A DNA stretch of 64,000 nucleotides. Source: Vicinamibacteria bacterium. Lineage in GTDB: Bacteria; Acidobacteriota; Vicinamibacteria; Marinacidobacterales; Marinacidobacteraceae. Positions within the stretch are counted from its first letter, which is position 1; the number at the start of each line of letters is the position of its first letter. The notes under the pieces are model-generated. The model saw only the letters and a program-made list of their open reading frames with translations, ran no database searches and was not told the origin of the DNA. Positions 1 to 64,000 of the stretch are shown piece by piece. The translations under genes and the position numbers were made by a program. Where the stretch lies: contig OZ244068.1 in NCBI GenBank assembly GCA_965215615.1, forward strand, positions 1,159,596-1,223,595, written 5' to 3'.

Positions 1-178
1 TGCCGGGAGTCGGGCCGCGGTTGTCCGCCCGGAAGAATTCGGTGGCCGCCTGGCGACCGAAAGAGAGGCTCACCGAGCCGGTTCCCGGTTCGGCGATCCA
101 GGGAGTAGCCTGGGCGAGGGCACCGGCCGGGACCGCGAGAGCGAGCAGGACGAAAAGGGGCTTGAAAGGTGTCTTCAT
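1..178 (-). CDS. Partial gene encoding the N-terminus of a secreted protein; it runs off the window edge.
   Basis: Reverse complement reads MKTPFKPLFVLLALAVPAGALAQATPW..., a signal-peptide-like N-terminus. The ATG is the reverse complement of cat at about 176-178. Confidence 0.35.
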   Translation of the reverse strand, partial: MKTPFKPLFVLLALAVPAGALAQATPWIAEPGTGSVSLSFGRQAATEFFRADNRGPTPG

Positions 179-202
179 CACGAAAGTTCTCTCAGCAGGC
201 CG

Positions 203-568
203 CTAGAGCTTGAAGCGGCGGGACAGGAAGTAATGGACCAGCTCCATCCGCAGCTTGCAGTCCTCCACTCCTTCGGCGCAGAGGGCCTGCACCGCGTCGT
301 CATCCGGGCTTCCGGCCATTTCGCCTTCGTAGGCGGCCTCGAGGCTCGCCGTCAGGCTCATCGCCCGATCCTTGTCCAGCTCGTCCCGTCCGACCGGGCA
401 GTCGTCGCAGACGAGCTCGGAGAAGGTGAGCGCCTTGCCCTGTGAATAGGCGGCGCGCGGGCTGAGTTTGCCGGCACCGACCCCGATCGAGCCGGAACCC
501 GCGGCGTATGCAGCCGCGAGGGCGAAAGCCGCCAGACCCAAGGCGACGGTCAGAATCTTCCTGTTCAT
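203..568 (-). CDS. Small secreted cysteine-containing hypothetical protein, about 121 aa.
   Basis: The ORF 203..655 has an internal Met giving MNRKILTVALGLAAFALAAAYA, a signal peptide. CDDC and C..C pairs follow. No family was recognised. Confidence 0.45.
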   Translation of the reverse strand: MNRKILTVALGLAAFALAAAYAAGSGSIGVGAGKLSPRAAYSQGKALTFSELVCDDCPVGRDELDKDRAMSLTASLEAAYEGEMAGSPDDDAVQALCAEGVEDCKLRMELVHYFLSRRFKL

Positions 569-643
569 GATTTGTCCTTTCTCCTGTGGGAAAAACTGCC
601 GAGGGGGCAACACCCCCCTCGGGGCGCGTAGTCTAGCGAAGTC

Positions 644-2035
644 TTGTCTCCGCACCTTCCGGTTCTCGCCGCCTATTCGGCCCTGCTGATCGGGGTCGGA
701 TTCCTCGTTTCACGCGGCGCGCGCTCGACTTCCTCGTTCTTCGTGGCGGGCCGTGCGCTCCCCGCCCGGCTGGTTTTTGCGACCGTGCTGGCGGCGAACA
801 TCGGTGCCGGTTCGACGGTGGGTGCCGCCGCGCTCGGGTACCAGCACGGCCTCGCCGCCGCCTGGTGGATCGGTGCCGGAGGCCTCGGAACCCTCATCCT
901 CGCCGTCTGGCTGGGCCCCCCGATCTGGCGGGTGGCGAAGGAGCACCGCCTCCACACGGTGGGCGACTTTCTCGAACTTCGCTACGGTGCCACGGCGCGG
1001 GCAGCACTCACCGGTCTTCTCCTGCTGGCGACGCTCTTCGTGCTCGCTGCCCAGCTCATCGCCGCCGGAGTGCTGGTCGCGGCCGTGGCCGGGATTTCCT
1101 ATCCGGCGGCGGTCCTGGCTTCGGCTCTCGTGGTGACTCTCTATTTCGCCGCCGGCGGCCTCAAGAGCGCCGCCTTCGTGAACCTGATCCAGCTCGCCGT
1201 CCTGATGAGCGGGTTGCTGCTCGCGCTGCCCTGGGCACTTGGGGCAGCGGGCGGCCCTTCTGCCATCGAGGACGCGCTTGGCGATGGGGCTTTCGACGTA
1301 TTCGGGGCGCCGGCTCTCGCGCTCCGCTATTCGGCGCTGCTGATTCCGGCCTTTCTCGCTTCGCCCGGCATCCTCCAGAAAGTGTTCGGCGGGCGCGACG
1401 AACGCGCGGTTCGAAGGGGCCTGCTGGGGGCCGGTGTTGCGATGCTGCTCTTCGCCGTGGTCCCTCCGCTCCTCGGCCTGTCGGCTGCCGTTCTCCATCC
1501 GGGACTCGAACGTCCGGACGCGGCGCTGCCCACCCTGCTCGTCGAGACCCTCCCGGTATGGCTCGGCTGCCTCGGTGTCGTCGCGCTGTTTTCCGCCGAA
1601 GTGTCGAGTGCCGATGCGGTCCTCTTCATGCTCTCGACTTCGCTCGGGCGCGACATCTATGGCCGCTTCGTCAACCCGGAAGCCTCTCCCCGCCAAGTGC
1701 TCTTCGCCGCTCGCTTCGCGGCTTTTCTGGGCGGCCTCGCCGGAGCGGTTCTCGCGATCTTCGGCCGCAGCGTCGTGGATTCGCTAACCGTCTTCTACTC
1801 GCTTCTCGGAGTTTCGCTCCTCGCGCCGATCGCTTTCGGACTCCACCGGATACGGGTCCGGCATCGGGCGGTCCTGCCGTCCGCCGCCGCCGGGGTGGTC
1901 GCTTATTTCGTCGGCGAGGCCGCCGGTTTCCTCTCGCCGCCGCTTCTCGGGATCGTCGTTTCGGCAGTGGGGCTCTTCCTGGGCCGAAACCGGGGCCGAA
2001 AAAGGCAGGGGGACGATTCGCGTACAGCCTGCTAA
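644..2035 (+). CDS. Sodium:solute symporter family (SSF) transporter.
   Basis: Multi-pass hydrophobic protein with the SSF N-terminal motif region (...FFVAGRALP...ATVLAANIGAGSTVGAAALGY...). It uses a TTG start at 644. Confidence 0.7.
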   Translation: MSPHLPVLAAYSALLIGVGFLVSRGARSTSSFFVAGRALPARLVFATVLAANIGAGSTVGAAALGYQHGLAAAWWIGAGGLGTLILAVWLGPPIWRVAKEHRLHTVGDFLELRYGATARAALTGLLLLATLFVLAAQLIAAGVLVAAVAGISYPAAVLASALVVTLYFAAGGLKSAAFVNLIQLAVLMSGLLLALPWALGAAGGPSAIEDALGDGAFDVFGAPALALRYSALLIPAFLASPGILQKVFGGRDERAVRRGLLGAGVAMLLFAVVPPLLGLSAAVLHPGLERPDAALPTLLVETLPVWLGCLGVVALFSAEVSSADAVLFMLSTSLGRDIYGRFVNPEASPRQVLFAARFAAFLGGLAGAVLAIFGRSVVDSLTVFYSLLGVSLLAPIAFGLHRIRVRHRAVLPSAAAGVVAYFVGEAAGFLSPPLLGIVVSAVGLFLGRNRGRKRQGDDSRTAC

Positions 2036-2093
2036 GATTCCCGCCTCCCGGCGGTGGGCCGGGGATCCTCGCAACCTCTTCCCTTCAACTGAC

Positions 2094-2384
2094 ATGCTGA
2101 ACATCAGGCTCGCGCGTACCGGCCGGAAACGGGATGCCCATTTCCGCGTCGTCGTCGCCGACGCGCTCCACGGCAAGGTGGGGCGGATCGTGGAGACGGT
2201 GGGCCACTACCACCCGCGCCTGCCGAGCGACGCAGAGGGTCGGGTGCTGGTGGACGAGGAACGGGCCCGTTTCTGGATCGGTCGCGGGGCGCAGCCGAGC
2301 GATACCGTGCGGCGGCTTCTGCGAAAGCTCCCGGCGGTGCCGGCCGAATCCACGGCCAAATCCACGGCCAAATCCACGGACTGA
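2094..2384 (+). CDS. rpsP: 30S ribosomal protein S16.
   Basis: MLNIRLARTGRKRDAHFRVVVADA...GHYHP matches S16. It is the first gene of the conserved rpsP-rimM-trmD-rplS cluster. The C-terminus carries a STAKSTAK tandem repeat. Confidence 0.9.
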   Translation: MLNIRLARTGRKRDAHFRVVVADALHGKVGRIVETVGHYHPRLPSDAEGRVLVDEERARFWIGRGAQPSDTVRRLLRKLPAVPAESTAKSTAKSTD

Positions 2385-2484
2385 ACGAATCCCGGCGGGG
2401 TGTTCCGCTCTCCGCTCCGGATTTTCCTTCCCTTCCTGAAATTTCCCCTACCTTCACCGAGCGTGTTCCTGGAGTATTTCGATC

Positions 2485-3072
2485 ATGGTCGCCGGGAAAG
2501 CGCGGGAAAGCGGGTCGCGAGCCGGTTCTTCGCAAGGTGACGCGCCGGCTCCCGGTGCCGATATCGCCATCGGGGTCATCGGCCCCGCTTTCGGCCGGCG
2601 CGGAGAGGTATTCGTCGAGCCGCTGAACGGCGATCCGGAGCGTTTCGACGCTCTTCGATCTGCCCGGGTGGGCCGGCCGGGCGGGCCGGCGGTGAGTCGC
2701 GAAATCGCCTCCTGCCGGGTGCTCAAGGGCCGTCCCGCACTCCGGTTCGCCGGGGTGGAAGACATCAGCGCCGCCGAAGCCCTGCGCGGTCATGAGTTGC
2801 GCATCGCCGAATCCGAACGCGAGGAGCTCCCCGAGGGTGTCTTCTACTTCGACGAGTTGATCGGTTGTCGCGCCGAGTCGCCCGCCGGGGAGTCCTTCGG
2901 AGAAGTGGTGGGTGTTTCCGAGGCGGGGGGCGGGTCGCTGCTCGTTTTGCGGCGAGCCGACGGAGGAGAATCCCTGATTCCGTTCGTCGAGGGGATTTGC
3001 CCCGTGGTGGACCCCGAAGCCGGCCGGATCGTCATGGACCCGCCGGACGGGCTCTTGAGGGTGAACGGATGA
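2485..3072 (+). CDS. rimM: 16S rRNA processing protein RimM.
   Basis: ...[21 protein letters not shown]...[20 protein letters not shown]... matches the RimM PRC-barrel family. Its position between rpsP and trmD agrees. Confidence 0.8.
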
Positions 3073-3791
3073 TGCGGGTGGACATCCTCACTCTCTTCCC
3101 GGAGATGTTCGACGGAGCCTTCGGCCACGGCATCACCCGTCGGGCGAGGGAGTCCGGCGTTCTCGATATCCACCTCCATCGGCTCACCGACTGGTCGGAT
3201 GGCCGCTACCAGCGCGCTGATGACGCTCCTTACGGCGGCGGCCCGGGCATGGTGATGCGGGTGGAGCCGCTCGCCCGGGCCGTGGATGCGATCCGCGCCA
3301 TGGATGCGAGGATGCCCCGGACGCTGCTCCTTTCCCCTCGCGGAAGGCTCCTCGACCAGCCTGAGGTCACGAGGATTGCCCGGGAAGAGCGGATCCTGCT
3401 GGTAGCCGGCCGCTACGAGGGCGTGGACGAGCGCTTCCTGATTCTCACTGGGGCCGAGGAAATTTCGGTCGGCGACTACGTCCTCTCCGGCGGCGAAATC
3501 CCCGCCATGGTCGTCGTCGAAGCGGCGACCCGTTTGCTGCCGGGGGCCCTCGGAGACGAGGCTTCGGCGGCCGACGACTCCTTCTCGAACGGGTTACTGG
3601 AATACCCGCAGTACACCCGTCCCGCAGTCTGGCGCGGCGTCGAGGTTCCCGAGATCCTCCGTTCCGGGGATCATGATGCCGTCCGTCGCTACCGGCTCGA
3701 GCAGTCGGTGGCCCTGACCCGCGCCCGCCGTCCCGATCTTTACCGGAAAGCAGTCGCCGCCGGCACCATCGCAAAGGAACAAGCACCATGA
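3069..3791 (+). CDS. trmD: tRNA (guanine37-N1)-methyltransferase TrmD.
   Basis: [18 protein letters not shown]...YGGGPGMVM...[13 protein letters not shown]... is the SPOUT TrmD signature. Its ATG overlaps the rimM stop. Confidence 0.9.
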
Positions 3792-4231
3792 ACACCAGCC
3801 CGGAAAACGGGAGCCCTCCTGCGCCGGAGCCCGCGGCGCTCCCCGCTCCCGAAGGAAGCCCCACCCGCGCTGCGCCGCCTCCCGCAGTGGAGGTCATCCG
3901 CTCTCTGGAAGCCGATGAGCTTCGCTCCGATCGACCCGAGCTCCGGCCGGGCGATGCCGTCCGGGTGCACGCCACCATCCGGGAAGGGGATCGCGAGCGC
4001 ATCCAGGTGTTCGAGGGGATTCTCATCGCGATGAAAAATGGGGGAAACCGCCGGACGATCACGGTTCGCAAGACCTCTTTCGGGATTCCGGTCGAACGCA
4101 TCTTTCCGCTGCACTCGCCACTCCTGGCCAAGGTGGAAGTCGTCCGTTCGCACCACGTCCGCCGGGCCAAGCTCTACTTCCTGCGCGAGCGGAAGGGCAA
4201 GGCGGCGCGGCTGCGTGAGAAGCGGCGCTGA
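3788..4231 (+). CDS. rplS: 50S ribosomal protein L19, possibly with a roughly 35-aa Pro/Ala-rich N-terminal extension.
   Basis: ...[34 protein letters not shown]...[21 protein letters not shown] matches L19. There is an ATGA overlap with the trmD stop. A canonical-length protein would start near the internal GTG (VEVIRSL). Confidence 0.85.
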
Positions 4232-4245
4232 CCCGGTGCGGCGGT

Positions 4246-4863
4246 GTGGCGAAAGCTCCCGCCCTCGGAACTCCCGGGCGTCCGATCCTCTGCGCGGTCA
4301 CCGACCTTGCGGGGGCAGGGGAACCGTCCCGGCTTGAATCCTTGCTGGATGCCGGACTGGACTGGATCCAGTTGCGCGACCGCCGGGCGACCGATGGCGA
4401 GATGGAGGCTTTCCTGACCGGTGTCCGGGCGGTAGCTCCCCGGGTTCTCGACAGGTTGCTGCTGAACGACCGCCTTTCGCTCGCCGCGACCTTCCCGGTG
4501 GGGGGTCTTCATCTGCCGGAAGCAGGGCTTCCGGTCGAACTCGCGAGAGATCACTTTCCGGCGCTCCGCATCGGAAGGTCCGCTCACAGCCTGGAGTCGG
4601 CGAGAGAAGCTGCCCGGCAGGGGGCCGACTATGTGATCCTGGGGCCGGCTTTTCCCACCGGACAGAAACGGAATCCGCTCGCGAGGGAAGAGTTTCCGGG
4701 CACTGGCGATCTCGGGTTGCCGGTCTGGGCGATCGGCGGGATCACGCCGGCCAACGGGCGCGAGGTCGCGAAGCTCGGAATTTCGGGAGTCGCGGCCATT
4801 CGCGCGCTCCGCGAACCGGATCAGGTTCGGGCGCTTCGAGGAGCTGTCGCCTCGTGTTCCTGA
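4246..4863 (+). CDS. thiE: Thiamine-phosphate synthase ThiE.
   Basis: ...DWIQLRDRRATDGE...YVILGPAFPTGQK...VWAIGGITPANG... shows the TMP-TENI fold motifs. Confidence 0.75.
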   Translation: MAKAPALGTPGRPILCAVTDLAGAGEPSRLESLLDAGLDWIQLRDRRATDGEMEAFLTGVRAVAPRVLDRLLLNDRLSLAATFPVGGLHLPEAGLPVELARDHFPALRIGRSAHSLESAREAARQGADYVILGPAFPTGQKRNPLAREEFPGTGDLGLPVWAIGGITPANGREVAKLGISGVAAIRALREPDQVRALRGAVASCS

Positions 4864-4880
4864 AGCCTTCGCCCGCTACG

Positions 4881-6383
4881 ATGCGGACCGAAGCTCCCAT
4901 GGCCCCGAGAGTTGCCGCCCTGTCCCTTCCGTTGGCTGTTCTGTTTGTGATCCCGCCGGGGTTCTCTCTAGCCCAGCCGGATCCCGATCTCGAGCGCGCC
5001 GCCCGCATCCGCTTCGAGAGCGGGGTCCAGTTCCTGAACGGAGGACGGGGTGAGCAGGCACTGCGCGATTTCGAGGCGGTGCTGCAGACGATGGGAGAAA
5101 GCAGCTTCGCGGATGATGCGGCGCTCGAGATCGCCCGCTACCGCTTCGAGGTGGAGGGAGATGCCGGGGCATCCCGGGCCATGCTGGAGCGGCTGCTCGC
5201 CGAATATCCGGCCGGAGATGTGGTGCCGGGGGCCTATTTCCTGAAGGCCCGGATGGCGCGGGAAGCCACGCCCCCGCGCTTTTCGGAAGCACAAGCCGAC
5301 TGGGAGCGCGCCGTTCTCGCCGGAGGCGCGGACTCTCCCTGGAGTTACCCGGCACTTGTTGCCATCGCCCGCCTGGATTTCGCGTTCATGCGGGATGACG
5401 AAGCCGCTGGCGCGCTACTCGAGGCTCTTTACGGCAGTCACCGGGGAGATACGTCCCCGGGCGATCTTTTCGAGGCGCAATTCCTGCTCGGGCGCGCACT
5501 CGCCCGCTCGGGAGACCGGGAGGCGGCGCTTCTCGCGCTCGGAGCGCTTCGCCGGGACATCCTCGAAGCAGGCGACGAGGATGCCTTCGATCTTGCTGAC
5601 CGTGCGTTCGCGCTCGGGGATCTGATCGCGAGCGGCGGAGATCGGGGCTTTCTCGGCGGCATCGTCGCGCCCCGGCCTCTCGACCGGCCGCTCCGGCTTC
5701 GGGTTTCCGGTTCGGTGATGCACATCCTCGACCGCGATACCGGGGAATTGCAGAGCCTGAACCTTGAGGGGGAATCCATCGGTGTCCTTCCGGTGGAAAA
5801 CGCCCGGAGCTTCGCGATGCTGCCGGATGGTGGTCCGGTGATCGCCGCCGAGCGGGCGCTCCTCCTCGACGGCCGGATGGTGCGGATGCTCGCGCCGGAC
5901 GATGAGGGCAGACTGGTGCCGCTCGACCGGATTCGATCCGTCGCGGTGACTCCGGAAGGCTTGTGGATATGGGACGAGCGTCGCGAACAGATCCTGCGTT
6001 TCGCCTTCTCGGGGGTCTTCGTGGATGTCATGCCGCTTCCCCGGCTCGCCGACCTGCGACTCATCGAGCGGCATCCGGCCGGCTATCTGCTGGTGCTCGG
6101 GGAAGGGGGAGTCCGCGGGTTCGACCCGGTGGGCAACTCGGTGCTCTCCTTGCCGCTCGAAGACCCGGTGGATGTCGCCTTCGATGATCTCGGGCGGCTC
6201 CATGTCCTCGATGCCGAAGGCCCCCTGATCGTTACGTACGATCGCGATTTCCGCCAGATTTCCCGAATTTCCGCCGCGGATCTGCGGTCGGCCGGGATCC
6301 GCGAACCGGTGTCTCTCGATATCGGTACCGATGGTTCGCTGTTCGTGCTGGATGCCGGGGGCGTGATCGGGGTGTTCCGATGA
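4881..6383 (+). CDS. Secreted TPR-like plus NHL/beta-propeller repeat protein.
   Basis: Signal peptide (MRTEAPMAPRVAALSLPLAVLFV...). TPR-like helical N-terminal half. The C-terminal half has repeated ...LWIWD..., ...LHVLDAEG..., ...LFVLDAGG... blades. Confidence 0.55.
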   Translation: MRTEAPMAPRVAALSLPLAVLFVIPPGFSLAQPDPDLERAARIRFESGVQFLNGGRGEQALRDFEAVLQTMGESSFADDAALEIARYRFEVEGDAGASRAMLERLLAEYPAGDVVPGAYFLKARMAREATPPRFSEAQADWERAVLAGGADSPWSYPALVAIARLDFAFMRDDEAAGALLEALYGSHRGDTSPGDLFEAQFLLGRALARSGDREAALLALGALRRDILEAGDEDAFDLADRAFALGDLIASGGDRGFLGGIVAPRPLDRPLRLRVSGSVMHILDRDTGELQSLNLEGESIGVLPVENARSFAMLPDGGPVIAAERALLLDGRMVRMLAPDDEGRLVPLDRIRSVAVTPEGLWIWDERREQILRFAFSGVFVDVMPLPRLADLRLIERHPAGYLLVLGEGGVRGFDPVGNSVLSLPLEDPVDVAFDDLGRLHVLDAEGPLIVTYDRDFRQISRISAADLRSAGIREPVSLDIGTDGSLFVLDAGGVIGVFR

Positions 6384-8428
6384 TCCGTTTCGGATTTTGG
6401 TGCCTGGCCCTGATCCTGCCGGCTTCGGTGTTCGGAGCGGCCTTGCTACAGGTCGAATTTCGGGAGGAAGAGCTCAGAAGTATCGCCGCCGAACTTCCGG
6501 AACTGCGTCGGCGGGCCTCGGATGCCGACCTCGCCACCGATGCGGTGATCGCTCTCACCGGGATTCTGCGCCGGCTCGAACCGGCAGAAGTCGGGGATTC
6601 CGCGTTCGGAGAGCTGGAGGCGGAACTCTCCGGCCGGGCACTCGAATATCGGGCCCGTGCCTACCTGAGCCGCGGCGACCGGGAAGAGGGAATCCAGGAC
6701 GCGCGCACCCTGCTCCTGCTGGCACCCGGCTGGGAAGTGGATCGCTCTGATCTGACGCCGGCGTTCGTGGACATGTTCGAGCAGGAGCGCGTCCGCCTCG
6801 TCGCCTGGATCCAGGTGGAAACCACTCCCCCCGGCGCGACCGTCTTCATCGGTGATTCCCGGGCGGGAGAGACCCCCCTCGTCGGGTATCCGGTGGTGAG
6901 TGGTTCGATGCGGATTCGCGTCGAGCGCGCTGGCTACCGCGGAGTCGAGTTTCCCCGGATGGATGTCCTGGCAGGGGAGGTGGTTCGCCTGGAGCAGGAG
7001 CTTCTTCGCGAGGGGCCGGTGCTGCCGATCATCACCGCTCCCCCGGGAGTCACGGTGCGGGTGGACGGCAGGGTGGCCGGAACTACCGGGGGCTCCCTGC
7101 CGGAAGATCTCAAGCCGATGGCTCCGCCACGGTTCGCCGAAGAGGATCTCTCCGCGCCTCTCGACATCGGCGGCCTGCGCGTCGGAGCCCAGGAGATCAC
7201 GCTCTCCGCGCCATGTCGCCAGCAATCCCGGTTCACCTTCCACGCCGACGAGGCGCGGGACTACCTGCCGCGCTTCGTGCGGCTCCGGCCTTCCATCGGG
7301 GCTCTCCTCGTTGAGAGCGAGCCGCCGGGAGGACGCGTTCTGCTCGACGGCGAGGAACAGGGTGTCACGCCGCTCACCTTTTCCGCTCTTTGTGCTGGCC
7401 GCCACCAGGTAGAGATCCGGCATCCCGCCGGCCGTTGCCGGGAGACGGTGGAAGTTCGCCGGGATGCCCGCGCTTCGGTCGTCTGCAGGACGAAGCCGCT
7501 GCTCCGGCTGGCGCCTGCCGGGCCCGATGCCATCTCTCCGCTCGAGGAAGTCGCCCGGCGTGCGGTGGCTGCGGCCGAAGTGGGCTATCTGCTGCCGCCG
7601 GAGGATCCGGGGGAAGGGAGCATCGTCTCCGAGCTTCGGGTGGTTCCTGGAGCGAGTGGCGGCCGGGGAGTCGTGGAGTTGACCGCCTCGGGTGCTTCCC
7701 TCCCGGACGGGGTGCCCTTCGACCGTTTCGATCCCGATTCGGTGAGCTTCGCGGTGGAACGTATCCTTCGTCCGGTTCCCCGCCGCGCTGCGTGGGCAGG
7801 CTTCTCGGCCGGTCTCCGGCGCGTCCAGGAACTCGACGGAAGCTCTTCCCTCGCGCTCGAAGTGTTTTCGGTGCATCCCGAAGGACCCGCAGTGCTGGCC
7901 GGGATGGAGCCGGGCGATCTCTTGCTGGAGGTGGACGGGCGACCGGTCGCCGACGAGGCGATCCTCGCCCGAATCCTGGCCGAACAGATTCCGGATCAGC
8001 CGCTCGACGTGCTGGTGCGGCGAGGCGACTCCGATCGTCTCCTCAGGATCACGATCGCGACGGTTCCGATCTTGCCGACGGCTTCGGCTCACCGGTGTAA
8101 CCGGCGTCTCGTCGAGATTCTCGCCGACGCGGCGACGGGCGGAGAAGACGCGGTCCGTCGCCTCGAGGCGGGGATATGTCGTTTTCTGCTTGGCGACCCG
8201 GGAGCCGCCCTCGCCGAAGGACTCGGTGCCCCGGCAGATGCAGGCATGGGCGCTCTCAAAGGGGCCCGCCTCTACTACCGGGGCCTCGCGCTCTTCGAGC
8301 TCGGGGACCGGGAAGAGGCGATCCGGTCGCTCGAAGCCGCTGCGGCGGTTCCCGGGGCTTACCTGATCTCTCCTTCCGGTCCGCCCCTCGGCCCGCTCGT
8401 TCGCCGCCTCCTGCGGAGGCTTCGGTGA
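6380..8428 (+). CDS. Secreted PEGA-domain and PDZ-domain protein with a C-terminal TPR-like region.
   Basis: Three PEGA-like segments (e.g. GATVFIGDSRAGETPLVGYPV..., EPPGGRVLLDGEEQGVTPL...). A PDZ-like segment (...HPEGPAVLAGMEPGDLLLEVDGRPV...). ATGA overlap with the upstream gene. Confidence 0.6.
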   Translation: MIRFGFWCLALILPASVFGAALLQVEFREEELRSIAAELPELRRRASDADLATDAVIALTGILRRLEPAEVGDSAFGELEAELSGRALEYRARAYLSRGDREEGIQDARTLLLLAPGWEVDRSDLTPAFVDMFEQERVRLVAWIQVETTPPGATVFIGDSRAGETPLVGYPVVSGSMRIRVERAGYRGVEFPRMDVLAGEVVRLEQELLREGPVLPIITAPPGVTVRVDGRVAGTTGGSLPEDLKPMAPPRFAEEDLSAPLDIGGLRVGAQEITLSAPCRQQSRFTFHADEARDYLPRFVRLRPSIGALLVESEPPGGRVLLDGEEQGVTPLTFSALCAGRHQVEIRHPAGRCRETVEVRRDARASVVCRTKPLLRLAPAGPDAISPLEEVARRAVAAAEVGYLLPPEDPGEGSIVSELRVVPGASGGRGVVELTASGASLPDGVPFDRFDPDSVSFAVERILRPVPRRAAWAGFSAGLRRVQELDGSSSLALEVFSVHPEGPAVLAGMEPGDLLLEVDGRPVADEAILARILAEQIPDQPLDVLVRRGDSDRLLRITIATVPILPTASAHRCNRRLVEILADAATGGEDAVRRLEAGICRFLLGDPGAALAEGLGAPADAGMGALKGARLYYRGLALFELGDREEAIRSLEAAAAVPGAYLISPSGPPLGPLVRRLLRRLR

Positions 8429-8964
8429 CCGAAGCCCGCGCGATCCTCCCGCGCTACGCCCTCAGGGTCGAAAACGCGCCATCCGGTCTGCTCGGCGAAG
8501 GGGCGGCCCCCCCAGGAGCGAGCTATCCGATTTCGCTGCGCGCCACGCTGATCGGGAGCGCTCCCCACGCACATATCCGTCTCGAAGACCCTTTCATCAG
8601 CGCGGAGCACGCCCGGCTCCTGCTCCGCGACACCGATTTGCGCCTCGAAGATCTGAAGAGCACGAACCGGACGCTTCTGAACGGCGCTCCGGTGACCACC
8701 CGGGTGGCTCTTCACCCGGGCGACGTGCTCCAACTCGCGGAAGTGACCTGCCGCATCGAATCCCTCGTCGGTGCGATGCCCCGAACCTCGCGCGAGACGG
8801 CCGCCGGACCCCGCGAAGAAGCGTTCCTCGCGCCTGTCCGGCTCCCGGCCGTCCATCTCGCCGGCCCGCTTCCCGGAGAACCCCGCCGTTTCCGGCTGCG
8901 GGTCCTGCTCTGGTTCGGGATCTCGGCGGCGCTGGCCGCGGTTCTCGCCTGGCTGCTGGCGTGA
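8425..8964 (+). CDS. FHA-domain protein with a C-terminal transmembrane helix.
   Basis: ...IGSAPHAHIRLEDPFISAEHARLL...STNRTLLNGAPV... is an FHA fold motif. Hydrophobic tail LRVLLWFGISAALAAVLAWLLA. GTG start overlaps the upstream stop (GTGA). Confidence 0.6.
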   Translation: MTEARAILPRYALRVENAPSGLLGEGAAPPGASYPISLRATLIGSAPHAHIRLEDPFISAEHARLLLRDTDLRLEDLKSTNRTLLNGAPVTTRVALHPGDVLQLAEVTCRIESLVGAMPRTSRETAAGPREEAFLAPVRLPAVHLAGPLPGEPRRFRLRVLLWFGISAALAAVLAWLLA

Positions 8965-9881
8965 CGCGCATCCTGCCGAAGGCGGTGCTCCCCGGCTCCA
9001 CGATCGGCATTTTCGCGCCCGCGAGTCCGGTACGGCTTCCCTTTCTCGAAGCGGGGGAGCGCGAGCTTCAGAGGCTCGGGTTTCATACGAGGCGTTCCCG
9101 GAACCTGCTGGCGCGCCGCGATTTCACTGCGGGGACCGCCGCGGAGCGGACCGCCGACTTCCTCGAGCTTTGGGACGACGACCGGGTGGATGCCCTTTTC
9201 GGGGCACGCGGTGGTTACGGGAGTCTGGACCTCCTCTCCGGCGTTCCCGCGGCGCTGCTCCGCGACCGGCCCCGGATCCTCCTCGGCGCGAGCGACCTCA
9301 CTGCGCTGCTCGCCCACGCCGACGCTGCCGGCATGCCCGCGCTCCACGGCCCGATGGTGGCCCAGCAGATCGCCCGGGGGGAAGAGGCCTGGGATTCCGC
9401 CGAGCTCATGGGGCTTTTGAGCGCCACCGAGCCGGGCTTCCACCTTCCGTGGCGGGGCGCGACCATGCTCGCCGAGGGAGCGGCCGAGGGCGAACTGCGG
9501 GGCGGTTGTCTGTCGCTCGTGGCGGCGCTCGTCGGCACTCCCTGGGCGGTTCGTTTCGAGGGAGCCATCGCGGTTCTCGAAGACATCGGGGTCAAGCCCT
9601 TCCAGATCGAGCGGATGTGGACCCAGTTGCGGCTTTCGGGAGCACTCGATGGGGTGCGCGGAATCGTTTTCGGACAGATGCCCGGGTGTCTCCAGCACCC
9701 GGATCAGGGATACACACTCGCCGAACTGCTCTGCCGGCTGGCCGAACCGCTCGGCATCCCGGTGGTCTTCGGCTTCGCCACCGGGCATCTCGAAAAGGGC
9801 CGCTGCCGGGCCCTGCCGCTTGGGGTTCGTGCCCGCCTGGATGCAGATGGGCTGACCCTGCTCGAGGCCGTCGTCCGTTGA
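8961..9881 (+). CDS. ldcA: LD-carboxypeptidase (muramoyltetrapeptide carboxypeptidase, peptidase S66).
   Basis: ...IGIFAPASP...ARGGYGS...GASDLTALL...VFGFATGH... matches the S66 LdcA family. GTG start. Confidence 0.75.
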   Translation: MTRILPKAVLPGSTIGIFAPASPVRLPFLEAGERELQRLGFHTRRSRNLLARRDFTAGTAAERTADFLELWDDDRVDALFGARGGYGSLDLLSGVPAALLRDRPRILLGASDLTALLAHADAAGMPALHGPMVAQQIARGEEAWDSAELMGLLSATEPGFHLPWRGATMLAEGAAEGELRGGCLSLVAALVGTPWAVRFEGAIAVLEDIGVKPFQIERMWTQLRLSGALDGVRGIVFGQMPGCLQHPDQGYTLAELLCRLAEPLGIPVVFGFATGHLEKGRCRALPLGVRARLDADGLTLLEAVVR

Positions 9882-11350
9882 TCGGGCTACCCGCGCCCGG
9901 AGAGCGAATCCATCTCCTCGGAATCGCCGGGACCGCGATGGCCTCTCTGGCCGGGCTTTTGTCGCGCCTCGGGTATCGAGTCAGCGGTTCCGATCAGGGT
10001 GTGTATCCGCCGATGTCCACCCTCCTCGAACAGGAGGCCATTCCGTTTTCGAGTCCGTACTCGGCCCGAAATCTCCCCGAAAATCCTGTTCTCGTGGTGG
10101 TGGGCAACGCGATCTCGCGGGGAAATCCGGAGCTCGAAGCGGCGCTCGACCGCCGCCTGACTCTGGTTTCGTTTCCGGAAGCCCTCCGGGAGATGGTTCT
10201 TCGCTCGCGCGCGCCGCTGGTGGTGGCGGGAACCCACGGGAAGACCACCACCACGTCGCTTCTTGCGACCATCCTCGTTCGCTCGGGAGCGGATGCCGGC
10301 TGTCTCATCGGTGGGATATCGGAAGATCTCGGGGGGAGTTTCCGGCTTGGGGCGGAAGGGGCTCCCTTCGTTCTCGAAGGCGACGAGTACGACTCGGCGT
10401 ACTGGGACAAGGGGCCGAAGTTCCTCCACTATCTGCCCGAAGTCGCGATCATCGGCAACGTGGAGTTCGACCACGCGGACATCTATCCTGATTTCGCGGC
10501 GGTCTGCCGGGCGTTCTCCTTTCTGGCCCGTTTGCCGCCCCGGCGGGGGCTGTTGCTGCTCGGGGCGGACTCTCCGTCAGCCCTCGCACTCCGGGAAGAC
10601 GCTCACACCAGTGTACAGACGTTCGGTCTCTCGGAGGCCGCCGACTGGAAAGGCCGGATCCTCGGTTCCGGCTCCTCGGGTTCCCGCCTCGCGGTCACCT
10701 TTCGCGACGAGGAGAAGCCCCCCCTCACGGGCGCCTTCTGGGGCGAAGCCGGAGCGCGCAACGTGCTGGCCGCAGTCGCCGCCGCCGCATGGGTGGGCAC
10801 CCGGTGGGACCGGATACGGGAATCGGTGGCCGGATTCGAGGGGGTTCGTCGCCGGCTGGAGCCGGTGGGAGAGGCTCACGGCTTCCGCGTGGTGCGCGAT
10901 TTCGCCCATCACCCTACCGCGGTGCGGGCCGCCATCGAGAGTGCCGCCGCCCGCTGGCCCGACTCGGAAATCGTCGCGGTGTTCGAGCCTCGCTCCTTCA
11001 CCGCGAGGAGCAGCGTCTTCCAGAACGACTTCGCCGCCGCTTTCGCCGGGGCGCGTCGGGTTCTGCTCGCCGGGACCCTGGATCCGTCCCGCGGTCATTC
11101 TCCGGACCGGGGCCTCGACCTCTGCCGTCTGGCCGGGGACATTGCCCGGAGCGGTGTTTCGGCTGAAGTGCTCCCGGACCGGGATCGCCTGGTGAGCCGG
11201 ATTCTCGAGACCGCGGAGGGATCCGGCCCCGGAGTACTCCTTTTCCTCTCGAACGGCTGGTTCGGAGGGGTTCCGGAGGAGGTGGTGGAGCGGCCCCGCT
11301 CCGTTCAACGACGGAGTCCGGAGCTTCCGGGGCCGCCCCGGATCACATAG
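9878..11350 (+). CDS. mpl: UDP-N-acetylmuramate:L-alanyl-gamma-D-glutamyl-meso-DAP ligase (murein peptide ligase Mpl).
   Basis: ...HLLGIAGTAMASLAGLL...VAGTHGKTTTTSLLA...EGDEYDSAYWDK... is the Mur ligase family with Mpl-type N-terminus. Probable TTG start at 9878. The long ORF upstream of 9878 (from 8771) is spurious. Confidence 0.75.
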   Translation: MIGLPAPGERIHLLGIAGTAMASLAGLLSRLGYRVSGSDQGVYPPMSTLLEQEAIPFSSPYSARNLPENPVLVVVGNAISRGNPELEAALDRRLTLVSFPEALREMVLRSRAPLVVAGTHGKTTTTSLLATILVRSGADAGCLIGGISEDLGGSFRLGAEGAPFVLEGDEYDSAYWDKGPKFLHYLPEVAIIGNVEFDHADIYPDFAAVCRAFSFLARLPPRRGLLLLGADSPSALALREDAHTSVQTFGLSEAADWKGRILGSGSSGSRLAVTFRDEEKPPLTGAFWGEAGARNVLAAVAAAAWVGTRWDRIRESVAGFEGVRRRLEPVGEAHGFRVVRDFAHHPTAVRAAIESAAARWPDSEIVAVFEPRSFTARSSVFQNDFAAAFAGARRVLLAGTLDPSRGHSPDRGLDLCRLAGDIARSGVSAEVLPDRDRLVSRILETAEGSGPGVLLFLSNGWFGGVPEEVVERPRSVQRRSPELPGPPRIT

Positions 11351-12960
11351 GGAGTCAGTGATTCGCGATCGATGTCGGCTCTTCGGGTGATCCGCGGGGT
11401 GAGGGTCAGGATGATGTCGGAGTCCATCGACTCCTCGGTGTTGGCACCGAACAGGCGGCCGACCACCGGGATATCGGCGATCCCGGGGAGGCCCCTGAGC
11501 GCCCTTCGCTCTTCCTGTCGGATCAGGCCGGCGATCATGCTGGTTTCTCCGTTGCGGAGACGTAGTGTGGTCTCGACGGCACGGTTTCCGAAAGTGGGAA
11601 GCCCCGAGTAGCCGGTCCCCGAAACGTTGTCGAGGCGGACGCTGACTTCGAGCGTCACGCTGTCATCGTGGTGGATTCGGGGCAGGATCGCGATGCTGAC
11701 ACCCACGTTTTCGTATTCGAAAGTGGTGGTGGGCTGCTGAGCAAGTCCGCCGGTGGCGATCGGAGCGAAGGTGGTCACCGGGACCGGAACCCGCTCGCCG
11801 AAATCCGCGGTGGCCGGCCTGCCGTCCGAGGCACGGAGCTGCGGGTTGGCGAGGACGTGGGTGTCGGTGTCGGTGCGTACCAGATCGAGGATCGCTCCCG
11901 GCAGCCCGGCGATCCGCAGGTTGGACCGGGTGTACGGGTTTTCGAGGATGGTGTCGAGCCGGGGAGTGAGCGCGGCGGCGATGCCTTCGGATTCCGGCGA
12001 GACGAGCGGCAGTCCGAAACGTTCCAGTTGGCTCCGGTTCACTTCCATCAGCTCGACATCCACCACCACCTCGGCCGGACTCCGGTCGAGCGCCTGGATC
12101 ATCCGCGCCGCCGACCGCACCCGCTCCCAGGTGTCCACCATGGTGATCGAGTTGGTCCCGGCGTGCTGGGCGATGTTCCGTAACTGGAGCGTCACCCGCA
12201 GCGCATCCATCGTTTCGGCGAGATCGGCCGAAGAGAGGTAGAAGGTCTGGGCGACTTCCTGCTCGTACTGGACCCGCTTGCCTGGAGTGTCGGGAACGAT
12301 GGTCACGAGTTCGGGGGACTCCACCCGAAAGAAATGACCGGTGGTGGAAGTGATCCCGGTGAGCGCGTTCTCGAAGGTGATGTCTTCGGATTCGATGGAG
12401 AGGGTCTGGTCGGCGAAGTCCTCGTCGAAAACCACGTTCACGCCGGCGAGTTCGCCGAGAGTGAGGAGAACTTCCCGCAGGCTTGCGTTCTGGAACACGA
12501 AACTCACCGGTGCTTCGGCATCTTCGATCAGGTCGAGGCCGAAAGGAGCAGCGAGGATTTCGTCTTTCAGCGAGGCGAGCGTCTCGAGCCGCAGACCGGC
12601 TTCCGCCGCCTCGGCCGCTTCGGTGAGTTCCGGCAACCGGTCCTGGTAACGGATTTGGTCCGGAGCGAAGAGGATCGCGGCGCGGATCGCGTCCTCGGCC
12701 GCCCGGTATTCCCCGGCCGCCGCCAGCGTCTCGGCCCGGCCCGCGTGATCCTCGGCAGCGCGCCGCCGGGCCCGGTTCAGCGCGAGGTTCGCTTCTGCAT
12801 CGCCCGGGTGCTCCGCGAGTACCCGGGCATAGTGGGCGACCGCTTCGTCGTAACGGCCCATGCGTTCGGCCCGCTCCCCCGGCTGGAGGCGCGCTCCGGC
12901 CGAACAGCCGGCGAGGACGAGGATCAGGAGCCCGGCGGCCACCGGGCCGCGGGTGGTCAT
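11305..12960 (-). CDS. Secretin-family outer-membrane lipoprotein (GspD/PilQ-like) with a TPR-like N-terminal domain.
   Basis: Lipobox LLILVLAGCSAG. C-terminal secretin signature ...TTLRLRNGETSMIAGLI...GLPGIADIPVVGRLFG...DIILTLTPRI... Confidence 0.8.
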   Translation of the reverse strand: MTTRGPVAAGLLILVLAGCSAGARLQPGERAERMGRYDEAVAHYARVLAEHPGDAEANLALNRARRRAAEDHAGRAETLAAAGEYRAAEDAIRAAILFAPDQIRYQDRLPELTEAAEAAEAGLRLETLASLKDEILAAPFGLDLIEDAEAPVSFVFQNASLREVLLTLGELAGVNVVFDEDFADQTLSIESEDITFENALTGITSTTGHFFRVESPELVTIVPDTPGKRVQYEQEVAQTFYLSSADLAETMDALRVTLQLRNIAQHAGTNSITMVDTWERVRSAARMIQALDRSPAEVVVDVELMEVNRSQLERFGLPLVSPESEGIAAALTPRLDTILENPYTRSNLRIAGLPGAILDLVRTDTDTHVLANPQLRASDGRPATADFGERVPVPVTTFAPIATGGLAQQPTTTFEYENVGVSIAILPRIHHDDSVTLEVSVRLDNVSGTGYSGLPTFGNRAVETTLRLRNGETSMIAGLIRQEERRALRGLPGIADIPVVGRLFGANTEESMDSDIILTLTPRITRRADIDRESLTPYVIRGGPGSSGLRR

Positions 12961-13679
12961 CGGGCGCGATCCGCCAATTCCTGCGCGGTCACCACATCGG
13001 CACCCGGAGGGATACGGAAATCGAAGAGCGACTCGGGTGGCGGATCCCCGACCCGGAATTCGTGGAAGCGGAAAGTCGTCCGGTTTCCTTCGGGATCGAG
13101 CAGTTCGAGGACGCGGATCAGACCGGTTTCGGTCTCCACTTCGAGAACGGCGCGCTCCACCTCGCCGACTCCGGCGAGTGGTGTCAGAAGCACCCGCTCC
13201 CGGCCCTCGGGAGTGGAGTCGTCCACGACCCGTTCCGCACCGAAGTGGTCGAGGATGGCGGCTTCGCCGGTAAGGAAGGCGAGGGGGTTCGGAGTCCCCT
13301 CATCTCCCATCGGCGGCATGGCACCGACGATCACCTGTCGATCCGCCGGAACGTGGAACCAGGTATTCGTTCCGTCGCTCACGAATACCTTGGGTTCGGG
13401 TTTTTGATACTCCCAGTGCATCCGTCCGGCCCGACTCACGGTCAGCCAGCCGCTTTCCACCCGCTCCCGGCCGAAGATTCTCGGCGCGAAACGCTGTTCG
13501 AAGCCGGACTGGAAGTGGGGCAGTCCGCGGTGGTGGGCTTCGATCCGACGTACCAGTTCGTCTGCGGTCTCGCGTGCTTCGGCCGGTGGGGAGAGAAGAA
13601 GCGCGACCCACGAGATCACCACCGCGATGCGGAGCGTCCGGACGGGCCGTTCCCGAAGCGACAGCGAGGTCATGAGCAT
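12957..13679 (-). CDS. lolA: Outer-membrane lipoprotein carrier protein LolA.
   Basis: Signal peptide, then a LolA-like beta-barrel sequence (...FEQRFAPRIFGRERVESGWLTVSRAGRMHWEY...). Its stop overlaps the secretin start (ATGA). Confidence 0.65.
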   Translation of the reverse strand: MLMTSLSLRERPVRTLRIAVVISWVALLLSPPAEARETADELVRRIEAHHRGLPHFQSGFEQRFAPRIFGRERVESGWLTVSRAGRMHWEYQKPEPKVFVSDGTNTWFHVPADRQVIVGAMPPMGDEGTPNPLAFLTGEAAILDHFGAERVVDDSTPEGRERVLLTPLAGVGEVERAVLEVETETGLIRVLELLDPEGNRTTFRFHEFRVGDPPPESLFDFRIPPGADVVTAQELADRAR

Positions 13680-13698
13680 GGAATCGGATGAGTTTCGG

Positions 13699-13771
13699 TG
13701 GACGGCACGGGGATCGAACCCGTGACCTCGGCATTGCGAACGCCGCGCTCTCCCAGCTGAGCTAGCCGCCC
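13699..13771 (-). tRNA. tRNA-Ala, anticodon CGC.
   Basis: Reverse complement GGGCGGCTAGCTCAGCTGGGAGAGCGCGGCGTTCGCAATGCCGAGGTCACGGGTTCGATCCCCGTGCCGTCCA folds as a cloverleaf. It has U8, the G3:U70 Ala identity pair, anticodon loop TTCGCAA, and a T-loop GGTTCGATCC. The 3' CCA is not encoded. Confidence 0.85.
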
Positions 13772-13805
13772 CCGAACGAGGTTCACAACTTAGTTTAACA
13801 GGCTC

Positions 13806-14897
13806 TCACTTCGTGAGAGGAGCGGTGCCGCGCAACCGGAGCGCGTGATCGGCCAGCACCAGGCACGCCATCGCCTCCACGATCGGGACGGCGCGAGGCA
13901 GGACGCATGGATCGTGGCGGCCGCGTGCTTCGAGCGTGACTTCCCGTCCTTCGCGATCCACCGTCCGCTGCGGCTTGCCGATCGTCGAAGTGGGTTTGAA
14001 AGCCACCCGGAACAGGATCGGCATCCCGTTGGAAATCCCGCCCTGGATGCCGCCCGAGTGGTTCGTGAGGGTTCGTACCGCGCTGTTTTCGATTCCGAAC
14101 TCGTCGTTCATCCGGCTGCCGGTGAGGCGGGCTCCGGCGAACCCGATACCGATCTCGAATCCACGGGTAGCCGGGATGGTGAGCATCGCGCTCGCGAGGC
14201 TGCTCTCCAGCTTTTCGAAAACTGGATCCCCGAGTCCCGCCGGGACCGAGCGGCACACCGCCTCCACCACGCCTCCGACCGAGTCGCCGGCATCGCGAGC
14301 CGCTTCGATCTGTCGGAGCATCGCCCCGGCGGCTTCGGGGTCCGGGCAACGAACCGGTGTCCGCTCCACCATCTCCCGGGTCACCGAGTCGGGGTCCACG
14401 GCCGCCTCGATTTCCGAGATCTGACCCACCCAGGCGAGGCATTCGATGCCGTGGAGGACGGCGAGGAGTTGCCGGGCTACCGCGCCCGCCGCCACCTGCG
14501 CCACGGTGGCGCGCGCGGAAGCGCGCCCTCCGCCGCGCGGATCGCGGATGCCGTACCGCTTCTCCCAGGTGAAATCGGCGTGGCCCGGACGAAAGACCTC
14601 CTTCAGGTGGTCGTAGTCGCCGGAGCGCGCTTCCTGGTTGGCCACCCACATGGAGATCGGAGCTCCGGTGGTGCGCCCCTCGAACGTTCCCGACTGGATC
14701 CGGATGCGATCGGGTTCGCTGCGCGGGGTGGTGATGCTGCTCTGTCCGGGCCGCCTCCGATCGAGTTCGATCTGGATGGCCGCTTCGTCGAGCGCGAGTC
14801 CGGCCGGGCATCCATCCACCACCACGCCGAGCGCCGGCCCGTGTGATTCGCCCCAGGTCGTCACCCGGAAGGAGCGGCCGAAAGAGTTACCCGGCAC
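13806..14897 (-). CDS. aroC: Chorismate synthase AroC.
   Basis: ...[17 protein letters not shown]...DGCPAGL...RRPGQS... matches AroC. Probable GTG start (VPGNSFG) at 14897. An ATG further upstream at 14939 is possible. Confidence 0.85.
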
Positions 14898-16890
14898 GGT
14901 CGAGCCTCGTGGCGGCTTTGCGCATGACTTCGACGACATCTTCCGCCGATGTCCCGGTCCAGTGGGCGAAAGAAGCGGCCGCCTGGTGGATGAGCATGGG
15001 AAGGCCGTTCACGGCGACCGCGCCTTCGGCTTCGGCCTCCCGGAGCAGCCGGGTCCGGCGAGGGTTGTACACGAGGTCGAAAACCACGCGGTGATGACCG
15101 AGAGCTTCCCGCGGGACGGGAGACTGATCTTCGTTCGGGGCCATGCCGACCGGTGTCGCGTTGATCAGGACATCTCCCGAAGCCCCGGCCAGCTCGCGGG
15201 CTGGCAGAAAGGAAGCCCCGAAGCGCGCCGCGACCGCCTCGGCCCGGCGGGTATCCCGTGCGATCACCACCGCCCGCGCGCCGTGCTCCTGAAGCCCGTG
15301 GAGAACGGCGCGAGCCGAACCTCCGGCACCCAGCACGTGCACCCGTTTGCCGGCGAGCGGGGTCACTTCGAGCAGGGCGCGGGCCGCCCCCAGCCAGTCG
15401 GTGTTGGTCCCCACCAGCCGGTCGTCCACCCGCAGGATCGTATTCACTGCGCCGATCCGGTGCGCTGTCTCGTCGAGAGAGTCGAGCAATGGGATTACCC
15501 GCTCCTTCAGCGGGAAGGTCACGTTCAGGCCGGCGACTTCCCAAAGTCGGCAGGCGGTCAGGAATTCCTCGAGTTCTTCGGGAGGCGTCTCGAATCGCTG
15601 GTAGGAAGCCTCCGATCCGGTCTCAACGAACGCGGCCTCGTGCATGGGCGGGCTGAGGCTCGCGGTCACCGGCCAGCCGACCACTCCATACACCGGAACC
15701 GGTGCGATGAGCCTCTTTCCCCAGCGCCGGTGGCCGCCCCGGATCGCCGCCGCGTCGAGTTGGCCGGGCGCGGTTCCCGGACTCCCCGGAGGCGGGGCGA
15801 AGGTCGCGATCCAGTGTCTTGGTCCCCCGGTCACCCGGAGCCCGGTGCCGGCCGGCCCGAGAGCGATCCCGATCCGCGGAACGCCGTCCGGGGGAGTGTC
15901 CCGGAGGAAATCGAAGACCCGCCGCACGTCGGAAAACCCGCGGGCGGGGATCGCCACCTTGATCGCGTTCGCTTCTTTTGCGAGCTCATCGGCGAGTTTT
16001 TCGAGATCGGGAAGAGGGCCTTTGATGCGATGGCGTGAGGCGAGAATCCCGGCTTTGGGCGCTTCGAGGCGGATGCGGGTGCCGCTCAAGGACTCCACAT
16101 CCACGAGGCGAACCCCCGCACGCGCTGCCCGAAGGAGGAGATGCTCCCGCTCCTCGTCGCTTCCCGCAAAATGGCCGCCCTCCGCCTGGGTCCGCACGGT
16201 CACGATCAACCGGTTCCGAACGCTCGCGCCGAGTACTTCGAGCGTTTCGCCGAGGTCTTTTTCGGTCAGCCGGTCGGCGCGCAGTTCGATCAGATCCAGG
16301 GGCCCCGCCTGTTCTTCGGCTCGCCCGATTTCGCGAAGGGCCGCCACCGGGTCCGCGGCCGCAACCGAGAGCGCGATTCCGGGGCCGAAATGAGCGTGGC
16401 GGAGCGCGGCGGCCGCTTCTTCGTCGTCCGAACTCCAGACATCCGCCTCGGCAGCCGCGCGGTAGAAGGGGGTCCGCCGTCGAAGGATCTCTCCGAGCTC
16501 GGCCGCCGGGTTCTCGCCGGTGAGCGAGGGCCGGCCCGGTTTTCGTGCTACCCGCGCTTCGAGTCGGGCGAGGGGCGCACGGATCCAATAGACGGTTCCG
16601 ATCCGGTGGAGGAGCGTGCGGCTTCCGGCATGTTCAAGGACACCGCCTCCGCAGTCGAGAATGCTCAGCGGGGGAAGTGTTTCGGCGATTTGCCTCAGGA
16701 TTTCGGCCTCCCGTTCGCGGAAGGCGGCCCATCCCGAACGTTCGACGAATTCCGGAATCGGCCCGTGCGCCGCTTCGAAGCGCTCGTCCGCGCTGACCCT
16801 TTGCCATCCCACCGCAGCGGCGAGGATGCGCGAAGCCCGGCTCTTCCCCGAGCCGCGAGCACCCACCAGGACGATGTTCGGGAATTTCAT
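14887..16890 (-). CDS. Trifunctional fusion of shikimate kinase, type I 3-dehydroquinate dehydratase and shikimate dehydrogenase (AroK-AroD-AroE).
   Basis: Single ORF. N-terminus [17 protein letters not shown] (shikimate kinase P-loop). Middle ...[11 protein letters not shown]...[11 protein letters not shown]...VRLVDVE... (type I DHQase). C-terminus ...LGAVNTIL...[13 protein letters not shown]...INATPVGM... (shikimate dehydrogenase). ATGA overlap with the aroA stop. The annotated ORF extends 131 codons further upstream, probably spuriously. Confidence 0.8.
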
Positions 16891-18173
16891 GAGCTGCTCA
16901 CCCGGGCACCGAGGCTGCGGAGGGTGTCCCAGAATTCGGGAAAGGACTTGTTCACGCAGTCGGGGTGGGAGATGCGGACCCCTTCGACGCGGAGTCCGGC
17001 GAGCGCGAACGCCATTGCGATCCGGTGGTCCCGTCGGGAATCCAGCGATTCTTTTGGCGCAACCGGTCCGGGGCGGATCGAAAAGCTGTCCGGCCCGGTC
17101 TCGACGCACGCCCCGAGCGTCCGCAATCCGCTTTCGAGCGCGGCGATCCGGTCGCTTTCCTTGTGCCGGAGGTGGCCGATGCCCGAGATGCGGGTTTCTC
17201 CGGTGGCGAACGCCGCGAGGACGGCGAGGGTGGGAACGGCATCGGGCATCGTCGCGAGGCTCGTCCGGATGCCGCGGAGGCACCCGGTTCCCGTGACCGA
17301 AACGGTATCTTCCCGGGTTTCGATCCGGGCTCCCATCGCTTCCAGCAGGTCGGGGAAGCGGCGCTCACCTTCGATCGCATCGGGGTCGAGGCCCGGAACG
17401 CGGATCGTTCCCCCGGTGATCGCCGCGGCACCGAAGACGGCCGATGCGGCGGTCCAGTCCGCCGGAACCGGGTGGACTCCGGCGTGGGGACGACCGCTCC
17501 CGACCCGGAAACCCGAGCCGGTCCGCGCGACCGGGATTCCGGAGCGCTCCATCAGGTTCGCGGTCAGCTCCAGGTAGCTCGCTGAAACCTGGTCTTCAGG
17601 CAGGACGAGTTCGAGGGGACCCTGCATCCGCGGACTCGCGAGCAGCAGCGCGCTTGCGAACTGGCTGCTCTCGCGGCCTTCCACGAGAACCCTTCCGCCT
17701 CGAAGTTCCGGAGACCAGACGGTCAGCGGGGCTTGTGCGCCGTGGCCTTCGATCCGCGCTCCGAGCGCTTCGAGAGCCCGGATCAGCCCCCCCATCGGGC
17801 GCTCGGGGATGCGGCCGCGGCCGGTCAGCCGCACCGGAAAGGGCAGGGTGGCGGCGAGGGCGGTGAGGAAGCGCAAGAGGGTTCCCGATTCCCCCACGTC
17901 CACCGGGACCGGCGCTCCCGGGTTTTCGGCGCTCTCCCAGGCTTTCGGGGTTCCCCCGACCCGGATCGTGCCCTGTTCCTCGCGAACGGATACTCCGAGC
18001 GCCCGGAGTGCGCCCCCGGCGGCCCGGATGTCCTCGCTCGCTGGCGCTCCCCGGATACGGCTCGCCTCCGGGGCCAGAGCGGCGAGCAGCAGCAGGCGGT
18101 TCGCGATGTACTTGCTGCCCGGAACCCGGATGGTCCGGTCCGGCGGGATCGGGGGAGGGGCGATCGAGATCAT
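16887..18173 (-). CDS. aroA: 3-phosphoshikimate 1-carboxyvinyltransferase (EPSP synthase).
   Basis: ...VPGSKYIANRLLLLAALA...LRFLTA...RPMGGLIRALEALGA... matches the EPSPS family. Confidence 0.9.
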   Translation of the reverse strand: MISIAPPPIPPDRTIRVPGSKYIANRLLLLAALAPEASRIRGAPASEDIRAAGGALRALGVSVREEQGTIRVGGTPKAWESAENPGAPVPVDVGESGTLLRFLTALAATLPFPVRLTGRGRIPERPMGGLIRALEALGARIEGHGAQAPLTVWSPELRGGRVLVEGRESSQFASALLLASPRMQGPLELVLPEDQVSASYLELTANLMERSGIPVARTGSGFRVGSGRPHAGVHPVPADWTAASAVFGAAAITGGTIRVPGLDPDAIEGERRFPDLLEAMGARIETREDTVSVTGTGCLRGIRTSLATMPDAVPTLAVLAAFATGETRISGIGHLRHKESDRIAALESGLRTLGACVETGPDSFSIRPGPVAPKESLDSRRDHRIAMAFALAGLRVEGVRISHPDCVNKSFPEFWDTLRSLGARVSSS

Positions 18174-19303
18174 CAGCCAGCGACTCCGATCCGAGCCAGC
18201 CCGTATGCGATCCCTTCGTCGTCGAACGGAAAGGAACAGCGCGCGCCCTCCCTGCGGACGCGGCCGATTCCGGTGAGCACCACGAAGCGCGTCTGCCCCG
18301 CACGGGCTTTCTTGTCGGCCCGGAAAGCGGCCAGGATCCGTTCGCGGGAGAGGGGTTTTTCGAGGCGCGCCGGGAGGCTGTGCCGAACGAGAAGTCCACG
18401 AAGCCGCTCGCCGTCCGCGTTGTCGAGGAATCCGGCGCGCTCAGCCATGTGGCTTTCCGCCGCCATGCCGAGCGCGACCGCGAACCCGTGGCGCATCCGG
18501 TAGCCGGTTGCGTTTTCGATCGCGTGACCCACGGTGTGGCCGAAGTTGAGGACTTCGCGCGGCCCGGCCTCCCGTTCGTCCTCCATCACCACCTGAGCCT
18601 TGATCGCGATGCTCCGGCGGATCAGCGGCAGAAGGTGCCGGGGATCGCTCCGAAGCTCGCGAACTCCGACGCGTTCGAGGTCCTCGAATTGTGCGCCGTC
18701 GCTGGTGGCTGCCATCTTTACGGATTCGGCGAGCCCATTCCGGAACTCCGCTTCGGGAAGCGTGCCCAGAAAATCGGTGTCCACTACCACCGCCGCCGGC
18801 TGCCGGAAGACACCGATCAGGTTCTTGCCGAGCGGGGTGTTCACTCCGGTCTTGCCTCCGACCGAAGCATCCACGGCCGCGAGCAGGGTCGTCGGGAGGG
18901 CGACGAAGGGAATCCCTCTCAGGAAGGTGGCTGCCACGAAGCCGGCGAGATCGGTCGTGATGCCTCCCCCGCACCCGATCAGGACGCTGTCGCGGCCGAA
19001 GCGTCGGGCGAGCAGCTCGTCCTCGATCCGCTCTTTCCCGGCGCGGGTCTTTTCCTGCTCGCTCGCGTGCATTTCGATGAGGACCGCATCTTCCGGAAGG
19101 CTTCTTTCGATCCGGTCGCGGTGGAGGCGAAGGACTTCCGAATCCCCGACGAGCGCCACCCGGAGCCCGGCTCCGAGCCTCGAAAGGATATCGGCAAGTC
19201 CTTCGAGTGCACCCTGGCCGATCCGTATCCGGTAGTCCTCCCCCGTTCGGGTGGAGATCGAAACGGATTCGGTTTTCGGCTGGTTCGGATCAGCGGGCGG
19301 CAA
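18173..19303 (-). CDS. aroB: 3-dehydroquinate synthase.
   Basis: ...LIGCGGGITTDLAGFVAATFLRGIPFVALPTTLLAAVDASVGGKTGVN... is the DHQS signature. Confidence 0.9.
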   Translation of the reverse strand: MPPADPNQPKTESVSISTRTGEDYRIRIGQGALEGLADILSRLGAGLRVALVGDSEVLRLHRDRIERSLPEDAVLIEMHASEQEKTRAGKERIEDELLARRFGRDSVLIGCGGGITTDLAGFVAATFLRGIPFVALPTTLLAAVDASVGGKTGVNTPLGKNLIGVFRQPAAVVVDTDFLGTLPEAEFRNGLAESVKMAATSDGAQFEDLERVGVRELRSDPRHLLPLIRRSIAIKAQVVMEDEREAGPREVLNFGHTVGHAIENATGYRMRHGFAVALGMAAESHMAERAGFLDNADGERLRGLLVRHSLPARLEKPLSRERILAAFRADKKARAGQTRFVVLTGIGRVRREGARCSFPFDDEGIAYGLARIGVAG

Positions 19304-20360
19304 CGTTTTGCGGATTCGGCAGCCGCTTGCCGACCGCCTTGGCCACCGCCCGGAGGTCGTTCATGAGCTGCTCGAACTGGCCGGGGTAGAGCGACTGGTC
19401 TCCGTCGCTCAGCGCTACCGCCGGGTTCGGATGCACTTCGACGAGGATGCCGTCGGCACCTGCGGCCACCGAAGCCATGGAGAGCGCCGGAACGAGTGTC
19501 TTGTCGCCAGCGGCGTGGCTCGGGTCCGAAATCACCGGCAGGTGGGTTTCCTGTTTCAGGAACGCGATCGCGCCCACGTCGAGCGTGTTGCGGTAGGCGG
19601 TTTCGAAGGAGCGAATGCCGCGTTCGCAGAGGATGACGTTCGGATTTCCCCGGAGGATGTACTCGGCGGCCAGCAGGAACTCGCGGACCGTGTTCGCTGC
19701 GCCCCGCTTGAGGATCACCGGATTCCGGACATGGGCCATCTCGCGCAGCAGGTCGAAGTTCTGCATGTTCCGGGCCCCGATGCGGAGTACGTCCACGAGA
19801 TCGGCGGCGATCTCGACATCCCGGACATCCATCACTTCGGTCTCCACCAGGATCCCGACCTCCTGGCCGATCCGGTTCAGGATGCGGAGCCCTTCGAGCC
19901 CGAGGCCCTGGAACGAATAGGGAGAGGTGCGGGGCTTGAACGCCGAGGCCCGCATGATTTCCAGTCCGAGCCGGGAGATCATGCGTGCCGCTTCGAGACC
20001 CTGCTCCTCGCTTTCGAGGGCGCACGGCCCGGCGATGACTACGAGGTCGCTGCCTCCGAGCTCCGAGCTTCCGAGAGGGATCAGCGTGCGGGATTTCCGG
20101 TGCGTCCGGTTCGCGAGCCGGTACGGCTTGTTGAGCCCGAAGACCTGGGCGACCCCCGGAAGCGTCCGCCAGTGGGCTTCGTTTTCCCGCGAGAGATCGC
20201 CCAGCACGTGCACCCGGGCACCGCCCGGACTGCGGTAGATGGCGCGGTCCAGCGATTTTTCCTCGATGACCCGTATCAAGTGTTCGAGTTCCGATTCCCC
20301 GGCCCAGGGGGTCAGGATCAGGACCATGGTTTCCAGTTCTTGGTCGTTCATTTCACTCAT
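19290..20360 (-). CDS. 3-deoxy-7-phosphoheptulonate (DAHP) synthase, type I-beta, with an N-terminal regulatory domain.
   Basis: C-terminal (beta/alpha)8 core ...LVVIAGPCALESEEQ...KPRTSPYSFQGLG...LKRGAANTV... matches the DAHPS_1 (KDO8PS-like) family. A roughly 70-aa N-terminal extension precedes the catalytic domain. Confidence 0.8.
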   Translation of the reverse strand: MSEMNDQELETMVLILTPWAGESELEHLIRVIEEKSLDRAIYRSPGGARVHVLGDLSRENEAHWRTLPGVAQVFGLNKPYRLANRTHRKSRTLIPLGSSELGGSDLVVIAGPCALESEEQGLEAARMISRLGLEIMRASAFKPRTSPYSFQGLGLEGLRILNRIGQEVGILVETEVMDVRDVEIAADLVDVLRIGARNMQNFDLLREMAHVRNPVILKRGAANTVREFLLAAEYILRGNPNVILCERGIRSFETAYRNTLDVGAIAFLKQETHLPVISDPSHAAGDKTLVPALSMASVAAGADGILVEVHPNPAVALSDGDQSLYPGQFEQLMNDLRAVAKAVGKRLPNPQNVAAR

Positions 20361-20931
20361 CTGCGCTCGTGAGGTTCAGAAAATTGGTGACGAGATCCAC
20401 GCCCCTCTGGGTGAGGATGGATTCAGGATGGAACTGCACGCCCCAGATTGCAAGTTTTCGGTGCCGGATGCCCATGACTTCGCCGTCGTCGTTCGAACGG
20501 GCGGTAACCTCCAGATCGGAGGGGAGCGGTTCGTCAGCCACGAGGGAGTGATAGCGCATCGCGGGAAACGGGTCGTCGAGACCCGAAAAGAGTTCGGCCC
20601 CGGTGTGGCGAATGAGCGAGGTCTTGCCGTGGACCAGTTTGCGGGCCTTGCGGATATGGCCCCCGAAGGCTTCCACGACGCACTGGCATCCGAGACAGAC
20701 CCCGAGTATCGGGATGTCTCCTCCCAGTTCCCGGATCAGTTCGAGGGAGATCCCGGCGCTTTGCGGACGGCCCGGACCCGGCGAGAGCACGATTCGTTCG
20801 GGTGCCATCCCGCGCACTTCATCGGTGTCCGTGGCGTTGTTCCGGATCACCACCGGATCCGCTCCGAGCGAACCGAGAAGCTGGACCAGATTCCAGGTGA
20901 ACGAATCGAAATTGTCGAGAACGAGGGTCAT
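20353..20931 (-). CDS. trpG: Anthranilate synthase component II (glutamine amidotransferase).
   Basis: MTLVLDNFDSFTWNLVQ...ILGVCLGCQ...GVQFHPES... is the class I GATase triad. Confidence 0.85.
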   Translation of the reverse strand: MTLVLDNFDSFTWNLVQLLGSLGADPVVIRNNATDTDEVRGMAPERIVLSPGPGRPQSAGISLELIRELGGDIPILGVCLGCQCVVEAFGGHIRKARKLVHGKTSLIRHTGAELFSGLDDPFPAMRYHSLVADEPLPSDLEVTARSNDDGEVMGIRHRKLAIWGVQFHPESILTQRGVDLVTNFLNLTSADE

Positions 20932-22424
20932 CGGAACAGACCGCCGTGGGCCATTTCGAGGGCGGCGAGCACCGCTCCCGCCTTGTTGCGACTCTCGTCA
21001 CGCTCGGCTTCCGGGTCGGAGTCGGCGACCACTCCACCACCGGCCTGGAAGGTGGCGACTCCGTCCTTTGCGACCAGCGTGCGAATGGCGATCGCGGTGT
21101 CGGAGTTCCCGGTGTAGGAAAAGTAACCGATCGCGCCTCCATAGACCCCGCGTCGCTCGTTCTCCAGTTCGTCGAGGATCTCCATCGCCCGGATCTTCGG
21201 CGCGCCGGTGAGGGTGCCGGCGGGGAAGGTGGCGCGGAGCGCATCGTAGGCATCGAGGCCGGGTCGCAGCCGGCCCACCACCCGCGAAACGATGTGCATG
21301 ACGTGCGAATAGCGCTCGACGGTCATGAAATCCTCGACTTCGACTTCTCCGTAGCGCGCCACCCGCCCGATGTCGTTGCGGGCGAGGTCCACGAGCATGA
21401 CGTGCTCCGCCCGCTCCTTTTCGTCATCGAGCAGCGCCTCGGCGAGTGCGCGGTCTTCCTCCGGAGTCGCCCCGCGGGGGCGGGTACCGGCGATGGGCCG
21501 GGTCTCCACCTGGTCGCCGGTAGTCCGGGTCATCATCTCGGGAGAGGCACCGGCGATGACCAGGTCTCCGAGGTCGAGGTAGTACATGTAGGGCGAGGGG
21601 TTCACGATCCGGAGCGCCCGGTAGAACTCGAAGGGGTGGACGGTCAGCGGAGAGCGAAACCGCTGGGAGGGGACGACCTGGATGATGTCGCCGTCTTCGA
21701 TGTGGCGTTTGGCACGCTCCACCGCTTCGAGGTACTTCGTGCCGTCCATGTTGGATTCGGCACCCGGAAACGGCCTGTCCGGTTGCTCGCCGTCACCCTG
21801 GCCGCTACCGGTTTCCGGCCGTTCGAGGATCCTCGCGGTCGCGGCGATGCGGGATGCGGCTTCCTCGTAGGCTTCCTCTGCTTTCGCCGGATCGGGAACG
21901 TGGGCGTTGACGATGATCTGGATCAGGTGGCGGGCCTGGTCGAATGCCAGCACGGTGTCGGCGAGCAGGAACATCGAGTCCGGGATCGTGGTGGTTTTTC
22001 GAGACCGGTCGGGAAGTTCTTCGTACTGGCGTGCCGCGTCATACCCGAGATAGCCGACGTAGCCTCCTGAAAAAGGCGGCAGCCCCGGCAGACTGGCGGC
22101 CCGGATGCCACGGATCGCTTCCCGCATGGCGGCGAGCGGGTCCGGGTTCCGGAACTCGCGGAGGATCTCTCCCTGGGGAGAACGGTGGACGATCCGGTCG
22201 CCCCGGCTTTCGATGAGCATCCGGGGAGAAGTTCCGAGGAAGGTGTAGCGGGCCACTTGCTCTCCGCCCTCTACCGATTCCATCAAGAACGACGGCTCCT
22301 TTCCGGCGATCCGCCGGAAAGTGGAGACCGGAGTCAGGCAATCGGCAAGGATTTCCCGCCGGACCGGGATCAGGTTGAAGGAGCGAGCGAGGGAAGCGAA
22401 TTCCTCGGGGCCGGGGGAGAGCAC
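20928..22424 (-). CDS. trpE: Anthranilate synthase component I.
   Basis: ...FNLIPV.REILAD..TPVS...LTGAPKIRAMEILDELE...RGVYGGAIGYFS...FQAGGGVV... matches the chorismate-binding family. The start is taken at GTG 22424, 10 nt after the upstream stop. An ATG at 22532 would overlap the upstream gene by about 100 nt. Confidence 0.8.
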   Translation of the reverse strand: MLSPGPEEFASLARSFNLIPVRREILADCLTPVSTFRRIAGKEPSFLMESVEGGEQVARYTFLGTSPRMLIESRGDRIVHRSPQGEILREFRNPDPLAAMREAIRGIRAASLPGLPPFSGGYVGYLGYDAARQYEELPDRSRKTTTIPDSMFLLADTVLAFDQARHLIQIIVNAHVPDPAKAEEAYEEAASRIAATARILERPETGSGQGDGEQPDRPFPGAESNMDGTKYLEAVERAKRHIEDGDIIQVVPSQRFRSPLTVHPFEFYRALRIVNPSPYMYYLDLGDLVIAGASPEMMTRTTGDQVETRPIAGTRPRGATPEEDRALAEALLDDEKERAEHVMLVDLARNDIGRVARYGEVEVEDFMTVERYSHVMHIVSRVVGRLRPGLDAYDALRATFPAGTLTGAPKIRAMEILDELENERRGVYGGAIGYFSYTGNSDTAIAIRTLVAKDGVATFQAGGGVVADSDPEAERDESRNKAGAVLAALEMAHGGLFR

Positions 22425-22434
22425 GGGAGTTCGG

Positions 22435-23853
22435 TCAGCCGGAAGAGGCGAGGCCCAGCAGATCCCGGAGCGCGAAGACGGCGCGCGCCGCCTCGGCACC
22501 GGAGGCGAACCGGCGGGCTTCGAAGCGCGCACCGCCTTCTTCCGCCTCCATCAGTCCGAGTCCGACCGAAATCGCGGCGGCTTCGCGTTGCGGGTGGTTC
22601 CTGGCGAGATCCTCGAAGCGTCGATCGCGGCTTTCGCGGACCGCCTCCCGGTGTCGTTCTTCTTCGTGGACGCGGAGCGCCCGCGCCAGGGATTCGGCGA
22701 GCATGGCGCGATTCACGAGTCCCTTGGGCTGGAAGGTGTGATCGGGGAAGAGATCGAGATAGCCGGCGGCCACCGCTTCGCGGATCAAGCCAGCGGCCCA
22801 GCTTCGTTCGATATCGATGGCGATCACCGGGGCGGGCTCGCTGCCCGCTCCCAGTTCTCCCACGAGCAGAGCCGCGAGCTCCTCCCGGCTGATCCGCTCC
22901 GATTCCCGGATCCGTCGGTAGGCATCCGGAAGCATGGCGCGCTCGACGCGGTGCCGGAGCGCCGCCGCCCGGCGCGCGATATCCGGGAGCCCACCGATCC
23001 GGGGGTCGAATTCCACGGCCTGCAGGCGGGCTGCCGCTGCGTCCGGACCTTTGGCGGCGAGCGCGGCCTCGGCGGCCCGGATCCGGATGTCGAGCTCCCG
23101 CGGCGTGCCCTCCGCGAAACGCGCGGCTTCGTCGTACCAGTCGCGGGCGGCGGCCGGTTCGGACGCGGCGAGCGAGGCATCGGCGGCTTCGAGAATCAGA
23201 TCCTCGGCCTCCGGAAGCAGCTCCATCGCTTTCCTGAAAGCATCGGTGACCGGATCGCCGGAAACCCCTTCGCGCGCGAGGCGGCGGGCTTGAGTCAGGC
23301 GGGATTCCGCCACGTCGAGGGTCAGCGTGGGGAGGAGATCGGTGACGAGCGGTGCCTCGGGTGCCACCGCCTCGAGATTCTGAAGCCGTTTCAGGGTCTC
23401 TTCGGGGTCGCCCCGATCGAGCGCGAGGAGCGCATGGCCGAGGAGGAGGAACGGGTCACGCCCACTGTCGCCTCCACGATCGCTTCTACTCAGGGCAAGC
23501 GCGTTCTCGAACCGGGCTTCCGCCTCGGCCAGGTGTCCTCGCCGAATGTCGAGGTATCCGGCGAGGCCGAGAACCGGAGCGGTGGTCGGGGTTCGGGCTT
23601 CGAGCTTCCGGAGCCGTTCCATGGCGGCCCCGAGTCTTCCAGCGCGGATTTCCTCCCACAGCATGGCGGCGGTCTCGCGCTCGGCTTCGGGGAGCGTCGG
23701 AAAGGTGACCGGCCCGAACTCTTCGACATGATCCCAATGCGGGAAGGGGGTGACCGGGATGTCCGGAATCGCCCGCGCGCACCCCGAAAGGAGGGCGAAC
23801 GCCAGGAGAACAGCCTTCGTCGGCGCGGTCGGAGAGGGGAGCGGTTCGGACAC
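22435..23853 (-). CDS. Lipoprotein with TPR-like repeats and C-terminal SLH-like (S-layer homology) motifs.
   Basis: Probable GTG start giving VSEPLPSPTAPTKAVLLAFALLSGCA (lipobox). Helical TPR-like middle. C-terminal ...ERSWAAGLIREAVAAGYLDLFPDHTFQPKGLVNRAMLAESLARAL is SLH-like. The 5' 290 codons of the annotated ORF are antisense to the plus-strand gene and rejected. Confidence 0.5.
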   Translation of the reverse strand: MSEPLPSPTAPTKAVLLAFALLSGCARAIPDIPVTPFPHWDHVEEFGPVTFPTLPEAERETAAMLWEEIRAGRLGAAMERLRKLEARTPTTAPVLGLAGYLDIRRGHLAEAEARFENALALSRSDRGGDSGRDPFLLLGHALLALDRGDPEETLKRLQNLEAVAPEAPLVTDLLPTLTLDVAESRLTQARRLAREGVSGDPVTDAFRKAMELLPEAEDLILEAADASLAASEPAAARDWYDEAARFAEGTPRELDIRIRAAEAALAAKGPDAAAARLQAVEFDPRIGGLPDIARRAAALRHRVERAMLPDAYRRIRESERISREELAALLVGELGAGSEPAPVIAIDIERSWAAGLIREAVAAGYLDLFPDHTFQPKGLVNRAMLAESLARALRVHEEERHREAVRESRDRRFEDLARNHPQREAAAISVGLGLMEAEEGGARFEARRFASGAEAARAVFALRDLLGLASSG

Positions 23854-23889
23854 CGGCGCGAGTCTAGCCGCCGACCCTACAATGACCGG

Positions 23890-24798
23890 ATGATGCGTCG
23901 AATTCCTTCCCTTCTCCTTTTTCTCGCCGCCGCTTCGCTGCTCGGAGCAGCGCCGCAATCGCCAGCCGATGCCGAGCGCCGCATTCTCGAGCACGTCCGG
24001 GACACCCTGGTTCCCGGAGAGCGTCTGCTTCTCTCTTCGCTCGTGGAACGCTTCGGAGCGCCGGATGAGCAGCGGGCACTCGATCGTCTGAACGACGTGT
24101 TTTTCCGGGTGCCACTCTTCATCGCCGAGTTCGAGGGTCGGGAGGACCGGCTGCCCACGCTCGCCGACATCGCGGGCCAGTTCTCGCTGTACGGCAAGGA
24201 GGCGGCCGACATCGTCCTGCGGATCATGGAATCCGATCCACGGGTGCCGAAGTTCCTGACTCGCGACGCGGACGGGGAAATCGTGGGGATCGACGAGGAG
24301 ATGATCCGTGCCGATCAGCGGTTCGCCCAGGCGGTGAGTCGCAGCCTCACCGGCTGGGAGGGCCGGTCGCTCCCGGGGATCAACGGGGAGCGCTTCGCCG
24401 GAGGAGAAGCCACGGTCGCCGACATGATGAGCGCGGCCACCCTGATCTACGTCTGGTTCACCGATTGTCCGCCCTGCGTCCAGATTTCTCCGGTACTCCA
24501 GTCGCTCCACGAGGATCTCGGGGATGACGGACTCACGATCGTCGGGCTCAACGCCGACCGGGTTCTGAAGCTGCCCTACGAAGATGCCGACCGGACGAAC
24601 CACCTCGAGCGGGGAGGGGTCACCTTCGAGAACCTCCACCTCACCGAGGAGGATCGGGCGGCGCTCGGCAACGTGAACATCTTTCCCACGTTGTTCCTGT
24701 CGGGGTCGGACGGAACGATCACGAGCCATTTCGTCAACTTCCAGCCCCGCGAGACCCTCGAGCCTGCGATTCGCGAACTCCTGTCGGAGAATCCGTAA
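23890..24798 (+). CDS. Secreted thioredoxin-fold thiol:disulfide oxidoreductase (TlpA/ResA-like).
   Basis: MMRRIPSLLLFLAAASLLGAAPQ is a signal peptide. WFTDCPPCVQ is a CxxC active site inside a thioredoxin-like C-terminal domain. The upstream 520 codons of ORF 22321.. are rejected. Confidence 0.65.
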   Translation: MMRRIPSLLLFLAAASLLGAAPQSPADAERRILEHVRDTLVPGERLLLSSLVERFGAPDEQRALDRLNDVFFRVPLFIAEFEGREDRLPTLADIAGQFSLYGKEAADIVLRIMESDPRVPKFLTRDADGEIVGIDEEMIRADQRFAQAVSRSLTGWEGRSLPGINGERFAGGEATVADMMSAATLIYVWFTDCPPCVQISPVLQSLHEDLGDDGLTIVGLNADRVLKLPYEDADRTNHLERGGVTFENLHLTEEDRAALGNVNIFPTLFLSGSDGTITSHFVNFQPRETLEPAIRELLSENP

Positions 24799-24802
24799 AT
24801 AT

Positions 24803-24831
24803 TTGATAACATTCTGCTCATATGATATAGT
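24803..24831 (+). promoter_or_regulatory. Near-consensus sigma70-type promoter upstream of dnaK.
   Basis: TTGATA, then a 17-nt spacer, then TATAGT. It sits in a roughly 45-nt AT-rich patch within an otherwise very GC-rich region, about 100 nt upstream of the dnaK ATG. Confidence 0.5.
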
Positions 24832-24938
24832 ATTCTTCTACTAAGACACCTGTCGGGTTCGTTCGCACCCGGGGTGGAATCACTGGATCGCGGCCCCTCG
24901 GTCGCGCTTCGTTCCCTGTGGGAGATCAAGAAACGGAT

Positions 24939-26843
24939 ATGAGCAAGATCATCGGAATCGACCTCGGCACCACCAACTCCGCGGTGGCCGTGATGGAGGG
25001 CGGACAGTCCACCATCATTCCGAATACCGAAGGGGGACGGACCACGGCTTCGGTGGTCGGGATCGCCCGCTCCGGAGAGCGCCTGGTGGGGGAAGTGGCC
25101 AAGCGCCAGGCGATCACGAACCCGACCAACACCGTCTTTTCGGTCAAGCGCTTCATGGGCCGCCGTTTCGAGGAGGTGGCCGACGAGCGCGACGGCGCTC
25201 CCTACACGGTGGCCTCCCGGAGCGACGGTGGCATCGAGGTGGAGCTGAGCGGCAAGAAATACACCCCGCCGGAGATTTCGGCGATGGTGCTTCAGAAGAT
25301 GAAGAGCGCCGCCGAGCAGTACCTCGGCGAAGACGTGGGCCGGGCGGTCATCACCGTCCCCGCCTATTTCAATGACTCCCAGCGCCAGGCCACCAAGGAT
25401 GCCGGCGAGATCGCCGGGCTCGAAGTGGTGCGGATCGTCAACGAACCCACCGCCGCCGCGCTCGCCTACGGGCTCGACAAGAAGAAGTCCGAAAAGATCG
25501 CCGTGTACGATTTCGGTGGCGGCACCTTTGACATCTCGATCCTCGAAGTGGGTGAGGGAGTCGTGGAAGTTCGCTCGACGAACGGCGACACCCACCTCGG
25601 GGGCGATGACCTCGACCAGCGGATCATCAACTGGATCGTGGACTCCTTCCTCAAGTCGGATGGGGTCAATCTGAGCGAGGACCGGATGGCGTTGCAGCGT
25701 CTGAAGGATGCCGCGGAAAAGGCCAAGATCGAGCTCTCGACGACCCAGCAGACCGACATCAGCCTGCCTTTCATCACCGCCGACAGTTCCGGGCCGAAGC
25801 ACCTGTCACTCAGCCTTTCCCGCGCGAAGCTCGAGGAGTTGGTCGGGGAGCTGATCGACCGGACCCGCAAGCCGTGCCTCCAGGCGCTCGAGGACGCCGA
25901 GCTCGAGGCCTCCTCCATCGACGAAGTGGTGCTGGTCGGAGGGACCACCCGCATCCCGGCGGTCCAGAAGGTAGTCAAGGAAATCTTCGGCTGCGACCCC
26001 CATCAGGGCGTCAACCCCGACGAAGTGGTCGCTCTTGGTGCCGCGGTACAGGCGGGGGTTCTCGGCGGCGATGTCAAGGATCTGCTGCTCCTCGATGTCA
26101 CGCCGCTTTCGCTTGGAATCGAGACGCTCGGCGGAGTCTTCACCGGCCTCATCGAGCGGAACCAGACGATTCCTTTCCGGAAGACCGAGACCTTTTCCAC
26201 CGCCGCCGATAACCAGACGCAGGTCGAAATCCACGTGCTGCAGGGGGAGCGGGCGATGGCCGCCGACAACCGGACGCTCGGCAAGTTCAACCTGGTCGGA
26301 CTTCCCCCGGCACCGCGTGGCGTGCCACAGATCGAAGTCACCTTCGACATCGACGCGAACGGCATCGTGAACGTGTCGGCGAAGGATCAGGGCACGGGAC
26401 GCGAGCAGGCCATCACCATCACCGCTTCGAGTGGCCTCGGCAAGGACGAGATCGAAAAGATGAAGACGGAGGCCGCTGCCAACGAGGAGGCGGACCGCAA
26501 GCAAAAAGAAGATGTCGAAGTCCGCAATGAAACGGACTCGATGGCCCACCAACTGGAAAAAACGCTCCAGGAAAACCGGGAGAAGCTGGAAGCGGGTGAT
26601 GCGGAGGCGCTCGAAAAAGCGGTTTCGGATGCCCGGGAAGCGCTCGGTGGTGAAGACATGGAGCGCATCCGCTCGGCGCGCGCCGACCTCGAGAAGGCGA
26701 CCCACCGGTTGGCCGAAGTCATGTACAAGAAGACTTCGGACCCGAAGCCCGACGGGCCGCCCCCGCCGCCGCACGGCAAGGCAGGAGGCGGAAACGGGGC
26801 CGCCGACGACGACATCATCGACGCGGAGGTCGTGCGCGACTGA
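24939..26843 (+). CDS. dnaK: Chaperone DnaK (Hsp70).
   Basis: [18 protein letters not shown]...[12 protein letters not shown]... shows full Hsp70 signatures. Start taken at the internal ATG ([10 protein letters not shown]). Confidence 0.95.
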
Positions 26844-26864
26844 CCGCGCGGGGGCCCGGCGGGC

Positions 26865-27983
26865 ATGGCGGACGGATCCGATCTCTACCAGGCGCTCGGG
26901 GTGGATCGGGCTGCCGGAGCTCCCCGAATCCGCCAGGCCTATCGCCGTCTGGTCCGTCGGTTCCACCCGGATCTGAATCCCGGCGATCCGGTTGCCGCCG
27001 CCCGCTATTCCGAGATCCGTCGCGCCTGGCTGATCCTGAAGGATCCGGTCAAGCGGTCCGAATATGACGAAGCGGGGGATCGCGAGGCGGGTTTCGAATC
27101 CCGCGTCGCCGCGCCCTCGGGCTATGGCTTCGCCGGCTTCGATTTCACGGCCGAGCCGTCCAGCCGGGAGGCGGATCTCAAGGAGATCCTGGGAACCCGG
27201 CAGGAAGCGCAGCCGGGAGAGGATCAGCCGGATCTCCACAGCCGGGTCCGCCTTTCGTTCCGGGAGGCCCTCGAAGGCCGCTCGGTGCGATTCCGGGTTG
27301 CCCGGCGCGAGGCCTGTTCCGACTGCTCGGGCCACGGTGTCCTGCCCCTCGAGGTACCGGCTCCCTGTCCGACCTGCCGCGGCGGAGGACAGCGTCTTCG
27401 GCGGGTGGGACACATGGTGTTCTCGCGATCCTGCGGACGATGCGAGGGAAAGGGAACCCTGGGATACGCTCCCTGCGATCCCTGTCAGGGCCGGGGCAGT
27501 CGGGTCCGGGTCAGTCGGGAACTGGTTCGGGTTCCTGCCGGGGTCGCTGACGGGGCGACCGTCGTGGTCTCCGGCAAGGGGCATGAACGACCGGGGGAAG
27601 CTCCTCCCGGCAACCTGCATCTGCACATCGAAGTCGAGGCGCATCCGCTGCTCGAGCGGCGTGGCGACAACCTGGTCTGTCCCTTGCCGCTCACCCTCGC
27701 CGAAGCGGCGCTTGGCGGGAAGATCGAAGCACCTACCCCCCAGGGGACAGTGACCCTGCGGTTGCCTCCCGGGGTGCAGCCGGGCGACCGGCTCCGGGTT
27801 TCGGGAAGGGGGGTACGCTCGGCGCGGGGTGACGGTCGCGGGGATTTGTTCTTCGAGGTCCAGGTGCGCATCCCGATCGTCCGGGACGATCGCTCCCGCA
27901 ATCTCGTGGAAGAGCTGGACCGGCGGAACCCTTCCTCACCCCGCGAAGGATTGGCCGAAAAACTCGGCGGGGACGCGGCATGA
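26865..27983 (+). CDS. dnaJ: Chaperone DnaJ.
   Basis: J-domain (...DLYQALGVDRAAGAPRIRQAYRRLVRRFHPDLNPGD...). CxxCxGxG zinc-finger repeats (CSDCSGHG, CPTCRGGG, CGRCEGKG, CDPCQGRG). Confidence 0.9.
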   Translation: MADGSDLYQALGVDRAAGAPRIRQAYRRLVRRFHPDLNPGDPVAAARYSEIRRAWLILKDPVKRSEYDEAGDREAGFESRVAAPSGYGFAGFDFTAEPSSREADLKEILGTRQEAQPGEDQPDLHSRVRLSFREALEGRSVRFRVARREACSDCSGHGVLPLEVPAPCPTCRGGGQRLRRVGHMVFSRSCGRCEGKGTLGYAPCDPCQGRGSRVRVSRELVRVPAGVADGATVVVSGKGHERPGEAPPGNLHLHIEVEAHPLLERRGDNLVCPLPLTLAEAALGGKIEAPTPQGTVTLRLPPGVQPGDRLRVSGRGVRSARGDGRGDLFFEVQVRIPIVRDDRSRNLVEELDRRNPSSPREGLAEKLGGDAA

Positions 27984-28411
27984 GCGCGGACCGTCGGGGG
28001 AGCTACATGATCAGCGCCGTGGCCGAGATGTTCGAGATCCATCCGCAAACGCTCCGGCTCTATGAGCGCGAGGGATTGCTCCGGCCGTCACGGACCGAAG
28101 GGAACACCCGTCTCTACGGAGAAGAAGATCTGGATCGACTGCGAGCGATCCTGAACCTCCGGGAGATGGGTGTGAACCTCGCCGGCGTGGACATCATCCT
28201 CGAGATGCGGAGCCGGATGGAGCGCATGCAGAAGGAGATCGTCGCGTTCACCGAGTTCGTCCACCGCGAACTTGCGCGCGAGGACAATCGCCTGAGCGAG
28301 CGCGCCCGGATGGCGCTGGTCCGCCTGCCGAAGCGGGATCTGGTTCCGGCCCCGGGGAAGCCCGCCGCGGAAACGGAAAGAACTGTTTCCGACGATGGAG
28401 CGCGGGATTGA
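27980..28411 (+). CDS. hspR: MerR-family heat-shock repressor HspR.
   Basis: MerR-type HTH ...YMISAVAEMFEIHPQTLRLYEREGLLRPSRTEGNTRLYGEEDL... immediately follows dnaJ with an ATGA overlap. Confidence 0.75.
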   Translation: MSADRRGSYMISAVAEMFEIHPQTLRLYEREGLLRPSRTEGNTRLYGEEDLDRLRAILNLREMGVNLAGVDIILEMRSRMERMQKEIVAFTEFVHRELAREDNRLSERARMALVRLPKRDLVPAPGKPAAETERTVSDDGARD

Positions 28412-29130
28412 CCCGTCGCCCCCGGCTTCCCTGTTCCCGGTGTGGCGGCACCCGCTGGCGCCCCCGCGACCCCGAAGTGCTCGACTCCCCGGTGGTTCCC
28501 TGCGCCTGCGAGGAGCTCGCGATGTCGGATCCCGCCCGACTCACGAGCTTCGGAATCCCGAAGCGGTTTCGCTCGGTTTCGTTCGATTCCTATGAGGAGC
28601 TTTCTCCCGCACTGAGTCGGGCGCGGCTCGCGGTCGAGCGCTGGGCCGAGTCGTATCCGGACGTGAAGAAGGGTCTCTTCCTGACGGGCCAGACAGGCGT
28701 GGGCAAGACGCATCTGGCGGTGGCGGCGGTTCGCCGGGTGGCGCTGGAGCGGAATCTGGAAACCGCTGTGCGTTTCGTCTGTGTGCCGGCGCTCATCGAG
28801 CGGCTTCGCTTCGTTCTGCGGGACGGGAGCGCGACCGAGGATGCGATCCTCGCTCCGCTGTTCCGGGCCGAAATTCTGGTGCTCGACGGCCTCGGAGAGG
28901 ACATGGTTCAGGAATGGGTGGTCGAGAAGATGCTCTACCTGCTGACTCGCTGTTACAACGATTGTCAGACCCTGATCTGCACCAGTGTCTATCGGGAAGA
29001 CCCCGCCGCCTCGCCTGCTCTCGCCGACCGGATCAGCCCGCGCGGGGTCTCCATGCTCCTCGAGGCGTGTCAATTCGTCGAGGTGCAGGGCGAGGATTTC
29101 CGCCATACTGTCATTCGCCACGGCGAATAG
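28408..29130 (+). CDS. DnaC/IstB-like AAA+ ATPase with an N-terminal zinc-ribbon-like segment.
   Basis: Walker A ...LFLTGQTGVGKTHLAVAA..., Walker B ...EILVLDGLGED.... N-terminal CSRCGG...CAC. Overlaps the hspR stop. Confidence 0.6.
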   Translation: MTRRPRLPCSRCGGTRWRPRDPEVLDSPVVPCACEELAMSDPARLTSFGIPKRFRSVSFDSYEELSPALSRARLAVERWAESYPDVKKGLFLTGQTGVGKTHLAVAAVRRVALERNLETAVRFVCVPALIERLRFVLRDGSATEDAILAPLFRAEILVLDGLGEDMVQEWVVEKMLYLLTRCYNDCQTLICTSVYREDPAASPALADRISPRGVSMLLEACQFVEVQGEDFRHTVIRHGE

Positions 29131-29158
29131 CCCGCCAATTTCCGAAGGAGTTCGAACC

Positions 29159-29998
29159 ATGCACCGATGCGCCCCGGCCTTTCTCTTCGCCGCGATGCTC
29201 GGGTCCTACGCCCTGGCCCAGTCTCCGCCGCCCGACAAGCCGCGCCCCATCCCCATCCGGGATTCGGTGTTCATCGAGGATCTCACCTGGATGGAGGTGC
29301 GCGACCTGATCGCCGCCGGCAAGACCACCGCCATCGTGGCGAGCGGCGGTGTCGAGCAGAACGGTCCTTATCTGGTCACCGGCAAGCACAACGTACTGCT
29401 CCGGGGAACGACCGAAGCGATCGCCCGGGATCTGGGGAACGCGCTGGTCGCGCCCATCCTGAAGCTGGTGCCCGAGGGAGATTTCGACCCTCCGACCGGC
29501 CACATGCGTTACCCGGGAACCGTCGGCCTGAGCGAGGAAACTTTCCGCGCCGTGCTTCGCGATGTCGCCCGCAGCCTGCGGGCGAGCGGCTTCTCGCACA
29601 TCGTCTTCCTCGGAGACAGCGGCGGGAACCAGGCCGGCATGGAAGCGGTCGCTTCCGAGATGAACACGGCGTTCGGTGGTTCGCCTGGCGTGCACTACAT
29701 CCCCCAGTTCTACGATGTCACAGGGCTCAGGACCTGGCTCGCGGAGAACGGGATCGAGGAAGAACCGGAAGGCATCCACGACGAGTTCGCGATGTCCTCG
29801 ATGATGGCGGCCGTGGATCCGGACTCGATCCGGACCGCGGAGCGCCGGAAAGCGGGGCTCTTCCGGATCAACGGCGTGGATCTCGATCCGCTGGATCAGA
29901 CCATTGCGTGGGGGCTTCGCCTCTTCCGGTATCGCAGTTCGGTGACCGTTCCGGCGATCCGGGCCGCGATCGGGGAGGCATCCGAAAGCGAGGAGTGA
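29159..29998 (+). CDS. Creatininase-family (creatinine amidohydrolase-like) protein with a signal peptide.
   Basis: ...IVASGGVEQNGPYL...GHMRYPGT...HIVFLGDSGGN... resembles the creatininase family. An AAGGAG RBS lies 8 nt upstream of the ATG. Confidence 0.55.
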   Translation: MHRCAPAFLFAAMLGSYALAQSPPPDKPRPIPIRDSVFIEDLTWMEVRDLIAAGKTTAIVASGGVEQNGPYLVTGKHNVLLRGTTEAIARDLGNALVAPILKLVPEGDFDPPTGHMRYPGTVGLSEETFRAVLRDVARSLRASGFSHIVFLGDSGGNQAGMEAVASEMNTAFGGSPGVHYIPQFYDVTGLRTWLAENGIEEEPEGIHDEFAMSSMMAAVDPDSIRTAERRKAGLFRINGVDLDPLDQTIAWGLRLFRYRSSVTVPAIRAAIGEASESEE

Positions 29999-30003
29999 TC
30001 GCG

Positions 30004-30022
30004 ATGCGAATATGATTCGCAT
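30004..30022 (+). promoter_or_regulatory. Perfect 8-bp-arm palindrome ATGCGAAT-atg-ATTCGCAT at the 5' end of vapB.
   Basis: Seen directly in sequence. It overlaps TATGAT and CATAAT -10-like hexamers and the first in-frame ATGs of the antitoxin gene. Confidence 0.4.
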
Positions 30023-30263
30023 AATGCCTACGACGATTCACCTCACTCCCGACCTGCTGGCCGCCGTGGATCAGCGGGCCCGGGATCTCGAACTCACCCG
30101 GAACCGCTTTATCTCGGAGTCCCTCCGGCGAACGCTCGAAAACGACGAGCGGTGGAGCCCGGCTCTCGTTTCGGAGCTCCGTCGCGCCGGCTCGAGCCCC
30201 AAAGAGCGGCGCGCACTCACCGAGCTTCGCCGGAGCCTCCTGGCCGGGACGCACGAGCGATGA
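30012..30263 (+). CDS. vapB: Ribbon-helix-helix antitoxin (VapB/CopG-like).
   Basis: ...IHLTPDLLAAVDQRARDLELTRNRFISESLRRTLE... is an RHH fold. ATGA overlap with the downstream PIN gene. The true start may be the ATG at 30024 (leaderless). Confidence 0.7.
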   Translation: MIRIMPTTIHLTPDLLAAVDQRARDLELTRNRFISESLRRTLENDERWSPALVSELRRAGSSPKERRALTELRRSLLAGTHER

Positions 30264-30679
30264 AGCATCTGCTCGACACCGGGACGACCCTAAGCGCCAT
30301 GGCCGGCGACCCGGAAACGCTGGAACAGCTCTTCGCGCTTCGTCGCGCCGACGCGCAGATCCCCCAGCCGGTGGTGGCGGAGATCCTCGAGGCGGTCGCC
30401 CGGCTTTCCGATCCCCGGATGCGCGAGCTTTTCTCGACCCGCCTCGATCGTCTTCTCGAAGAAGCTGCCGTCGCACCGTGGACGACGGAAGTGAGCCGGG
30501 CCTATGCCGCGATCAAGAAGGACCTGAGCGACCGGGGACGAGAGATGCGGGATCTCGAGATCGCGACGGCCGCCCACGCGCTTGCGACCGAAGGGGTGCT
30601 GGTGACGACCCGGACGGCCCGGATGGCCTGGATTCGGGGGCTTTCGCTCGACAACTGGAGCGGTCCTTCCGGACGTTGA
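30260..30679 (+). CDS. vapC: PIN-domain toxin (VapC).
   Basis: MKHLLDTGTT... begins with the typical PIN acidic-residue pattern. Size and pairing with the RHH antitoxin agree. Confidence 0.65.
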   Translation: MKHLLDTGTTLSAMAGDPETLEQLFALRRADAQIPQPVVAEILEAVARLSDPRMRELFSTRLDRLLEEAAVAPWTTEVSRAYAAIKKDLSDRGREMRDLEIATAAHALATEGVLVTTRTARMAWIRGLSLDNWSGPSGR

Positions 30680-30683
30680 TGGC

Positions 30684-31409
30684 TTACTTCCCCAGCATGT
30701 CGGCGCGCCGGCGGACGGAATCCTCCGAAAACCAGGTGTCGAGAAACGCTTCCCGGCAGCGGGGGCGACGCGCCTCGGCCCGCTCGATGTAGCCCTCGCG
30801 CAGCGCCCGCTTGCTGTGGGTATAGGCGGTTCGCGGCTGTCCGCCGAGCATCTCGGCGTGCTCCACCGCGCGGTCGAGCAGCTCGGCAGGCGGAGAGAGC
30901 TGGTGGAGGAAGCCGGCACCGACCGCGCCCACCGGCTTGTTCAGTTGGCCGGCGAGCAGGACTTCGGGCATCCGCGACCGCGGCACGGCGGCCCGGATGA
31001 TCTGGAAGGCAGTCGCCGGAAACACGACACCGAGGCTCACTTCCGAGACCCCCACCCGGTAGCTCCCTTCGGCACCGAAGCGCACGTCGCAGGCGGCGGC
31101 GAGAACGGCACCCCCGGCGACCGCGTGCCCGTTCACCGCGGCGACCGTGGGACAGGGCAGGAGAAACAGCCGCAGGAGCAGATCCTCGAACGCATCGAGG
31201 AATTCCCCCATCTCTTCCCGGCTCTCGGGAAGGCTTTGGAGGTTCAAACCGGCCGAAAAGAACCGGCCGAAGCCGGTCAGGACCAGCGGTCGGCCACTCG
31301 TCTGAACCTCGTCGAGGCGCTGGTCCAGCATCGAGACCAGCTCCATGTCCACGGCGTTGGCAGTCCCGTGGCGCATCGAGACCACGAGGGCCTCATGGGT
31401 GCCGGACAC
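30684..31409 (-). CDS. Enoyl-CoA hydratase/isomerase (crotonase) family protein.
   Basis: ...VAAVNGHAVAGGAVLAAACDVRFGAE... is the crotonase oxyanion-hole region. Confidence 0.75.
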   Translation of the reverse strand: MSGTHEALVVSMRHGTANAVDMELVSMLDQRLDEVQTSGRPLVLTGFGRFFSAGLNLQSLPESREEMGEFLDAFEDLLLRLFLLPCPTVAAVNGHAVAGGAVLAAACDVRFGAEGSYRVGVSEVSLGVVFPATAFQIIRAAVPRSRMPEVLLAGQLNKPVGAVGAGFLHQLSPPAELLDRAVEHAEMLGGQPRTAYTHSKRALREGYIERAEARRPRCREAFLDTWFSEDSVRRRADMLGK

Positions 31410-31415
31410 GAACGG

Positions 31416-32042
31416 TTATTCGAGTCCGGCCAGGACTTCGAGCAGGGGTTCGTAGTCTTCCCGGACCCGGTAGTCGTAGTTCACGTAGCGGAGGATTCCC
31501 TCCCGGTCGATCACGAAGGTTGCCCGCGATGCGTAGCTTGCTCCGCCGATTTCGATCGGCTCCACTCCGTAGGCATCCACCACCTCGGACTTGCGGTCGG
31601 AGAGCAGAACGAGGCCGGGAAGTTCCGAAGGCGACCCCGGTGCGGCCATCATGCCGGATTCCTTGCCGACGCTTTCGAGCCAGTTCCACTGGGAGTACGG
31701 GGTGTCCACGCTGATCCCGAATACCTGGGTGTCCTCATCCAGAAACTTCTGGATGTCGTCCTTGTAGGACGAAAACTGGAGCGTTCAAGTGCCGGTCCAG
31801 TCCGCCACGTAGAACGCCAGCACGATGTTCTTTTCTCCAAGAACACGGCTCAGGTCGAGCGCGAGAGCGCCCGCCGACTCTCCGGCCGTCGAGGGCAGGG
31901 GGTTCGGGAAAGCCGGGGCTTCGTCGCCCACCTTCAGTTTCTTCATCTGGTTCATCGTCTGGGCGCTTGCCGCCGGCACTACGCCGAGCGCGAGGCCGAG
32001 AGCGAGCGCGGTGGCCCGTCGCCGGGAAAATCGGAATTGCAT
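31416..32042 (-). CDS. Periplasmic AhpC/TSA-family peroxiredoxin with an in-frame TGA at the peroxidatic-Cys position. This is either a candidate selenocysteine peroxiredoxin or a disrupted gene.
   Basis: Two same-frame ORFs (31788..32042 and 31416..31709) are separated only by TGA at 31785..31787. The joined translation reads ...KVGDEAPAF...IVLAFYVADWTGT[U]TLQFSSYKDDIQKFLDEDTQVFGISVDTPYSQWNW...RATFVIDREGILRY..., aligning with the Prx motif FYPxDWTxVC|TTE. There is an N-terminal signal peptide. Confidence 0.6.
31785..31787 (-). other. In-frame UGA codon (candidate Sec codon). A 6-bp-stem hairpin follows 12 nt downstream on the mRNA (genomic about 31757..31773).
   Basis: mRNA reads UGA ACG CUC CAG UUU UCGUCC UACAA GGACGA... 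Confidence 0.5.
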
Positions 32043-32208
32043 CGGGTACTCCTTCTCTCCTTGGATTTACCTATCCGGGAGGCGGGATTATGCCGTGCGG
32101 GGTATCCCTCCGCCCGAACCCGGCGAAGTAGAATGGCGGGGCCGTTGGCGCGTGCCGGCCGCTTCACGGGAACTACGGGGATTCACACACTACAGGGGAT
32201 TCACAACA

Positions 32209-32685
32209 GTGGCGCTCTCGTTTCGTGCAAAACTGGAGGGCGAGGTCCGCGCTCTCGAAGAAGAACTTCACCTCCATCTGCCAAAGCAGATCAAGGAAGC
32301 GCGCGAGCATGGTGATCTCTCCGAGAACGCCGAGTACGATGCCGCGAAGGAGCGCCAGGCCTTCGTCGCCGCCCGCCTCGCCCAGCTCAAGAAGCGGCTC
32401 GCCGATCTTTCGATGCTCCATCTCGATGGCATCCCGAACGACCGGATTTCCCTCGGCAGCGAAGTCCGGGTGATGGATCACACGAACGGCAAGGAGTTCC
32501 GGTACGAGCTCGTGGTCAGCGAAGAGGCGGACGCGAGTCTCGGTCGCATCTCCACGGCATCTCCCATCGGCCGGGCGCTGATGGGTGCGGCGGTCTCGGA
32601 TTTCGTGGTTCTCTCCGCTCCTTCCGGGGAGCGCGAACTCGAAGTCCTCGAACTCAAGACGATCCACGAGCGGGGAATCCTTTGA
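32209..32685 (+). CDS. greA: Transcription elongation factor GreA.
   Basis: ...AREHGDLSENAEYDAAKERQAF...LGSEVRV...ISTASPIGRALMG... matches GreA. Start taken at GTG 32209. The annotated ORF extends upstream, antisense to the Prx gene. Confidence 0.75.
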   Translation: MALSFRAKLEGEVRALEEELHLHLPKQIKEAREHGDLSENAEYDAAKERQAFVAARLAQLKKRLADLSMLHLDGIPNDRISLGSEVRVMDHTNGKEFRYELVVSEEADASLGRISTASPIGRALMGAAVSDFVVLSAPSGERELEVLELKTIHERGIL

Positions 32686-34022
32686 GGAGCGGCCTGTTGA
32701 GGACTGGCCTGTTGGGCCGCCTCGCCGCCCCGCTCGTGGCGCTCGGCGTGCTTTTCTCCGCCCGGGGGGCGGCTGCGAACGAGATCCGCCAGGTGGACGT
32801 GGTGGACATCATCCACGCGGTCTCGGCGGCGCGGGTAGTGGAGACCATCGAGACCGCCGCCGAGCAGGATGCCGGCCTCGTCCTGTTGCGCCTCGATACT
32901 CCGGGCGGGCTCGACACTTCGATGCGGGAGATCATCGAAGCCATCCTGAACAGCCCCACGCCGGTCGCGGTTTTCGTCGGCCCTTCGGGTGCACGCGCCG
33001 CTTCCGCCGGGTTCCTCATCACTCTCGCCGCCGATATCTCCGGGATGGCGCCCGGAACCAACATGGGCGCGGCCACTCCGGTTGCCGGGACCGGCGGAGA
33101 AATGCCGGAAACGCTCAGCCGGAAAGTGGAGTCGGATGCCGCCGCCTACCTCCGCTCGATCGCCGAGCGGCGCGGCCGCGATGTGGAGCTCGCCGAGCTC
33201 GGGGTTACCGAAGCGCGGAGCTGGACGGCCTCGGAAGCGCTCGAAGCCGGCCTGATCGATGTGGTGGCGGCCGACGTGAGTGAGTTTCTCGCGACCCTCG
33301 ACGGGCAGACGGTGCAGCGCATCGACGGAGAAGAGCAGGTTCTCGACATCGGCGGACTCCCGGTGGTGACGACCGAACTGAGTTTCCGTGATCGCGCGCT
33401 TTCCTTCATCGCCAACCCGAGCCTCGCGGTGATTCTCGGCATGATCGGCCTGCTGGGCCTCTATCTCGAGTTCTCGAACCCCGGAATGCTGTTCCCCGGC
33501 ATCCTGGGCCTCGTGGCCTTGGTTCTCGCCGGTTTCGGCCTGAACCTGTTGCCGATCAACGCGCTCGGGGTGCTGCTGCTGCTCGCCGGTCTCGGCCTGC
33601 TGATCGCCGAAACCATGACCCCCTCTTTCGGCCTCCTGGGACTGGGCGGCGCCCTCTCGCTCGCCGCCGGCCTGCTCTTCTTCTTCGAGGAACAGTCCCT
33701 TCCCACTCCGGAGCTCAGCGTGTCCTACGGTCTCGTGCTTCCCACCGTCATCGTATTCGTCGCTCTCGTCTTCTTTCTCGGCCAGATGGTCCTGCGCGCC
33801 CAACGGCTGCCGGCGGTCACCGGGCAGGAGGGGATGGTCGGGCTGGTAGCCACCGCCCGCACCGCGATCCCGGCGGATGGCGCGGGAACCGTGTTCGTCC
33901 ACGGCGAGTACTGGCAGGCCACTGCGCCTTCCCCGGTCGAAGCCGGTCAACGGGTCCGCATCGAGTCGGTGGACGGACTCACCCTTCGCGTCGGGCCAGC
34001 CGGAGATCCTCGCGACACTTGA
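32682..34022 (+). CDS. NfeD-family membrane-bound ClpP-class serine protease (stomatin operon partner).
   Basis: ClpP-like N-terminal domain (...LRLDTPGGLDTSMREII...), a multi-TM middle, and a C-terminal OB/NfeD beta-domain. Followed by an SPFH gene. Confidence 0.75.
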   Translation: MRSGLLRTGLLGRLAAPLVALGVLFSARGAAANEIRQVDVVDIIHAVSAARVVETIETAAEQDAGLVLLRLDTPGGLDTSMREIIEAILNSPTPVAVFVGPSGARAASAGFLITLAADISGMAPGTNMGAATPVAGTGGEMPETLSRKVESDAAAYLRSIAERRGRDVELAELGVTEARSWTASEALEAGLIDVVAADVSEFLATLDGQTVQRIDGEEQVLDIGGLPVVTTELSFRDRALSFIANPSLAVILGMIGLLGLYLEFSNPGMLFPGILGLVALVLAGFGLNLLPINALGVLLLLAGLGLLIAETMTPSFGLLGLGGALSLAAGLLFFFEEQSLPTPELSVSYGLVLPTVIVFVALVFFLGQMVLRAQRLPAVTGQEGMVGLVATARTAIPADGAGTVFVHGEYWQATAPSPVEAGQRVRIESVDGLTLRVGPAGDPRDT

Positions 34023-34066
34023 TCCTCCGCCCCCGATTCCAACCCTGACTCCCAAAGGAGCTTCCC

Positions 34067-34852
34067 ATGTTTGGCCTTCCTCTCGGAACCCTGGTCGCGA
34101 TCGCTTTGGTCGCGGTGTTCGTGCTCAACTGGGTCAAGGTGTTGAACGAATACGAGCGCGGGGTCGTCTTCCGCTTCGGAAAGCTCATCCCCGGCACCAA
34201 GGGGCCGGGCCTCGTCCTGGTGCTGTCCCCGATCGACCGGATGGTCCGGGTCAGCCTGCGGCTCGTGGCTTTCGATGTCCCGCCCCAGGACATCATCACT
34301 CGCGACAACGTCTCGGTGAAGGTGAACGCGGTGGTGTTTTTCCGGGTGATCGATCCCGTCAAGGCGGTCATCGAGGTCGAGGATTACCTGTACACCACAT
34401 CCCAGCTCGCCCAGACGACGCTCCGCAGCGTTCTCGGGCAGGTGGAGCTCGACGACCTGCTCTCGCAGCGTGAAGAGCTGAACACCCAGTTGCAGCGGAT
34501 CCTCGACGACCAGACCGACCCGTGGGGAATCAAGGTCGCTTCGGTGGAAGTCAAGCACGTGGACCTTCCCGCGGACATGACCCGGGCGCTGGCGCGCCAG
34601 GCCGAGGCCGAGCGCGAGAAGCGCGCCAAGGTCATCCACGCCGAAGGCGAGCTTCAGGCTTCGGAACAACTGGCCCAGGCCGCGAAGGTGGTCGGCAGCC
34701 ATCCGCTCGGTGCCCAGTTGCGCTACCTCCAGACGCTCACCGAGATCGCCTCCGAGAAGAACTCCACGGTGGTCTTCCCGTTGCCGCTGGATCTGGTCCG
34801 GCCGTTTCTCGAGTCGCCCCGGTCCGATTCCCCCAAGTCGGATTCTCAATGA
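34067..34852 (+). CDS. SPFH/Band-7 (stomatin-like) protein.
   Basis: N-terminal TM segment, then ...[12 protein letters not shown]...[18 protein letters not shown]... is an SPFH domain. Coiled-coil Ala/Glu-rich tail. Confidence 0.85.
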
Positions 34853-34867
34853 GACTGAGGGCGCACC

Positions 34868-35419
34868 ATGAATAACTCGTCGGACGACTACTACGACGTT
34901 CAATTCACCACCCGGCAACTGGCGGTTCTGCTGGGGCTGCTGATCATCATCGTGGGGGGCGTTTTCGTTGGCGGCATCCTGGTCGGGCGCAATCTGGCTC
35001 CTCCCGGCCTCGTGGCGGGAGCGCCCGCTCCGCTGCCCGAGGAGCCGCCGTCCGAATCGACACCCACTCAATCACCTACTCAATCAAACGACGAGCCGAT
35101 CATCGGAGCCGGAACGCCCCCGCCCGCACCGGTGGCTTCTCCGGTGATCGCGAACCCGGAAAGCGTCACCCCGTCTCCTCCGCCCGCCTCGCCCGGAGTG
35201 GGCGATTTCACGATCCAGGTCGCTGCGGTGCGCGACCAGCAAAGCGCCGAGAATCTCCAGCAGGCGCTCACCGCCATCGGTCTCGAAGCCTATCTGGAAG
35301 CGGCCCCCCGCGGACTGATCCGGGTGCGGGTTGGCCGTTTTCCGAGCCGGGAAGCCGCCCGCGAGACGGTGGAGCTCCTTCAGGCGAACGGGCGGCAGGC
35401 GATCATCGTTCCCCGGTAG
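34868..35419 (+). CDS. SPOR-domain (peptidoglycan-binding) membrane protein.
   Basis: N-terminal TM, Pro-rich linker, and C-terminal ...FTIQVAAVRDQQSAENLQQ...GLEAYL...IRVRVGRFPSREAARETV... SPOR fold. Confidence 0.65.
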   Translation: MNNSSDDYYDVQFTTRQLAVLLGLLIIIVGGVFVGGILVGRNLAPPGLVAGAPAPLPEEPPSESTPTQSPTQSNDEPIIGAGTPPPAPVASPVIANPESVTPSPPPASPGVGDFTIQVAAVRDQQSAENLQQALTAIGLEAYLEAAPRGLIRVRVGRFPSREAARETVELLQANGRQAIIVPR

Positions 35420-35439
35420 GAACTTCTCCGTTAGCCACC

Positions 35440-36568
35440 ATGTCGCAGGAACTCATCGAAAGCTGGACGGCGCTTCAGCACCGGGTCGGCATCATCCGGG
35501 GGTTTCTTTGACGAAGACGCCGCCGCCGGGGAAATCCGCGAACTCGACCGCAAGCTGAGCGACCCGGACATCTGGGTGAAGCCGGAGGGCGGCCAGCAGC
35601 TTTCGCGTCGTCGTGCCTCGCTCCAGGCCGAGCTGGATGGCCTCCGCGAACTCGACGGGCTCGAGGAAGAGATCGCGACGCTCGTCGAGTGGGCGGGAGA
35701 AGGCGAGGACGTGGAGGCCGATCTCCGGGAGCACCTTTCGCGGCTGGAGTCGCGGGTATCCGACCTCGAACTCGGCCAGTTGTTCGCCGGCGAGCACGAC
35801 GCGGAAGATGCCATCGTCTCGATCAATCCGGGGGCCGGGGGCACCGATGCCCAGGACTGGGCCGGGATGCTGCTCGAGATGTACCTGCGCTGGGCTGAAG
35901 CTCGCGGGCTGACGGTCGAGATTCTCGATCGCCAGCCCGGTGACGAGGCCGGGATCAAGAGCGCGACCTTCGAGGTCCGGGGGGATCATGCCTACGGCCG
36001 GCTCCGGGTCGAATCCGGTGTCCATCGACTGGTCCGCATGTCTCCTTTCGACACCCAGCACCGGCGCCACACCAGCTTCGCATCGGTGGCGGCGTTCCCG
36101 GATCTCGACGACCGGATCGAGATCGAAATCGAGGAAGGCGACCTGCGCATCGACACTTTCCGGGCCAGCGGCAAGGGCGGCCAGCACGTGAACGTGACCG
36201 ATTCGGCGGTGCGGATCACCCACATCCCCTCCGGAATCGTGGTCTCCTGTCAGAACGAGCGCTCCCAGCACCGCAATCGGGACAGCGCCATGAAGGTATT
36301 GCGCGCCCGGCTCCACGACAAGGCGGTCCGCGAACGGAAGGAGGCGGAGGCGGCCCAGAAGGAGAGCCTCGGAGAGAACACCTGGGGCAACCAGATCCGT
36401 TCCTATGTTTTTCAGCCCTACCGTCTGGTCAAGGACCACCGCACCGGACACCAGGCGGGTGACGTGGACCGCGTGATGCACGGCGATCTCGATCCGTTCA
36501 TCAAGGCGGGGCTCACCTTCTTCTCGCAGCGCGAGCGCGCCCGAACCCAGAACCCGAATCTACAATGA
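35440..36568 (+). CDS. prfB: Peptide chain release factor 2 with a programmed +1 frameshift.
   Basis: ORF0 MSQELIESWTALQHRVGIIRGFL ends at CTT TGA C (35506..35512), preceded by a GGGGG SD-like element. The +1 frame continues DEDAAAGEIRELDRK...SGKGGQHVNVTDSAVRITH... (GGQ motif). Confidence 0.9.
35506..35512 (+). other. prfB +1 programmed ribosomal frameshift site CUU UGA C.
   Basis: Seen directly. SD-like GGGGG lies 3 nt upstream. Confidence 0.85.
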
Positions 36569-37482
36569 GAACCATGCGAAGAACCCTGCTCCCCGTCTCC
36601 CTTCTCCTCGTGGTCGCCGCCTGTGCCGGGCCGGAAAGCGAGCCCTTCGATCCCGTCGCATGGGAAGTGGGGGAAACCGCCTGGCGCGCCGAGGAAGAAG
36701 CGATCCTCACCTCCGACCGGAGCTGGCTCACGGTGGCCGATCTCCACTTTCTCACCGTGGGTGAACACACCGTCGGCAGCGGCGAATCCGACGACCTGCG
36801 TCTGCCCGAACGGTTTCCGGAAGCGGCGGTGCGGGTCACCTACGACGCGGAAGGCCGCGCGTTCGCCGAAGTGCGCGACGGATTGGGGGCAACCCGCCAC
36901 GGCGAGGCGTTCACCTCCGGCGAGATCGAGGTCGGAGAAGCGAACGCGATCGTCCTCGACGAGCGCATCAGCTTCTGGTTCCACACGTCCGGCGAGCGGC
37001 GGGCGCTCCGTCTCCGGAACCTGGATCACTGGCTGCGGACCACCTTCACCGGCCGCGTCTGGTACCCGCTCGACGAGAGATATCGCATCGAAGGCCGCTT
37101 CGAGCCGTACCCCGAGGAGCGGGCGATCAAGGCGGTGAACATCCGTGGGGATCTCGAGGATTACGTTTCGCACGGCGACGTGGTTTTCGAGCTCGACGGC
37201 GAGAGTCACCGGATGCAGGCCTTCACCCGGGCGAACGGAGATCTGTTTTTCGTGATGACCGATGGCACGAGCGGGACCGAGACCTATCCCTCGGCGCGTT
37301 TCCTCGAGATGCCTCCACCCGAAGCCGGCCGGGTGGTCATGGACTTCAACCGGGCGGTGAATCCCCCCTGCGGGTTCAGCGAGTTCACCACCTGCCCGAC
37401 ACCCCCCGCGGAAAACCGGCTCCCGGTGCGGATCGAGGCCGGTGAGAAGCGCTACCCGCGTCCTCCGGTTCCGACGGACTGA
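36565..37482 (+). CDS. DUF1684-family lipoprotein.
   Basis: Lipobox LLLVVAACAG. The C-terminal ...FNRAVNPPCGFSEFTTCPTPPAENRLPVRIEAGEKRY motif is characteristic of DUF1684. Confidence 0.55.
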   Translation: MRTMRRTLLPVSLLLVVAACAGPESEPFDPVAWEVGETAWRAEEEAILTSDRSWLTVADLHFLTVGEHTVGSGESDDLRLPERFPEAAVRVTYDAEGRAFAEVRDGLGATRHGEAFTSGEIEVGEANAIVLDERISFWFHTSGERRALRLRNLDHWLRTTFTGRVWYPLDERYRIEGRFEPYPEERAIKAVNIRGDLEDYVSHGDVVFELDGESHRMQAFTRANGDLFFVMTDGTSGTETYPSARFLEMPPPEAGRVVMDFNRAVNPPCGFSEFTTCPTPPAENRLPVRIEAGEKRYPRPPVPTD

Positions 37483-37895
37483 TGGGACGGGTCGGAGTCG
37501 GATTATCGGTCGCGCTGGACCGCGAAGTGGAAGGGGCGGACCCCGATCGTTTCGCCGGCCACGCGCTGAACCAGGCGCGCTGGGAGCTCTCGGAAGCGGC
37601 GGAAGCGGCGGGGCTCCCACCGCTCGATGAGTACGTGAGCCTGAGTCCCGAGGAGTCGGAGATCCTGGCCGCCGACCTCAACTTCGACTCGGACGTGGAT
37701 GCGGTGACCCCGGCCGGCTGGTTCCGGGCGGAGGAGGGCCTGGCGCTGGTTCGGGCGCTCCTCGGCCGGGTCGTGGGCGATCCGGAGGCGTTTCCCGAGT
37801 CGGAAGCGGTTCAAGCGGAACTCACCCAACTGGAAGCGCTGCTCGCCGCCGCGGCCGGAGCCGGGGTGAACTTCCGTCTCTCGGTCGCCTATTGA
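37482..37895 (+). CDS. Hypothetical protein.
   Basis: ORF with good coding bias. No motif recognised. Confidence 0.4.
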   Translation: MGRVGVGLSVALDREVEGADPDRFAGHALNQARWELSEAAEAAGLPPLDEYVSLSPEESEILAADLNFDSDVDAVTPAGWFRAEEGLALVRALLGRVVGDPEAFPESEAVQAELTQLEALLAAAAGAGVNFRLSVAY

Positions 37896-38394
37896 GTCGA
37901 AAGGCGGCTCGTCACCCAGCTCACGAGCCCGCCTCCGAGCGTCGTGACGGCGAGCATCCAGAAGACCACCTGCGCGATCACTCCGCCGAGGAACCACTGG
38001 GCGAGCGGGGCCATGTGGTCCATGTCCGGATAGGCATCGTAGTGGGTGCCCCAGTCCCCGAGAGTCGCGAACAGCATCACCACCATCACCGGAACCCGGG
38101 CACCGACCGAGTAGGAGAAGTTGGCCTTGAGCGCGCCCCGGAAATCGCTCGCGCCGGAACGTCCCCGCAGCGCGCCGAACCAGATCGCGAACACCGGGAT
38201 CAGCCAGGTGATGCCGATGATCGCACCCATGCCCCCGGCTTCCCGGTTGACGAGCCAGTCGGGCAGGCCGCCGAGCGCCCCGACGAGGCGCAGCAGGGTG
38301 ACCCCGAGCGAGATCAGGATGGCGATGCGGACGGCCCCGGCGAGTCCTTCCTCGTCGAGCGTCCGGGAGAAGGGAATCCAGAAACGCATCGGCA
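37889..38394 (-). CDS. Small integral membrane protein, about 168 aa.
   Basis: A GGAGGT RBS lies 5 nt before ATG (MPMRFWIPFS...). There are 4-5 predicted TM helices. The upstream part of ORF 37889..38560 is rejected. Confidence 0.5.
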
Positions 38395-38430
38395 TACCTC
38401 CGATGCGCGGGAGTTTGTCAGAATGGCCGG

Positions 38431-40017
38431 ATGAACCGTATCCCGTCTTTTTTCCTGTTCCTCTTCGCGGCGTGTGGCGGGGATACTCCCCGGTTCGACG
38501 AAGCGCGGATCCTCGACCAGATCGTGACCCTCTCGTCCGACGAATTCGGCGGCCGGGCACCGGGTTCGCCGGGCGAAGATCTCACCGTGGACTTTCTGAC
38601 CCGCGAGTTCCGCGAGGCGGGAGCCGAGCCGGGCCATCCCGACGGAACCTGGGTCCAGGAGGTGCCGCTCGTCGGCTACACGGTGACGAGCATGGCCGGC
38701 GAGGCCGATCCGGGCGGCGCCTTCGTGCCGGGGACCGACTTCGTCGCCTGGACCCGCCAGGCAGCCGAATCCGCCGAGCCTGCCGGAGACCTCCTCTTCG
38801 TGGGGTACGGGGTTGAGGCTCCCGAGTACGACTGGGATGATTTCGGCGACACCGATCTCACCGGGAAGATCCTCGTGATCCTCGTGAACGATCCGCCGGG
38901 CGACCATCACTTCGGCGGGGTGGCGATGACCTACTACGGGCGCTGGACCTACAAGTTCGAGAAGGCGGCCGAAATGGGCGCGCTCGGGGCGCTCATCGTC
39001 CACGAGACCGGCCCCGCCGGCTATCCGTGGGAGGTAGTCCGTGGCTCCTGGACCGGGGAGCAGTTCGGCCTCGATGTCCCCGAAGCGGCCGATCTGCTGG
39101 AACTGGAAGGGTGGATTTCCCGGGAAAATGCGGTGCGGCTCTTCGAAGCGGCCGGCCACGACTTCGAGGCAGCTCGCGCCGCTGCTGCCGAGTCCGGCTT
39201 CTCCCCGATGGATCTCGGCATCCGGGCCTCCTTCGACCTCGCGCTGACCCGTCGCCGGCTCGATTCCCGGAACGTGGTGGCGCGCATTCCCGGCGCGGTC
39301 GCGCCCGAAGAGACGGTGATCTATTCGGCCCACTGGGATCACCTCGGAACCGCGCCCGACGGGGAAGGGGACCGCATCTACAACGGCGCGATCGATAACG
39401 CCACCGGGACCACCGGCCTGCTCGCGCTCGCGAGAGCGTTTGCTGCGGGGCCCGCACCGCGTCGCAGCATCCTTTTCCTGGCAGTGACCGCCGAAGAACA
39501 GGGGCTCCTCGGGTCGCTCTTTTACGCCGCGAACCCGCTCTACCCGACGCGAAACACGGTGGCGGCCCTCAATCTCGACGGGATGAACGTCTGGGGGCCG
39601 ACCCGCGACATCACGGTGATCGGCCTCGGCCAGTCGGAGCTGGACGCGGTGGCGGAAGAAGTGGCGGCGGCCCAGGGGCGGAGGATCGAGCCCGACCCCG
39701 AGCCCCAGAACGGGTACTACTACCGCTCCGACCACTTCGCCTTCGCGCAGGTCGGGGTCCCGGCTTTCTACGGGGATGGAGGCACGAACTACATCGGTCA
39801 GCCGGAAGGCTACGGCCGCGAAATCCGCGAGCGGTGGCTCGCCGAGCTCTACCACAAGCCCGCCGACGAGGTGGAGCCGGGCTGGACTCTCTCCGGGATG
39901 GTCGAGGATCTGGAGTTCCTCTACCAGATGGGCCGCCGCCTTGCGGATTCCGAAGATTGGCCGGAGTGGAGCGCGACGAGTGAGTTCCGGACGACCCGCG
40001 AAGCCGACCGGCCTTGA
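38431..40017 (+). CDS. M28-family peptidase lipoprotein with a PA domain.
   Basis: Lipobox FLFLFAACGG. ...HWDHLG...NGAIDNATGTTGLLALA...AVTAEEQGLLGS...YHKPADE... shows M28 zinc-ligand motifs. Confidence 0.75.
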   Translation: MNRIPSFFLFLFAACGGDTPRFDEARILDQIVTLSSDEFGGRAPGSPGEDLTVDFLTREFREAGAEPGHPDGTWVQEVPLVGYTVTSMAGEADPGGAFVPGTDFVAWTRQAAESAEPAGDLLFVGYGVEAPEYDWDDFGDTDLTGKILVILVNDPPGDHHFGGVAMTYYGRWTYKFEKAAEMGALGALIVHETGPAGYPWEVVRGSWTGEQFGLDVPEAADLLELEGWISRENAVRLFEAAGHDFEAARAAAAESGFSPMDLGIRASFDLALTRRRLDSRNVVARIPGAVAPEETVIYSAHWDHLGTAPDGEGDRIYNGAIDNATGTTGLLALARAFAAGPAPRRSILFLAVTAEEQGLLGSLFYAANPLYPTRNTVAALNLDGMNVWGPTRDITVIGLGQSELDAVAEEVAAAQGRRIEPDPEPQNGYYYRSDHFAFAQVGVPAFYGDGGTNYIGQPEGYGREIRERWLAELYHKPADEVEPGWTLSGMVEDLEFLYQMGRRLADSEDWPEWSATSEFRTTREADRP

Positions 40018-41261
40018 CATCCCCGGTGCTCGCCCCCGGCCCGACGGCGGCGGGCGAGCGGATCGTCTTCCTCGATGCGGTACGCGGGGTCGCGCTCGGC
40101 GGCATCCTGCTCGCCAACCTGATGAGCTTCTTCGCCGCCGGGATGCTGGACAGCGCAGCGCGGCTGGAATTGCCTTGGGGCGCTCTGGGCGAGGGGGTGC
40201 TCTTCGCCATCAACTGGCTGGTGGAAGGGAAGTTCTACTCGGTCTTCTCGATCCTGCTGGGCGCGGGATTCATCCTCCAGGCACGGCGCGCCGAGCGGCG
40301 GGCGAGCAGCCGGGAAGAGTTCGAGCGCTTCTTCCGCCGGCGGATGGCGATCCTCACGGCCATCGGGCTGACCCACATGGTCCTGTTCTGGGCGGGCGAC
40401 ATCCTCACCCTCTACGGAATCCTCGGCCTGCTGCTTCCGTGGCTCTGGCGGCTCTCCGGGCGACTCCGGGCTTCGTTCATCCTCGTCCTCCTTCTCGTCC
40501 CGCTCGGGACGCACGCTCTGGTGGTCGCCTCGGACGGCCGGCTGGATCCGCGCGCTCCCTTCGCTTCTGCTTCCGCCGAAGTTCGCGACCGGATCGGCGC
40601 GGGAGACCGGGAGAGTCTCGACCTGTTCGCCCGCGGCTCGGTTGGGGACTACCTCTCGTGGAACGTTCCCTACGCGATGACGAGGCCCGGCACCTACCTG
40701 CAGGGTGGCCGTCCCGCCAAGGTGCTCGCGCTGTTCCTGCTCGGCGCGTGGCTCGCCGCCTTCGTCCTGCCGCGCCTTGACACCTTCCGAACGTCGTTGA
40801 TCGCAGTGGCGGTGATCGGCGGGATCCTGGGCCTCGCTTCGAGCGCGGTCTATGCGAGCATCAAGATGTCCACCGGCTCGACTTTCATGGTCTCGGACAT
40901 CGGGCTCCTCCAGACCATCGCCTATACGCTCGGAACCACCCCGCTCGCGCTCGCCTGTCTGGCCGCCGCCGTGCTCGCCTGGCGGACCCGCGCCCTGCGA
41001 GCGGCGCTCGACTGGTTCGCCCCGCTCGGGCGCATGGCGCTCACCATCTATCTGACACAGACGGTGATCCAGCTCCTCGTCTTCACGGGCGTGGGCTTCG
41101 GCCTGGCCGGCCGAGTGTCCTTCGTGTGGCTCCCGGTCGTGGCGGCCACGATCCTGATCGTCCAGCGGTTCGCCTGCGTCTTCTGGCTGGGGCGTCATCC
41201 GCAAGGCCCGGTGGAGTGGCTCTGGCGGCGCTTTGCGTACGGCGGTCGTCTCGCGGGTTGA
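40014..41261 (+). CDS. DUF418/YeiB-family integral membrane protein.
   Basis: ...FLDAVRGVALGGILLANLMSF... followed by multiple TM segments typical of DUF418. TTG start overlaps the upstream stop. Confidence 0.55.
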   Translation: MTSPVLAPGPTAAGERIVFLDAVRGVALGGILLANLMSFFAAGMLDSAARLELPWGALGEGVLFAINWLVEGKFYSVFSILLGAGFILQARRAERRASSREEFERFFRRRMAILTAIGLTHMVLFWAGDILTLYGILGLLLPWLWRLSGRLRASFILVLLLVPLGTHALVVASDGRLDPRAPFASASAEVRDRIGAGDRESLDLFARGSVGDYLSWNVPYAMTRPGTYLQGGRPAKVLALFLLGAWLAAFVLPRLDTFRTSLIAVAVIGGILGLASSAVYASIKMSTGSTFMVSDIGLLQTIAYTLGTTPLALACLAAAVLAWRTRALRAALDWFAPLGRMALTIYLTQTVIQLLVFTGVGFGLAGRVSFVWLPVVAATILIVQRFACVFWLGRHPQGPVEWLWRRFAYGGRLAG

Positions 41262-41284
41262 AGAAGCTAGACTCGCTGCGACTC

Positions 41285-41557
41285 ATGGATCGGACGCGCG
41301 TCTTCTTCGGCCGGCTGGCCGGGATTCTGCTTCCGCCGCTGCTGCTGTTCAGCGCAGTCGAAGCCGTCGCGCACGCGGAGCATGAAGACTCGCACGAGTG
41401 CGTCGTCTGCCACGCCGGCCACCAGGCTGCGGTTCTCGAAAGCGCGCCCCGGGCGGCATTCGATCGGATCCCGGATCGGGTCGAACCGGAAGTCGGAACG
41501 CCCCGTCCGGTCGTCCGTCGCGCGCTCCGCCGTCCCGCTCGCGCTCCTCCCGCGTAG
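41285..41557 (+). CDS. Small secreted protein with a single CxxCH motif.
   Basis: Signal peptide ...GILLPPLLLFSAVEAVAHA, then EHEDSHECVVCHAGHQ.... About 90 aa, directly upstream of a TonB-dependent receptor gene. Confidence 0.4.
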   Translation: MDRTRVFFGRLAGILLPPLLLFSAVEAVAHAEHEDSHECVVCHAGHQAAVLESAPRAAFDRIPDRVEPEVGTPRPVVRRALRRPARAPPA

Positions 41558-41739
41558 TTCCGAAAACCCGCCCCGCCCGCTTGTCTGGGGCCGGCGCGCC
41601 CGCGGTTTCTCCGTGCGCGTTTCAGGCGGATTCGCGCTCTTCGCCTTTCCGGGCGTGAGATCCGTCTCCCAGGGGTGGGGTGTCTGCCGGAACAACTCTG
41701 TAACGACTCTTTTTGAGGGGCGAAGATCGGGAGAAAAAC

Positions 41740-44205
41740 GTGTACCGATTCCTTTTCAGATATCTGCTGGCGGTCGGGATGGCCGCCCTTCCCCTTGCGT
41801 CGGCAGCGGCGCAGGATGACGGTGCGGTGCGCGGCACCGTCACATATGCGGACACGAGTGCCCCGGTGGTGGGCGCGGTGGTCCGGATTCCCGCCAGCGG
41901 AGCGTCGGCTGCGACCGATGCCGAGGGGCGTTTCGAGATCGGCGGACTCGCCGCCGGCGACTACGAGATCGTCGTGGAGCAGGGCCTGCTCACGAGCGAC
42001 CGGCGGATGGTGTCGGTGGCTTCCGGCGAGACGACGACCGCTGACTTCCGGATTCGCTCCGGGGTTGCGGAGAGCGTCACCGTCTTCGGCCGCACCGTCG
42101 GAGATCTGGGGCTCGCCGGGCGCGCCCCGTCCGCCAGCCGGCTCGACCTGCGACCCATCGACATCCCCGCCTCGGTGGATGTGGTGGACAGCGCGGTCAT
42201 GGAGGCCCGCGGCTACCAGAAGGTCAGCGACGCAGTCGGCCGCACGGCGGGCGCGATCGTTGGCGAGCATGCCACCGCTCCCTCGTCCTTCTCGATGCGA
42301 GGCTTCACGGGTTCGCAGGTAGCCGTGCTCCGCGACGGCATCTGGCTCGGGCCGAGCCCGATGGTGATGCGCCCCCAGAACACCTTCAACCTCGCCCGGG
42401 TGGAAGTCATGCGCGGCCCGTCATCGGTGGTGAACGGTCAGGGTTCGGTGGCCGGCGCGGTCAACAGCGTCACCAAGTCCGCCGAGCCGATCGCCACGAC
42501 AACCGGGAGCGCGCTCGTTTCCTACGGCAGCTTCAACACTTCGCTCGCCGCGCTCGGAGTCACCGGCCCGATCAGCGACACGCTCTGGTACCGACTGGAT
42601 GCGAGCCGCGGCGGTTCGGACGGCTACGTGGATCGCATGGATTCCGGCTCGCTCAACCTCACCGGAAGCGTCCTGTGGCGCCCCGACCCCCGGTTCCGGT
42701 TCAAGCTGAGCGTGGATTATCTGGACGACGACCTCCCGAAATACTTCGGCACTCCGCTCGTCCCCCGCAGCTTCGCCGCCGAGCCGCTCGACGTGCTGGA
42801 TGCAGCGACCGGCGAGGCGGTTGACGGGCGGATGCGGTTTCTCAACTACAACGTGGAGGACGGATTCGCCCGTTCCGATCAGACCCTGGTCCGGGCCGAT
42901 ATCGCCTGGGATGTGAGCGACCGCGTGACCCTCAACAACATCACCTACGGATTCGATGCGATGCGCGGATGGCAGAACGCGGAGGGCTACGTCTTTTGCG
43001 CGGAAGTCGTGGACGTCTGCCAGACCGTCGGCTCCATCCAGCGCTACTACGGCTACTTCATCATCGACCACGAACAGCGGCTCTACGGGAACCGGACCAC
43101 GCTCAACCTGGAGCACGATCTCGGAGGCCTCGAAAACGATGCCGTCTTCGGTGCCGAGTTCTCGACTCTCGACTTCAAGCGGACCCGCGGTTTTCGCCGG
43201 CAGGTTCCGATTGCGCCGGGAGATGCCGTGGATCCGCTGAACCCGGTCCCCGGCGTGTATGGACAAAGGGAGCTTCGGGGCATCAGCCCCACTGCCATCG
43301 AGTCCTGGGCGGTGTTCGTGGAGGATTCGCTGGCGCTGACCGACCGCCTGCGACTCGCGGGCGGGCTGCGGTACGACGGCTTGGACCTGGACCGCAAGAA
43401 CACGAGCCCCACCGGCGAGCCGGAGGGAGGAGGCTTCGAGCGGGAATACCGGTGGTGGAGCTGGCGTGCCGGCGCGGTGCTGAACCTGCTTCCCGACCTG
43501 GTGGCGTTCGGGCAGTTCAGCAACGCCAAGGATCCGGTCAGTTCGAACTTTTTCCTGGTGAACTCCAATCAGGACTTCGACCTGACGGATACCGTCCAGT
43601 GGGAGGTGGGGGTCAAGGCCGATCTCGACAGCGGCCGCTCGCAATTGACCCTCTCCTGGTTCGACATCACCCGGGACGACGTGCTGGAGCGCTTTTCGCT
43701 CGACAGCGTGACGAACCTCGGCGGGATCGCCTCCCGGGGACTCGAATTCACGAGCGCCCTCCAGGCCGCGCCGAACGCGCGCCTCGGCCTGAATCTGGGC
43801 TACCTCGAATCGGAGTTCCGCGCCTCGCCCAACTTCGAGAAATTCGCCGGCAACCGGCCTCCCAACGTGCCGAACGTGACGGCCAATGTCTGGGCCAGCT
43901 ACGAGAACATCGCCGGGCTGCCGCTCGAGATCGGTGCTTCCGGCCGCCATGTCGGCGAGCGGTTCGCGAACAACTCCAACCAGATCGCGATGAAGGCCTA
44001 CACCCTCGGCGATGTCTATGCGTCGTGGACCCAGAGCGAGCGGGTACGCCTGACCTTCCGGGTGGACAACGTCACCGATACCGTGTACGCGGTCTGGTCG
44101 GATCCCTACTACGTGAGCCAGACCTCTCCGTCGTTCCTCTACTCGAACCAGTTGATGATCGGCGCGCCGCGGAGCTTCTCGGTCACGCTGCAGGCCGGCT
44201 TCTGA
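41740..44205 (+). CDS. TonB-dependent outer-membrane receptor with an N-terminal carboxypeptidase-regulatory-like domain.
   Basis: Signal peptide, CarbopepD_reg-like ...GTVTYADTSAPVVGAVVRIPASG...EGRFEIGGLAAGDYEI..., plug and barrel sequence, and a C-terminal ...SVTLQAGF with terminal aromatic. Start taken at GTG 41740. Confidence 0.8.
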   Translation: MYRFLFRYLLAVGMAALPLASAAAQDDGAVRGTVTYADTSAPVVGAVVRIPASGASAATDAEGRFEIGGLAAGDYEIVVEQGLLTSDRRMVSVASGETTTADFRIRSGVAESVTVFGRTVGDLGLAGRAPSASRLDLRPIDIPASVDVVDSAVMEARGYQKVSDAVGRTAGAIVGEHATAPSSFSMRGFTGSQVAVLRDGIWLGPSPMVMRPQNTFNLARVEVMRGPSSVVNGQGSVAGAVNSVTKSAEPIATTTGSALVSYGSFNTSLAALGVTGPISDTLWYRLDASRGGSDGYVDRMDSGSLNLTGSVLWRPDPRFRFKLSVDYLDDDLPKYFGTPLVPRSFAAEPLDVLDAATGEAVDGRMRFLNYNVEDGFARSDQTLVRADIAWDVSDRVTLNNITYGFDAMRGWQNAEGYVFCAEVVDVCQTVGSIQRYYGYFIIDHEQRLYGNRTTLNLEHDLGGLENDAVFGAEFSTLDFKRTRGFRRQVPIAPGDAVDPLNPVPGVYGQRELRGISPTAIESWAVFVEDSLALTDRLRLAGGLRYDGLDLDRKNTSPTGEPEGGGFEREYRWWSWRAGAVLNLLPDLVAFGQFSNAKDPVSSNFFLVNSNQDFDLTDTVQWEVGVKADLDSGRSQLTLSWFDITRDDVLERFSLDSVTNLGGIASRGLEFTSALQAAPNARLGLNLGYLESEFRASPNFEKFAGNRPPNVPNVTANVWASYENIAGLPLEIGASGRHVGERFANNSNQIAMKAYTLGDVYASWTQSERVRLTFRVDNVTDTVYAVWSDPYYVSQTSPSFLYSNQLMIGAPRSFSVTLQAGF

Positions 44206-44216
44206 CCGACCACCCC

Positions 44217-44249
44217 TGCCGGGAGCTGCCCCCTCGCGGCTCCCGGCAG
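44217..44249 (+). terminator. GC-rich hairpin after the TonB receptor gene (CTGCCGGGAGC-N11-GCTCCCGGCAG) with no U-tract. The island's left boundary follows.
   Basis: Seen directly: an 11-bp perfect inverted repeat. Confidence 0.35.
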
Positions 44250-44323
44250 GCAGTCACCCCCCCGCAGCGGGTACGGCTCGCTAGTTGAGGTAAAGACTAT
44301 ACGAAAAGTGCTATGCTTTTGGA

Positions 44324-47300
44324 ATGAATACTACTTCAGTCGATGTGAAGCACTCTGATCTGAAGGCGCTGCGCTTGCGACTCGGAACGACCCAGGCGGC
44401 ACTGGCTCGCACTGTCGGTGTTGTTCCGAACACTCTTGCCCGTTGGGAGCGTGGCGAGCTCCCGATCCCTGCCTGGGCAGTTCAGCGTCTGGAGGCTGCA
44501 TCCAGCGCCGGATCGTCTGGCCGGGCCGTCACACGTGGGGTCGTGCTCGATCCACACCACAAGGCGATCCTGGATGCGTTGAATGCTGACCTCGACCCAG
44601 CAGTATTCGAGGCTTGCGCGACAGACCTTCTTCGCTGCCGCTGGCCAACCCTCGTCGCCATTCGGGGGGGCCACGACCACGGATTCGACGGCACGGTTGC
44701 CGATCCGACAGGGCACTCAAAGTTCCCGCTCATCGCGACAACAGCCAAAGATCTGACTGGCAACCTGCGTCGGAACCTGCGTCGAGCACGAGAGTTGAAC
44801 CCGGCACTGGATCGAGCCCTGTTCGCGACATCGAGAGTTGTGACGCCGCGCATGCGAGAAAAGCTCCAAGACCAGGCGAGGGATGTGGAGGTGACACTGG
44901 TACAAATCTATGACCAGGACTGGTTCGCGCTAGAGCTATACCGGAAGCCTGAATGGTGCAAGCGCCTCCTTAGAGTGACGGGACGCCCCTCTGCCCTGAG
45001 TCAGTTCCCGAAATCACAACGGCCCGTCTTGGGGGATGAAATCCTGGGTCGCGAACGCGTCATGCGGTGGCTGCTTGAGCGTTCTGGCGATTGCCTTCTG
45101 GTGGGGTCGCCCGGCTCGGGCAAGACCTTTGTGTTGCGGGGTCTCGTGCAACAGGGGAGGGCGCTCTTCCTGGTTGACGATGATCGAACCCAGGTTGCCA
45201 ATGACTTGCGCGAGCTAAGGCCACCGGCCGTCATCCTGGATGATGCTCATGTCGATCCGGACCGGGTAGACTGGTTCAGGCATCTTCGGCAGGAAGTGGG
45301 TTCCGATGCCCGCATCATCGCGACGACTTGGCCGAGCCGAGCCTCTAAACTCAGGACCGCCTTGGGGATCAGCACCGACGACGTGCGGAATCTGGATTCA
45401 CCTGATGACCTGATCGACGCGGACACGATGATTGAAATCATCAAATCGACTGGCCTCACAGGGCCGGATGAGCTTCTCCGCTGCATTCGTCTCCAGGCAC
45501 CTGAGCGGCCTGGTCTCGTCGCAACGCTCGCGTATCTCTGTCGGGCAGGAGATTTTCGTCAAGTCGTGAGCGGAGAGGCGCTCGTTGATCAACTGGCTCC
45601 TCAACTCGAAAAAATGATCGACTCCGACGCTCTCCTACACATGTTGGCACCGTTCGCTCTGGGCGGAGATGCCGGTGTGCGCCCGGAGCGCGTTGCGGGA
45701 GCTCTCGGCAAGTCATTGTTTGATGTGTCCAAGGCTCTCGCGCGGCTTGGTCCGGCCGGGATCCTGAAGGAGTTGCCTACGGCCGCTGACACGGGCATCG
45801 CCGACGATCTCGAGGTATCGCATCAAGCAGCGCCTGTATCAGTGGTCCCGGCCCCGTTCCGCTGGGTCTTGGTGCGACGCATCTTCTTCGGTGGTGTCGG
45901 CTCGCTCCCACTCGATCGGTTCTTGGCTCTTGTGGAACGTACGGAGGATGCACTGGACACGTTGATGGGTGCTCGCGCACGTGGGGCACCGATTCCAGAC
46001 CTCGAGCATCGTCTTGAGCGCGAGGCCGCACGGCTTCCCGACCATTCGTCGTCGCGCCTCTGGTCGAAATACGCGTCGCTTGGACCATCGGAGGCGCGTT
46101 ACGTGGTGGAACGCCATCCTGATCGGCTGCCGGCGGTTGCCCACGAGGCGCTGGAGCAAGCTCCCGAAAGTGTGATTCCGTTACTGCTTGACCTCTTGTG
46201 TACGGGGGAAGATGCGAGGGTCGTGGATTCGCTACCCGAGAAGCCTTGGGAGATTTTGACCAGATGGGCCAATGGTTCGTCGCCTGGTAGGAGAGATTTG
46301 CGCCACCGGCGCTCCTCATTGCTCCATGCCGCGAACGCGTGGCGAGCTCGTGGTGGCGATCCGAATGTTGCGATTCGCGCCATGTGCATTGCACTCGCAC
46401 CAGGTTCCGACTATGTCACGGTCGATCCAGGAGCCGGTCGAACCGTGACTCTCCACCACGAGCTGCTCATTCCAAGTCATATCGAATCTCTCAAGGAGGA
46501 GCTGTGGCCGAGTGTTCGAGAGGCGATCACCGAGACGGGACGCGCACCGTGGAAAAACTTGATGGATATTGCGCGCGGATGGTTGAATCCTTTCCTTCCG
46601 TCCGGCGAAGACGTGCTCGAAGAAATCCGATTGGCCATGAGATCATTTGGAGATCGCTTGCTCCAGGACATGGCAGATGTCTCGCGAATACATCCTGGGG
46701 TTCAGCATCGACTCAAAGTAATGGCGAAGCGGGCAGGCTTGGATCTCCACGTGACGCTGGATCCAACCTTTGAGACACTTTATGGAGAACTTGAGCCAGA
46801 TGAAGTAGATGAAATGATGCGGATGGATTCAACGAACAGCCTTGTGGAAACATGGGAACGCCAATCAGTTCAAGAAATAACAAGAAAACTCAAGCAGATG
46901 GAGTCAGAGGCGAATCTGGCAGGCATTCGGCACCCTCGTTGGTCACCCTATCTGTGCGAACAACTGGCCATGCGTATCTCCAATCCGGTCGTGGTCGCCG
47001 AGTTATTCCTGGACAGCCAACTCCCGGCTGACCTTGTCGCACCCTTCATCCGTCAAGTCGTGACCATGAACGGCCCGAGGTGGCCAGAAGTGGCACGCCG
47101 GTGCCTCGGAACAGCCGACTATCAGGTGCTTGGAATCCAAGCTGTCCTTATCAGCAGTTCGCCGCCTCCTGATCTCTTGGCTACCGCTTTGGGTGTAGCC
47201 AAGTACTTCCCTCACTTGATTCATACATTTTGTCTTCGACGCGAGGTGCCACTTGGCACGCTCAAGACGATGTTCCATTCTGAGGATGCCAGAGTTGCTG

Positions 47301-48001
47301 TGGCTGCTGCTATCGGCTACTGGTGTGGTCACCGACTTGAGGCGAACGACGATTGTCCACCACCACCGGAAGGATGGCGGGAGGCGGTTCTTCGCGCACC
47401 GGCAGACGAGGCGGGGGTGTCCCAGCATGAGGAGTACTGGCTGAGCCAGGTTTTGTTGCAGGACGGGCGCTTGGCGGAGGAATGGTTGCTGTCAAAATTC
47501 GGCGAGGAAGATCACAATGCCGCATCGTGGAGTGTTGAGCAAATCGGCATCAAGATCCTTCCAGCGTTGGACACGAGACAGCGATCTCGTGTTCTGGCGG
47601 CCATGCGTCCGGGTTTCCATGGCGACGAATTCGTCAGACATCTCGTGGCGAATGATCTTGAGCTTTATCGGGAACTCCTTGGGATCGAGCACCTCGCGCC
47701 ATTTCATCTTTCGCCGCTGGCCGGCAAGCCCGACAGTACAGGTTGGCGCGCCAAGGTGAAACTCGCTCTGGCGAAGGGCTTCGCGATCGAGAAAATCACC
47801 CGAGCGACTCTCGGGCGGTGGAATTCCTGGTCAGGAAACGAAAGCGAGATGTGGGCCGGATGGCGACGCTCGTTTGCTGCGTTGATCGATGACGTCGACC
47901 ATGACGTCGCAAGCATCGGCCAGTATGGAGTCGAGATTACGAAGCGCGATGAGGATCGGACACTTATGGGAGAACGCTACGAAGCAGTACACGGCATGTA
48001 G
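44324..48001 (+). CDS. 1225-aa multidomain protein: XRE-type HTH, Mrr-like (PD-(D/E)xK) nuclease fold, P-loop NTPase, and a roughly 800-aa alpha-helical C-terminal domain. Avs/STAND-like candidate antiphage gene.
   Basis: aa 10-55 ...LKALRLRLGTTQAALARTVGVVPNTLARWERGE... (HTH_XRE). aa 95-200 FEACATDLLRC...GGHDHGFDGTV...LIATTAKD...LFATSRVVTP...VEVTLV (Mrr_cat-like). Walker A LLVGSPGSGKT and Walker B AVILDDAH. Long helical C-terminus. Locally lower GC (about 58%). Confidence 0.6.
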   Translation: MNTTSVDVKHSDLKALRLRLGTTQAALARTVGVVPNTLARWERGELPIPAWAVQRLEAASSAGSSGRAVTRGVVLDPHHKAILDALNADLDPAVFEACATDLLRCRWPTLVAIRGGHDHGFDGTVADPTGHSKFPLIATTAKDLTGNLRRNLRRARELNPALDRALFATSRVVTPRMREKLQDQARDVEVTLVQIYDQDWFALELYRKPEWCKRLLRVTGRPSALSQFPKSQRPVLGDEILGRERVMRWLLERSGDCLLVGSPGSGKTFVLRGLVQQGRALFLVDDDRTQVANDLRELRPPAVILDDAHVDPDRVDWFRHLRQEVGSDARIIATTWPSRASKLRTALGISTDDVRNLDSPDDLIDADTMIEIIKSTGLTGPDELLRCIRLQAPERPGLVATLAYLCRAGDFRQVVSGEALVDQLAPQLEKMIDSDALLHMLAPFALGGDAGVRPERVAGALGKSLFDVSKALARLGPAGILKELPTAADTGIADDLEVSHQAAPVSVVPAPFRWVLVRRIFFGGVGSLPLDRFLALVERTEDALDTLMGARARGAPIPDLEHRLEREAARLPDHSSSRLWSKYASLGPSEARYVVERHPDRLPAVAHEALEQAPESVIPLLLDLLCTGEDARVVDSLPEKPWEILTRWANGSSPGRRDLRHRRSSLLHAANAWRARGGDPNVAIRAMCIALAPGSDYVTVDPGAGRTVTLHHELLIPSHIESLKEELWPSVREAITETGRAPWKNLMDIARGWLNPFLPSGEDVLEEIRLAMRSFGDRLLQDMADVSRIHPGVQHRLKVMAKRAGLDLHVTLDPTFETLYGELEPDEVDEMMRMDSTNSLVETWERQSVQEITRKLKQMESEANLAGIRHPRWSPYLCEQLAMRISNPVVVAELFLDSQLPADLVAPFIRQVVTMNGPRWPEVARRCLGTADYQVLGIQAVLISSSPPPDLLATALGVAKYFPHLIHTFCLRREVPLGTLKTMFHSEDARVAVAAAIGYWCGHRLEANDDCPPPPEGWREAVLRAPADEAGVSQHEEYWLSQVLLQDGRLAEEWLLSKFGEEDHNAASWSVEQIGIKILPALDTRQRSRVLAAMRPGFHGDEFVRHLVANDLELYRELLGIEHLAPFHLSPLAGKPDSTGWRAKVKLALAKGFAIEKITRATLGRWNSWSGNESEMWAGWRRSFAALIDDVDHDVASIGQYGVEITKRDEDRTLMGERYEAVHGM

Positions 48002-48080
48002 CCAACGTCATCGAGCTGGGGTACCTGCACCATGGGCCTCATAGCTCGCGAAATGGCATCCGATGTCGGAACGATGGTGT

Positions 48081-48905
48081 TCACTTTTTTCGGCTATCGG
48101 TCTGCGTGGCGTATTCCCTGAGCGGCAAACGCTGCAATTCAGATGGGGCCGATGGGGCGTCTCGCAGCAGGAACAGCTCGTCATCGAGTCCGTGCCGGAG
48201 GAAATCGAGGCGTGCATTCTCGGTGGCTACGGCCTCCGCAGAGGAGAACACCGCGCGAAAGGGGAACATCCGGGGACCCGAGAGCACGTCTTTCGGCGCG
48301 CCGGCGCGGAGTTCTCGGCTTCTGAGGATCGCCTCCGCCATCCAGGCGAGGAGTTTCGGGTTTTCCATGGGGCGCGCCCCGGCTGGCGCATAGATTCCCG
48401 CACGTTTCGTCTCCGTCAGCACCTTCCATTCCACGAAGGAGCGGAGCACATATCGGGTGGCGCGCTCGACCCCCGGGCGGTCCCCGAACTCTTCCCGGAC
48501 CCGCCTTTGGATGACAGCGGCGGCGACCCGATTCTGAAGTCGGAGTTGCCGTCCGGCGTGCGCCGCGACTGCGCCCCAGAACGGGTAGGCGGCGGCCAGC
48601 ATGCACCAGTGAAGCGCGATCCGATGGGATGCGGGCGAATCCCGCAACAGTCGCAATCCGTCGTCACGGAGCGACTCCAGTCCGGTCGGAACGAGTTGCC
48701 AAGTCCTGATGAGCACGCCGATTGTCTTCATCCGGCCATTCCCGTGGGCTTTCCCGCCTGGAGAGATCTGATCCTGGAGAAAACGGTCGAGTGTGTCGCG
48801 GATTGCTTTCGTGTCGTTTCCCGTCAGCACCAGGCTCGCGGTTTCCTCAAGCCATGGGAGTCGGACGAGTCGGCTGATGCCGACCTTGCGCGCCAGATCC
48901 CTCAC
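48081..48905 (-). CDS. BrxA-like accessory protein (assigned by position as the last gene of a BREX type 3-like operon).
   Basis: Alpha-helical 274-aa protein. ATGA overlap with the pglZ stop. The assignment rests on synteny only, with no sequence motif recognised. Confidence 0.4.
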   Translation of the reverse strand: MRDLARKVGISRLVRLPWLEETASLVLTGNDTKAIRDTLDRFLQDQISPGGKAHGNGRMKTIGVLIRTWQLVPTGLESLRDDGLRLLRDSPASHRIALHWCMLAAAYPFWGAVAAHAGRQLRLQNRVAAAVIQRRVREEFGDRPGVERATRYVLRSFVEWKVLTETKRAGIYAPAGARPMENPKLLAWMAEAILRSRELRAGAPKDVLSGPRMFPFRAVFSSAEAVATENARLDFLRHGLDDELFLLRDAPSAPSELQRLPLREYATQTDSRKK

Positions 48906-50881
48906 GAGGCCGTCCTTCGGATACGGACAAGGGGCACGATGAGTTCCTCGATCGCAGCACCTCCGTGGCAGACGACACTCTCTTCCTTCGCCACGAACGC
49001 TTTCCGTTCCGGCGCGAGCAAGGGAATGAAGTCGGAGGGGAGGCCGGGAGGCACCCAGCGCGCGGAGTCCGGAAACCGGGCTTTGACGGCATTTCGGAGC
49101 GTTTCGTCCGCGAAGATGCGGACGCGCTCTCCGCGGACGTTCGCGAAAACACCTTCAGCGGGAGAGCCGATCCCTTCGGCTTCGATGTTGCCGTGGTCGC
49201 TGGTGAGCCAGATTTCGAACCCCGCCCGCAACAGCAGGTCGAGAAGTTTGACGAGGAATCCTTCGGCCGCCCACTGGCGGACCTGGTTTGCCATGCCTCG
49301 CTCGCCGAGCTGCATGCCGTGCATGATGTCGTCCACGGCGTTCACTACCCATGCCAGCGCCTGGATCTCCTCGTTTGCGAGAAGGGTCTCCGCTTCCCCC
49401 AGCGAGGCAGGCTTGAGATTTCGCTGATAACCGATCTGCTGAGGTCGCAGTCCGCGATCCTGCCAAAAACGCCGCCAATGCCTGGGTTCGGCCGAGGTGG
49501 ACTGGATCGTGTCTCCGAAGAAGTATGGGGGCCGCCCCGCAAACAGCGCCTGACGCGAAACCACTGTCAGGGTTGGCAGCCAGGCGAAGATGGCATCCTC
49601 TTCGAGCTGGAGACCCGGGAGCGTCCCGAGTAATTTCTCGCGAAGCAGTCTCCACTGCCAGAGCGAGAGTCCGTCAAGGACGAGGAGCGCCACCCTCGTG
49701 TTCCGGGTAGCCAGTGCGCCGGGGACATGGTGGAGCATGACTGGCGGAACAGGCGGCAGACTCGCGAGGGATCCGTACTGGTTCGGCAGCCAGTCGGCGA
49801 ACGCGGCATCCACTTGGCGCTCCATTTCGCGAAACCCTTGGCGAACTGCATCTTCCCGTTCGTCCTCAGTGAGGAGATTCGCTCGGGTTTCGGCCCAGGC
49901 GCGGGCGAAGTGCCGCCAAGCGTGGTGGTCCGCGTCCTCGGCGGGAAAGAGTTCTTTCGCGAGCTCCAGACGGCGCTCCGTCAGCGGCCTTCCGGCAGGA
50001 GAGGCGATCCCAGCCGCGGCCCATGTTTCTTCTGATGACGGTTGGTAGGGATGCTCGACGGGAGAGAGGGAGCCTTCCAGGAAGAAGGTATCGAGGTAGG
50101 CCCGGACCCGGGAATCGTCGAACGGAATCTCCGTCGGCCCCGCCATGGCGAGTGGGGGGCGGTCGCCTGATATCCGATCGGAATCGCGCTGGTCGAGGAA
50201 GCGGGGCCAGCGCTCCTGGATGAAATGGAGAAACACCTTCCGATCTCCGACCAGATCAGCAAGCGGCCACTCCTGGAACTGCTGCTTTCGACGCAATCGG
50301 CGCGCAAGCCTCGTCTGGAAGCTCGGGGGAATCGGTCGGTTCCGGTAATGGAGAGCAGCGAGGAGAGCCAGCAGGTCCGCATCGTCGTGGGCATCTTCCG
50401 GGTCGGCCTCGAAAATGCGACGCAGGAGAAAGTCCCGGCTCTCGTTGTCGCCGAGAGATTTCCGACCCGCCTCGTCCTGAATTTCGAAGAGCGATTCCCG
50501 GTCGGTGGGAGCGAGCTCGCGGACGACTCCGCCGCTCAGGCGCGGGAAGAATTCCTCGATGCGGAGGGAAACCCACTCGGCATGGTCCGTGAGATCGAAG
50601 GGCGGTGCGGACGCATCATCTTCCACGACCACCACGAGGTCTGGACGATTTTTCGAATCCCCGAGAGCTCGAATCTGTGTTTCGTAGGCGAAGCGAAAGG
50701 CGATGGGGTCGCCGTCGAGAAAGAGAATCCGGAAGCCGCGCCGCTCCAATGCGCCGAGAATCCCCGCATCGCGAAGCAGGCCGTCGGGATCCTCGGCCAC
50801 AGTTGGCCACGCGAGGCCCGGAATGAACCGGCGGAGGATGGCGGCGGCGAGCGGACGGCCGGGTTCCGGGCCGTTCGTCAC
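48902..50881 (-). CDS. pglZ: BREX PglZ (alkaline-phosphatase superfamily).
   Basis: ...ALLVLDGLSLWQW... and ...WLTSDHGNIEA... are hallmark PglZ motifs. GTG start overlaps the methyltransferase stop (GTGA). The upstream part of ORF ..51007 is rejected. Confidence 0.8.
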   Translation of the reverse strand: MTNGPEPGRPLAAAILRRFIPGLAWPTVAEDPDGLLRDAGILGALERRGFRILFLDGDPIAFRFAYETQIRALGDSKNRPDLVVVVEDDASAPPFDLTDHAEWVSLRIEEFFPRLSGGVVRELAPTDRESLFEIQDEAGRKSLGDNESRDFLLRRIFEADPEDAHDDADLLALLAALHYRNRPIPPSFQTRLARRLRRKQQFQEWPLADLVGDRKVFLHFIQERWPRFLDQRDSDRISGDRPPLAMAGPTEIPFDDSRVRAYLDTFFLEGSLSPVEHPYQPSSEETWAAAGIASPAGRPLTERRLELAKELFPAEDADHHAWRHFARAWAETRANLLTEDEREDAVRQGFREMERQVDAAFADWLPNQYGSLASLPPVPPVMLHHVPGALATRNTRVALLVLDGLSLWQWRLLREKLLGTLPGLQLEEDAIFAWLPTLTVVSRQALFAGRPPYFFGDTIQSTSAEPRHWRRFWQDRGLRPQQIGYQRNLKPASLGEAETLLANEEIQALAWVVNAVDDIMHGMQLGERGMANQVRQWAAEGFLVKLLDLLLRAGFEIWLTSDHGNIEAEGIGSPAEGVFANVRGERVRIFADETLRNAVKARFPDSARWVPPGLPSDFIPLLAPERKAFVAKEESVVCHGGAAIEELIVPLVRIRRTAS

Positions 50882-53649
50882 TGCAGGTTTCTGCGGGTGA
50901 GCGCCTGGTCGTACCACATGAGGAGCTTCGGATCCTCGTGGAGGGCGTTCCGCGGAATCTTGTCTCCTACGGCGAGGATGGTCGCGTCGTCCTTTTTCTG
51001 CCAGCACTCCCGGAAACCGGCGCGGACCGCTTCGAGACGGACCGTGCGGAGATGCCGGGTCTCATCCGATGCGTACCGTCGGAATTCGCGGAGGAGTGCC
51101 CGCTGGCGAAGCATTTCCAATTCCGGCGCTTTCGTTGCGTCCGGGGGATACCAGCGGTGATTCGCCTTGTGCCGTAGCTCGCTGGCTTCCTTGGGCAGTT
51201 TCCTGAGATTCTTGAAGGTCGTGGAGAGCCAGGAGTGGATTAGGCCGGGCACCGGGCCATCGCCTTCGTAGCAGAGGAAGTTCTCTTCGAGCAGGCGCGA
51301 GAGTTCGAGCTGGGTCTCGTGCTTGGCCCAACCACCGATCTCGCGGATGAAGTTCGGGTGAAGCTCCTGGAAGGTCTGCGGTTTCCGCTTGAGTTCGGAA
51401 CGCAGCCAGCGGATCGCGGTTTCCTCGTCTCGCACGACGACGTTCGGCTCGAAAATTCCTTGTGCCCGGAAACGGCGCGTGTCGTAGCGGGGAACCTGCT
51501 CGGGCAGGAAGAACATCCCGTCACGCTCGGGGTAACGCTTGCGGAGCCCGGCGTAGAAATCCGTGGCCGAAAGCGGAACGCTGACTCCGCGCTGGACGTG
51601 GAACGCCACCATGCGGTCGAAGAGCAGAAAGTCCTGCCGCTCCTGCATGACTTCGCTGCGGCCTTCCCGGTCGGCGAAGACAGGCAGGCGAGCGAGGTGG
51701 GCTTCGACGAACTCCCAGGCCCCGCCTTCGGTTCCCCCGACGACGCGGAAGCGCTCTTCCAGTCCACCGTTCGGTTTGTAGGCAGAGATGACGAGATCCT
51801 GCTTGGCAGCGGTGTTGACCGCTTGCTGAAAGGATTTTTGTTTTTTATCCAGTGTGCGGACATCGGCAACGATGAAGCCGGCTGCGCGCATGGCATCCTG
51901 GATGGAATTCCAGACGGCGTTTCTGGAGTTGTGAAAGACAACGGTGATCCAGCGACCCGGCTTGAGAACTCTTCGATATTCCTCGAAACACTGCTCCATC
52001 AGGTGTTTGTAGTCGAGGATTTCCTTGTTTCGAACTCGATCCACGATGGCCTCGGGTGCAGCCTGCGTAAGGACACCGTGCCACGACTCGACGAGGAAAT
52101 TCAGGTCCGCGTAGTAGATATTTTCTCCGAAAGGGGGATCCGTGAATATGTAGTCCACGGAGTTTTTGGGCAGATTCAAAGAGGCGCAGTCTCCGGTAGA
52201 CGCGACGACGGGAGATTTCGCTGGTCCCACCGCCAAGGCTTTGGCCATTCGATGTAGCTTGCCACGGAGGATGTACCACGGATTTACTTCGGCGACTTGA
52301 GAAGAGATATATAAGACTCCAGATAAATATTGGTTAACGTGTGAGTAATGTGTGGGACTGTAACGATTGAGTGTCGACATTCCCCACACTGCCTGTTCGA
52401 TGAGAAACAGCAAGGCGTGTCGAAGTCGAGGATTTTCTTCGGATGTCACTCGATGCCACACAGAGGCGAGAGCGTGTGCTGCCCGTGGCAGGAACATATG
52501 GCGTACAGCGCGGGTGTTCGTGGTTCGCATGCGGCCCACGCGCGTCATCTGGCAGTCGGGCAGTTCTGCTTCCGGAATCTCGGCAGGGAGGGGAAGCGCG
52601 TTGATGCGTTGAAGCAGCTCCAGGTCTTCGGGGTTGGGCTTCTTCTCGAATTTGTCCACGCCATAGTTGATCAGGGCGGGTTTGCGCAGTGGCCTGCGTC
52701 CGGTTTGGCCGGTTGCCGAATCCAGGAAAGTCTCGAACCGAAGATCCATTTTTTCTTTCGTGTTCCTGACTTCGCACTTAGGACATGGGATCGTCTTTCG
52801 AATGGCTTTCGTTTCCGCATCCATGGCCTCCTCGAGGAAAACAATCTCGGCACCGCAATCCGGACACGCGAACACCTCGCTCCACACCGTGTAGTTGATG
52901 CGCGCTTTCGTCCCGTCGGTGTGGCGGGTTTCGTACATCCACCCGACTTCTTCTTCCACTTCGTCCAGCAGCTTCTGCGCGGCATCGGCAAACTCCTTGA
53001 CATCGAACGGGATGTTGTAGTTGGCCGCGATGAAGGTGGCCGCGGGGGAGAGGTCGCCGAGGATGGCCCGGCGCGCTCCCCATTCGGGAAGCTCGCGCCC
53101 GGCGGCGGCCCATTCGGCTTCCAGTTTCTTCCGATACTCCGGAGGCGCGCTGCCGCACCACTGCGCCGCAACGCCGGTCATTCCGGAACCGCAGAAGCCA
53201 TCGAGCACCAGATCGCCCGGCTTCGTGTAGTGGAGGATGGAGGGGACGATGGCGAGGTGCGGCACCTTGGTGTGGTACCCGTGTGCCCGGTAGAGGGCAT
53301 CCGTCTTGCCGACGCTCACGTCCACCGCGAAGGGCTCGCGGTGGTACGGCTCCTCGGGATCGTAAGGATGCCCGTGGAACCGCACGAACTCTTCGAGGAA
53401 CGGGTTTGGACACGCGGTATACCACGGCGGATCGGAAAGCCGCAGGATGTCTTCGTCGCTGCCCTTCGGAAAGTCGGGGCGCGTCCGCAGTTCGGGGAGC
53501 AACTCCCGCAGGCGCTGGAGGTAGTGCTCCCGCCGCTCGTCCTCGGAAGCGAAAGTCCGCCCCAGGCACTTCACCGGGCCGCTCTCCGGTTTCGGTTTCG
53601 TGGATTGGTCAGTCGCGAGGAGCTTCCCCGACTCCGGGCTTCGTGTCAC
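50878..53649 (-). CDS. BREX-associated DNA methyltransferase, alpha-class N6A/N4C (PglXI-like position), with a Zn-ribbon insertion.
   Basis: Motif I ...LVLDGFCGSGMTGVAA... about 340 aa before motif IV ...IFTDPPFGENIYYADL.... The intervening region carries CPDCG...CPKC. About 430-aa C-terminal extension. Confidence 0.7.
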   Translation of the reverse strand: MTRSPESGKLLATDQSTKPKPESGPVKCLGRTFASEDERREHYLQRLRELLPELRTRPDFPKGSDEDILRLSDPPWYTACPNPFLEEFVRFHGHPYDPEEPYHREPFAVDVSVGKTDALYRAHGYHTKVPHLAIVPSILHYTKPGDLVLDGFCGSGMTGVAAQWCGSAPPEYRKKLEAEWAAAGRELPEWGARRAILGDLSPAATFIAANYNIPFDVKEFADAAQKLLDEVEEEVGWMYETRHTDGTKARINYTVWSEVFACPDCGAEIVFLEEAMDAETKAIRKTIPCPKCEVRNTKEKMDLRFETFLDSATGQTGRRPLRKPALINYGVDKFEKKPNPEDLELLQRINALPLPAEIPEAELPDCQMTRVGRMRTTNTRAVRHMFLPRAAHALASVWHRVTSEENPRLRHALLFLIEQAVWGMSTLNRYSPTHYSHVNQYLSGVLYISSQVAEVNPWYILRGKLHRMAKALAVGPAKSPVVASTGDCASLNLPKNSVDYIFTDPPFGENIYYADLNFLVESWHGVLTQAAPEAIVDRVRNKEILDYKHLMEQCFEEYRRVLKPGRWITVVFHNSRNAVWNSIQDAMRAAGFIVADVRTLDKKQKSFQQAVNTAAKQDLVISAYKPNGGLEERFRVVGGTEGGAWEFVEAHLARLPVFADREGRSEVMQERQDFLLFDRMVAFHVQRGVSVPLSATDFYAGLRKRYPERDGMFFLPEQVPRYDTRRFRAQGIFEPNVVVRDEETAIRWLRSELKRKPQTFQELHPNFIREIGGWAKHETQLELSRLLEENFLCYEGDGPVPGLIHSWLSTTFKNLRKLPKEASELRHKANHRWYPPDATKAPELEMLRQRALLREFRRYASDETRHLRTVRLEAVRAGFRECWQKKDDATILAVGDKIPRNALHEDPKLLMWYDQALTRRNLQ

Positions 53650-55481
53650 GGAGCGTCTGATCCTTTCCGCTGGAGCCGTTCCGCCCGGATCGCTGCGCCG
53701 GCCTCGGTGAGCACATATCGCTGGTCGGGCGCACGAGGGCGACCCGGATTCGTCATCCGCACGATTCCGGCATCGAGCAGCGGTTGCAGGTGGGTGCGCT
53801 TGAAGTAGGAGCGGTGTGACGCGCCCAGCCGCTCCATGAGCTCGGCCATGCTCTGCGGGGTCTCGCAGGCACCCACGATCTGAAGTTGTGGGTTCGTCAG
53901 CGCCGACCCGGTCCCTGCCCGAGTGGCCCAGGTAGCCTGATTTTCGCTTACTTGGTCACTCCCCGAGTGACCAAGTAGCTCCTGCCCACAGCTTGCTTGG
54001 TCACTCCTGGAGTGACCAAGTAGTTCCCGCAGATGTCTGGCGGGCCGGTAGTGACCCTCGGCGATCTCCTCAAAGAGCTGCTGGTTCACGAGGCGAGCCG
54101 CCGCCACGCTCGCCTCTTTACGGGTTACGCCGGCGATGACCTGTAGATCCGACAGCGGAAGAGAGGTCCTTCCAACTGCGTAATCCACCATCCGGGCTTC
54201 GGTGTCGTCAAGGTCCACTCCCAGCCGCTGCTCGAACGCCTGCCGTCGTTCTGCGAGCGATACCTGCTCCAGGACCAGCTCGAATCGCTTCCTTCGTCTG
54301 TTGTTCACGATCCGGGGTGGCGGACGGTCCAGTTTCCGCCAGTTGCCGAACATGTCGCGCAACCCCCAGCCGGCGTTTTCGGACATTCCGATCCGGCGGA
54401 AAGCCAGCACGACCCGCGGGTTTCGCTGCTCCTTCTCCCCCGGCTCCAGCAGGTGGGAAGGAGCAACGAAGGCATCTCCCGGATTTCGGAAGATGATCTG
54501 ATTCGGGAAATGGAGGATCTCCGGGTTCCGGCCATGGTCCGAATAGTCCTGGTGCATGATGAGGTTGATCATGGCTTCACGGATCGCGACGAAGTCGGGT
54601 GGCGTGTCGTCCCGGCGAAGCGTGTACGGATCCACCCGGAAGGGGTATTCGGCGATTCGCGGATACCAGGTTTCGACAAGAGAACGCCAGGTGAGGATCA
54701 GGTTGTCATCCATGACCAGGCGATCGAACCAGCGGTCTCCAGTGGCGATTTCATCCCGCGGCATTCCGAAACGCTGGCAGTCCACGACGGGCCGGGGAAG
54801 CAACGAGCGAAACGCTCCGGCAGTTCCGAACAGCAGGACCGCCGCCCGCGTCGAGACGAGTCGCCCCTGGTCGTCGTCCAACAGGCCCAGTTCCCGCAGG
54901 AATTCCAGGTCGTTAAGCCGTTTGAGCGGACGGTTGTCGGTACGTGCCTCGTACACAGCGCGGTACCACCGCAGGCTGTCCTCGTCGAACGCCCGGTCCG
55001 GATCGAGAGGCACCGGCTGGCTTTCCCACCGCTCGGCGGCCGCGTCCACGAGGAAGCGGTCGCGCTCGGCATCAGTGAGCCGGACATCGCTTCCTCCGCT
55101 GCGGACGAAGGCGCGCCGGATGTCGCCGTCGAGGAATACCGGCTTTTCGGACCGGTGGGCTTCGGGGACGTGGAAGATGAGCAGATCCTTGCCCCCGTGG
55201 CGCGCGAGTTGTTCCCGGACGGGGAGTAGCACGCTGATCTTGTTTCGTTGGCGAAGGGTGCTCAGGAAATCGCCCTGCACCTTGTCCACATCGAGCACGC
55301 CGACGACTTCGAGCCCCCCATCGGCCTCGCGAACCCCGAAGACGAGCCGTCCGCCTTCGGTGTTCGCGAAAGCGGAGACCGTTTCGTATGCGTTCCCTGG
55401 AACCTCGCGGCGAGCCTCTTTGAACTCGATGTCGCGCCACTCGTAGGAACCGAGCAGTTTCGCGAGTTCCTGCTGCGTCAC
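53646..55481 (-). CDS. AlbA_2 (Schlafen-like putative DNA-binding) plus HATPase_c_4-like protein inserted in the BREX operon.
   Basis: N-terminus ...YEWRDIEFKEARREVPGNAYETVSAFANTEGGRLVFGVRE... is typical of AlbA_2/'divergent AAA' family proteins. No Walker A. The C-terminus contains a duplicated ELLGHS(R/G)SDQ segment encoded by a palindromic DNA repeat. Confidence 0.55.
   Translation of the reverse strand: MTQQELAKLLGSYEWRDIEFKEARREVPGNAYETVSAFANTEGGRLVFGVREADGGLEVVGVLDVDKVQGDFLSTLRQRNKISVLLPVREQLARHGGKDLLIFHVPEAHRSEKPVFLDGDIRRAFVRSGGSDVRLTDAERDRFLVDAAAERWESQPVPLDPDRAFDEDSLRWYRAVYEARTDNRPLKRLNDLEFLRELGLLDDDQGRLVSTRAAVLLFGTAGAFRSLLPRPVVDCQRFGMPRDEIATGDRWFDRLVMDDNLILTWRSLVETWYPRIAEYPFRVDPYTLRRDDTPPDFVAIREAMINLIMHQDYSDHGRNPEILHFPNQIIFRNPGDAFVAPSHLLEPGEKEQRNPRVVLAFRRIGMSENAGWGLRDMFGNWRKLDRPPPRIVNNRRRKRFELVLEQVSLAERRQAFEQRLGVDLDDTEARMVDYAVGRTSLPLSDLQVIAGVTRKEASVAAARLVNQQLFEEIAEGHYRPARHLRELLGHSRSDQASCGQELLGHSGSDQVSENQATWATRAGTGSALTNPQLQIVGACETPQSMAELMERLGASHRSYFKRTHLQPLLDAGIVRMTNPGRPRAPDQRYVLTEAGAAIRAERLQRKGSDAP
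53950..54023. repeat. Two tandem copies (46-bp period) of a 28-bp palindromic element CTTGGTCACTCC(CC/TG)GAGTGACCAAGTAG inside the AlbA_2/HATPase gene.
   Basis: Seen directly: copies at 53950..53977 and 53996..54023. Each copy is a perfect 11-bp-arm inverted repeat. In frame, it encodes ELLGHSRSDQ...ELLGHSGSDQ. Confidence 0.8.
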
Positions 55482-55485
55482 CGTT

Positions 55486-58400
55486 TCACTCCAGGACGAT
55501 GCGGACTTTCCCGGGAGATCGCCCTTGGGTCAGATCCCGAACGTACCCGTCCATCCGCTCTCGTAGTTGATCGGGGGTCGCCGGGACTCCTCCGGGGAAC
55601 AGGGCCTTTGCCATCAATTCCCGGGTGGTCGTGACTTTTTCGAGACCCCGCAGGGCGGACCGGATCGCTTCGATCAGCGAGTCTTGGGATCTCCGGGGAA
55701 GTTGCCGGGATTCGAGCGTTTTGATGAATGCGTCGATCGCGGCCTGCTGTTCGGTGGAGAGCAGCGTCCGACTCTTCTGGACGATGGGATCTCCAAGACT
55801 TGTCAACAGGGTTTCGATCCAGCGAGTAACGAGCTGATCGAGATCCCGTTCGAGATTGTCGAGGCTCGACTCCACCGCAACCGTAACCGTGGATTCTGCC
55901 CCGATGCGGAAGGAGCAGTGAGGACAGATCGGGTTCTTCTCGAAGTCCTGGGAAGTTGGCCCCGCGCACTCCCGCAGGCCCCTCAGGCCCGACTCGATGT
56001 CCACGAGATCCTGCCGCCGCAGCAGTTCGATTTCGGCAAGCCGCGAGAGCGTCCGCAGTCGTTCGTGCCGGAGGAGTTCGTCCCGTCGCGCCGCTTCCTT
56101 GGATCCCAGCCGCGCCTGACGATGGGCGGTCAGATACAGAGCCTCGTAGTCCTTCCGGAGTGCTCCGAGTCGGGTCTGGAAATCCCGGTGGAATGTCGGG
56201 TCGGTCCGATTCGCCGGCTGGCGGGCCGCAGTCAGGAATTCCTGCTGGGCCTTGCGGGCGGGAGCGATCCAGGAATGGTCCGCTGGCAGCGCGAAGAGTG
56301 CCTCGGAAAGCCAGGCGGCCGTTCGCTGAAACAGCATGGCGAGGCGGGAGATTGCATCCACTTCGGTTCGCGCGGCGAGTCCGGATTCGTGAGCCTTCAC
56401 CGCATCCGCTTCGTGGCGAAAGTTCTTGAACTTCGCCGGTGTGTTGAAGACCTGGAGGGATTCGAGAAATGCCCTGGTTTTCCCCACCGCCTCGTCGAGG
56501 CTCTCTGCTTCTCCTGCCTCAAAGAGGCTTTCGCCCCAAAGCAGGACTCGCCGGTGGATCGCTTCTCCGGCTCGGGCCAGAGCCTCGACCTGCTCCGCGA
56601 TGGCTTTCTGGATTTGCTGGACGGCTTCGTTTCTGGCCTTCGTTACCTGAAGTGCCACCCCGGCGGGCAGGCCCAGCATCTCCACGAGCGCCGTGATGCC
56701 GGGGAGGTTCCAGTCCTTGGGGCGGGCGAAGTGCTGGAAGGCCCGTAACTCGGACAAAGGAGTGACCGCAAGGTCGGAGAGGTTCAGCGCGTCACATTTG
56801 CGGCCGCCCGGCAGCGTCAGAACCACGTGTCCGGAGTGGACGAGGGCGGCCAGCAGCACGACGACCCAATCCGGCTCGAGCCGCATGCCGCCGTGATCGA
56901 AATACTCGACATCCCGCACTTTCTCGACCAGTACTTCATCCCTGCCCACGACTTGTGCCGCGGGTTTGGCGTGCAGGATTTCCAGCACGGCTTTCGCGTA
57001 GCGAGACGAATCCGGCCGAATGTCTCCTCCCACCAGGAGTTCAAGCCCGGCGAGGATCGCCCGGGCCTGACGGGTCGGCTGCCGCCCGGCGATCATTCCC
57101 AGAGCGTCCCGGGCCGCTTGTTCGCGACTGTCCTTCGTGATGAGAACACCGAAGGTCGGGTAATCCGGAGCGGTGTCGCGAAAATGTGCTTCGAGGCAGA
57201 TCGGAGCAACGGCATGCACCACGTCGGAGAAGGGGATGCGCTCCTCGGGATTGGTACCCGAGAGGTTTCGGATGGAACGTCCTCTCGCCCATGCGCCCAT
57301 CTTCGCATTCCGCCCCGCGCAGGTCACGTGGTAGCAGTCGAGCATGTTTTTTCGCAGGAGTACCCCAAGCTCCCGGAGGGACTCCTCGGCCTTGTCCTGG
57401 TAGATCCGCTTGTGAGCACCGGACGACTGCGCCGCGAGGGCCTCCGCTCCGGCGAAGCGGGCGATCGCCTCCCGAAGCCCTTCGGCCGTGAGGTCGAGGC
57501 GGAAAAACACCTCGTCAGCCTTCTTCTCGTCGGTGAAGCGGGGAGGTTCGAACGGTTGCAGGAAGTAGAGGTAGAAGTCGCGGGGAGGGGCTGCGGTCGA
57601 ACGTTCGTTGGGAGCTCCGAAGAAGAGATAGCCGGGGCGCTCCGTGTTCCGCTCGGCCCAGGTCAACTGGTGCTCCCATATCCGGAACCCGGGCACATGG
57701 GCTTCATCCTCCCGGACGTCCATGAGCCGGATCAGCGCCCGGTAGTAGTAGCGGTCGAGCTGGGAATGGTCGAGACTTTCGGCGCGCGCTTTGATCAGGG
57801 CATCGAAGTCGTCCGTCTTGCGGAGATCCAGGTAGTACTGGCCGTTCCGGGGATTTTCGGTGATGAACTGGCCGCTGACCGTGCGGTGGATTTCGCGCAC
57901 TGCCGTCGCGACCATGGTCTCGAGGTCCAGCGCCGGATCCCCCCCGAGTTCTTCGACACCGGGCTGGTAGAGGCAAAGCGCGTCCCGAAGTTCGGCGGGG
58001 GCGGCTCCGATGCTCGCGTGGATGTCTCCGGTTGTCAGCCGATGGACCGAGAGGGCGTGGATGATCCGGATCGCGAGAGGCTCGTATTGCCGACGGGAGT
58101 AGGCATTCCGGACCCGGGATTCGAGGACTTCACTACAGCGGATGACCTCCCGAATGTCGGGAATGGCTCGAAACGAAGCGTTTGCGGTCAAGGTCTCCCA
58201 ATAGCTGTCGTAGGCCACGAGGCCAGGCTCGGATTCGGGAACTTCGACATCGAGCATCGCCGCCATCGCCAGCGAGAACGTCTTCAGGACTTCCCGCTTC
58301 TCCACGACGGCAAGCCGCTCGAAGGTCCTGATGAAGTCCGGGTGGATGGGAAAGAGGGCGACGTACTCGTCAAGCGATTCGTTGAGGCGGCCGTAGAACT

Positions 58401-59235
58401 TCCCGAATGGTTCGAGGTGTTGCCGGATTCGCGCTCGCTGCTCCGGGGTCTTCTTGAGGAGCCGTTCAGCTACCACGTACTGAACATCGGTTCGGGCGAT
58501 CAGCACCTGCTCGAACCGGTCCCTGACCCGGCGGACGGAATCGGCGGCGAACGCGAAGCGTTGGCTGTCGAAGATGGCTTCCTGCACTCCGGCCACGAAC
58601 CGCAGGCGCAAACCGGAGCAGCTCTCCGCGAGTTCGCGGAGGAAGTTCAGGTCGAGGATGAGTTCCTGGTCCTTGCGGGAGCGGAGGAAGTCCAGCAGTT
58701 CGTCCACGACCAGGAGCAGCCCCTGGTCCGGGAAACGCTCGTGGAAAGCCGCCATCATTTCCTCGAGACACCGCTTGTTGTTCGGAACCGCATCGGCATC
58801 GGGAAACGCGTAGGCGACTCCCAGTTCATCGAGGCGGCGCTCGAGTTCTCCCACGAGAATCTCGCGGAGCGGCATTCCGGTAGCACCGATCTCCGTTCGC
58901 GCAACCTGGAAGCGGCCGGCGACCTGGGTGATGGCTTCCCTGACTTCGGGATTCGTGAGCGAGGCGGCCAGGTCCGCGTTCTCGGCGACAGACGAGAGCA
59001 CCGCCATCAGGTGGGATTTGCCAGTTCCGTAATTGCCGACGACCAGCAGTCCCTTGTGATCCGCCGGATTCTCGAACTGGATCTGCGGAATGGCGAGACC
59101 GACCAGCGTGGATGCGAGGTCGGGCGAGATGACGAAGGACTCGACGAGATTTCGGGCGTTTTCTGCGTCGCTTGCATCCCGGAGCTGGATGACCGACTCG
59201 ATTGGCTCGAACTGGACGAGATCGCGGTACTTCAT
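55486..59235 (-). CDS. brxC: BREX P-loop ATPase BrxC/PglY.
   Basis: N-terminus MKYRDLVQFEPIESVIQL...; Walker A ...LLVVGNYGTGKSHLMAV...; Walker B ...LLLVVDELLDF.... About 1250 aa with a C-terminal CPHC. Start at the internal ATG, overlapping the upstream stop (ATGA). Confidence 0.8.
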   Translation of the reverse strand: MKYRDLVQFEPIESVIQLRDASDAENARNLVESFVISPDLASTLVGLAIPQIQFENPADHKGLLVVGNYGTGKSHLMAVLSSVAENADLAASLTNPEVREAITQVAGRFQVARTEIGATGMPLREILVGELERRLDELGVAYAFPDADAVPNNKRCLEEMMAAFHERFPDQGLLLVVDELLDFLRSRKDQELILDLNFLRELAESCSGLRLRFVAGVQEAIFDSQRFAFAADSVRRVRDRFEQVLIARTDVQYVVAERLLKKTPEQRARIRQHLEPFGKFYGRLNESLDEYVALFPIHPDFIRTFERLAVVEKREVLKTFSLAMAAMLDVEVPESEPGLVAYDSYWETLTANASFRAIPDIREVIRCSEVLESRVRNAYSRRQYEPLAIRIIHALSVHRLTTGDIHASIGAAPAELRDALCLYQPGVEELGGDPALDLETMVATAVREIHRTVSGQFITENPRNGQYYLDLRKTDDFDALIKARAESLDHSQLDRYYYRALIRLMDVREDEAHVPGFRIWEHQLTWAERNTERPGYLFFGAPNERSTAAPPRDFYLYFLQPFEPPRFTDEKKADEVFFRLDLTAEGLREAIARFAGAEALAAQSSGAHKRIYQDKAEESLRELGVLLRKNMLDCYHVTCAGRNAKMGAWARGRSIRNLSGTNPEERIPFSDVVHAVAPICLEAHFRDTAPDYPTFGVLITKDSREQAARDALGMIAGRQPTRQARAILAGLELLVGGDIRPDSSRYAKAVLEILHAKPAAQVVGRDEVLVEKVRDVEYFDHGGMRLEPDWVVVLLAALVHSGHVVLTLPGGRKCDALNLSDLAVTPLSELRAFQHFARPKDWNLPGITALVEMLGLPAGVALQVTKARNEAVQQIQKAIAEQVEALARAGEAIHRRVLLWGESLFEAGEAESLDEAVGKTRAFLESLQVFNTPAKFKNFRHEADAVKAHESGLAARTEVDAISRLAMLFQRTAAWLSEALFALPADHSWIAPARKAQQEFLTAARQPANRTDPTFHRDFQTRLGALRKDYEALYLTAHRQARLGSKEAARRDELLRHERLRTLSRLAEIELLRRQDLVDIESGLRGLRECAGPTSQDFEKNPICPHCSFRIGAESTVTVAVESSLDNLERDLDQLVTRWIETLLTSLGDPIVQKSRTLLSTEQQAAIDAFIKTLESRQLPRRSQDSLIEAIRSALRGLEKVTTTRELMAKALFPGGVPATPDQLRERMDGYVRDLTQGRSPGKVRIVLE

Positions 59236-59750
59236 GGCTGGCTGCTTTCCATGCCGGTTTCGAGAGAGATCAGCACCAGGTCTTCGGTTGGGTAGGCCCG
59301 ATGTTCCGGATGCCCCGGCGTTGCGCACCTGAGGAGTCCGCCGGAAACGGAACCGGGCCATGAAGCGATGATCGCCTGATCGCGTGAAAGCCCCTGGAGC
59401 AGGGCGAGGGGGTTCGACTGCAGTTGCGGTTCGAAGAGCACTTCGAGATTGTCGAGCAGGGCCGGCTCTCCCGCAGCGGCCAAGGTGTCGCGGGTGATTT
59501 CCAGAACGCGCAGCGGCCGCTCCTTCATGGGAACGTCGAGGAGTCGCCGGGATAGTTCGATGCCCAGATTCACCGGATCACGGCCGGTTCGTTTGCCGAC
59601 TTCCCGAAGGCAGCGGCTCTTTCCTGCGCCTCGCGGCCCGACGAGCAACACGAGTCGATGGCGCAGGAGAGGAAGTTCCGGAATTCGGGCGAGTACTTGT
59701 TGAGCGGCTTCGGCCGTCTGATGCTGAAGAAGGGGAGGCATCAATTCCAT
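59232..59750 (-). CDS. brxF: Small P-loop NTPase, BrxF-like (BREX type 3 first gene).
   Basis: 172 aa with Walker A ...LVLLVGPRGAGKSRCL.... Immediately upstream of brxC with an overlapping stop/start. Confidence 0.55.
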   Translation of the reverse strand: MELMPPLLQHQTAEAAQQVLARIPELPLLRHRLVLLVGPRGAGKSRCLREVGKRTGRDPVNLGIELSRRLLDVPMKERPLRVLEITRDTLAAAGEPALLDNLEVLFEPQLQSNPLALLQGLSRDQAIIASWPGSVSGGLLRCATPGHPEHRAYPTEDLVLISLETGMESSQP

Positions 59751-59772
59751 GGGAAGGGGCGGAGAGTATCCG

Positions 59773-60033
59773 CTACCGGTGTCGTTTCCTGTCCGGTCTT
59801 TGAAGATCGTACGTGGCTTGCCGGCGTAGCCAGAACTCAGCGTTGGACCACCCGGCTTTTTCGAGCTGAATCGCCATCTCCGGGGGAATTGCCGCGTGGC
59901 CGTTCAGAACTCGCGAAAGGGTATGACGGGCTATGTCCAGGAGCTGCGCTGCCTCGGTCACGCGCAACCCGAGCGGGTTCAGGCAGTTTTCGCGAATGCT
60001 GCGACCAGGGTGCGGAGGATTGCTCAAGGGCAT
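59773..60033 (-). CDS. HigA-family XRE HTH protein (antitoxin-like) with no adjacent HigB. Probable regulator at the head of the BREX-like operon.
   Basis: ...[72 protein letters not shown]... is a strong HigA signature. It sits 22 nt upstream of brxF and 33 nt downstream of the symporter stop. Confidence 0.7.
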
Positions 60034-60066
60034 GGTTTCAGTGGACTGTCCTGTGGGGAGCGAACC

Positions 60067-61539
60067 TTATCCCCGCATCAGGTATGGCTCGACGCGCTCC
60101 GGCGGGGGTGGCGCGGTGCGGAGCGAGACGAAGATCAGCGCCAGGACGTTCGCTGCTGCGCCGTAGATGCCCGGATGGATGTCGAGAAAGGCGAACTGCG
60201 GCCAGAGGTTCAGCGCGAGCGCGACTGCACAGCCGGCGAGGAGGCCCGAGATCGCGCCCTGCCGGGTGGCTCGCTTCCAGCACATCGCTGCGATCAGCAG
60301 CGGGAAGAACTGCGCAATGGCACCGTAGGACATGAGCAGCAGTCCCACGAGCGAAGCCTCGGTCCCGATGGCGAGGTAGTAGGCGAGCGCCCCCATCCCG
60401 ATCGCGGTCAGTCGGATGAGCCGGGTTTCGGATGCCTGGTCCCGCTTCCGGCGGCGGAACGGCCGCTCCAGATCCCGGACCAGTACCGAAGCGCCGGCGT
60501 GGAGGATCGCATCGCCCGAGCTCATCGAGGCGGCGAGCGCTCCGGCGCAGAAAAGCCCGATGGCGATCGCCGGAAGCTCGAGGTCCATCAGCATCGTCGG
60601 CAGGATGGTGTCCGACGGGGAGATTCCGGGGTACGCGGTGATCGCCGCGAATCCGATCAGGAGCACCGGGATCAGGAAGATCTGGAAGGTGGGGAAGAAG
60701 ACCACCATCCGCTTCAGCGACCGGATGCTGCGCGCGGCGTAGATTTTCATGAAGTAGTGCGGCCAGACCGAAAATCCGAGGATGGAGACGAGGATCGCAC
60801 TCGAATAGGCCCCGTGGGTCCAGGCCGCGCCGTCCGGGCCGAGTCCGGGGGCGACCAGCATTTCGGGAACGGAGGCCGCGAGGTCGTCGAACATCGGGCC
60901 GATCCCGCCGTGGAGCTTGTACGGCAGGTAGAGGCCGAGCACCCAGGCGAGCCCCAGCATCAGGACACCCTGGAAGGTGTTGGTCCACCCCACGCCTACC
61001 ACCCCGCTCCGGACCACATAGATCAGCACGACTCCGTAGGCGAGCGCCGCGCCCGCCCATTCCGGCATCCGCCCCTCGGTTACCACCGCGAAGACGTACC
61101 CCGCGCCCTTCATCTGGATGACGAGGTAGGGGACGAGCGAGACCGCGCTGATGACCGCCATGATCGCGGGGATCGCCCTTTCGCTCTCGAAGCGGTGGGC
61201 GAAGAACTCGGCCTGGGTGACGAAGCCGAACCGTTTGCCGAGCAGCGCGATGCGCGGCCCGAGGAAATACCAGGGGATCAGTCCCACGGTTCCGTAGGAG
61301 ACGATGTAGAAGGCGGCGGCCCCCCGGGAGTACGCCCAGCCGGGAGCGCCGAGGAAGGCGAAGGCGCTGTAGATGGAAGCCCCCATCACGAAGTAGAGGA
61401 CGAGGAAGCCGAGATTCCGATCCCCGGCGACGTAGCCTTCGGGAGTGTTCGAGGCTTGCCGTCCGGAGAAGAGCCCCACCGCCAGCGTGGCCCCGAGGTA
61501 GGCGAGCGTGGTCAGGAAGACGACGAGCCAGGGGGCCAC
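60067..61539 (-). CDS. Sodium:solute symporter family transporter.
   Basis: About 13 TM segments with SSF motifs. ATGA overlap with the upstream small subunit gene. Confidence 0.75.
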   Translation of the reverse strand: MAPWLVVFLTTLAYLGATLAVGLFSGRQASNTPEGYVAGDRNLGFLVLYFVMGASIYSAFAFLGAPGWAYSRGAAAFYIVSYGTVGLIPWYFLGPRIALLGKRFGFVTQAEFFAHRFESERAIPAIMAVISAVSLVPYLVIQMKGAGYVFAVVTEGRMPEWAGAALAYGVVLIYVVRSGVVGVGWTNTFQGVLMLGLAWVLGLYLPYKLHGGIGPMFDDLAASVPEMLVAPGLGPDGAAWTHGAYSSAILVSILGFSVWPHYFMKIYAARSIRSLKRMVVFFPTFQIFLIPVLLIGFAAITAYPGISPSDTILPTMLMDLELPAIAIGLFCAGALAASMSSGDAILHAGASVLVRDLERPFRRRKRDQASETRLIRLTAIGMGALAYYLAIGTEASLVGLLLMSYGAIAQFFPLLIAAMCWKRATRQGAISGLLAGCAVALALNLWPQFAFLDIHPGIYGAAANVLALIFVSLRTAPPPPERVEPYLMRG

Positions 61540-61766
61540 TATCGCCAGTACTCCTCGTCGAGCGCTTCGTCTTCTTCCCGGTCGGCGCGGAAGATGCGCC
61601 AGAAGGTGACGAACACTGCGGCCACCATCAGGGCGAGCCAGAACATCGAAAACGGCATTCCGAGAATCCGCGGGGCGATCCCGCCCACCAGCGGATAGAG
61701 CGGCCAGACGCTGAAGAACAGGATCAGAACGGCGACCGCGAAGCCGAACCGGTGTCGTGGGATCAT
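61539..61766 (-). CDS. Small two-TM membrane protein (DUF3311/YhdT-like symporter small subunit).
   Basis: MIPRHRFGFAVAVLILFFSVWPLYPLV...FWLALMVAAVFVTFWRIFRADREEDE. It sits directly upstream of the SSF gene. The upstream part of ORF ..62513 is rejected. Confidence 0.55.
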   Translation of the reverse strand: MIPRHRFGFAVAVLILFFSVWPLYPLVGGIAPRILGMPFSMFWLALMVAAVFVTFWRIFRADREEDEALDEEYWR

Positions 61767-62557
61767 CGGGGGATCACCTCGATCTCGTAAAGCGTCGGCC
61801 ACTTCTTCCCGGTGACGAAGAGCCGGCGGGTCTCCGGATCCCAGGCGATCCCGTTCAGCACGTCGGTATCCCGCTCGCGATCCTCCGCCGGGAGCAGCCC
61901 GGAAAGATCCACGAAGGCGAGCACCCGGCCGGATTCGGGATCGATGCGGGCGATCCGGTCCTCGGTCCAGATGTTGGCCCAGATCTCGCCCTCGATCCAT
62001 TCCAGTTCGTTCAGCCCGGAGACCGGCCGTCCCTGGTCGTACACGGCGAGCTCGCCGAGCTCCCGGTGGGTCGCGGGGTCCCGGAAGCGGAGCACGTGGG
62101 TTCCGTCGCTCATCACGAGCCGCTCCCCGTCGTAGGTCAACCCCCAGCCTTCGCCGGCGTAGCGGAATTCGCCCAGCAACGCGAAGGTCTCGGGATCGTG
62201 GACGAAGCCGACCCCCGCGGTCCAGGTGAGCATGTGGATGCGCCCCCCGGCAATCGTCGAGCCCTCGCCGAAATACATCGGGAGGAGCCGGCGCTCGGCG
62301 AGCACCCGCCCGGTCTCGAGTTCGACGCGCCGGAGAGTGGATTCGCCCCGGAGGCCGGTGCTCTCGTAGAGGAAACCGTCGTGGAAGAAGAGCCCCTGGG
62401 TGAAGGCAGCGCGGTCGTGGGGAAACTCGCGCATCACTCGGTAGCCGAGGACCGGGGCGGCCTGCGCCAGGGGAGGAGTCGGAGCGGGAAGCGGCTCTCC
62501 CGCCGCTCCGCACGCAAGGGCGGCGAGCAGCGCGAGGGCAGGGACGCGCGCCTTCAT
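61763..62557 (-). CDS. Secreted glutamine cyclotransferase (beta-propeller QC family).
   Basis: Signal peptide MKARVPALALLAALACGAAG, then ...YRVMREFPHDRAAFTQGLFFHDGFLYESTGL...WGLTYDG...WANIW... typical of plant/bacterial-type QC. Confidence 0.65.
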   Translation of the reverse strand: MKARVPALALLAALACGAAGEPLPAPTPPLAQAAPVLGYRVMREFPHDRAAFTQGLFFHDGFLYESTGLRGESTLRRVELETGRVLAERRLLPMYFGEGSTIAGGRIHMLTWTAGVGFVHDPETFALLGEFRYAGEGWGLTYDGERLVMSDGTHVLRFRDPATHRELGELAVYDQGRPVSGLNELEWIEGEIWANIWTEDRIARIDPESGRVLAFVDLSGLLPAEDRERDTDVLNGIAWDPETRRLFVTGKKWPTLYEIEVIPR

Positions 62558-62605
62558 GCGCACAATCATCGCACGATCAAGTGCACGGTCTCGTATCCTT
62601 GCCGC

Positions 62606-63931
62606 ATGTCTCGGGAATCCCTCGCTCAGAGCTTCACCCACCACCTGGAAATCCGTCTTGCCGGCCTCGTCGAGGATCTGGAATCCACCGGCTTCGATGC
62701 CGTCCTCGTGGACTCGGGCCGCCAGCGTTTCTTTTTCCGGGATGACCAGTCGCCGGCTTTCCGCACGAACGCCCACTTCCTCCACTTCTGTCCGTTCGCC
62801 GGGCCGAACAATCTGTTGCTGCTCACCCGGGACGAAACTCCGGTGCTGTTCGCGCTGCTCGCCGAGGATTTCTGGTACGAGCCGCCTTCGCTCGGCGATC
62901 CGTTCTGGGCGGGGGAATTCCGCATCGTCCGCTCTTCCTCCCGCCGCGAGCAGACCGGCGCGTTGCTCGCCGAGCTCGAAAACCGGCGGACCGCTTCGAT
63001 CAGCGAGACACCCCACCTCGCGGAGATGTTCGACCTCACCCACAACCCGGCTCCGCTTCTCGCGCGGATGGACTGGCGGCGCGCCGTCAAGACACCCTAC
63101 GAGATCCAATGCATTTCGGAAGCGAACGAGGTGGCGGCACAGGGCCACCGGATGGCGGAAAGCGCCTTCCGCGACGGAGGGAGCGAAGCCGCCATCCACC
63201 GGGCCTTCATGGCCGGAGTCGGCGGGGTGGAGGCGGAGCTTCCGTACCCCACCATCGTTGCGCTCGACGAGAAGGGCGCGATCCTCCACTACGAGGGGAA
63301 GCGTCCGGATCACGCCCCCGGCCGCAGCCTGCTCATCGATGCCGGCACCGAGACGCGCGGCTATGCCTCCGACATCACCCGAACCTGCGCCGGCGAGGGC
63401 GCGAGCGACGATTTCCGGGCGCTGATCGCGGCCATGGATCGGGCGCAGTTGGGTCTCGTCGCCGAGAGCCGCGCCGGACGCCCGTGGGCGGAGGTGCATC
63501 TCGCCGCCCACCACGCGCTCGCTTCGGTGCTCCGGGACCAGCAGATCCTCCGGGTCTCCCCGGAAGAAGCGGTCGAGAACAGCCTCAGCCGGGCCTTCTT
63601 CCCGCACGGCATCGGACATTTCCTCGGCCTTCAGGTCCACGACGTGGGGGGCCATCTCCGCGATCCGGACGGCCGGGTCGCGCCGCCTCCGAAGTCCGAT
63701 CCGGCGCTCCGCACCACCCGGGTTCTCGAACCGGGGACAGTCGTCACCATCGAGCCCGGGATCTACTTCATCGAGAGCCTGCTCGCCCCCTGGCGGGAAG
63801 GAAAAAACGCCTCGGCGGTGAACTGGGAAGTGGTGGACGCGCTCGCCCCCTTCGGCGGCGTGCGGATCGAGGACGACGTGGTGGTGACCGGGGACGGCCC
63901 GCGCAACCTGACCCGGGAGTATCTGGACTGA
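62606..63931 (+). CDS. pepQ: Xaa-Pro dipeptidase (M24B).
   Basis: ...HYEG......LIDAGTETRGYASDITRT...HGIGHFLGLQVHDVGG...IEPGIY... shows the pita-bread fold metal ligands. Start at the internal ATG (MSRESLAQSF). Confidence 0.8.
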   Translation: MSRESLAQSFTHHLEIRLAGLVEDLESTGFDAVLVDSGRQRFFFRDDQSPAFRTNAHFLHFCPFAGPNNLLLLTRDETPVLFALLAEDFWYEPPSLGDPFWAGEFRIVRSSSRREQTGALLAELENRRTASISETPHLAEMFDLTHNPAPLLARMDWRRAVKTPYEIQCISEANEVAAQGHRMAESAFRDGGSEAAIHRAFMAGVGGVEAELPYPTIVALDEKGAILHYEGKRPDHAPGRSLLIDAGTETRGYASDITRTCAGEGASDDFRALIAAMDRAQLGLVAESRAGRPWAEVHLAAHHALASVLRDQQILRVSPEEAVENSLSRAFFPHGIGHFLGLQVHDVGGHLRDPDGRVAPPPKSDPALRTTRVLEPGTVVTIEPGIYFIESLLAPWREGKNASAVNWEVVDALAPFGGVRIEDDVVVTGDGPRNLTREYLD

Positions 63932-64000
63932 TTCGGTTCGCGCTGGTCGTCCCCCTCCTGCTGGGTGCCTGCGGCTCCGGGTGGCCCCCGGTGGAGCAGG
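63928..64000 (+). CDS. Partial gene at the window edge encoding a lipoprotein N-terminus. Start codon unresolved.
   Basis: Reads LIRFALVVPLLLGACGSGW... with lipobox LLGAC. The only start candidate in frame is a non-canonical CTG. Confidence 0.25.
   Translation, partial: MIRFALVVPLLLGACGSGWPPVEQ

Follow-up and report, generated by a model that had tools for sequence, protein, structure and literature searches.

A probable Avs-type anti-phage sensor with an Mrr-like domain and a fused XRE-type HTH, encoded beside a type-3 BREX system

The window, the 64,000-nt stretch of Vicinamibacteria bacterium DNA analysed here, encodes at 44324-48001 (+) a protein that is probably a single-protein, NLR-like (Avs-type) anti-phage sensor from a large unnamed STAND clade, independent of BREX and equipped with an HTH that most likely serves to repress its own promoter. 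The best structural matches of the protein are Avs4, Avs5 and plant NLRs.

Gene and domain architecture

The 1225-aa ORF is uninterrupted, and we regard the gene as real and intact; its reading as a pseudogene or relic was rejected because the frame is intact and all family-invariant residues are kept. Because close homologs open with MKH[SA]ELKALR in sequence comparison, translation may truly begin with the GTG at 44345 (V8), not the ATG at 44324. The gene is convergent with the BREX-like operon, as the earlier note had described, with brxA (48081-48905, -) on the opposite strand and 79 bp between the stop codons. A sigma-70 promoter scan of 44000-48300 found none, and a terminator scan gave matches at chance level only. 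The locus comprises the following features.

44297..44327, +, degenerate operator remnant, two overlapping imperfect sites inside the 44-bp AT-rich stretch
44324..48001, +, complete HTH/Mrr-like/STAND/alpha-solenoid CDS, 1225 aa counting from the annotated start
44345..44503, +, XRE-type HTH, aa 8-60; recognition helix PNTLARWERGE, invariant across the HTH clade
44504..44545, +, Ser/Gly-rich flexible linker, aa 61-74; pLDDT <50 for aa 63-74
44546..44989, +, Mrr-like PD-(D/E)xK-fold domain, aa 75-222; non-canonical conserved site E96, D118, D122, T139, T140, N147, T169
45041..45403, +, P-loop NTPase core, aa 240-360; Walker A GSPGSGKT at 45104-45127, Walker B VILDD within 45227-45244
45404..45883, +, helical module (GxP-like RPGL, P396-G397), then winged-helix, aa 361-520; STAND 'ARC'-like region
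45884..47998, +, alpha-solenoid, aa 521-1225, about 40 helices and one beta-hairpin; presumed sensor, model mean pLDDT 87.6

The gene shares a 15.8-kb, low-GC island with a BrxHII-less type-3 BREX system. Its GC content is 0.589 versus 0.670 in the window outside the island, a drop of 8 points and not the 10 first estimated, and its GC3 is 0.62 versus 0.86 in the TonB-receptor gene upstream. These values are consistent with a foreign origin, and the gene was probably acquired by horizontal transfer, as had been proposed. The AT-rich region noted 5' of the gene corresponds to the 44 bp preceding the ATG, at 39% GC.

The N-terminal XRE-type HTH read from the letters alone scored above the Pfam gathering thresholds at aa 13-56 (HTH_31, 29.3 bits against a cut-off of 27; HTH_3, 28.6 against 23). 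All the motifs quoted for the nuclease and NTPase regions were found: FEACA (E96), GGHDHGFDG (D118, D122), IATTAK (T139, T140, K142), FATSR, the Walker A LLVGSPGSGKT (aa 258-268) and the Walker B AVILDDAH (aa 302-309). Both Walker motifs are invariant in the family, an NB-ARC-like 'RIIATTW' strand comes after Walker B, and helical and winged-helix modules follow, the organisation of a STAND NTPase. The ARC-like region, where P396, G397 and L398 are invariant in the family, was assigned from secondary structure, pLDDT and similarity in structure to NB-ARC, Apaf-1 and Avs. No Pfam STAND model matched at its gathering score; below threshold, matches across members were to AAA_16 (21/21), nSTAND3 (20/21), nSTAND5 (16/21) and NACHT (15/21). 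A literature search on nSTAND5 found nothing relevant.

The helical repeat region, put at roughly 800 aa by the earlier note, is predicted to be an all-alpha solenoid of about 700 aa (705 residues). Its structural matches were generic HEAT/ARM only, making it HEAT/ARM-like rather than TPR-like, and no likeness to solved Avs sensors was found. With 36-38% identity versus 56-59% in the N-terminal domains, the solenoid is the fastest-evolving part of the protein, a sensor-like pattern of evolution.

In Avs proteins a STAND module is joined by an effector and a sensor; KpAvs2 employs a nuclease of the Mrr family as its effector, and the DNases Avs3 and Avs4 are activated by phage (PMC11564622). 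Like EcAvs4 (PDB 8dgf), KpAvs2 and SeAvs3, the window protein has an N-terminal PD-(D/E)xK-type domain, a central STAND NTPase and, at the C-terminus, a long helical sensor; also as in Avs, it is a single-gene system of defence islands with a sensor that evolves faster than the remainder. Unlike Avs, it has an added XRE-HTH with a conserved operator and an Mrr-like site without a conserved lysine, and its sensor matches no solved one. Domain order and structural match agree with the Avs architecture proposed earlier, but the Avs/AVAST models of PADLOC (Avs1-5) left the window protein unmatched at E<=1 and nine HTH-less relatives unmatched at E<=0.01.

Of 24 family members, 20 gave a match to Pfam Mrr_cat (PF04471) across aa 72-222 (best E=1.8e-5), supporting the PD-(D/E)xK fold predicted for residues 60-210. 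In hhalign, the FE, GDGGIDG, QAK and FITTS motifs of E. coli Mrr fall in register, and motif order and spacing agree with E. coli Mrr and Mrr_cat (FE helix, G-x-D-x-G-x-D-G, strand to x-Q/T-x-K, F-x-T-[ST]). Unlike in E. coli Mrr, the (E/Q) of (E/Q)xK is replaced by an invariant Thr, an extra invariant Asn (N147) is present and the lysine position varies (K, E, S, T, Q, R). The window protein has K142, its motif reading D122...T140-A-K142, but among 149 family representatives just 42 have lysine at this canonical catalytic position. The domain has the fold assigned to it, whereas the reading of the ATTAK lysine as the catalytic one is weakened, and canonical catalysis is uncertain. E96, D118, D122, T139 and N147 are near-invariant in the family and therefore indicate a functional pocket. 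Nuclease activity of the domain is plausible; the 'effector' could also be non-catalytic, or work by an unusual mechanism.

These features bear on a very unlikely reading, in which the protein would be a modification-dependent, Type IV-like restriction enzyme whose NTPase motor and Mrr-type nuclease act against modified phage DNA and complement BREX in the manner of BrxU or GmrSD. The Mrr_cat homology, the frequency of methyltransferase-based systems among the neighbours of homologs and the occurrence of GmrSD-type Type IV enzymes as BREX companions (reported in PMC12839542) all speak for it. However, Pfam detected no Mrr_N-like or SRA-like modified-DNA reader in the protein, the N-terminus being an XRE HTH in place of the DNA-reader domain of Mrr; the D...(E/Q)xK catalytic motif of Mrr_cat is incomplete; the NTPase is STAND-like, neither McrB-like nor helicase-like; and a fast-evolving solenoid of 700 aa is characteristic of receptors that sense proteins.

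The HTH and its putative operator

The earlier note had treated the HTH as an addition to the architecture, and most of the wider family indeed lacks it: HTH-less relatives begin just past the linker, at about residue 70. By sequence, the HTH-fused form is a sub-clade of the larger family. Nearly all HTH-fused homologs have a CTATAC-N5-GTATAG palindrome about 35-45 bp 5' of the start codon. Its TATAC-N5-GTATA core is perfect in 17 of 22 HTH-type loci (at -32 to -44), carries 1-2 mismatches in a further four and is missing from all five HTH-less loci. Each locus has a single such site, located at the promoter of the gene itself. The palindrome also stands ahead of many small stand-alone HTH genes with the same recognition helix.

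The structure of the HTH resembles the known autorepressors Aca10, HigA2 and C.Kpn2I. As in autoregulatory XRE-HTH repressors (Aca, HigA antitoxins, R-M C-proteins), the palindrome lies in the gene's own promoter region; unlike in those systems, the repressor and its presumed target, a 1150-aa STAND enzyme, are joined in cis as one protein. The stand-alone versions of the HTH precede integrase genes, and a HipBA-like origin of these small relatives was rejected because tyrosine integrases, not HipA, lie downstream. The pairing of operator and HTH is conserved and implies autoregulation: most likely the HTH represses its own promoter through the palindrome, a binding that we infer from this pairing. 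This likely autoregulatory role of the HTH via a conserved operator was absent from the earlier note.

At the window locus itself, the best TATAC-N5-GTATA match in the remnant has three mismatches. The left half of one site, CTATACgaaaaGTGCTA, is still perfect; the other, CTATGCttttgGAATGA, occupies the position homologous to that of the palindrome at locus L001 and overlaps the annotated ATG. A search for other copies in the window, for instance at the BREX promoter, gave a single 3-mismatch match at 60917, which is at chance level. Autoregulation may be inoperative in this copy, and the gene is perhaps less tightly repressed because its operator has decayed.

A conserved operator for the HTH would also suit a signal-sensing transcription factor of the STAND class, as exemplified by MalT and AfsR, in which the HTH is the output and the Mrr-like domain a non-catalytic DNA- or ligand-binding module. 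The variable catalytic lysine points the same way, as do the HTH-STAND-TPR-LuxR proteins of loci L031 and L053, which carry the same HTH type at their head. We nevertheless consider this quite improbable, since most of the family lacks the HTH yet retains the Mrr-like, STAND and solenoid domains, the operator is single and self-directed, the near-invariant residues mark a functional pocket, and the genomic context is one of defence islands and mobile elements with no conserved regulon.

Family, neighbourhood and relation to BREX

The family comprises 1153 clusters (50% identity, E<=1e-30). Full-length homologs of the protein number more than 316, with identities of 42-72%. No model in Pfam, NCBIfam or PADLOC names it. 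The NCBIfam search returned HTH and P-loop noise only, and PDB sequence searches with the protein, a full-length profile and a nuclease-domain profile gave only generic HTH and P-loop matches. A tblastn search of PLSDB plasmids found no match. Matches in IMG/VR were to the HTH only, which indicates that phages do not typically carry the gene.

Homologs sit in defence islands and mobile elements. Their neighbours include type I R-M, GmrSD, AbiE and BrnTA; HigBA and methyltransferases; an Mrr gene with a methyltransferase; HEPN_AbiU2, an integrase and ArdC; and IS elements and relaxases. Against the published null, in which a random gene has a probability of 0.0153 of falling within 5 kb of a defence system (PMC13581612), as few as four independent defence matches in 28 contexts give p~8e-4 in a binomial estimate, and homologs are enriched beside known defence systems (R-M, GmrSD, AbiE, toxin-antitoxin, HEPN, BREX and BREX-related, BR, systems).

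Eight of 31 contexts adjoin a type-3 BREX system (the window, L006, L010, L011) or a DUF1156/DUF499 BR system (L007, L013, L082, L175). The homologs concerned occupy at least five separate places on the protein tree, and, judged from that tree, the juxtapositions arose several times independently. In all four BREX cases the neighbouring system is the variant that lacks BrxHII and contains Schlafen. The gene begins 4 nt past the HEPN-DUF499 gene in L082 and L013, which looks operonic, and in L011 it lies 3' of brxA on the same strand, the only co-directional case; it is convergent in the window, L006 and L010. PMC12839542 describes repeated recruitment of auxiliary PD-(D/E)XK nucleases, ATPase fusions included, by BREX and BR loci.

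These observations support a reading that we hold to be rather unlikely, namely an auxiliary or backup effector coupled to BREX-type methylation, for example a guard that fires on BREX/BR inhibition or a nuclease that BREX lacks. Against it, none of 49 informative type-3 BrxA loci from metagenomes has a homolog within 6 kb, and BREX is missing from the surroundings of the closest relatives (67-72% identity). The window gene is convergent and so not co-transcribed with BREX, the BREX promoter has no operator copy nearby, GC differs (0.589 versus 0.627 for BREX), and part of the signal is explicable by general defence-island clustering. The earlier suggestion of a functional partner of BREX is, on the first two of these counts, not supported as an obligate relation; the co-occurrence check it called for gave recurrent adjacency to BREX or BR (8/31) but no regular presence in or next to type-3 BREX operons (0/49; 4/31). 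The BREX link is recurrent but optional, and the gene and BREX are separate modules that tend to co-localise. Like the BREX/BR auxiliary nucleases of PMC12839542, the gene encodes a PD-(D/E)xK-ATPase fusion directly beside core genes in several lineages; unlike them, it is absent from most type-3 BREX loci and lies mostly away from BREX. The available text of that paper neither names nor describes the family.

Proposed mechanism and significance

As an Avs-type sensor, the protein would rest as a monomer. By analogy with Avs, the fast-evolving solenoid would bind a phage-derived ligand, most likely a protein, and this would allow the STAND NTPase to exchange its nucleotide and oligomerise. The oligomer would gather the Mrr-like domains, which, if catalytically competent, would damage DNA and abort the infection. 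Within the sub-clade, the XRE-HTH would sit on CTATAC-N5-GTATAG over its own promoter region and keep a potentially toxic protein low.

A more speculative and improbable extension takes the Mrr-like/STAND/solenoid family to be a surveillance module that BREX and BR systems have recruited repeatedly and that senses phage counter-measures or the failure of its neighbour. Its E-D-D-T-N pocket, without the lysine, would be an unusual nuclease or a ligand sensor, and in the HTH sub-clade oligomerisation would free the operator for a feed-forward burst of expression.

With 589 STAND clades, 684 sensor clusters and at least 90 sensor families associated with defence in a 2026 census (PMC13581612), another Avs-like family is unsurprising in itself. 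New here are the HTH-linked palindrome, the lack of conservation of the canonical Mrr lysine across the family and the recurrent but optional adjacency to BREX/BR. The near-invariant polar pocket without the textbook lysine raises the question whether effector domains of this kind always act as nucleases, and at least five separate landings beside BREX/BR bear on the backup of nuclease-poor BREX systems. A STAND immune receptor with its own repressor domain and 17-bp operator offers a handle on how toxic NLR-like proteins are kept safe. For this large, entirely unannotated family, a dedicated model would better the defence annotation of environmental genomes.

The gene, its island and its family

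The Avs-like protein is encoded by an unbroken 1225-aa ORF (44324-48001, +) containing every motif the earlier note had listed, and the observation of a lower-GC multidomain gene beside a BREX-like operon was confirmed. The GC deficit, put at about 10 points below the flanks, held in direction, with 58.9% measured for the gene versus 67.0% in the rest of the window beyond the island; GC3 was 0.62 versus 0.86 in the TonB-receptor gene directly upstream. The AT-rich region reported before the gene was also recovered, the 44 bp preceding the ATG having 39% GC. The low-GC island spans approximately 44280 to 60035, bordered by the TonB-receptor gene and a transporter-like membrane protein (ORF 60067-61539). 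A perfect 11-bp inverted repeat without a T-run (CTGCCGGGAGC ... GCTCCCGGCAG, 44216-44249), just past the TonB-receptor stop codon, is the last high-GC feature ahead of the island. As the note had described, the BREX operon faces the gene, lying downstream on the opposite strand.

Genes of the BREX operon
59232-59750, -, BrxF
55486-59361, -, BrxC / DUF6079
53646-55481, -, Schlafen-AlbA_2 / HATPase_c_4 / wHTH protein
50878-53649, -, PglXI
48902-51007, -, PglZ
48081-48905, -, BrxA

This operon (48081-59750, -) is of type 3 and lacks the BrxHII helicase, which occurs in 77% of type-3 systems (PMC12839542). Directly upstream of brxF, an 86-aa HigA-like XRE-HTH ORF (59773-60033, -) marks the right edge of the island and is a candidate for the operon's own regulator; the ORFs of 50 aa or more in 59750-60450 included no HigB-like partner. 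GC falls to 0.54-0.55 at 51900-52700 within the PglXI methyltransferase gene, which may reflect a swapped target-recognition region. As called mechanically, the PglXI and PglZ ORFs share 130 nt (50878-51007); the PglZ model match starts only at aa 56, so PglZ probably has its true start downstream of the called one.

A word-indexed search returned more than 316 full-length relatives with 42-72% identity, called 'helix-turn-helix domain-containing protein' where named, and an exhaustive profile search covering 1.84 billion cluster representatives recovered 1153 proteins (E<=1e-30). Among the 150 best of these, most are 1105-1140 aa long and start at profile position 69-71, without the HTH and linker, so the HTH-fused form is one sub-clade within a large Mrr-like/STAND/solenoid family that lacks annotation. 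The HTH-less members are named 'hypothetical protein' and matched no PADLOC family. Family members come from scattered hosts (Vicinamibacterales, Spirochaetia, Pseudomonadales, Dehalococcoidia, Polyangiales and Caldilineaceae MAGs), and neither IMG/VR viral contigs nor PLSDB plasmids yielded a copy.

Mrr-like domain, NTPase and solenoid

Pfam placed HTH_31 and HTH_3 at aa 13-56, both over gathering scores. In an AlphaFold2 model of aa 1-545 (48 homologs, mean pLDDT 77.9), an HTH of four helices is joined by a disordered Ser/Gly linker (aa 63-74) to an alpha/beta domain at aa 75-215; a P-loop alpha/beta core follows at aa 245-360, then a helical bundle and finally a winged helix.

The alpha/beta domain had been assigned the Mrr catalytic fold. 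The window protein itself stays under the Pfam Mrr_cat threshold, and PADLOC gave a weak match to a REase-TIR pAgo-associated model (aa 90-203). Mrr_cat matched 20 of 24 family members over aa 72-222 (best E=1.8e-5), and a profile-to-sequence alignment to E. coli Mrr, whose probability was low owing to the single-sequence template, was in register motif for motif (family/E. coli Mrr: FE/FE, GGHDHGFDG/GTGDGGIDG, IATTAK/VYVQAK, LFATSRVVT/VFITTSGFT). These matches make the fold assignment sound; reading the domain as catalytic is not, as the lysine is variable. Across 149 representatives of the wider family, E96 (134 E, 10 Q), D118 (145), D122 (148), T139 (148), N147 (148) and T169/S170 are near-invariant. 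The position matching Mrr's lysine is K in 42 of the 149 and otherwise E, S, T, Q or R, and that matching Mrr's Q is Thr, Val or Ile. The window protein reads D122...T140-A-K142, which resembles the PD...SxK variants of Cfr10I-type enzymes, where an acidic residue comes from another helix. Nuclease activity is thus possible, though the motif does not allow activity to be inferred.

No Pfam model reaches threshold at sequence level for the NTPase. Weak matches recurred among 21 diverse members to AAA_16 (21/21), nSTAND3 (20/21, best 3e-5), nSTAND_NTPase5 (16/21, best 8e-6) and NACHT (15/21), and the NTPase/ARC-like region keeps invariant Walker A and B motifs and an invariant GxP-like RPGL motif. 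We conclude that this is a STAND-class NTPase of a clade without a model of its own. The C-terminal model (aa 520-1225, pLDDT 87.6) is an alpha-solenoid of about 40 helices and one beta-hairpin. Its structural matches were only generic HEAT/ARM proteins (importin-beta, CAND1, PP2A-A; E~1e-3, low TM), with no solved Avs sensor among them. Identity to relatives is 36-38% at the C-terminus where the N-terminal domains show 56-59%, a faster divergence that would be expected of a sensor.

The N-terminal HTH and its palindrome

Aligning the homologs' upstream regions revealed a palindrome, CTATAC-N5-GTATAG, with the core TATAC-N5-GTATA. Of 22 HTH-type loci, 17 match this core exactly and four more have 1-2 mismatches to it. 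The palindrome lies 32-44 bp upstream of the start codon where the start is confidently placed, and was absent from all five HTH-less loci examined. A perfect match in a 60-bp window is expected by chance at about 1e-5 per locus, estimated from base composition. Because the surrounding DNA cannot be aligned between clades, the palindrome itself is under selection.

The recognition helix PNT[LV]ARWERGE is invariant in HTH-type members, and many small stand-alone HTH genes (60-76 aa) carry the same helix and palindrome together. In loci L022-L061 (e.g. L026 9950-11456, L036 9989-11426), small HTH genes with NTVARWERGE are immediately followed by a tyrosine integrase, apparently a widespread module of integrative elements that pairs a regulator with an integrase; carriers are Binataceae, Acidobacteriota and 'delta proteobacterium' MAGs. 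The same HTH type heads HTH-STAND-TPR-LuxR proteins (L031 3105-5741, L053 992-3547), upstream of which no palindrome was found. These Chloroflexota proteins of about 850-880 aa (also in L057, L071 and L059) join the N-terminal HTH to a STAND NTPase (AAA_16/NB-ARC/NACHT matches), TPR repeats and a C-terminal LuxR/GerE HTH, and are MalT-like regulators with two DNA-binding domains. For the HTH-fused sub-clade, the simplest reading is that it took up a mobile-element repressor module that would shut down its own promoter.

Upstream of the window gene there is no match to the 17-bp palindrome with three or fewer mismatches, and the best core match carries three. gaCTATACgaaaaGTGCTATGCttttgGAATGAat retains one perfect half-site and the full site's positional homolog, with three core mismatches and overlapping the annotated ATG. 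The site has thus decayed here, at the left edge of the island, and as the closest relative (L087, 72% identity) has a perfect palindrome, the decay is recent.

BREX-class neighbours and an Avs-like reading

The earlier note had left the gene as either independent or a BREX partner. Searching homolog loci with the window's BREX proteins, we found BrxHII-less, Schlafen-containing type-3 BREX adjoining the homolog in three loci: L006 and L010, convergent as in the window, and L011, where the homolog follows brxA at a distance of 132 bp and shares its strand. Other homologs adjoin BREX-related DUF1156/DUF499 systems. An HTH-less homolog ends a DUF1156 ... HEPN-DUF499 gene string in L082 (4619-11402) and L013 (6664-13444), starting 4 nt past the HEPN-DUF499 gene, which in L082 suggests co-transcription; the system lies immediately downstream in L007 and divergent in L175. 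In L175 (4210-8001), the gene divergent from the homolog encodes a SNF2 helicase-nuclease (NOV_C) of BREX-related type that carries a separate, different XRE-HTH at its N-terminus, and the 165-bp spacer holds a one-mismatch operator and a separate ATTGCAAT palindrome.

BREX or BREX-related systems were adjacent in 8 of 31 contexts, window included, at no fewer than five separate places on a distance tree. No BREX was found near the six closest relatives examined, whose neighbours were type I R-M, GmrSD, AbiE and BrnTA; HigBA and methyltransferases; IS elements; an Mrr gene; and HEPN_AbiU2 with integrase and ArdC. Reciprocally, a type-3 BrxA profile picked out 80 metagenomic loci; of the 49 that extended 1.5 kb or more past brxA, none carried a homolog within 6 kb. 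No operator copy was found near the window's BREX promoter. These results make the gene an independent module, one that has come to lie beside BREX-class systems repeatedly; an obligate link is not supported, and functional coupling is possible. The co-localisation fits the reported recruitment by BREX and BREX-related loci of auxiliary PD-(D/E)XK nucleases, ATPase fusions included (PMC12839542).

Avs proteins combine an effector, a STAND module and a long sensor; KpAvs2 relies on a nuclease of the Mrr family, and Avs3 and Avs4 act as DNases once activated by phage (PMC11564622). PADLOC models did not place the window protein in Avs1-5. A 2026 STAND census (PMC13581612) has Mrr-bearing STANDs among its seeds, so the clade may be listed there; neither 'HTH' nor 'helix-turn-helix' occurs in its main text. 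By architecture, fold and context, the protein probably works like an Avs or bacterial NLR-like receptor, differing from known Avs in a cis-fused putative autorepressor with operator, an Mrr-derived pocket without a conserved lysine and a HEAT-like sensor. The interpretation originally proposed is partly supported: the Avs-like architecture held up, canonical Mrr catalysis is not supported, and the nuclease step is the least secure link. We consider it fairly likely that the gene was acquired horizontally and encodes a self-regulated, Avs-like sensor for abortive infection: the protein would sense phage and trigger abortive infection, and its N-terminal HTH would repress the gene's own promoter through the palindromic operator.

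Follow-up and report, generated by a model that had tools for sequence, protein, structure and literature searches.

A type 3 BREX operon, probably intact, with the helicase-less, Schlafen-bearing sub-architecture

Background

Type 3 BREX, termed 'less explored' in a 2026 NAR survey (PMC12839542), has the canonical gene order brxF-brxC-pglXI-brxHII-pglZ-brxA (Goldfarb et al. 2015, to which both PMC12839542 and PMC10799925 refer). The BrxHII gene is frequent in these loci without being universal: it occurs in just 77% of type 3 BREX, and helicase-less type 3 loci make up about 23% (PMC12839542). The same source describes proteins that join a Schlafen-type RNase to a minimal histidine kinase and a winged helix-turn-helix (wHTH) domain and sit within BREX and BREX-related loci of at least 1017 taxa, and it catalogues them as embedded 'backup effectors'; the accessible part of its supplements makes no mention of Schlafen, SLFN or AlbA. 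Prokaryotic Schlafens have the catalytic motif Ex4(E/D)xK, with HisKinase-HTH fusions ranking second among their architectures (19.2%); of seven proteins tested, two defended, namely a DUF262-Slfn protein and an Ig-like fusion (Taboada et al. 2025, preprint, 10.1101/2025.07.24.666596). A further gene embedded in type 3 BREX, that of BxaP, gives abortive-infection-type defence alone and is rare, being found in 0.29% of BREX-carrying MAGs (PMC10799925).

Gene content and layout of the operon

An open reading frame check of the window, the 64-kb stretch of DNA analysed here, placed seven genes on the minus strand within 48081-60033, at the coordinates originally predicted. From the upstream end they are:

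59773..60033, minus strand, HigA-family HTH gene: 86 aa; TIGR02607 83 bits (cut-off 47.7), PF01381
59232..59750, minus strand, brxF: 172-aa small P-loop protein; NF033453 BREX_3_BrxF 149 bits (cut-off 50), PADLOC BrxF 140 bits
55486..59235, minus strand, brxC/pglY: 1249-aa DUF6079-type ATPase; PF19557 1516 bits, PADLOC PDLC02482 1641 bits
53646..55481, minus strand, Schlafen (slfn) gene: 611 aa; PF04326 SLFN_AlbA_2 49 bits (cut-off 25.3), PF13749 HATPase_c_4 38 bits (cut-off 26), PF21247 Fic-like_C wHTH 48 bits (cut-off 27)
50878..53649, minus strand, pglXI (BrxXI): 923-aa predicted alpha-class N6-adenine methyltransferase; PADLOC PglXI PDLC02541 1278 bits (profile 10-916 of 919), PF01555
48902..50881, minus strand, pglZ of type 3: 659 aa from GTG 50881; NF033449 623 bits (cut-off 250), PF08665 69 bits
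48081..48905, minus strand, brxA: 274 aa; PADLOC BrxA PDLC02444 255 bits (profile 1-249 of 251)

As had been predicted, the genes are closely packed and mostly overlap; start and stop share 4 nt at four junctions, and the other two junctions are gaps of 4 and 22 nt:

HTH gene to brxF: 22 nt
brxF/brxC: ATGA overlap
brxC to slfn: 4-nt gap, with GGAG upstream
slfn/pglXI: GTGA overlap
pglXI/pglZ: GTGA overlap, provided that pglZ starts at GTG 50881
pglZ/brxA: GTGA overlap

One or more Pfam, NCBIfam or PADLOC profiles matched each of the seven proteins, in every case over the full length; for BrxA, neither Pfam nor NCBIfam profiles gave a match. All seven original assignments (HigA-like HTH, BrxF, BrxC/PglY, AlbA_2/HATPase, alpha-class methyltransferase, PglZ and BrxA) were right by these matches, with the 172-aa, 274-aa and 923-aa proteins falling into the BrxF, BrxA and PglXI families rather than into unrelated ones. 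The PF19557 match covers the whole profile (1-1238 of 1238) and begins at residue 43 of the 1291-aa open reading frame 55486-59361, and therefore the true brxC start is ATG 59235, which gives 1249 aa against the roughly 1250 aa predicted. Counted from this start, the BrxC Walker A motif GNYGTGKS lies at residue 67 (residue 109 of the longer frame); BrxF carries its own Walker A motif, GPRGAGKS, at residue 38. The open frame of pglZ reaches upstream to 51007 (48902-51007). A scan of 47800-60600, which takes in the operon and its upstream end, returned no promoter-like sites, and terminator-like sites occurred at chance level.

The locus thus resembles type 3 BREX in its BrxF, DUF6079-type BrxC, PglXI, PglZ-3 and BrxA proteins, which match type-3-specific profiles, and five of the six signature genes stand in the canonical order, in agreement with the original reading. 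It differs in two respects: the window has no BrxHII gene, and a Schlafen gene is added between brxC and pglXI. The lack of BrxHII and the embedded Schlafen have each been described before (PMC12839542), and the view that the gene content is non-canonical and unlike any known subtype has to be given up. Together, these results make it highly probable that this is an intact type 3 BREX of a recurrent helicase-less sub-architecture, brxF-brxC-slfn-pglXI-pglZ-brxA, with a HisKinase-HTH-class Schlafen gene placed between brxC and pglXI. The arrangement is known, and the locus is a further instance of it rather than a new system.

The methyltransferase is a canonical PglXI

PglXI carries FCGSG at residue 152, CPDC at 262, CPKC at 289 and DPPF at 504, so that the four cysteines of its target recognition domain (TRD) insert (C262, C265, C289 and C292) lie between FxGxG and DPPF. 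The alpha-class motif order with a CxxC...CxxC insert is therefore present as first described, but it is no peculiarity: FxGxG, the four-cysteine insert and DPPF are near-invariant in 42 PglXI sequences, and a TRD insert with a four-cysteine zinc finger is a hallmark of type 3 methyltransferases (PMC12839542). The full-length PADLOC match and the conserved motifs identify a canonical PglXI and rule out a non-PglX oddity.

The BrxHII gene is absent from the window

The predicted absence of BrxHII was borne out within the 64-kb window, where tblastn at E<=1e-3 gave no match to the BrxHII of locus L014, a query verified by PADLOC (1535 bits). The usual position of brxHII is between pglXI and pglZ, and these two genes overlap here. 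The genome may carry a BrxHII gene outside the window. The AlbA_2/HATPase gene, now assigned as Schlafen, does lie inside the operon, but it does not occupy the BrxHII region as had been suggested: its slot is brxC/pglXI and that of BrxHII is pglXI/pglZ, which rules it out as a positional replacement.

We recovered 80 related loci and counted BrxHII and Schlafen genes in the 35 that were fully visible, a sample biased towards relatives of this PglZ. BrxHII was absent from 23 of these 35, and 17 of the 23 had a Schlafen/HATPase_c_4/wHTH gene after brxC. The remaining six helicase-less loci had no Schlafen gene, and the loci with BrxHII divided into two with and ten without one. A neighbour-joining tree of PglZ distributed the helicase-less Schlafen-bearing loci over at least five separate clades in different phyla, with one large helicase-less clade supplying many of the counts.

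Since one of the six canonical type 3 genes is not in the window, the operon might be a decaying, non-functional remnant left after helicase loss. We regard this as very improbable. The BREX genes that are present match their profiles over the full length and retain intact motifs, translational coupling is kept, and the helicase-less layout is maintained between loci of different phyla whose PglZ proteins are 35-45% identical, which implies long-term selection. An intact, helicase-less type 3 BREX is the reading that we retain.

The embedded Schlafen gene

The Schlafen protein consists of an AlbA_2/Slfn nuclease domain (residues 14-135), a HATPase_c_4, minimal histidine-kinase-like domain (317-401) and a C-terminal winged helix (541-592). 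Its Ex4(E/D)xK motif reads E14-WRDI-E19-F-K21, and neither E14x4E19xK21 nor the GHKL-like residues vary among 16 homologues linked to BREX-3 and 40 from databases. The nearest homologues (72%, 63% and 57% identity) sit in the same operon type. Homologues that carry an organism name derive mostly from Acidobacteriota MAGs. The family profile matched PDB entries 2kyy (E=2e-11), 3lmm and 4rgl, and SLFN5/8/14 weakly (E about 6e-3). Because the AF2 model was poor (mean pLDDT 60, and below 50 over residues 1-142, the nuclease domain), the predicted Schlafen fold draws its support from sequence profiles.

In its AlbA_2/Slfn domain with Ex4(E/D)xK, its HATPase_c_4 domain, its winged helix and its defence context, the protein is like the HisKinase-HTH Schlafens of Taboada et al. 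(10.1101/2025.07.24.666596), whereas its gene is translationally coupled within a BREX operon. It is unlike the experimentally validated prokaryotic Schlafens, whose sensor domains are Ig-like and DUF262. BxaP offers a precedent for autonomous modules in BREX-3 variable slots, being likewise a non-core gene inside a type 3 operon; the BxaP protein is unrelated to Schlafen, and its slot lies between pglXI and brxHII.

How firmly the Schlafen protein belongs to the BREX machine was considered against the related loci. One reading makes it a core subunit, integral to the system, that takes over the function of BrxHII and defines a distinct helicase-less BREX-3 subtype, in which sensing by BrxC and PglZ is coupled to RNA cleavage and not to DNA translocation. 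Schlafen presence is indeed associated with BrxHII absence in the 35 loci (Fisher p=0.003), but the test is uncorrected for phylogeny, the large helicase-less clade weighs heavily in it and the sample is skewed as described. The slot is fixed, with slfn following brxC by 1-11 nt in all 18 loci measured and overlapping pglXI here and in 10 of 17 others, and Schlafens of two lineages, divergent (identity about 25%) and each with AlbA_2, HATPase_c_4 and wHTH domains, share it. The association and the constant spacing after brxC go slightly beyond the literature that we found. Against a core role, BrxHII and Schlafen coexist in L013, L066 and L073, six loci have neither, the two genes use different slots, and an RNase and a Snf2 motor are biochemically non-interchangeable. 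Moreover, proteins of this type are also associated with other kinds of BREX and with BREX-related systems (PMC12839542), and for 69.6% of prokaryotic Schlafen genes a known defence gene is found within 10 kb (10.1101/2025.07.24.666596); such linkage fits a portable module. We therefore consider it unlikely that the protein is an integral subunit standing in for BrxHII, and no better are the chances of the evolutionary version of this idea, that the Schlafen/GHKL-like/wHTH protein is no portable cargo and is a co-evolved core subunit of a type 3 sub-lineage that gained its effector role upon loss of the Snf2 motor BrxHII. Were it a core subunit, the result would be a BREX variant that acts by RNA cleavage coupled to BrxC/PglZ sensing.

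Proposed mode of action

The scheme suggested here draws on the studied BREX types and on Schlafen proteins. In the literature we found no experiment on a whole type 3 BREX system, so that the roles given here to the proteins are extrapolated from types 1 and 2. PglXI would methylate adenine in a host-specific motif read by the zinc-finger TRD insert, and the ATPase BrxC, PglZ with its phosphodiesterase/nuclease fold, the DNA-binding BrxA, and BrxF would stop the replication of unmethylated incoming phage DNA, a block that in this locus would operate without a Snf2 motor. We suggest that the Schlafen protein may serve as a second-layer effector, whose GHKL-like and wHTH domains would sense infection or BREX failure and whose Ex4ExK nuclease would then cut tRNA or other RNA and cause growth arrest. 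To our knowledge, no activity or trigger is known for Schlafens of the HisKinase-HTH class.

For the field the locus changes little, being one more intact case of a computationally catalogued BREX-3 sub-architecture. Its main worth is as a compact experimental candidate, with six BREX genes and the helicase absent, which could show whether type 3 BREX can do without a DNA motor, and whether the Schlafen embedded in it belongs to the BREX machine or forms a separate abortive-infection layer.

The HigA-family gene and the neighbourhood

The HTH gene is separated by 33 nt on its upstream side from the stop of a sodium/solute symporter gene and by 22 nt on its downstream side from brxF; with these two neighbours no HigB toxin gene adjoins it. 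The operon is thus headed by a toxin-less HigA gene, as had been noted, but this is no conserved head: the gene was found upstream of brxF in none of 14 related loci with visible sequence there and is also absent in L087/L088, which rules it out as a conserved BREX-3 head gene. The protein is 83% identical to many HigA proteins of about 98 aa; the likeness stops at residue 77, and the open reading frame is about 12 aa shorter.

A small HTH gene heading a defence operon recalls BrxR and the C proteins of restriction-modification systems, and the HTH protein might accordingly be a dedicated transcriptional regulator of the BREX operon; unlike BrxR, which has a WYL domain, it belongs to the HigA family (TIGR02607) and is unconserved with BREX-3. 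The gene lies on the brxF strand, immediately upstream, and in L012, L022 and L053 the equivalent place is taken by a small HTH gene from a different family (HTH_17), which makes a small regulator there not unusual. Its absence from the related loci, the very large family of near-identical HigA proteins in other contexts (for example, beside AbiE) and the shorter C terminus, divergent past residue 77, speak against a dedicated role, as does the neighbourhood of the gene, where an inverted-repeat search gave no operator-like palindrome and no promoter stood out. A dedicated regulator is accordingly a possibility that we doubt, and the gene is probably a neighbouring orphan antitoxin-type regulator rather than a conserved BREX-3 component; it may, or may not, have an effect on how the operon is transcribed.

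The window contains a single tRNA gene (13697-13771), which at about 30 kb from the island gives no integration-site clue. One neighbouring protein, P0001, has 1225 aa. An Avs4-like STAND NTPase gene adjoins the BREX operon and shows the segment to be a small defence island.

Gene content of the operon

Searches against Pfam, NCBIfam and PADLOC profiles assigned all seven minus-strand ORFs in 48081–60033, whose coordinates and strand are as originally predicted, and matches to the BrxF, BrxC, PglXI, PglZ and BrxA profiles bear out the proposed identification as a type 3 BREX system:

59773–60033, minus strand, HigA family HTH protein (TIGR02607, 83 bits, cut-off 47.7; PF01381)
59232–59750, minus strand, BrxF (NF033453, 149 bits, cut-off 50)
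55486–59361 (ORF), minus strand, BrxC/PglY, DUF6079-type (PF19557, 1516 bits, profile 1–1238 from ORF residue 43)
53646–55481, minus strand, Schlafen gene slfn, with profile matches to SLFN_AlbA_2, HATPase_c_4 and a Fic-like_C winged helix
50878–53649, minus strand, PglXI (PADLOC PDLC02541, 1278 bits, profile 10–916 of 919; PF01555)
48902–51007 (ORF), minus strand, BREX-3 PglZ (NF033449, 623 bits, cut-off 250)
48081–48905, minus strand, BrxA (PADLOC PDLC02444, 255 bits, profile 1–249 of 251)

Inspection of start codons placed the start of brxC at ATG 59235 (1249 aa), in an ATGA overlap with the brxF stop, and revealed GTGA overlaps at slfn/pglXI and pglZ/brxA; pglZ likely starts at GTG 50881 (659 aa), in a GTGA overlap with the pglXI stop. 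The gap between brxC and slfn is 4 nt, and 22 nt separate the end of the HTH gene from brxF.

The operon had been put forward as a possible new variant. That claim did not hold, as the methyltransferase insert, the missing BrxHII helicase and the embedded Schlafen gene are each covered by a survey of all BREX types (NAR, January 2026; PMC12839542), and the locus is a further example of a documented helicase-less, Schlafen-carrying type 3 sub-architecture.

PglXI methyltransferase

The methyltransferase motifs described in the original prediction were all seen in the window PglXI (FCGSG at 152, CPDC at 262, CPKC at 289 and DPPF at 504), and FxGxG, the four cysteines and DPPF each occur in 40–41 of 42 aligned PglXI sequences. 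This alignment agrees with the published 'defining hallmark' of type 3 methyltransferases, which are distinct from PglX: a TRD insert of ~250 residues in the Rossmann fold, paralleling alpha-class N6-methyltransferases and bearing a conserved four-cysteine Zn finger cap (PMC12839542). The insert-encoding part of pglXI (window ~51700–52900, residues ~250–650) has a G+C content of 0.44–0.57, against 0.60–0.71 elsewhere in the gene, and residues ~300–500 are the least conserved (mean identity 26–32% versus 43–72%, over residues 51–923); both features would fit a specificity domain that is exchanged or evolves fast. A second motif, SDPP[Y/W], lies N-terminal of FxGxG (window 53422–53436, residues 72–76), with S-D-P-P invariant in 42/42 sequences and followed by Y or W in 41/42; it is additional to the catalytic-looking DPPF at 504.

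HigA-like gene

The HigA-like protein shares 83% identity with the ~98-aa HigA proteins of a very large family, but its similarity to these homologues ends at residue 77, followed by an unrelated tail (window 59773–59802), and the ORF ends ~12 aa earlier than they do; this divergence may mark the junction of an inserted defence segment. A sodium/solute symporter gene stops 33 nt before the HigA-like gene starts, which leaves no room for a higB gene. A close database homologue, P0243, sits beside AbiE genes with no toxin gene called next to it, and among the related loci with visible upstream sequence, a HigA-like gene precedes brxF in 0/14. We therefore regard it as a neighbouring gene whose regulatory relevance is uncertain and not as a system component, and the idea that HigA is a conserved head gene of such operons falls away. 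Small HTH genes of a different family do occur at this position: a ~70-aa HTH_17 (excisionase/MerR-like) gene lies directly upstream of brxF in three loci of one helicase-less clade (L012 2154–2369, L022 670–924 and L053 719–985), and a degraded copy lies there in L061.

Absence of BrxHII and the variable slots

BrxHII had been predicted to be absent, and a tblastn search of the 64-kb window yielded no match, the query being a BrxHII from a related locus (L014 7102–9987) verified beforehand against PADLOC (1535 bits). A PglZ scan restricted to one genome per species gave 80 related loci from many phyla (PglZ 35–45% identical), onto which the window proteins, BrxHII and some recurrent cargo genes were placed by tblastn. 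Where found, BrxHII is a ~950-aa gene directly upstream of pglZ. It is reported in 702 taxa, or 77% of type 3 systems, leaving about a quarter without it (PMC12839542).

This mapping revealed two variable slots, brxC–pglXI and pglXI–brxHII/pglZ, the latter holding accessory genes that often span several kb. Its cargo includes an OLD-family/Gabija-like ATPase, for which PADLOC gave Old as the best match, as well as PDC-S19 and an AAA+ ATPase beside an apparent subtilase-type (S8) peptidase, the identity of which was read by eye. The ~362-aa PDC-S19 gene recurs in this slot (L003, L004, L029, L036, L042, L060 and L079; 72–83% identity between loci) and may correspond to BxaP, an accessory gene described in PMC10799925. 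Several of the related loci that lack the helicase carry, directly upstream of pglZ, a short stretch with a match to only the N-terminal ~35–130 residues of BrxHII (L060 9792–9947, L029 9793–9981, L011 1596–1802, L035 2204–2308, and three copies in L017), a region described as a Tudor domain (PMC12839542); these stretches could be either deletion scars or retained mini-proteins.

Schlafen gene

Prokaryotic Schlafens share the catalytic motif Ex4(E/D)xK, and HisKinase-HTH fusions are their second most common architecture (19.2%; 10.1101/2025.07.24.666596). The window protein carries E14-WRDI-E19-F-K21; neither E14-x4-E19-x-K21 nor the GHKL-like residues E302, N306, D336, G365, G371 and G373 vary among 16 BREX-linked and 40 database homologues. 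The family profile matched an AlbA_2 structure (2kyy), the uncharacterised 3lmm and a Fic C-terminal wHTH (4rgl), and, weakly, SLFN5/8/14.

The window order brxF-brxC-slfn-pglXI-pglZ-brxA, with pglXI abutting pglZ, recurs in related loci L022, L046, L048, L050, L053, L054, L058, L059, L062, L065 and L080, and around a 63%-identical Schlafen homologue (L087); the contexts of 72% (L086) and 57% (L088) homologues are operons of the same type. The L086 annotation gives pglXI and pglZ as a single 1590-aa product (2042–6814), likely owing to a sequencing frameshift where the two genes overlap by 4 nt, since contig coverage is only 1.74x; the alternative is a real fusion. The brxC–slfn spacing is 1–11 nt in 18/18 loci examined, in most of which slfn overlaps or abuts pglXI. 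Two Schlafen lineages with ~25% mutual identity, each combining AlbA_2, HATPase_c_4 and wHTH, occupy the slot, and a neighbour-joining PglZ tree spreads the loci that have Schlafen but no helicase over at least five distinct clades and, in addition, a large helicase-less one.

Counts of loci (n=35) with the whole brxC-to-pglZ stretch visible
BrxHII present: Schlafen present 2, Schlafen absent 10
BrxHII absent: Schlafen present 17, Schlafen absent 6

The two genes are thus negatively associated (Fisher p=0.003), in a test that ignores kinship and a sample skewed to relatives of this PglZ. We found no such relation described for type 3 in the literature, and this association, together with the constant close coupling of slfn to brxC, is what may be new here. 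Both would allow the Schlafen protein to be a co-evolved subunit of a helicase-less BREX-3 subtype, which we nevertheless consider unlikely: BrxHII and Schlafen occur together in L013, L066 and L073, both are missing from six loci, each has a slot of its own, and the same Schlafen architecture is also found with other BREX types and related systems. Substitution of BrxHII by Schlafen is a modest, testable side hypothesis. Embedded Schlafen proteins have been read as backup abortive effectors (PMC12839542), and BxaP, another gene embedded in type 3 BREX, defends on its own (PMC10799925), providing a precedent for autonomous modules in the variable slots.

Proposed mechanism

The analysis shows which families the genes belong to, that their ORFs are intact and coupled and carry conserved motifs, and that the layout recurs; the operon's mode of action can be proposed by analogy with studied BREX types. 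PglXI would mark host DNA by methylating adenines in a motif that its TRD recognises, BrxC, PglZ, BrxA and BrxF would exclude unmethylated phage DNA, and the Schlafen protein would form a second layer acting through RNA cleavage and growth arrest, as also proposed in PMC12839542. This layer might be released by an infection signal sensed via the GHKL-like and wHTH domains. We hold this account with moderate confidence only, because type 3 BREX is 'less explored' (PMC12839542), we found no experiment on a whole type 3 system in the literature, and HisKinase-HTH Schlafens lack a demonstrated activity or trigger, anti-phage activity having been shown for two other prokaryotic architectures (10.1101/2025.07.24.666596).

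A probable Avs-like neighbour

The operon lies within a segment of lower G+C content (0.52–0.65 versus 0.65–0.69 in the flanks), bordered by a TonB-dependent receptor gene (41713–44205) and the symporter gene (60067–61539). The segment holds just one further gene, in its lowest-G+C part:

44324–48001, plus strand, 1225-aa protein, convergent with brxA

The protein has an N-terminal HTH (residues 13–56), beyond which no Pfam, NCBIfam or PADLOC family matched, a conserved RGGxDDGFDG block, a Walker A motif (GSPGSGKT) at 261 and a helical solenoid of ~850 aa. Its homologues, ~1200 aa long, number more than 300; the two whose surroundings were inspected lie in defence islands, among restriction-modification, GmrSD, AbiE, OLD-like and reverse-transcriptase genes. 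Among solved structures, an AF2 model of residues 61–1225 (mean pLDDT 80) best matched Avs4 bound to a phage portal (8dgf, Foldseek E=1.5e-9), with alpha-solenoid proteins ranking next. The protein is most likely an Avs-type STAND NTPase, probably one outside PADLOC 2023 coverage, which would make the segment a two-system defence island.
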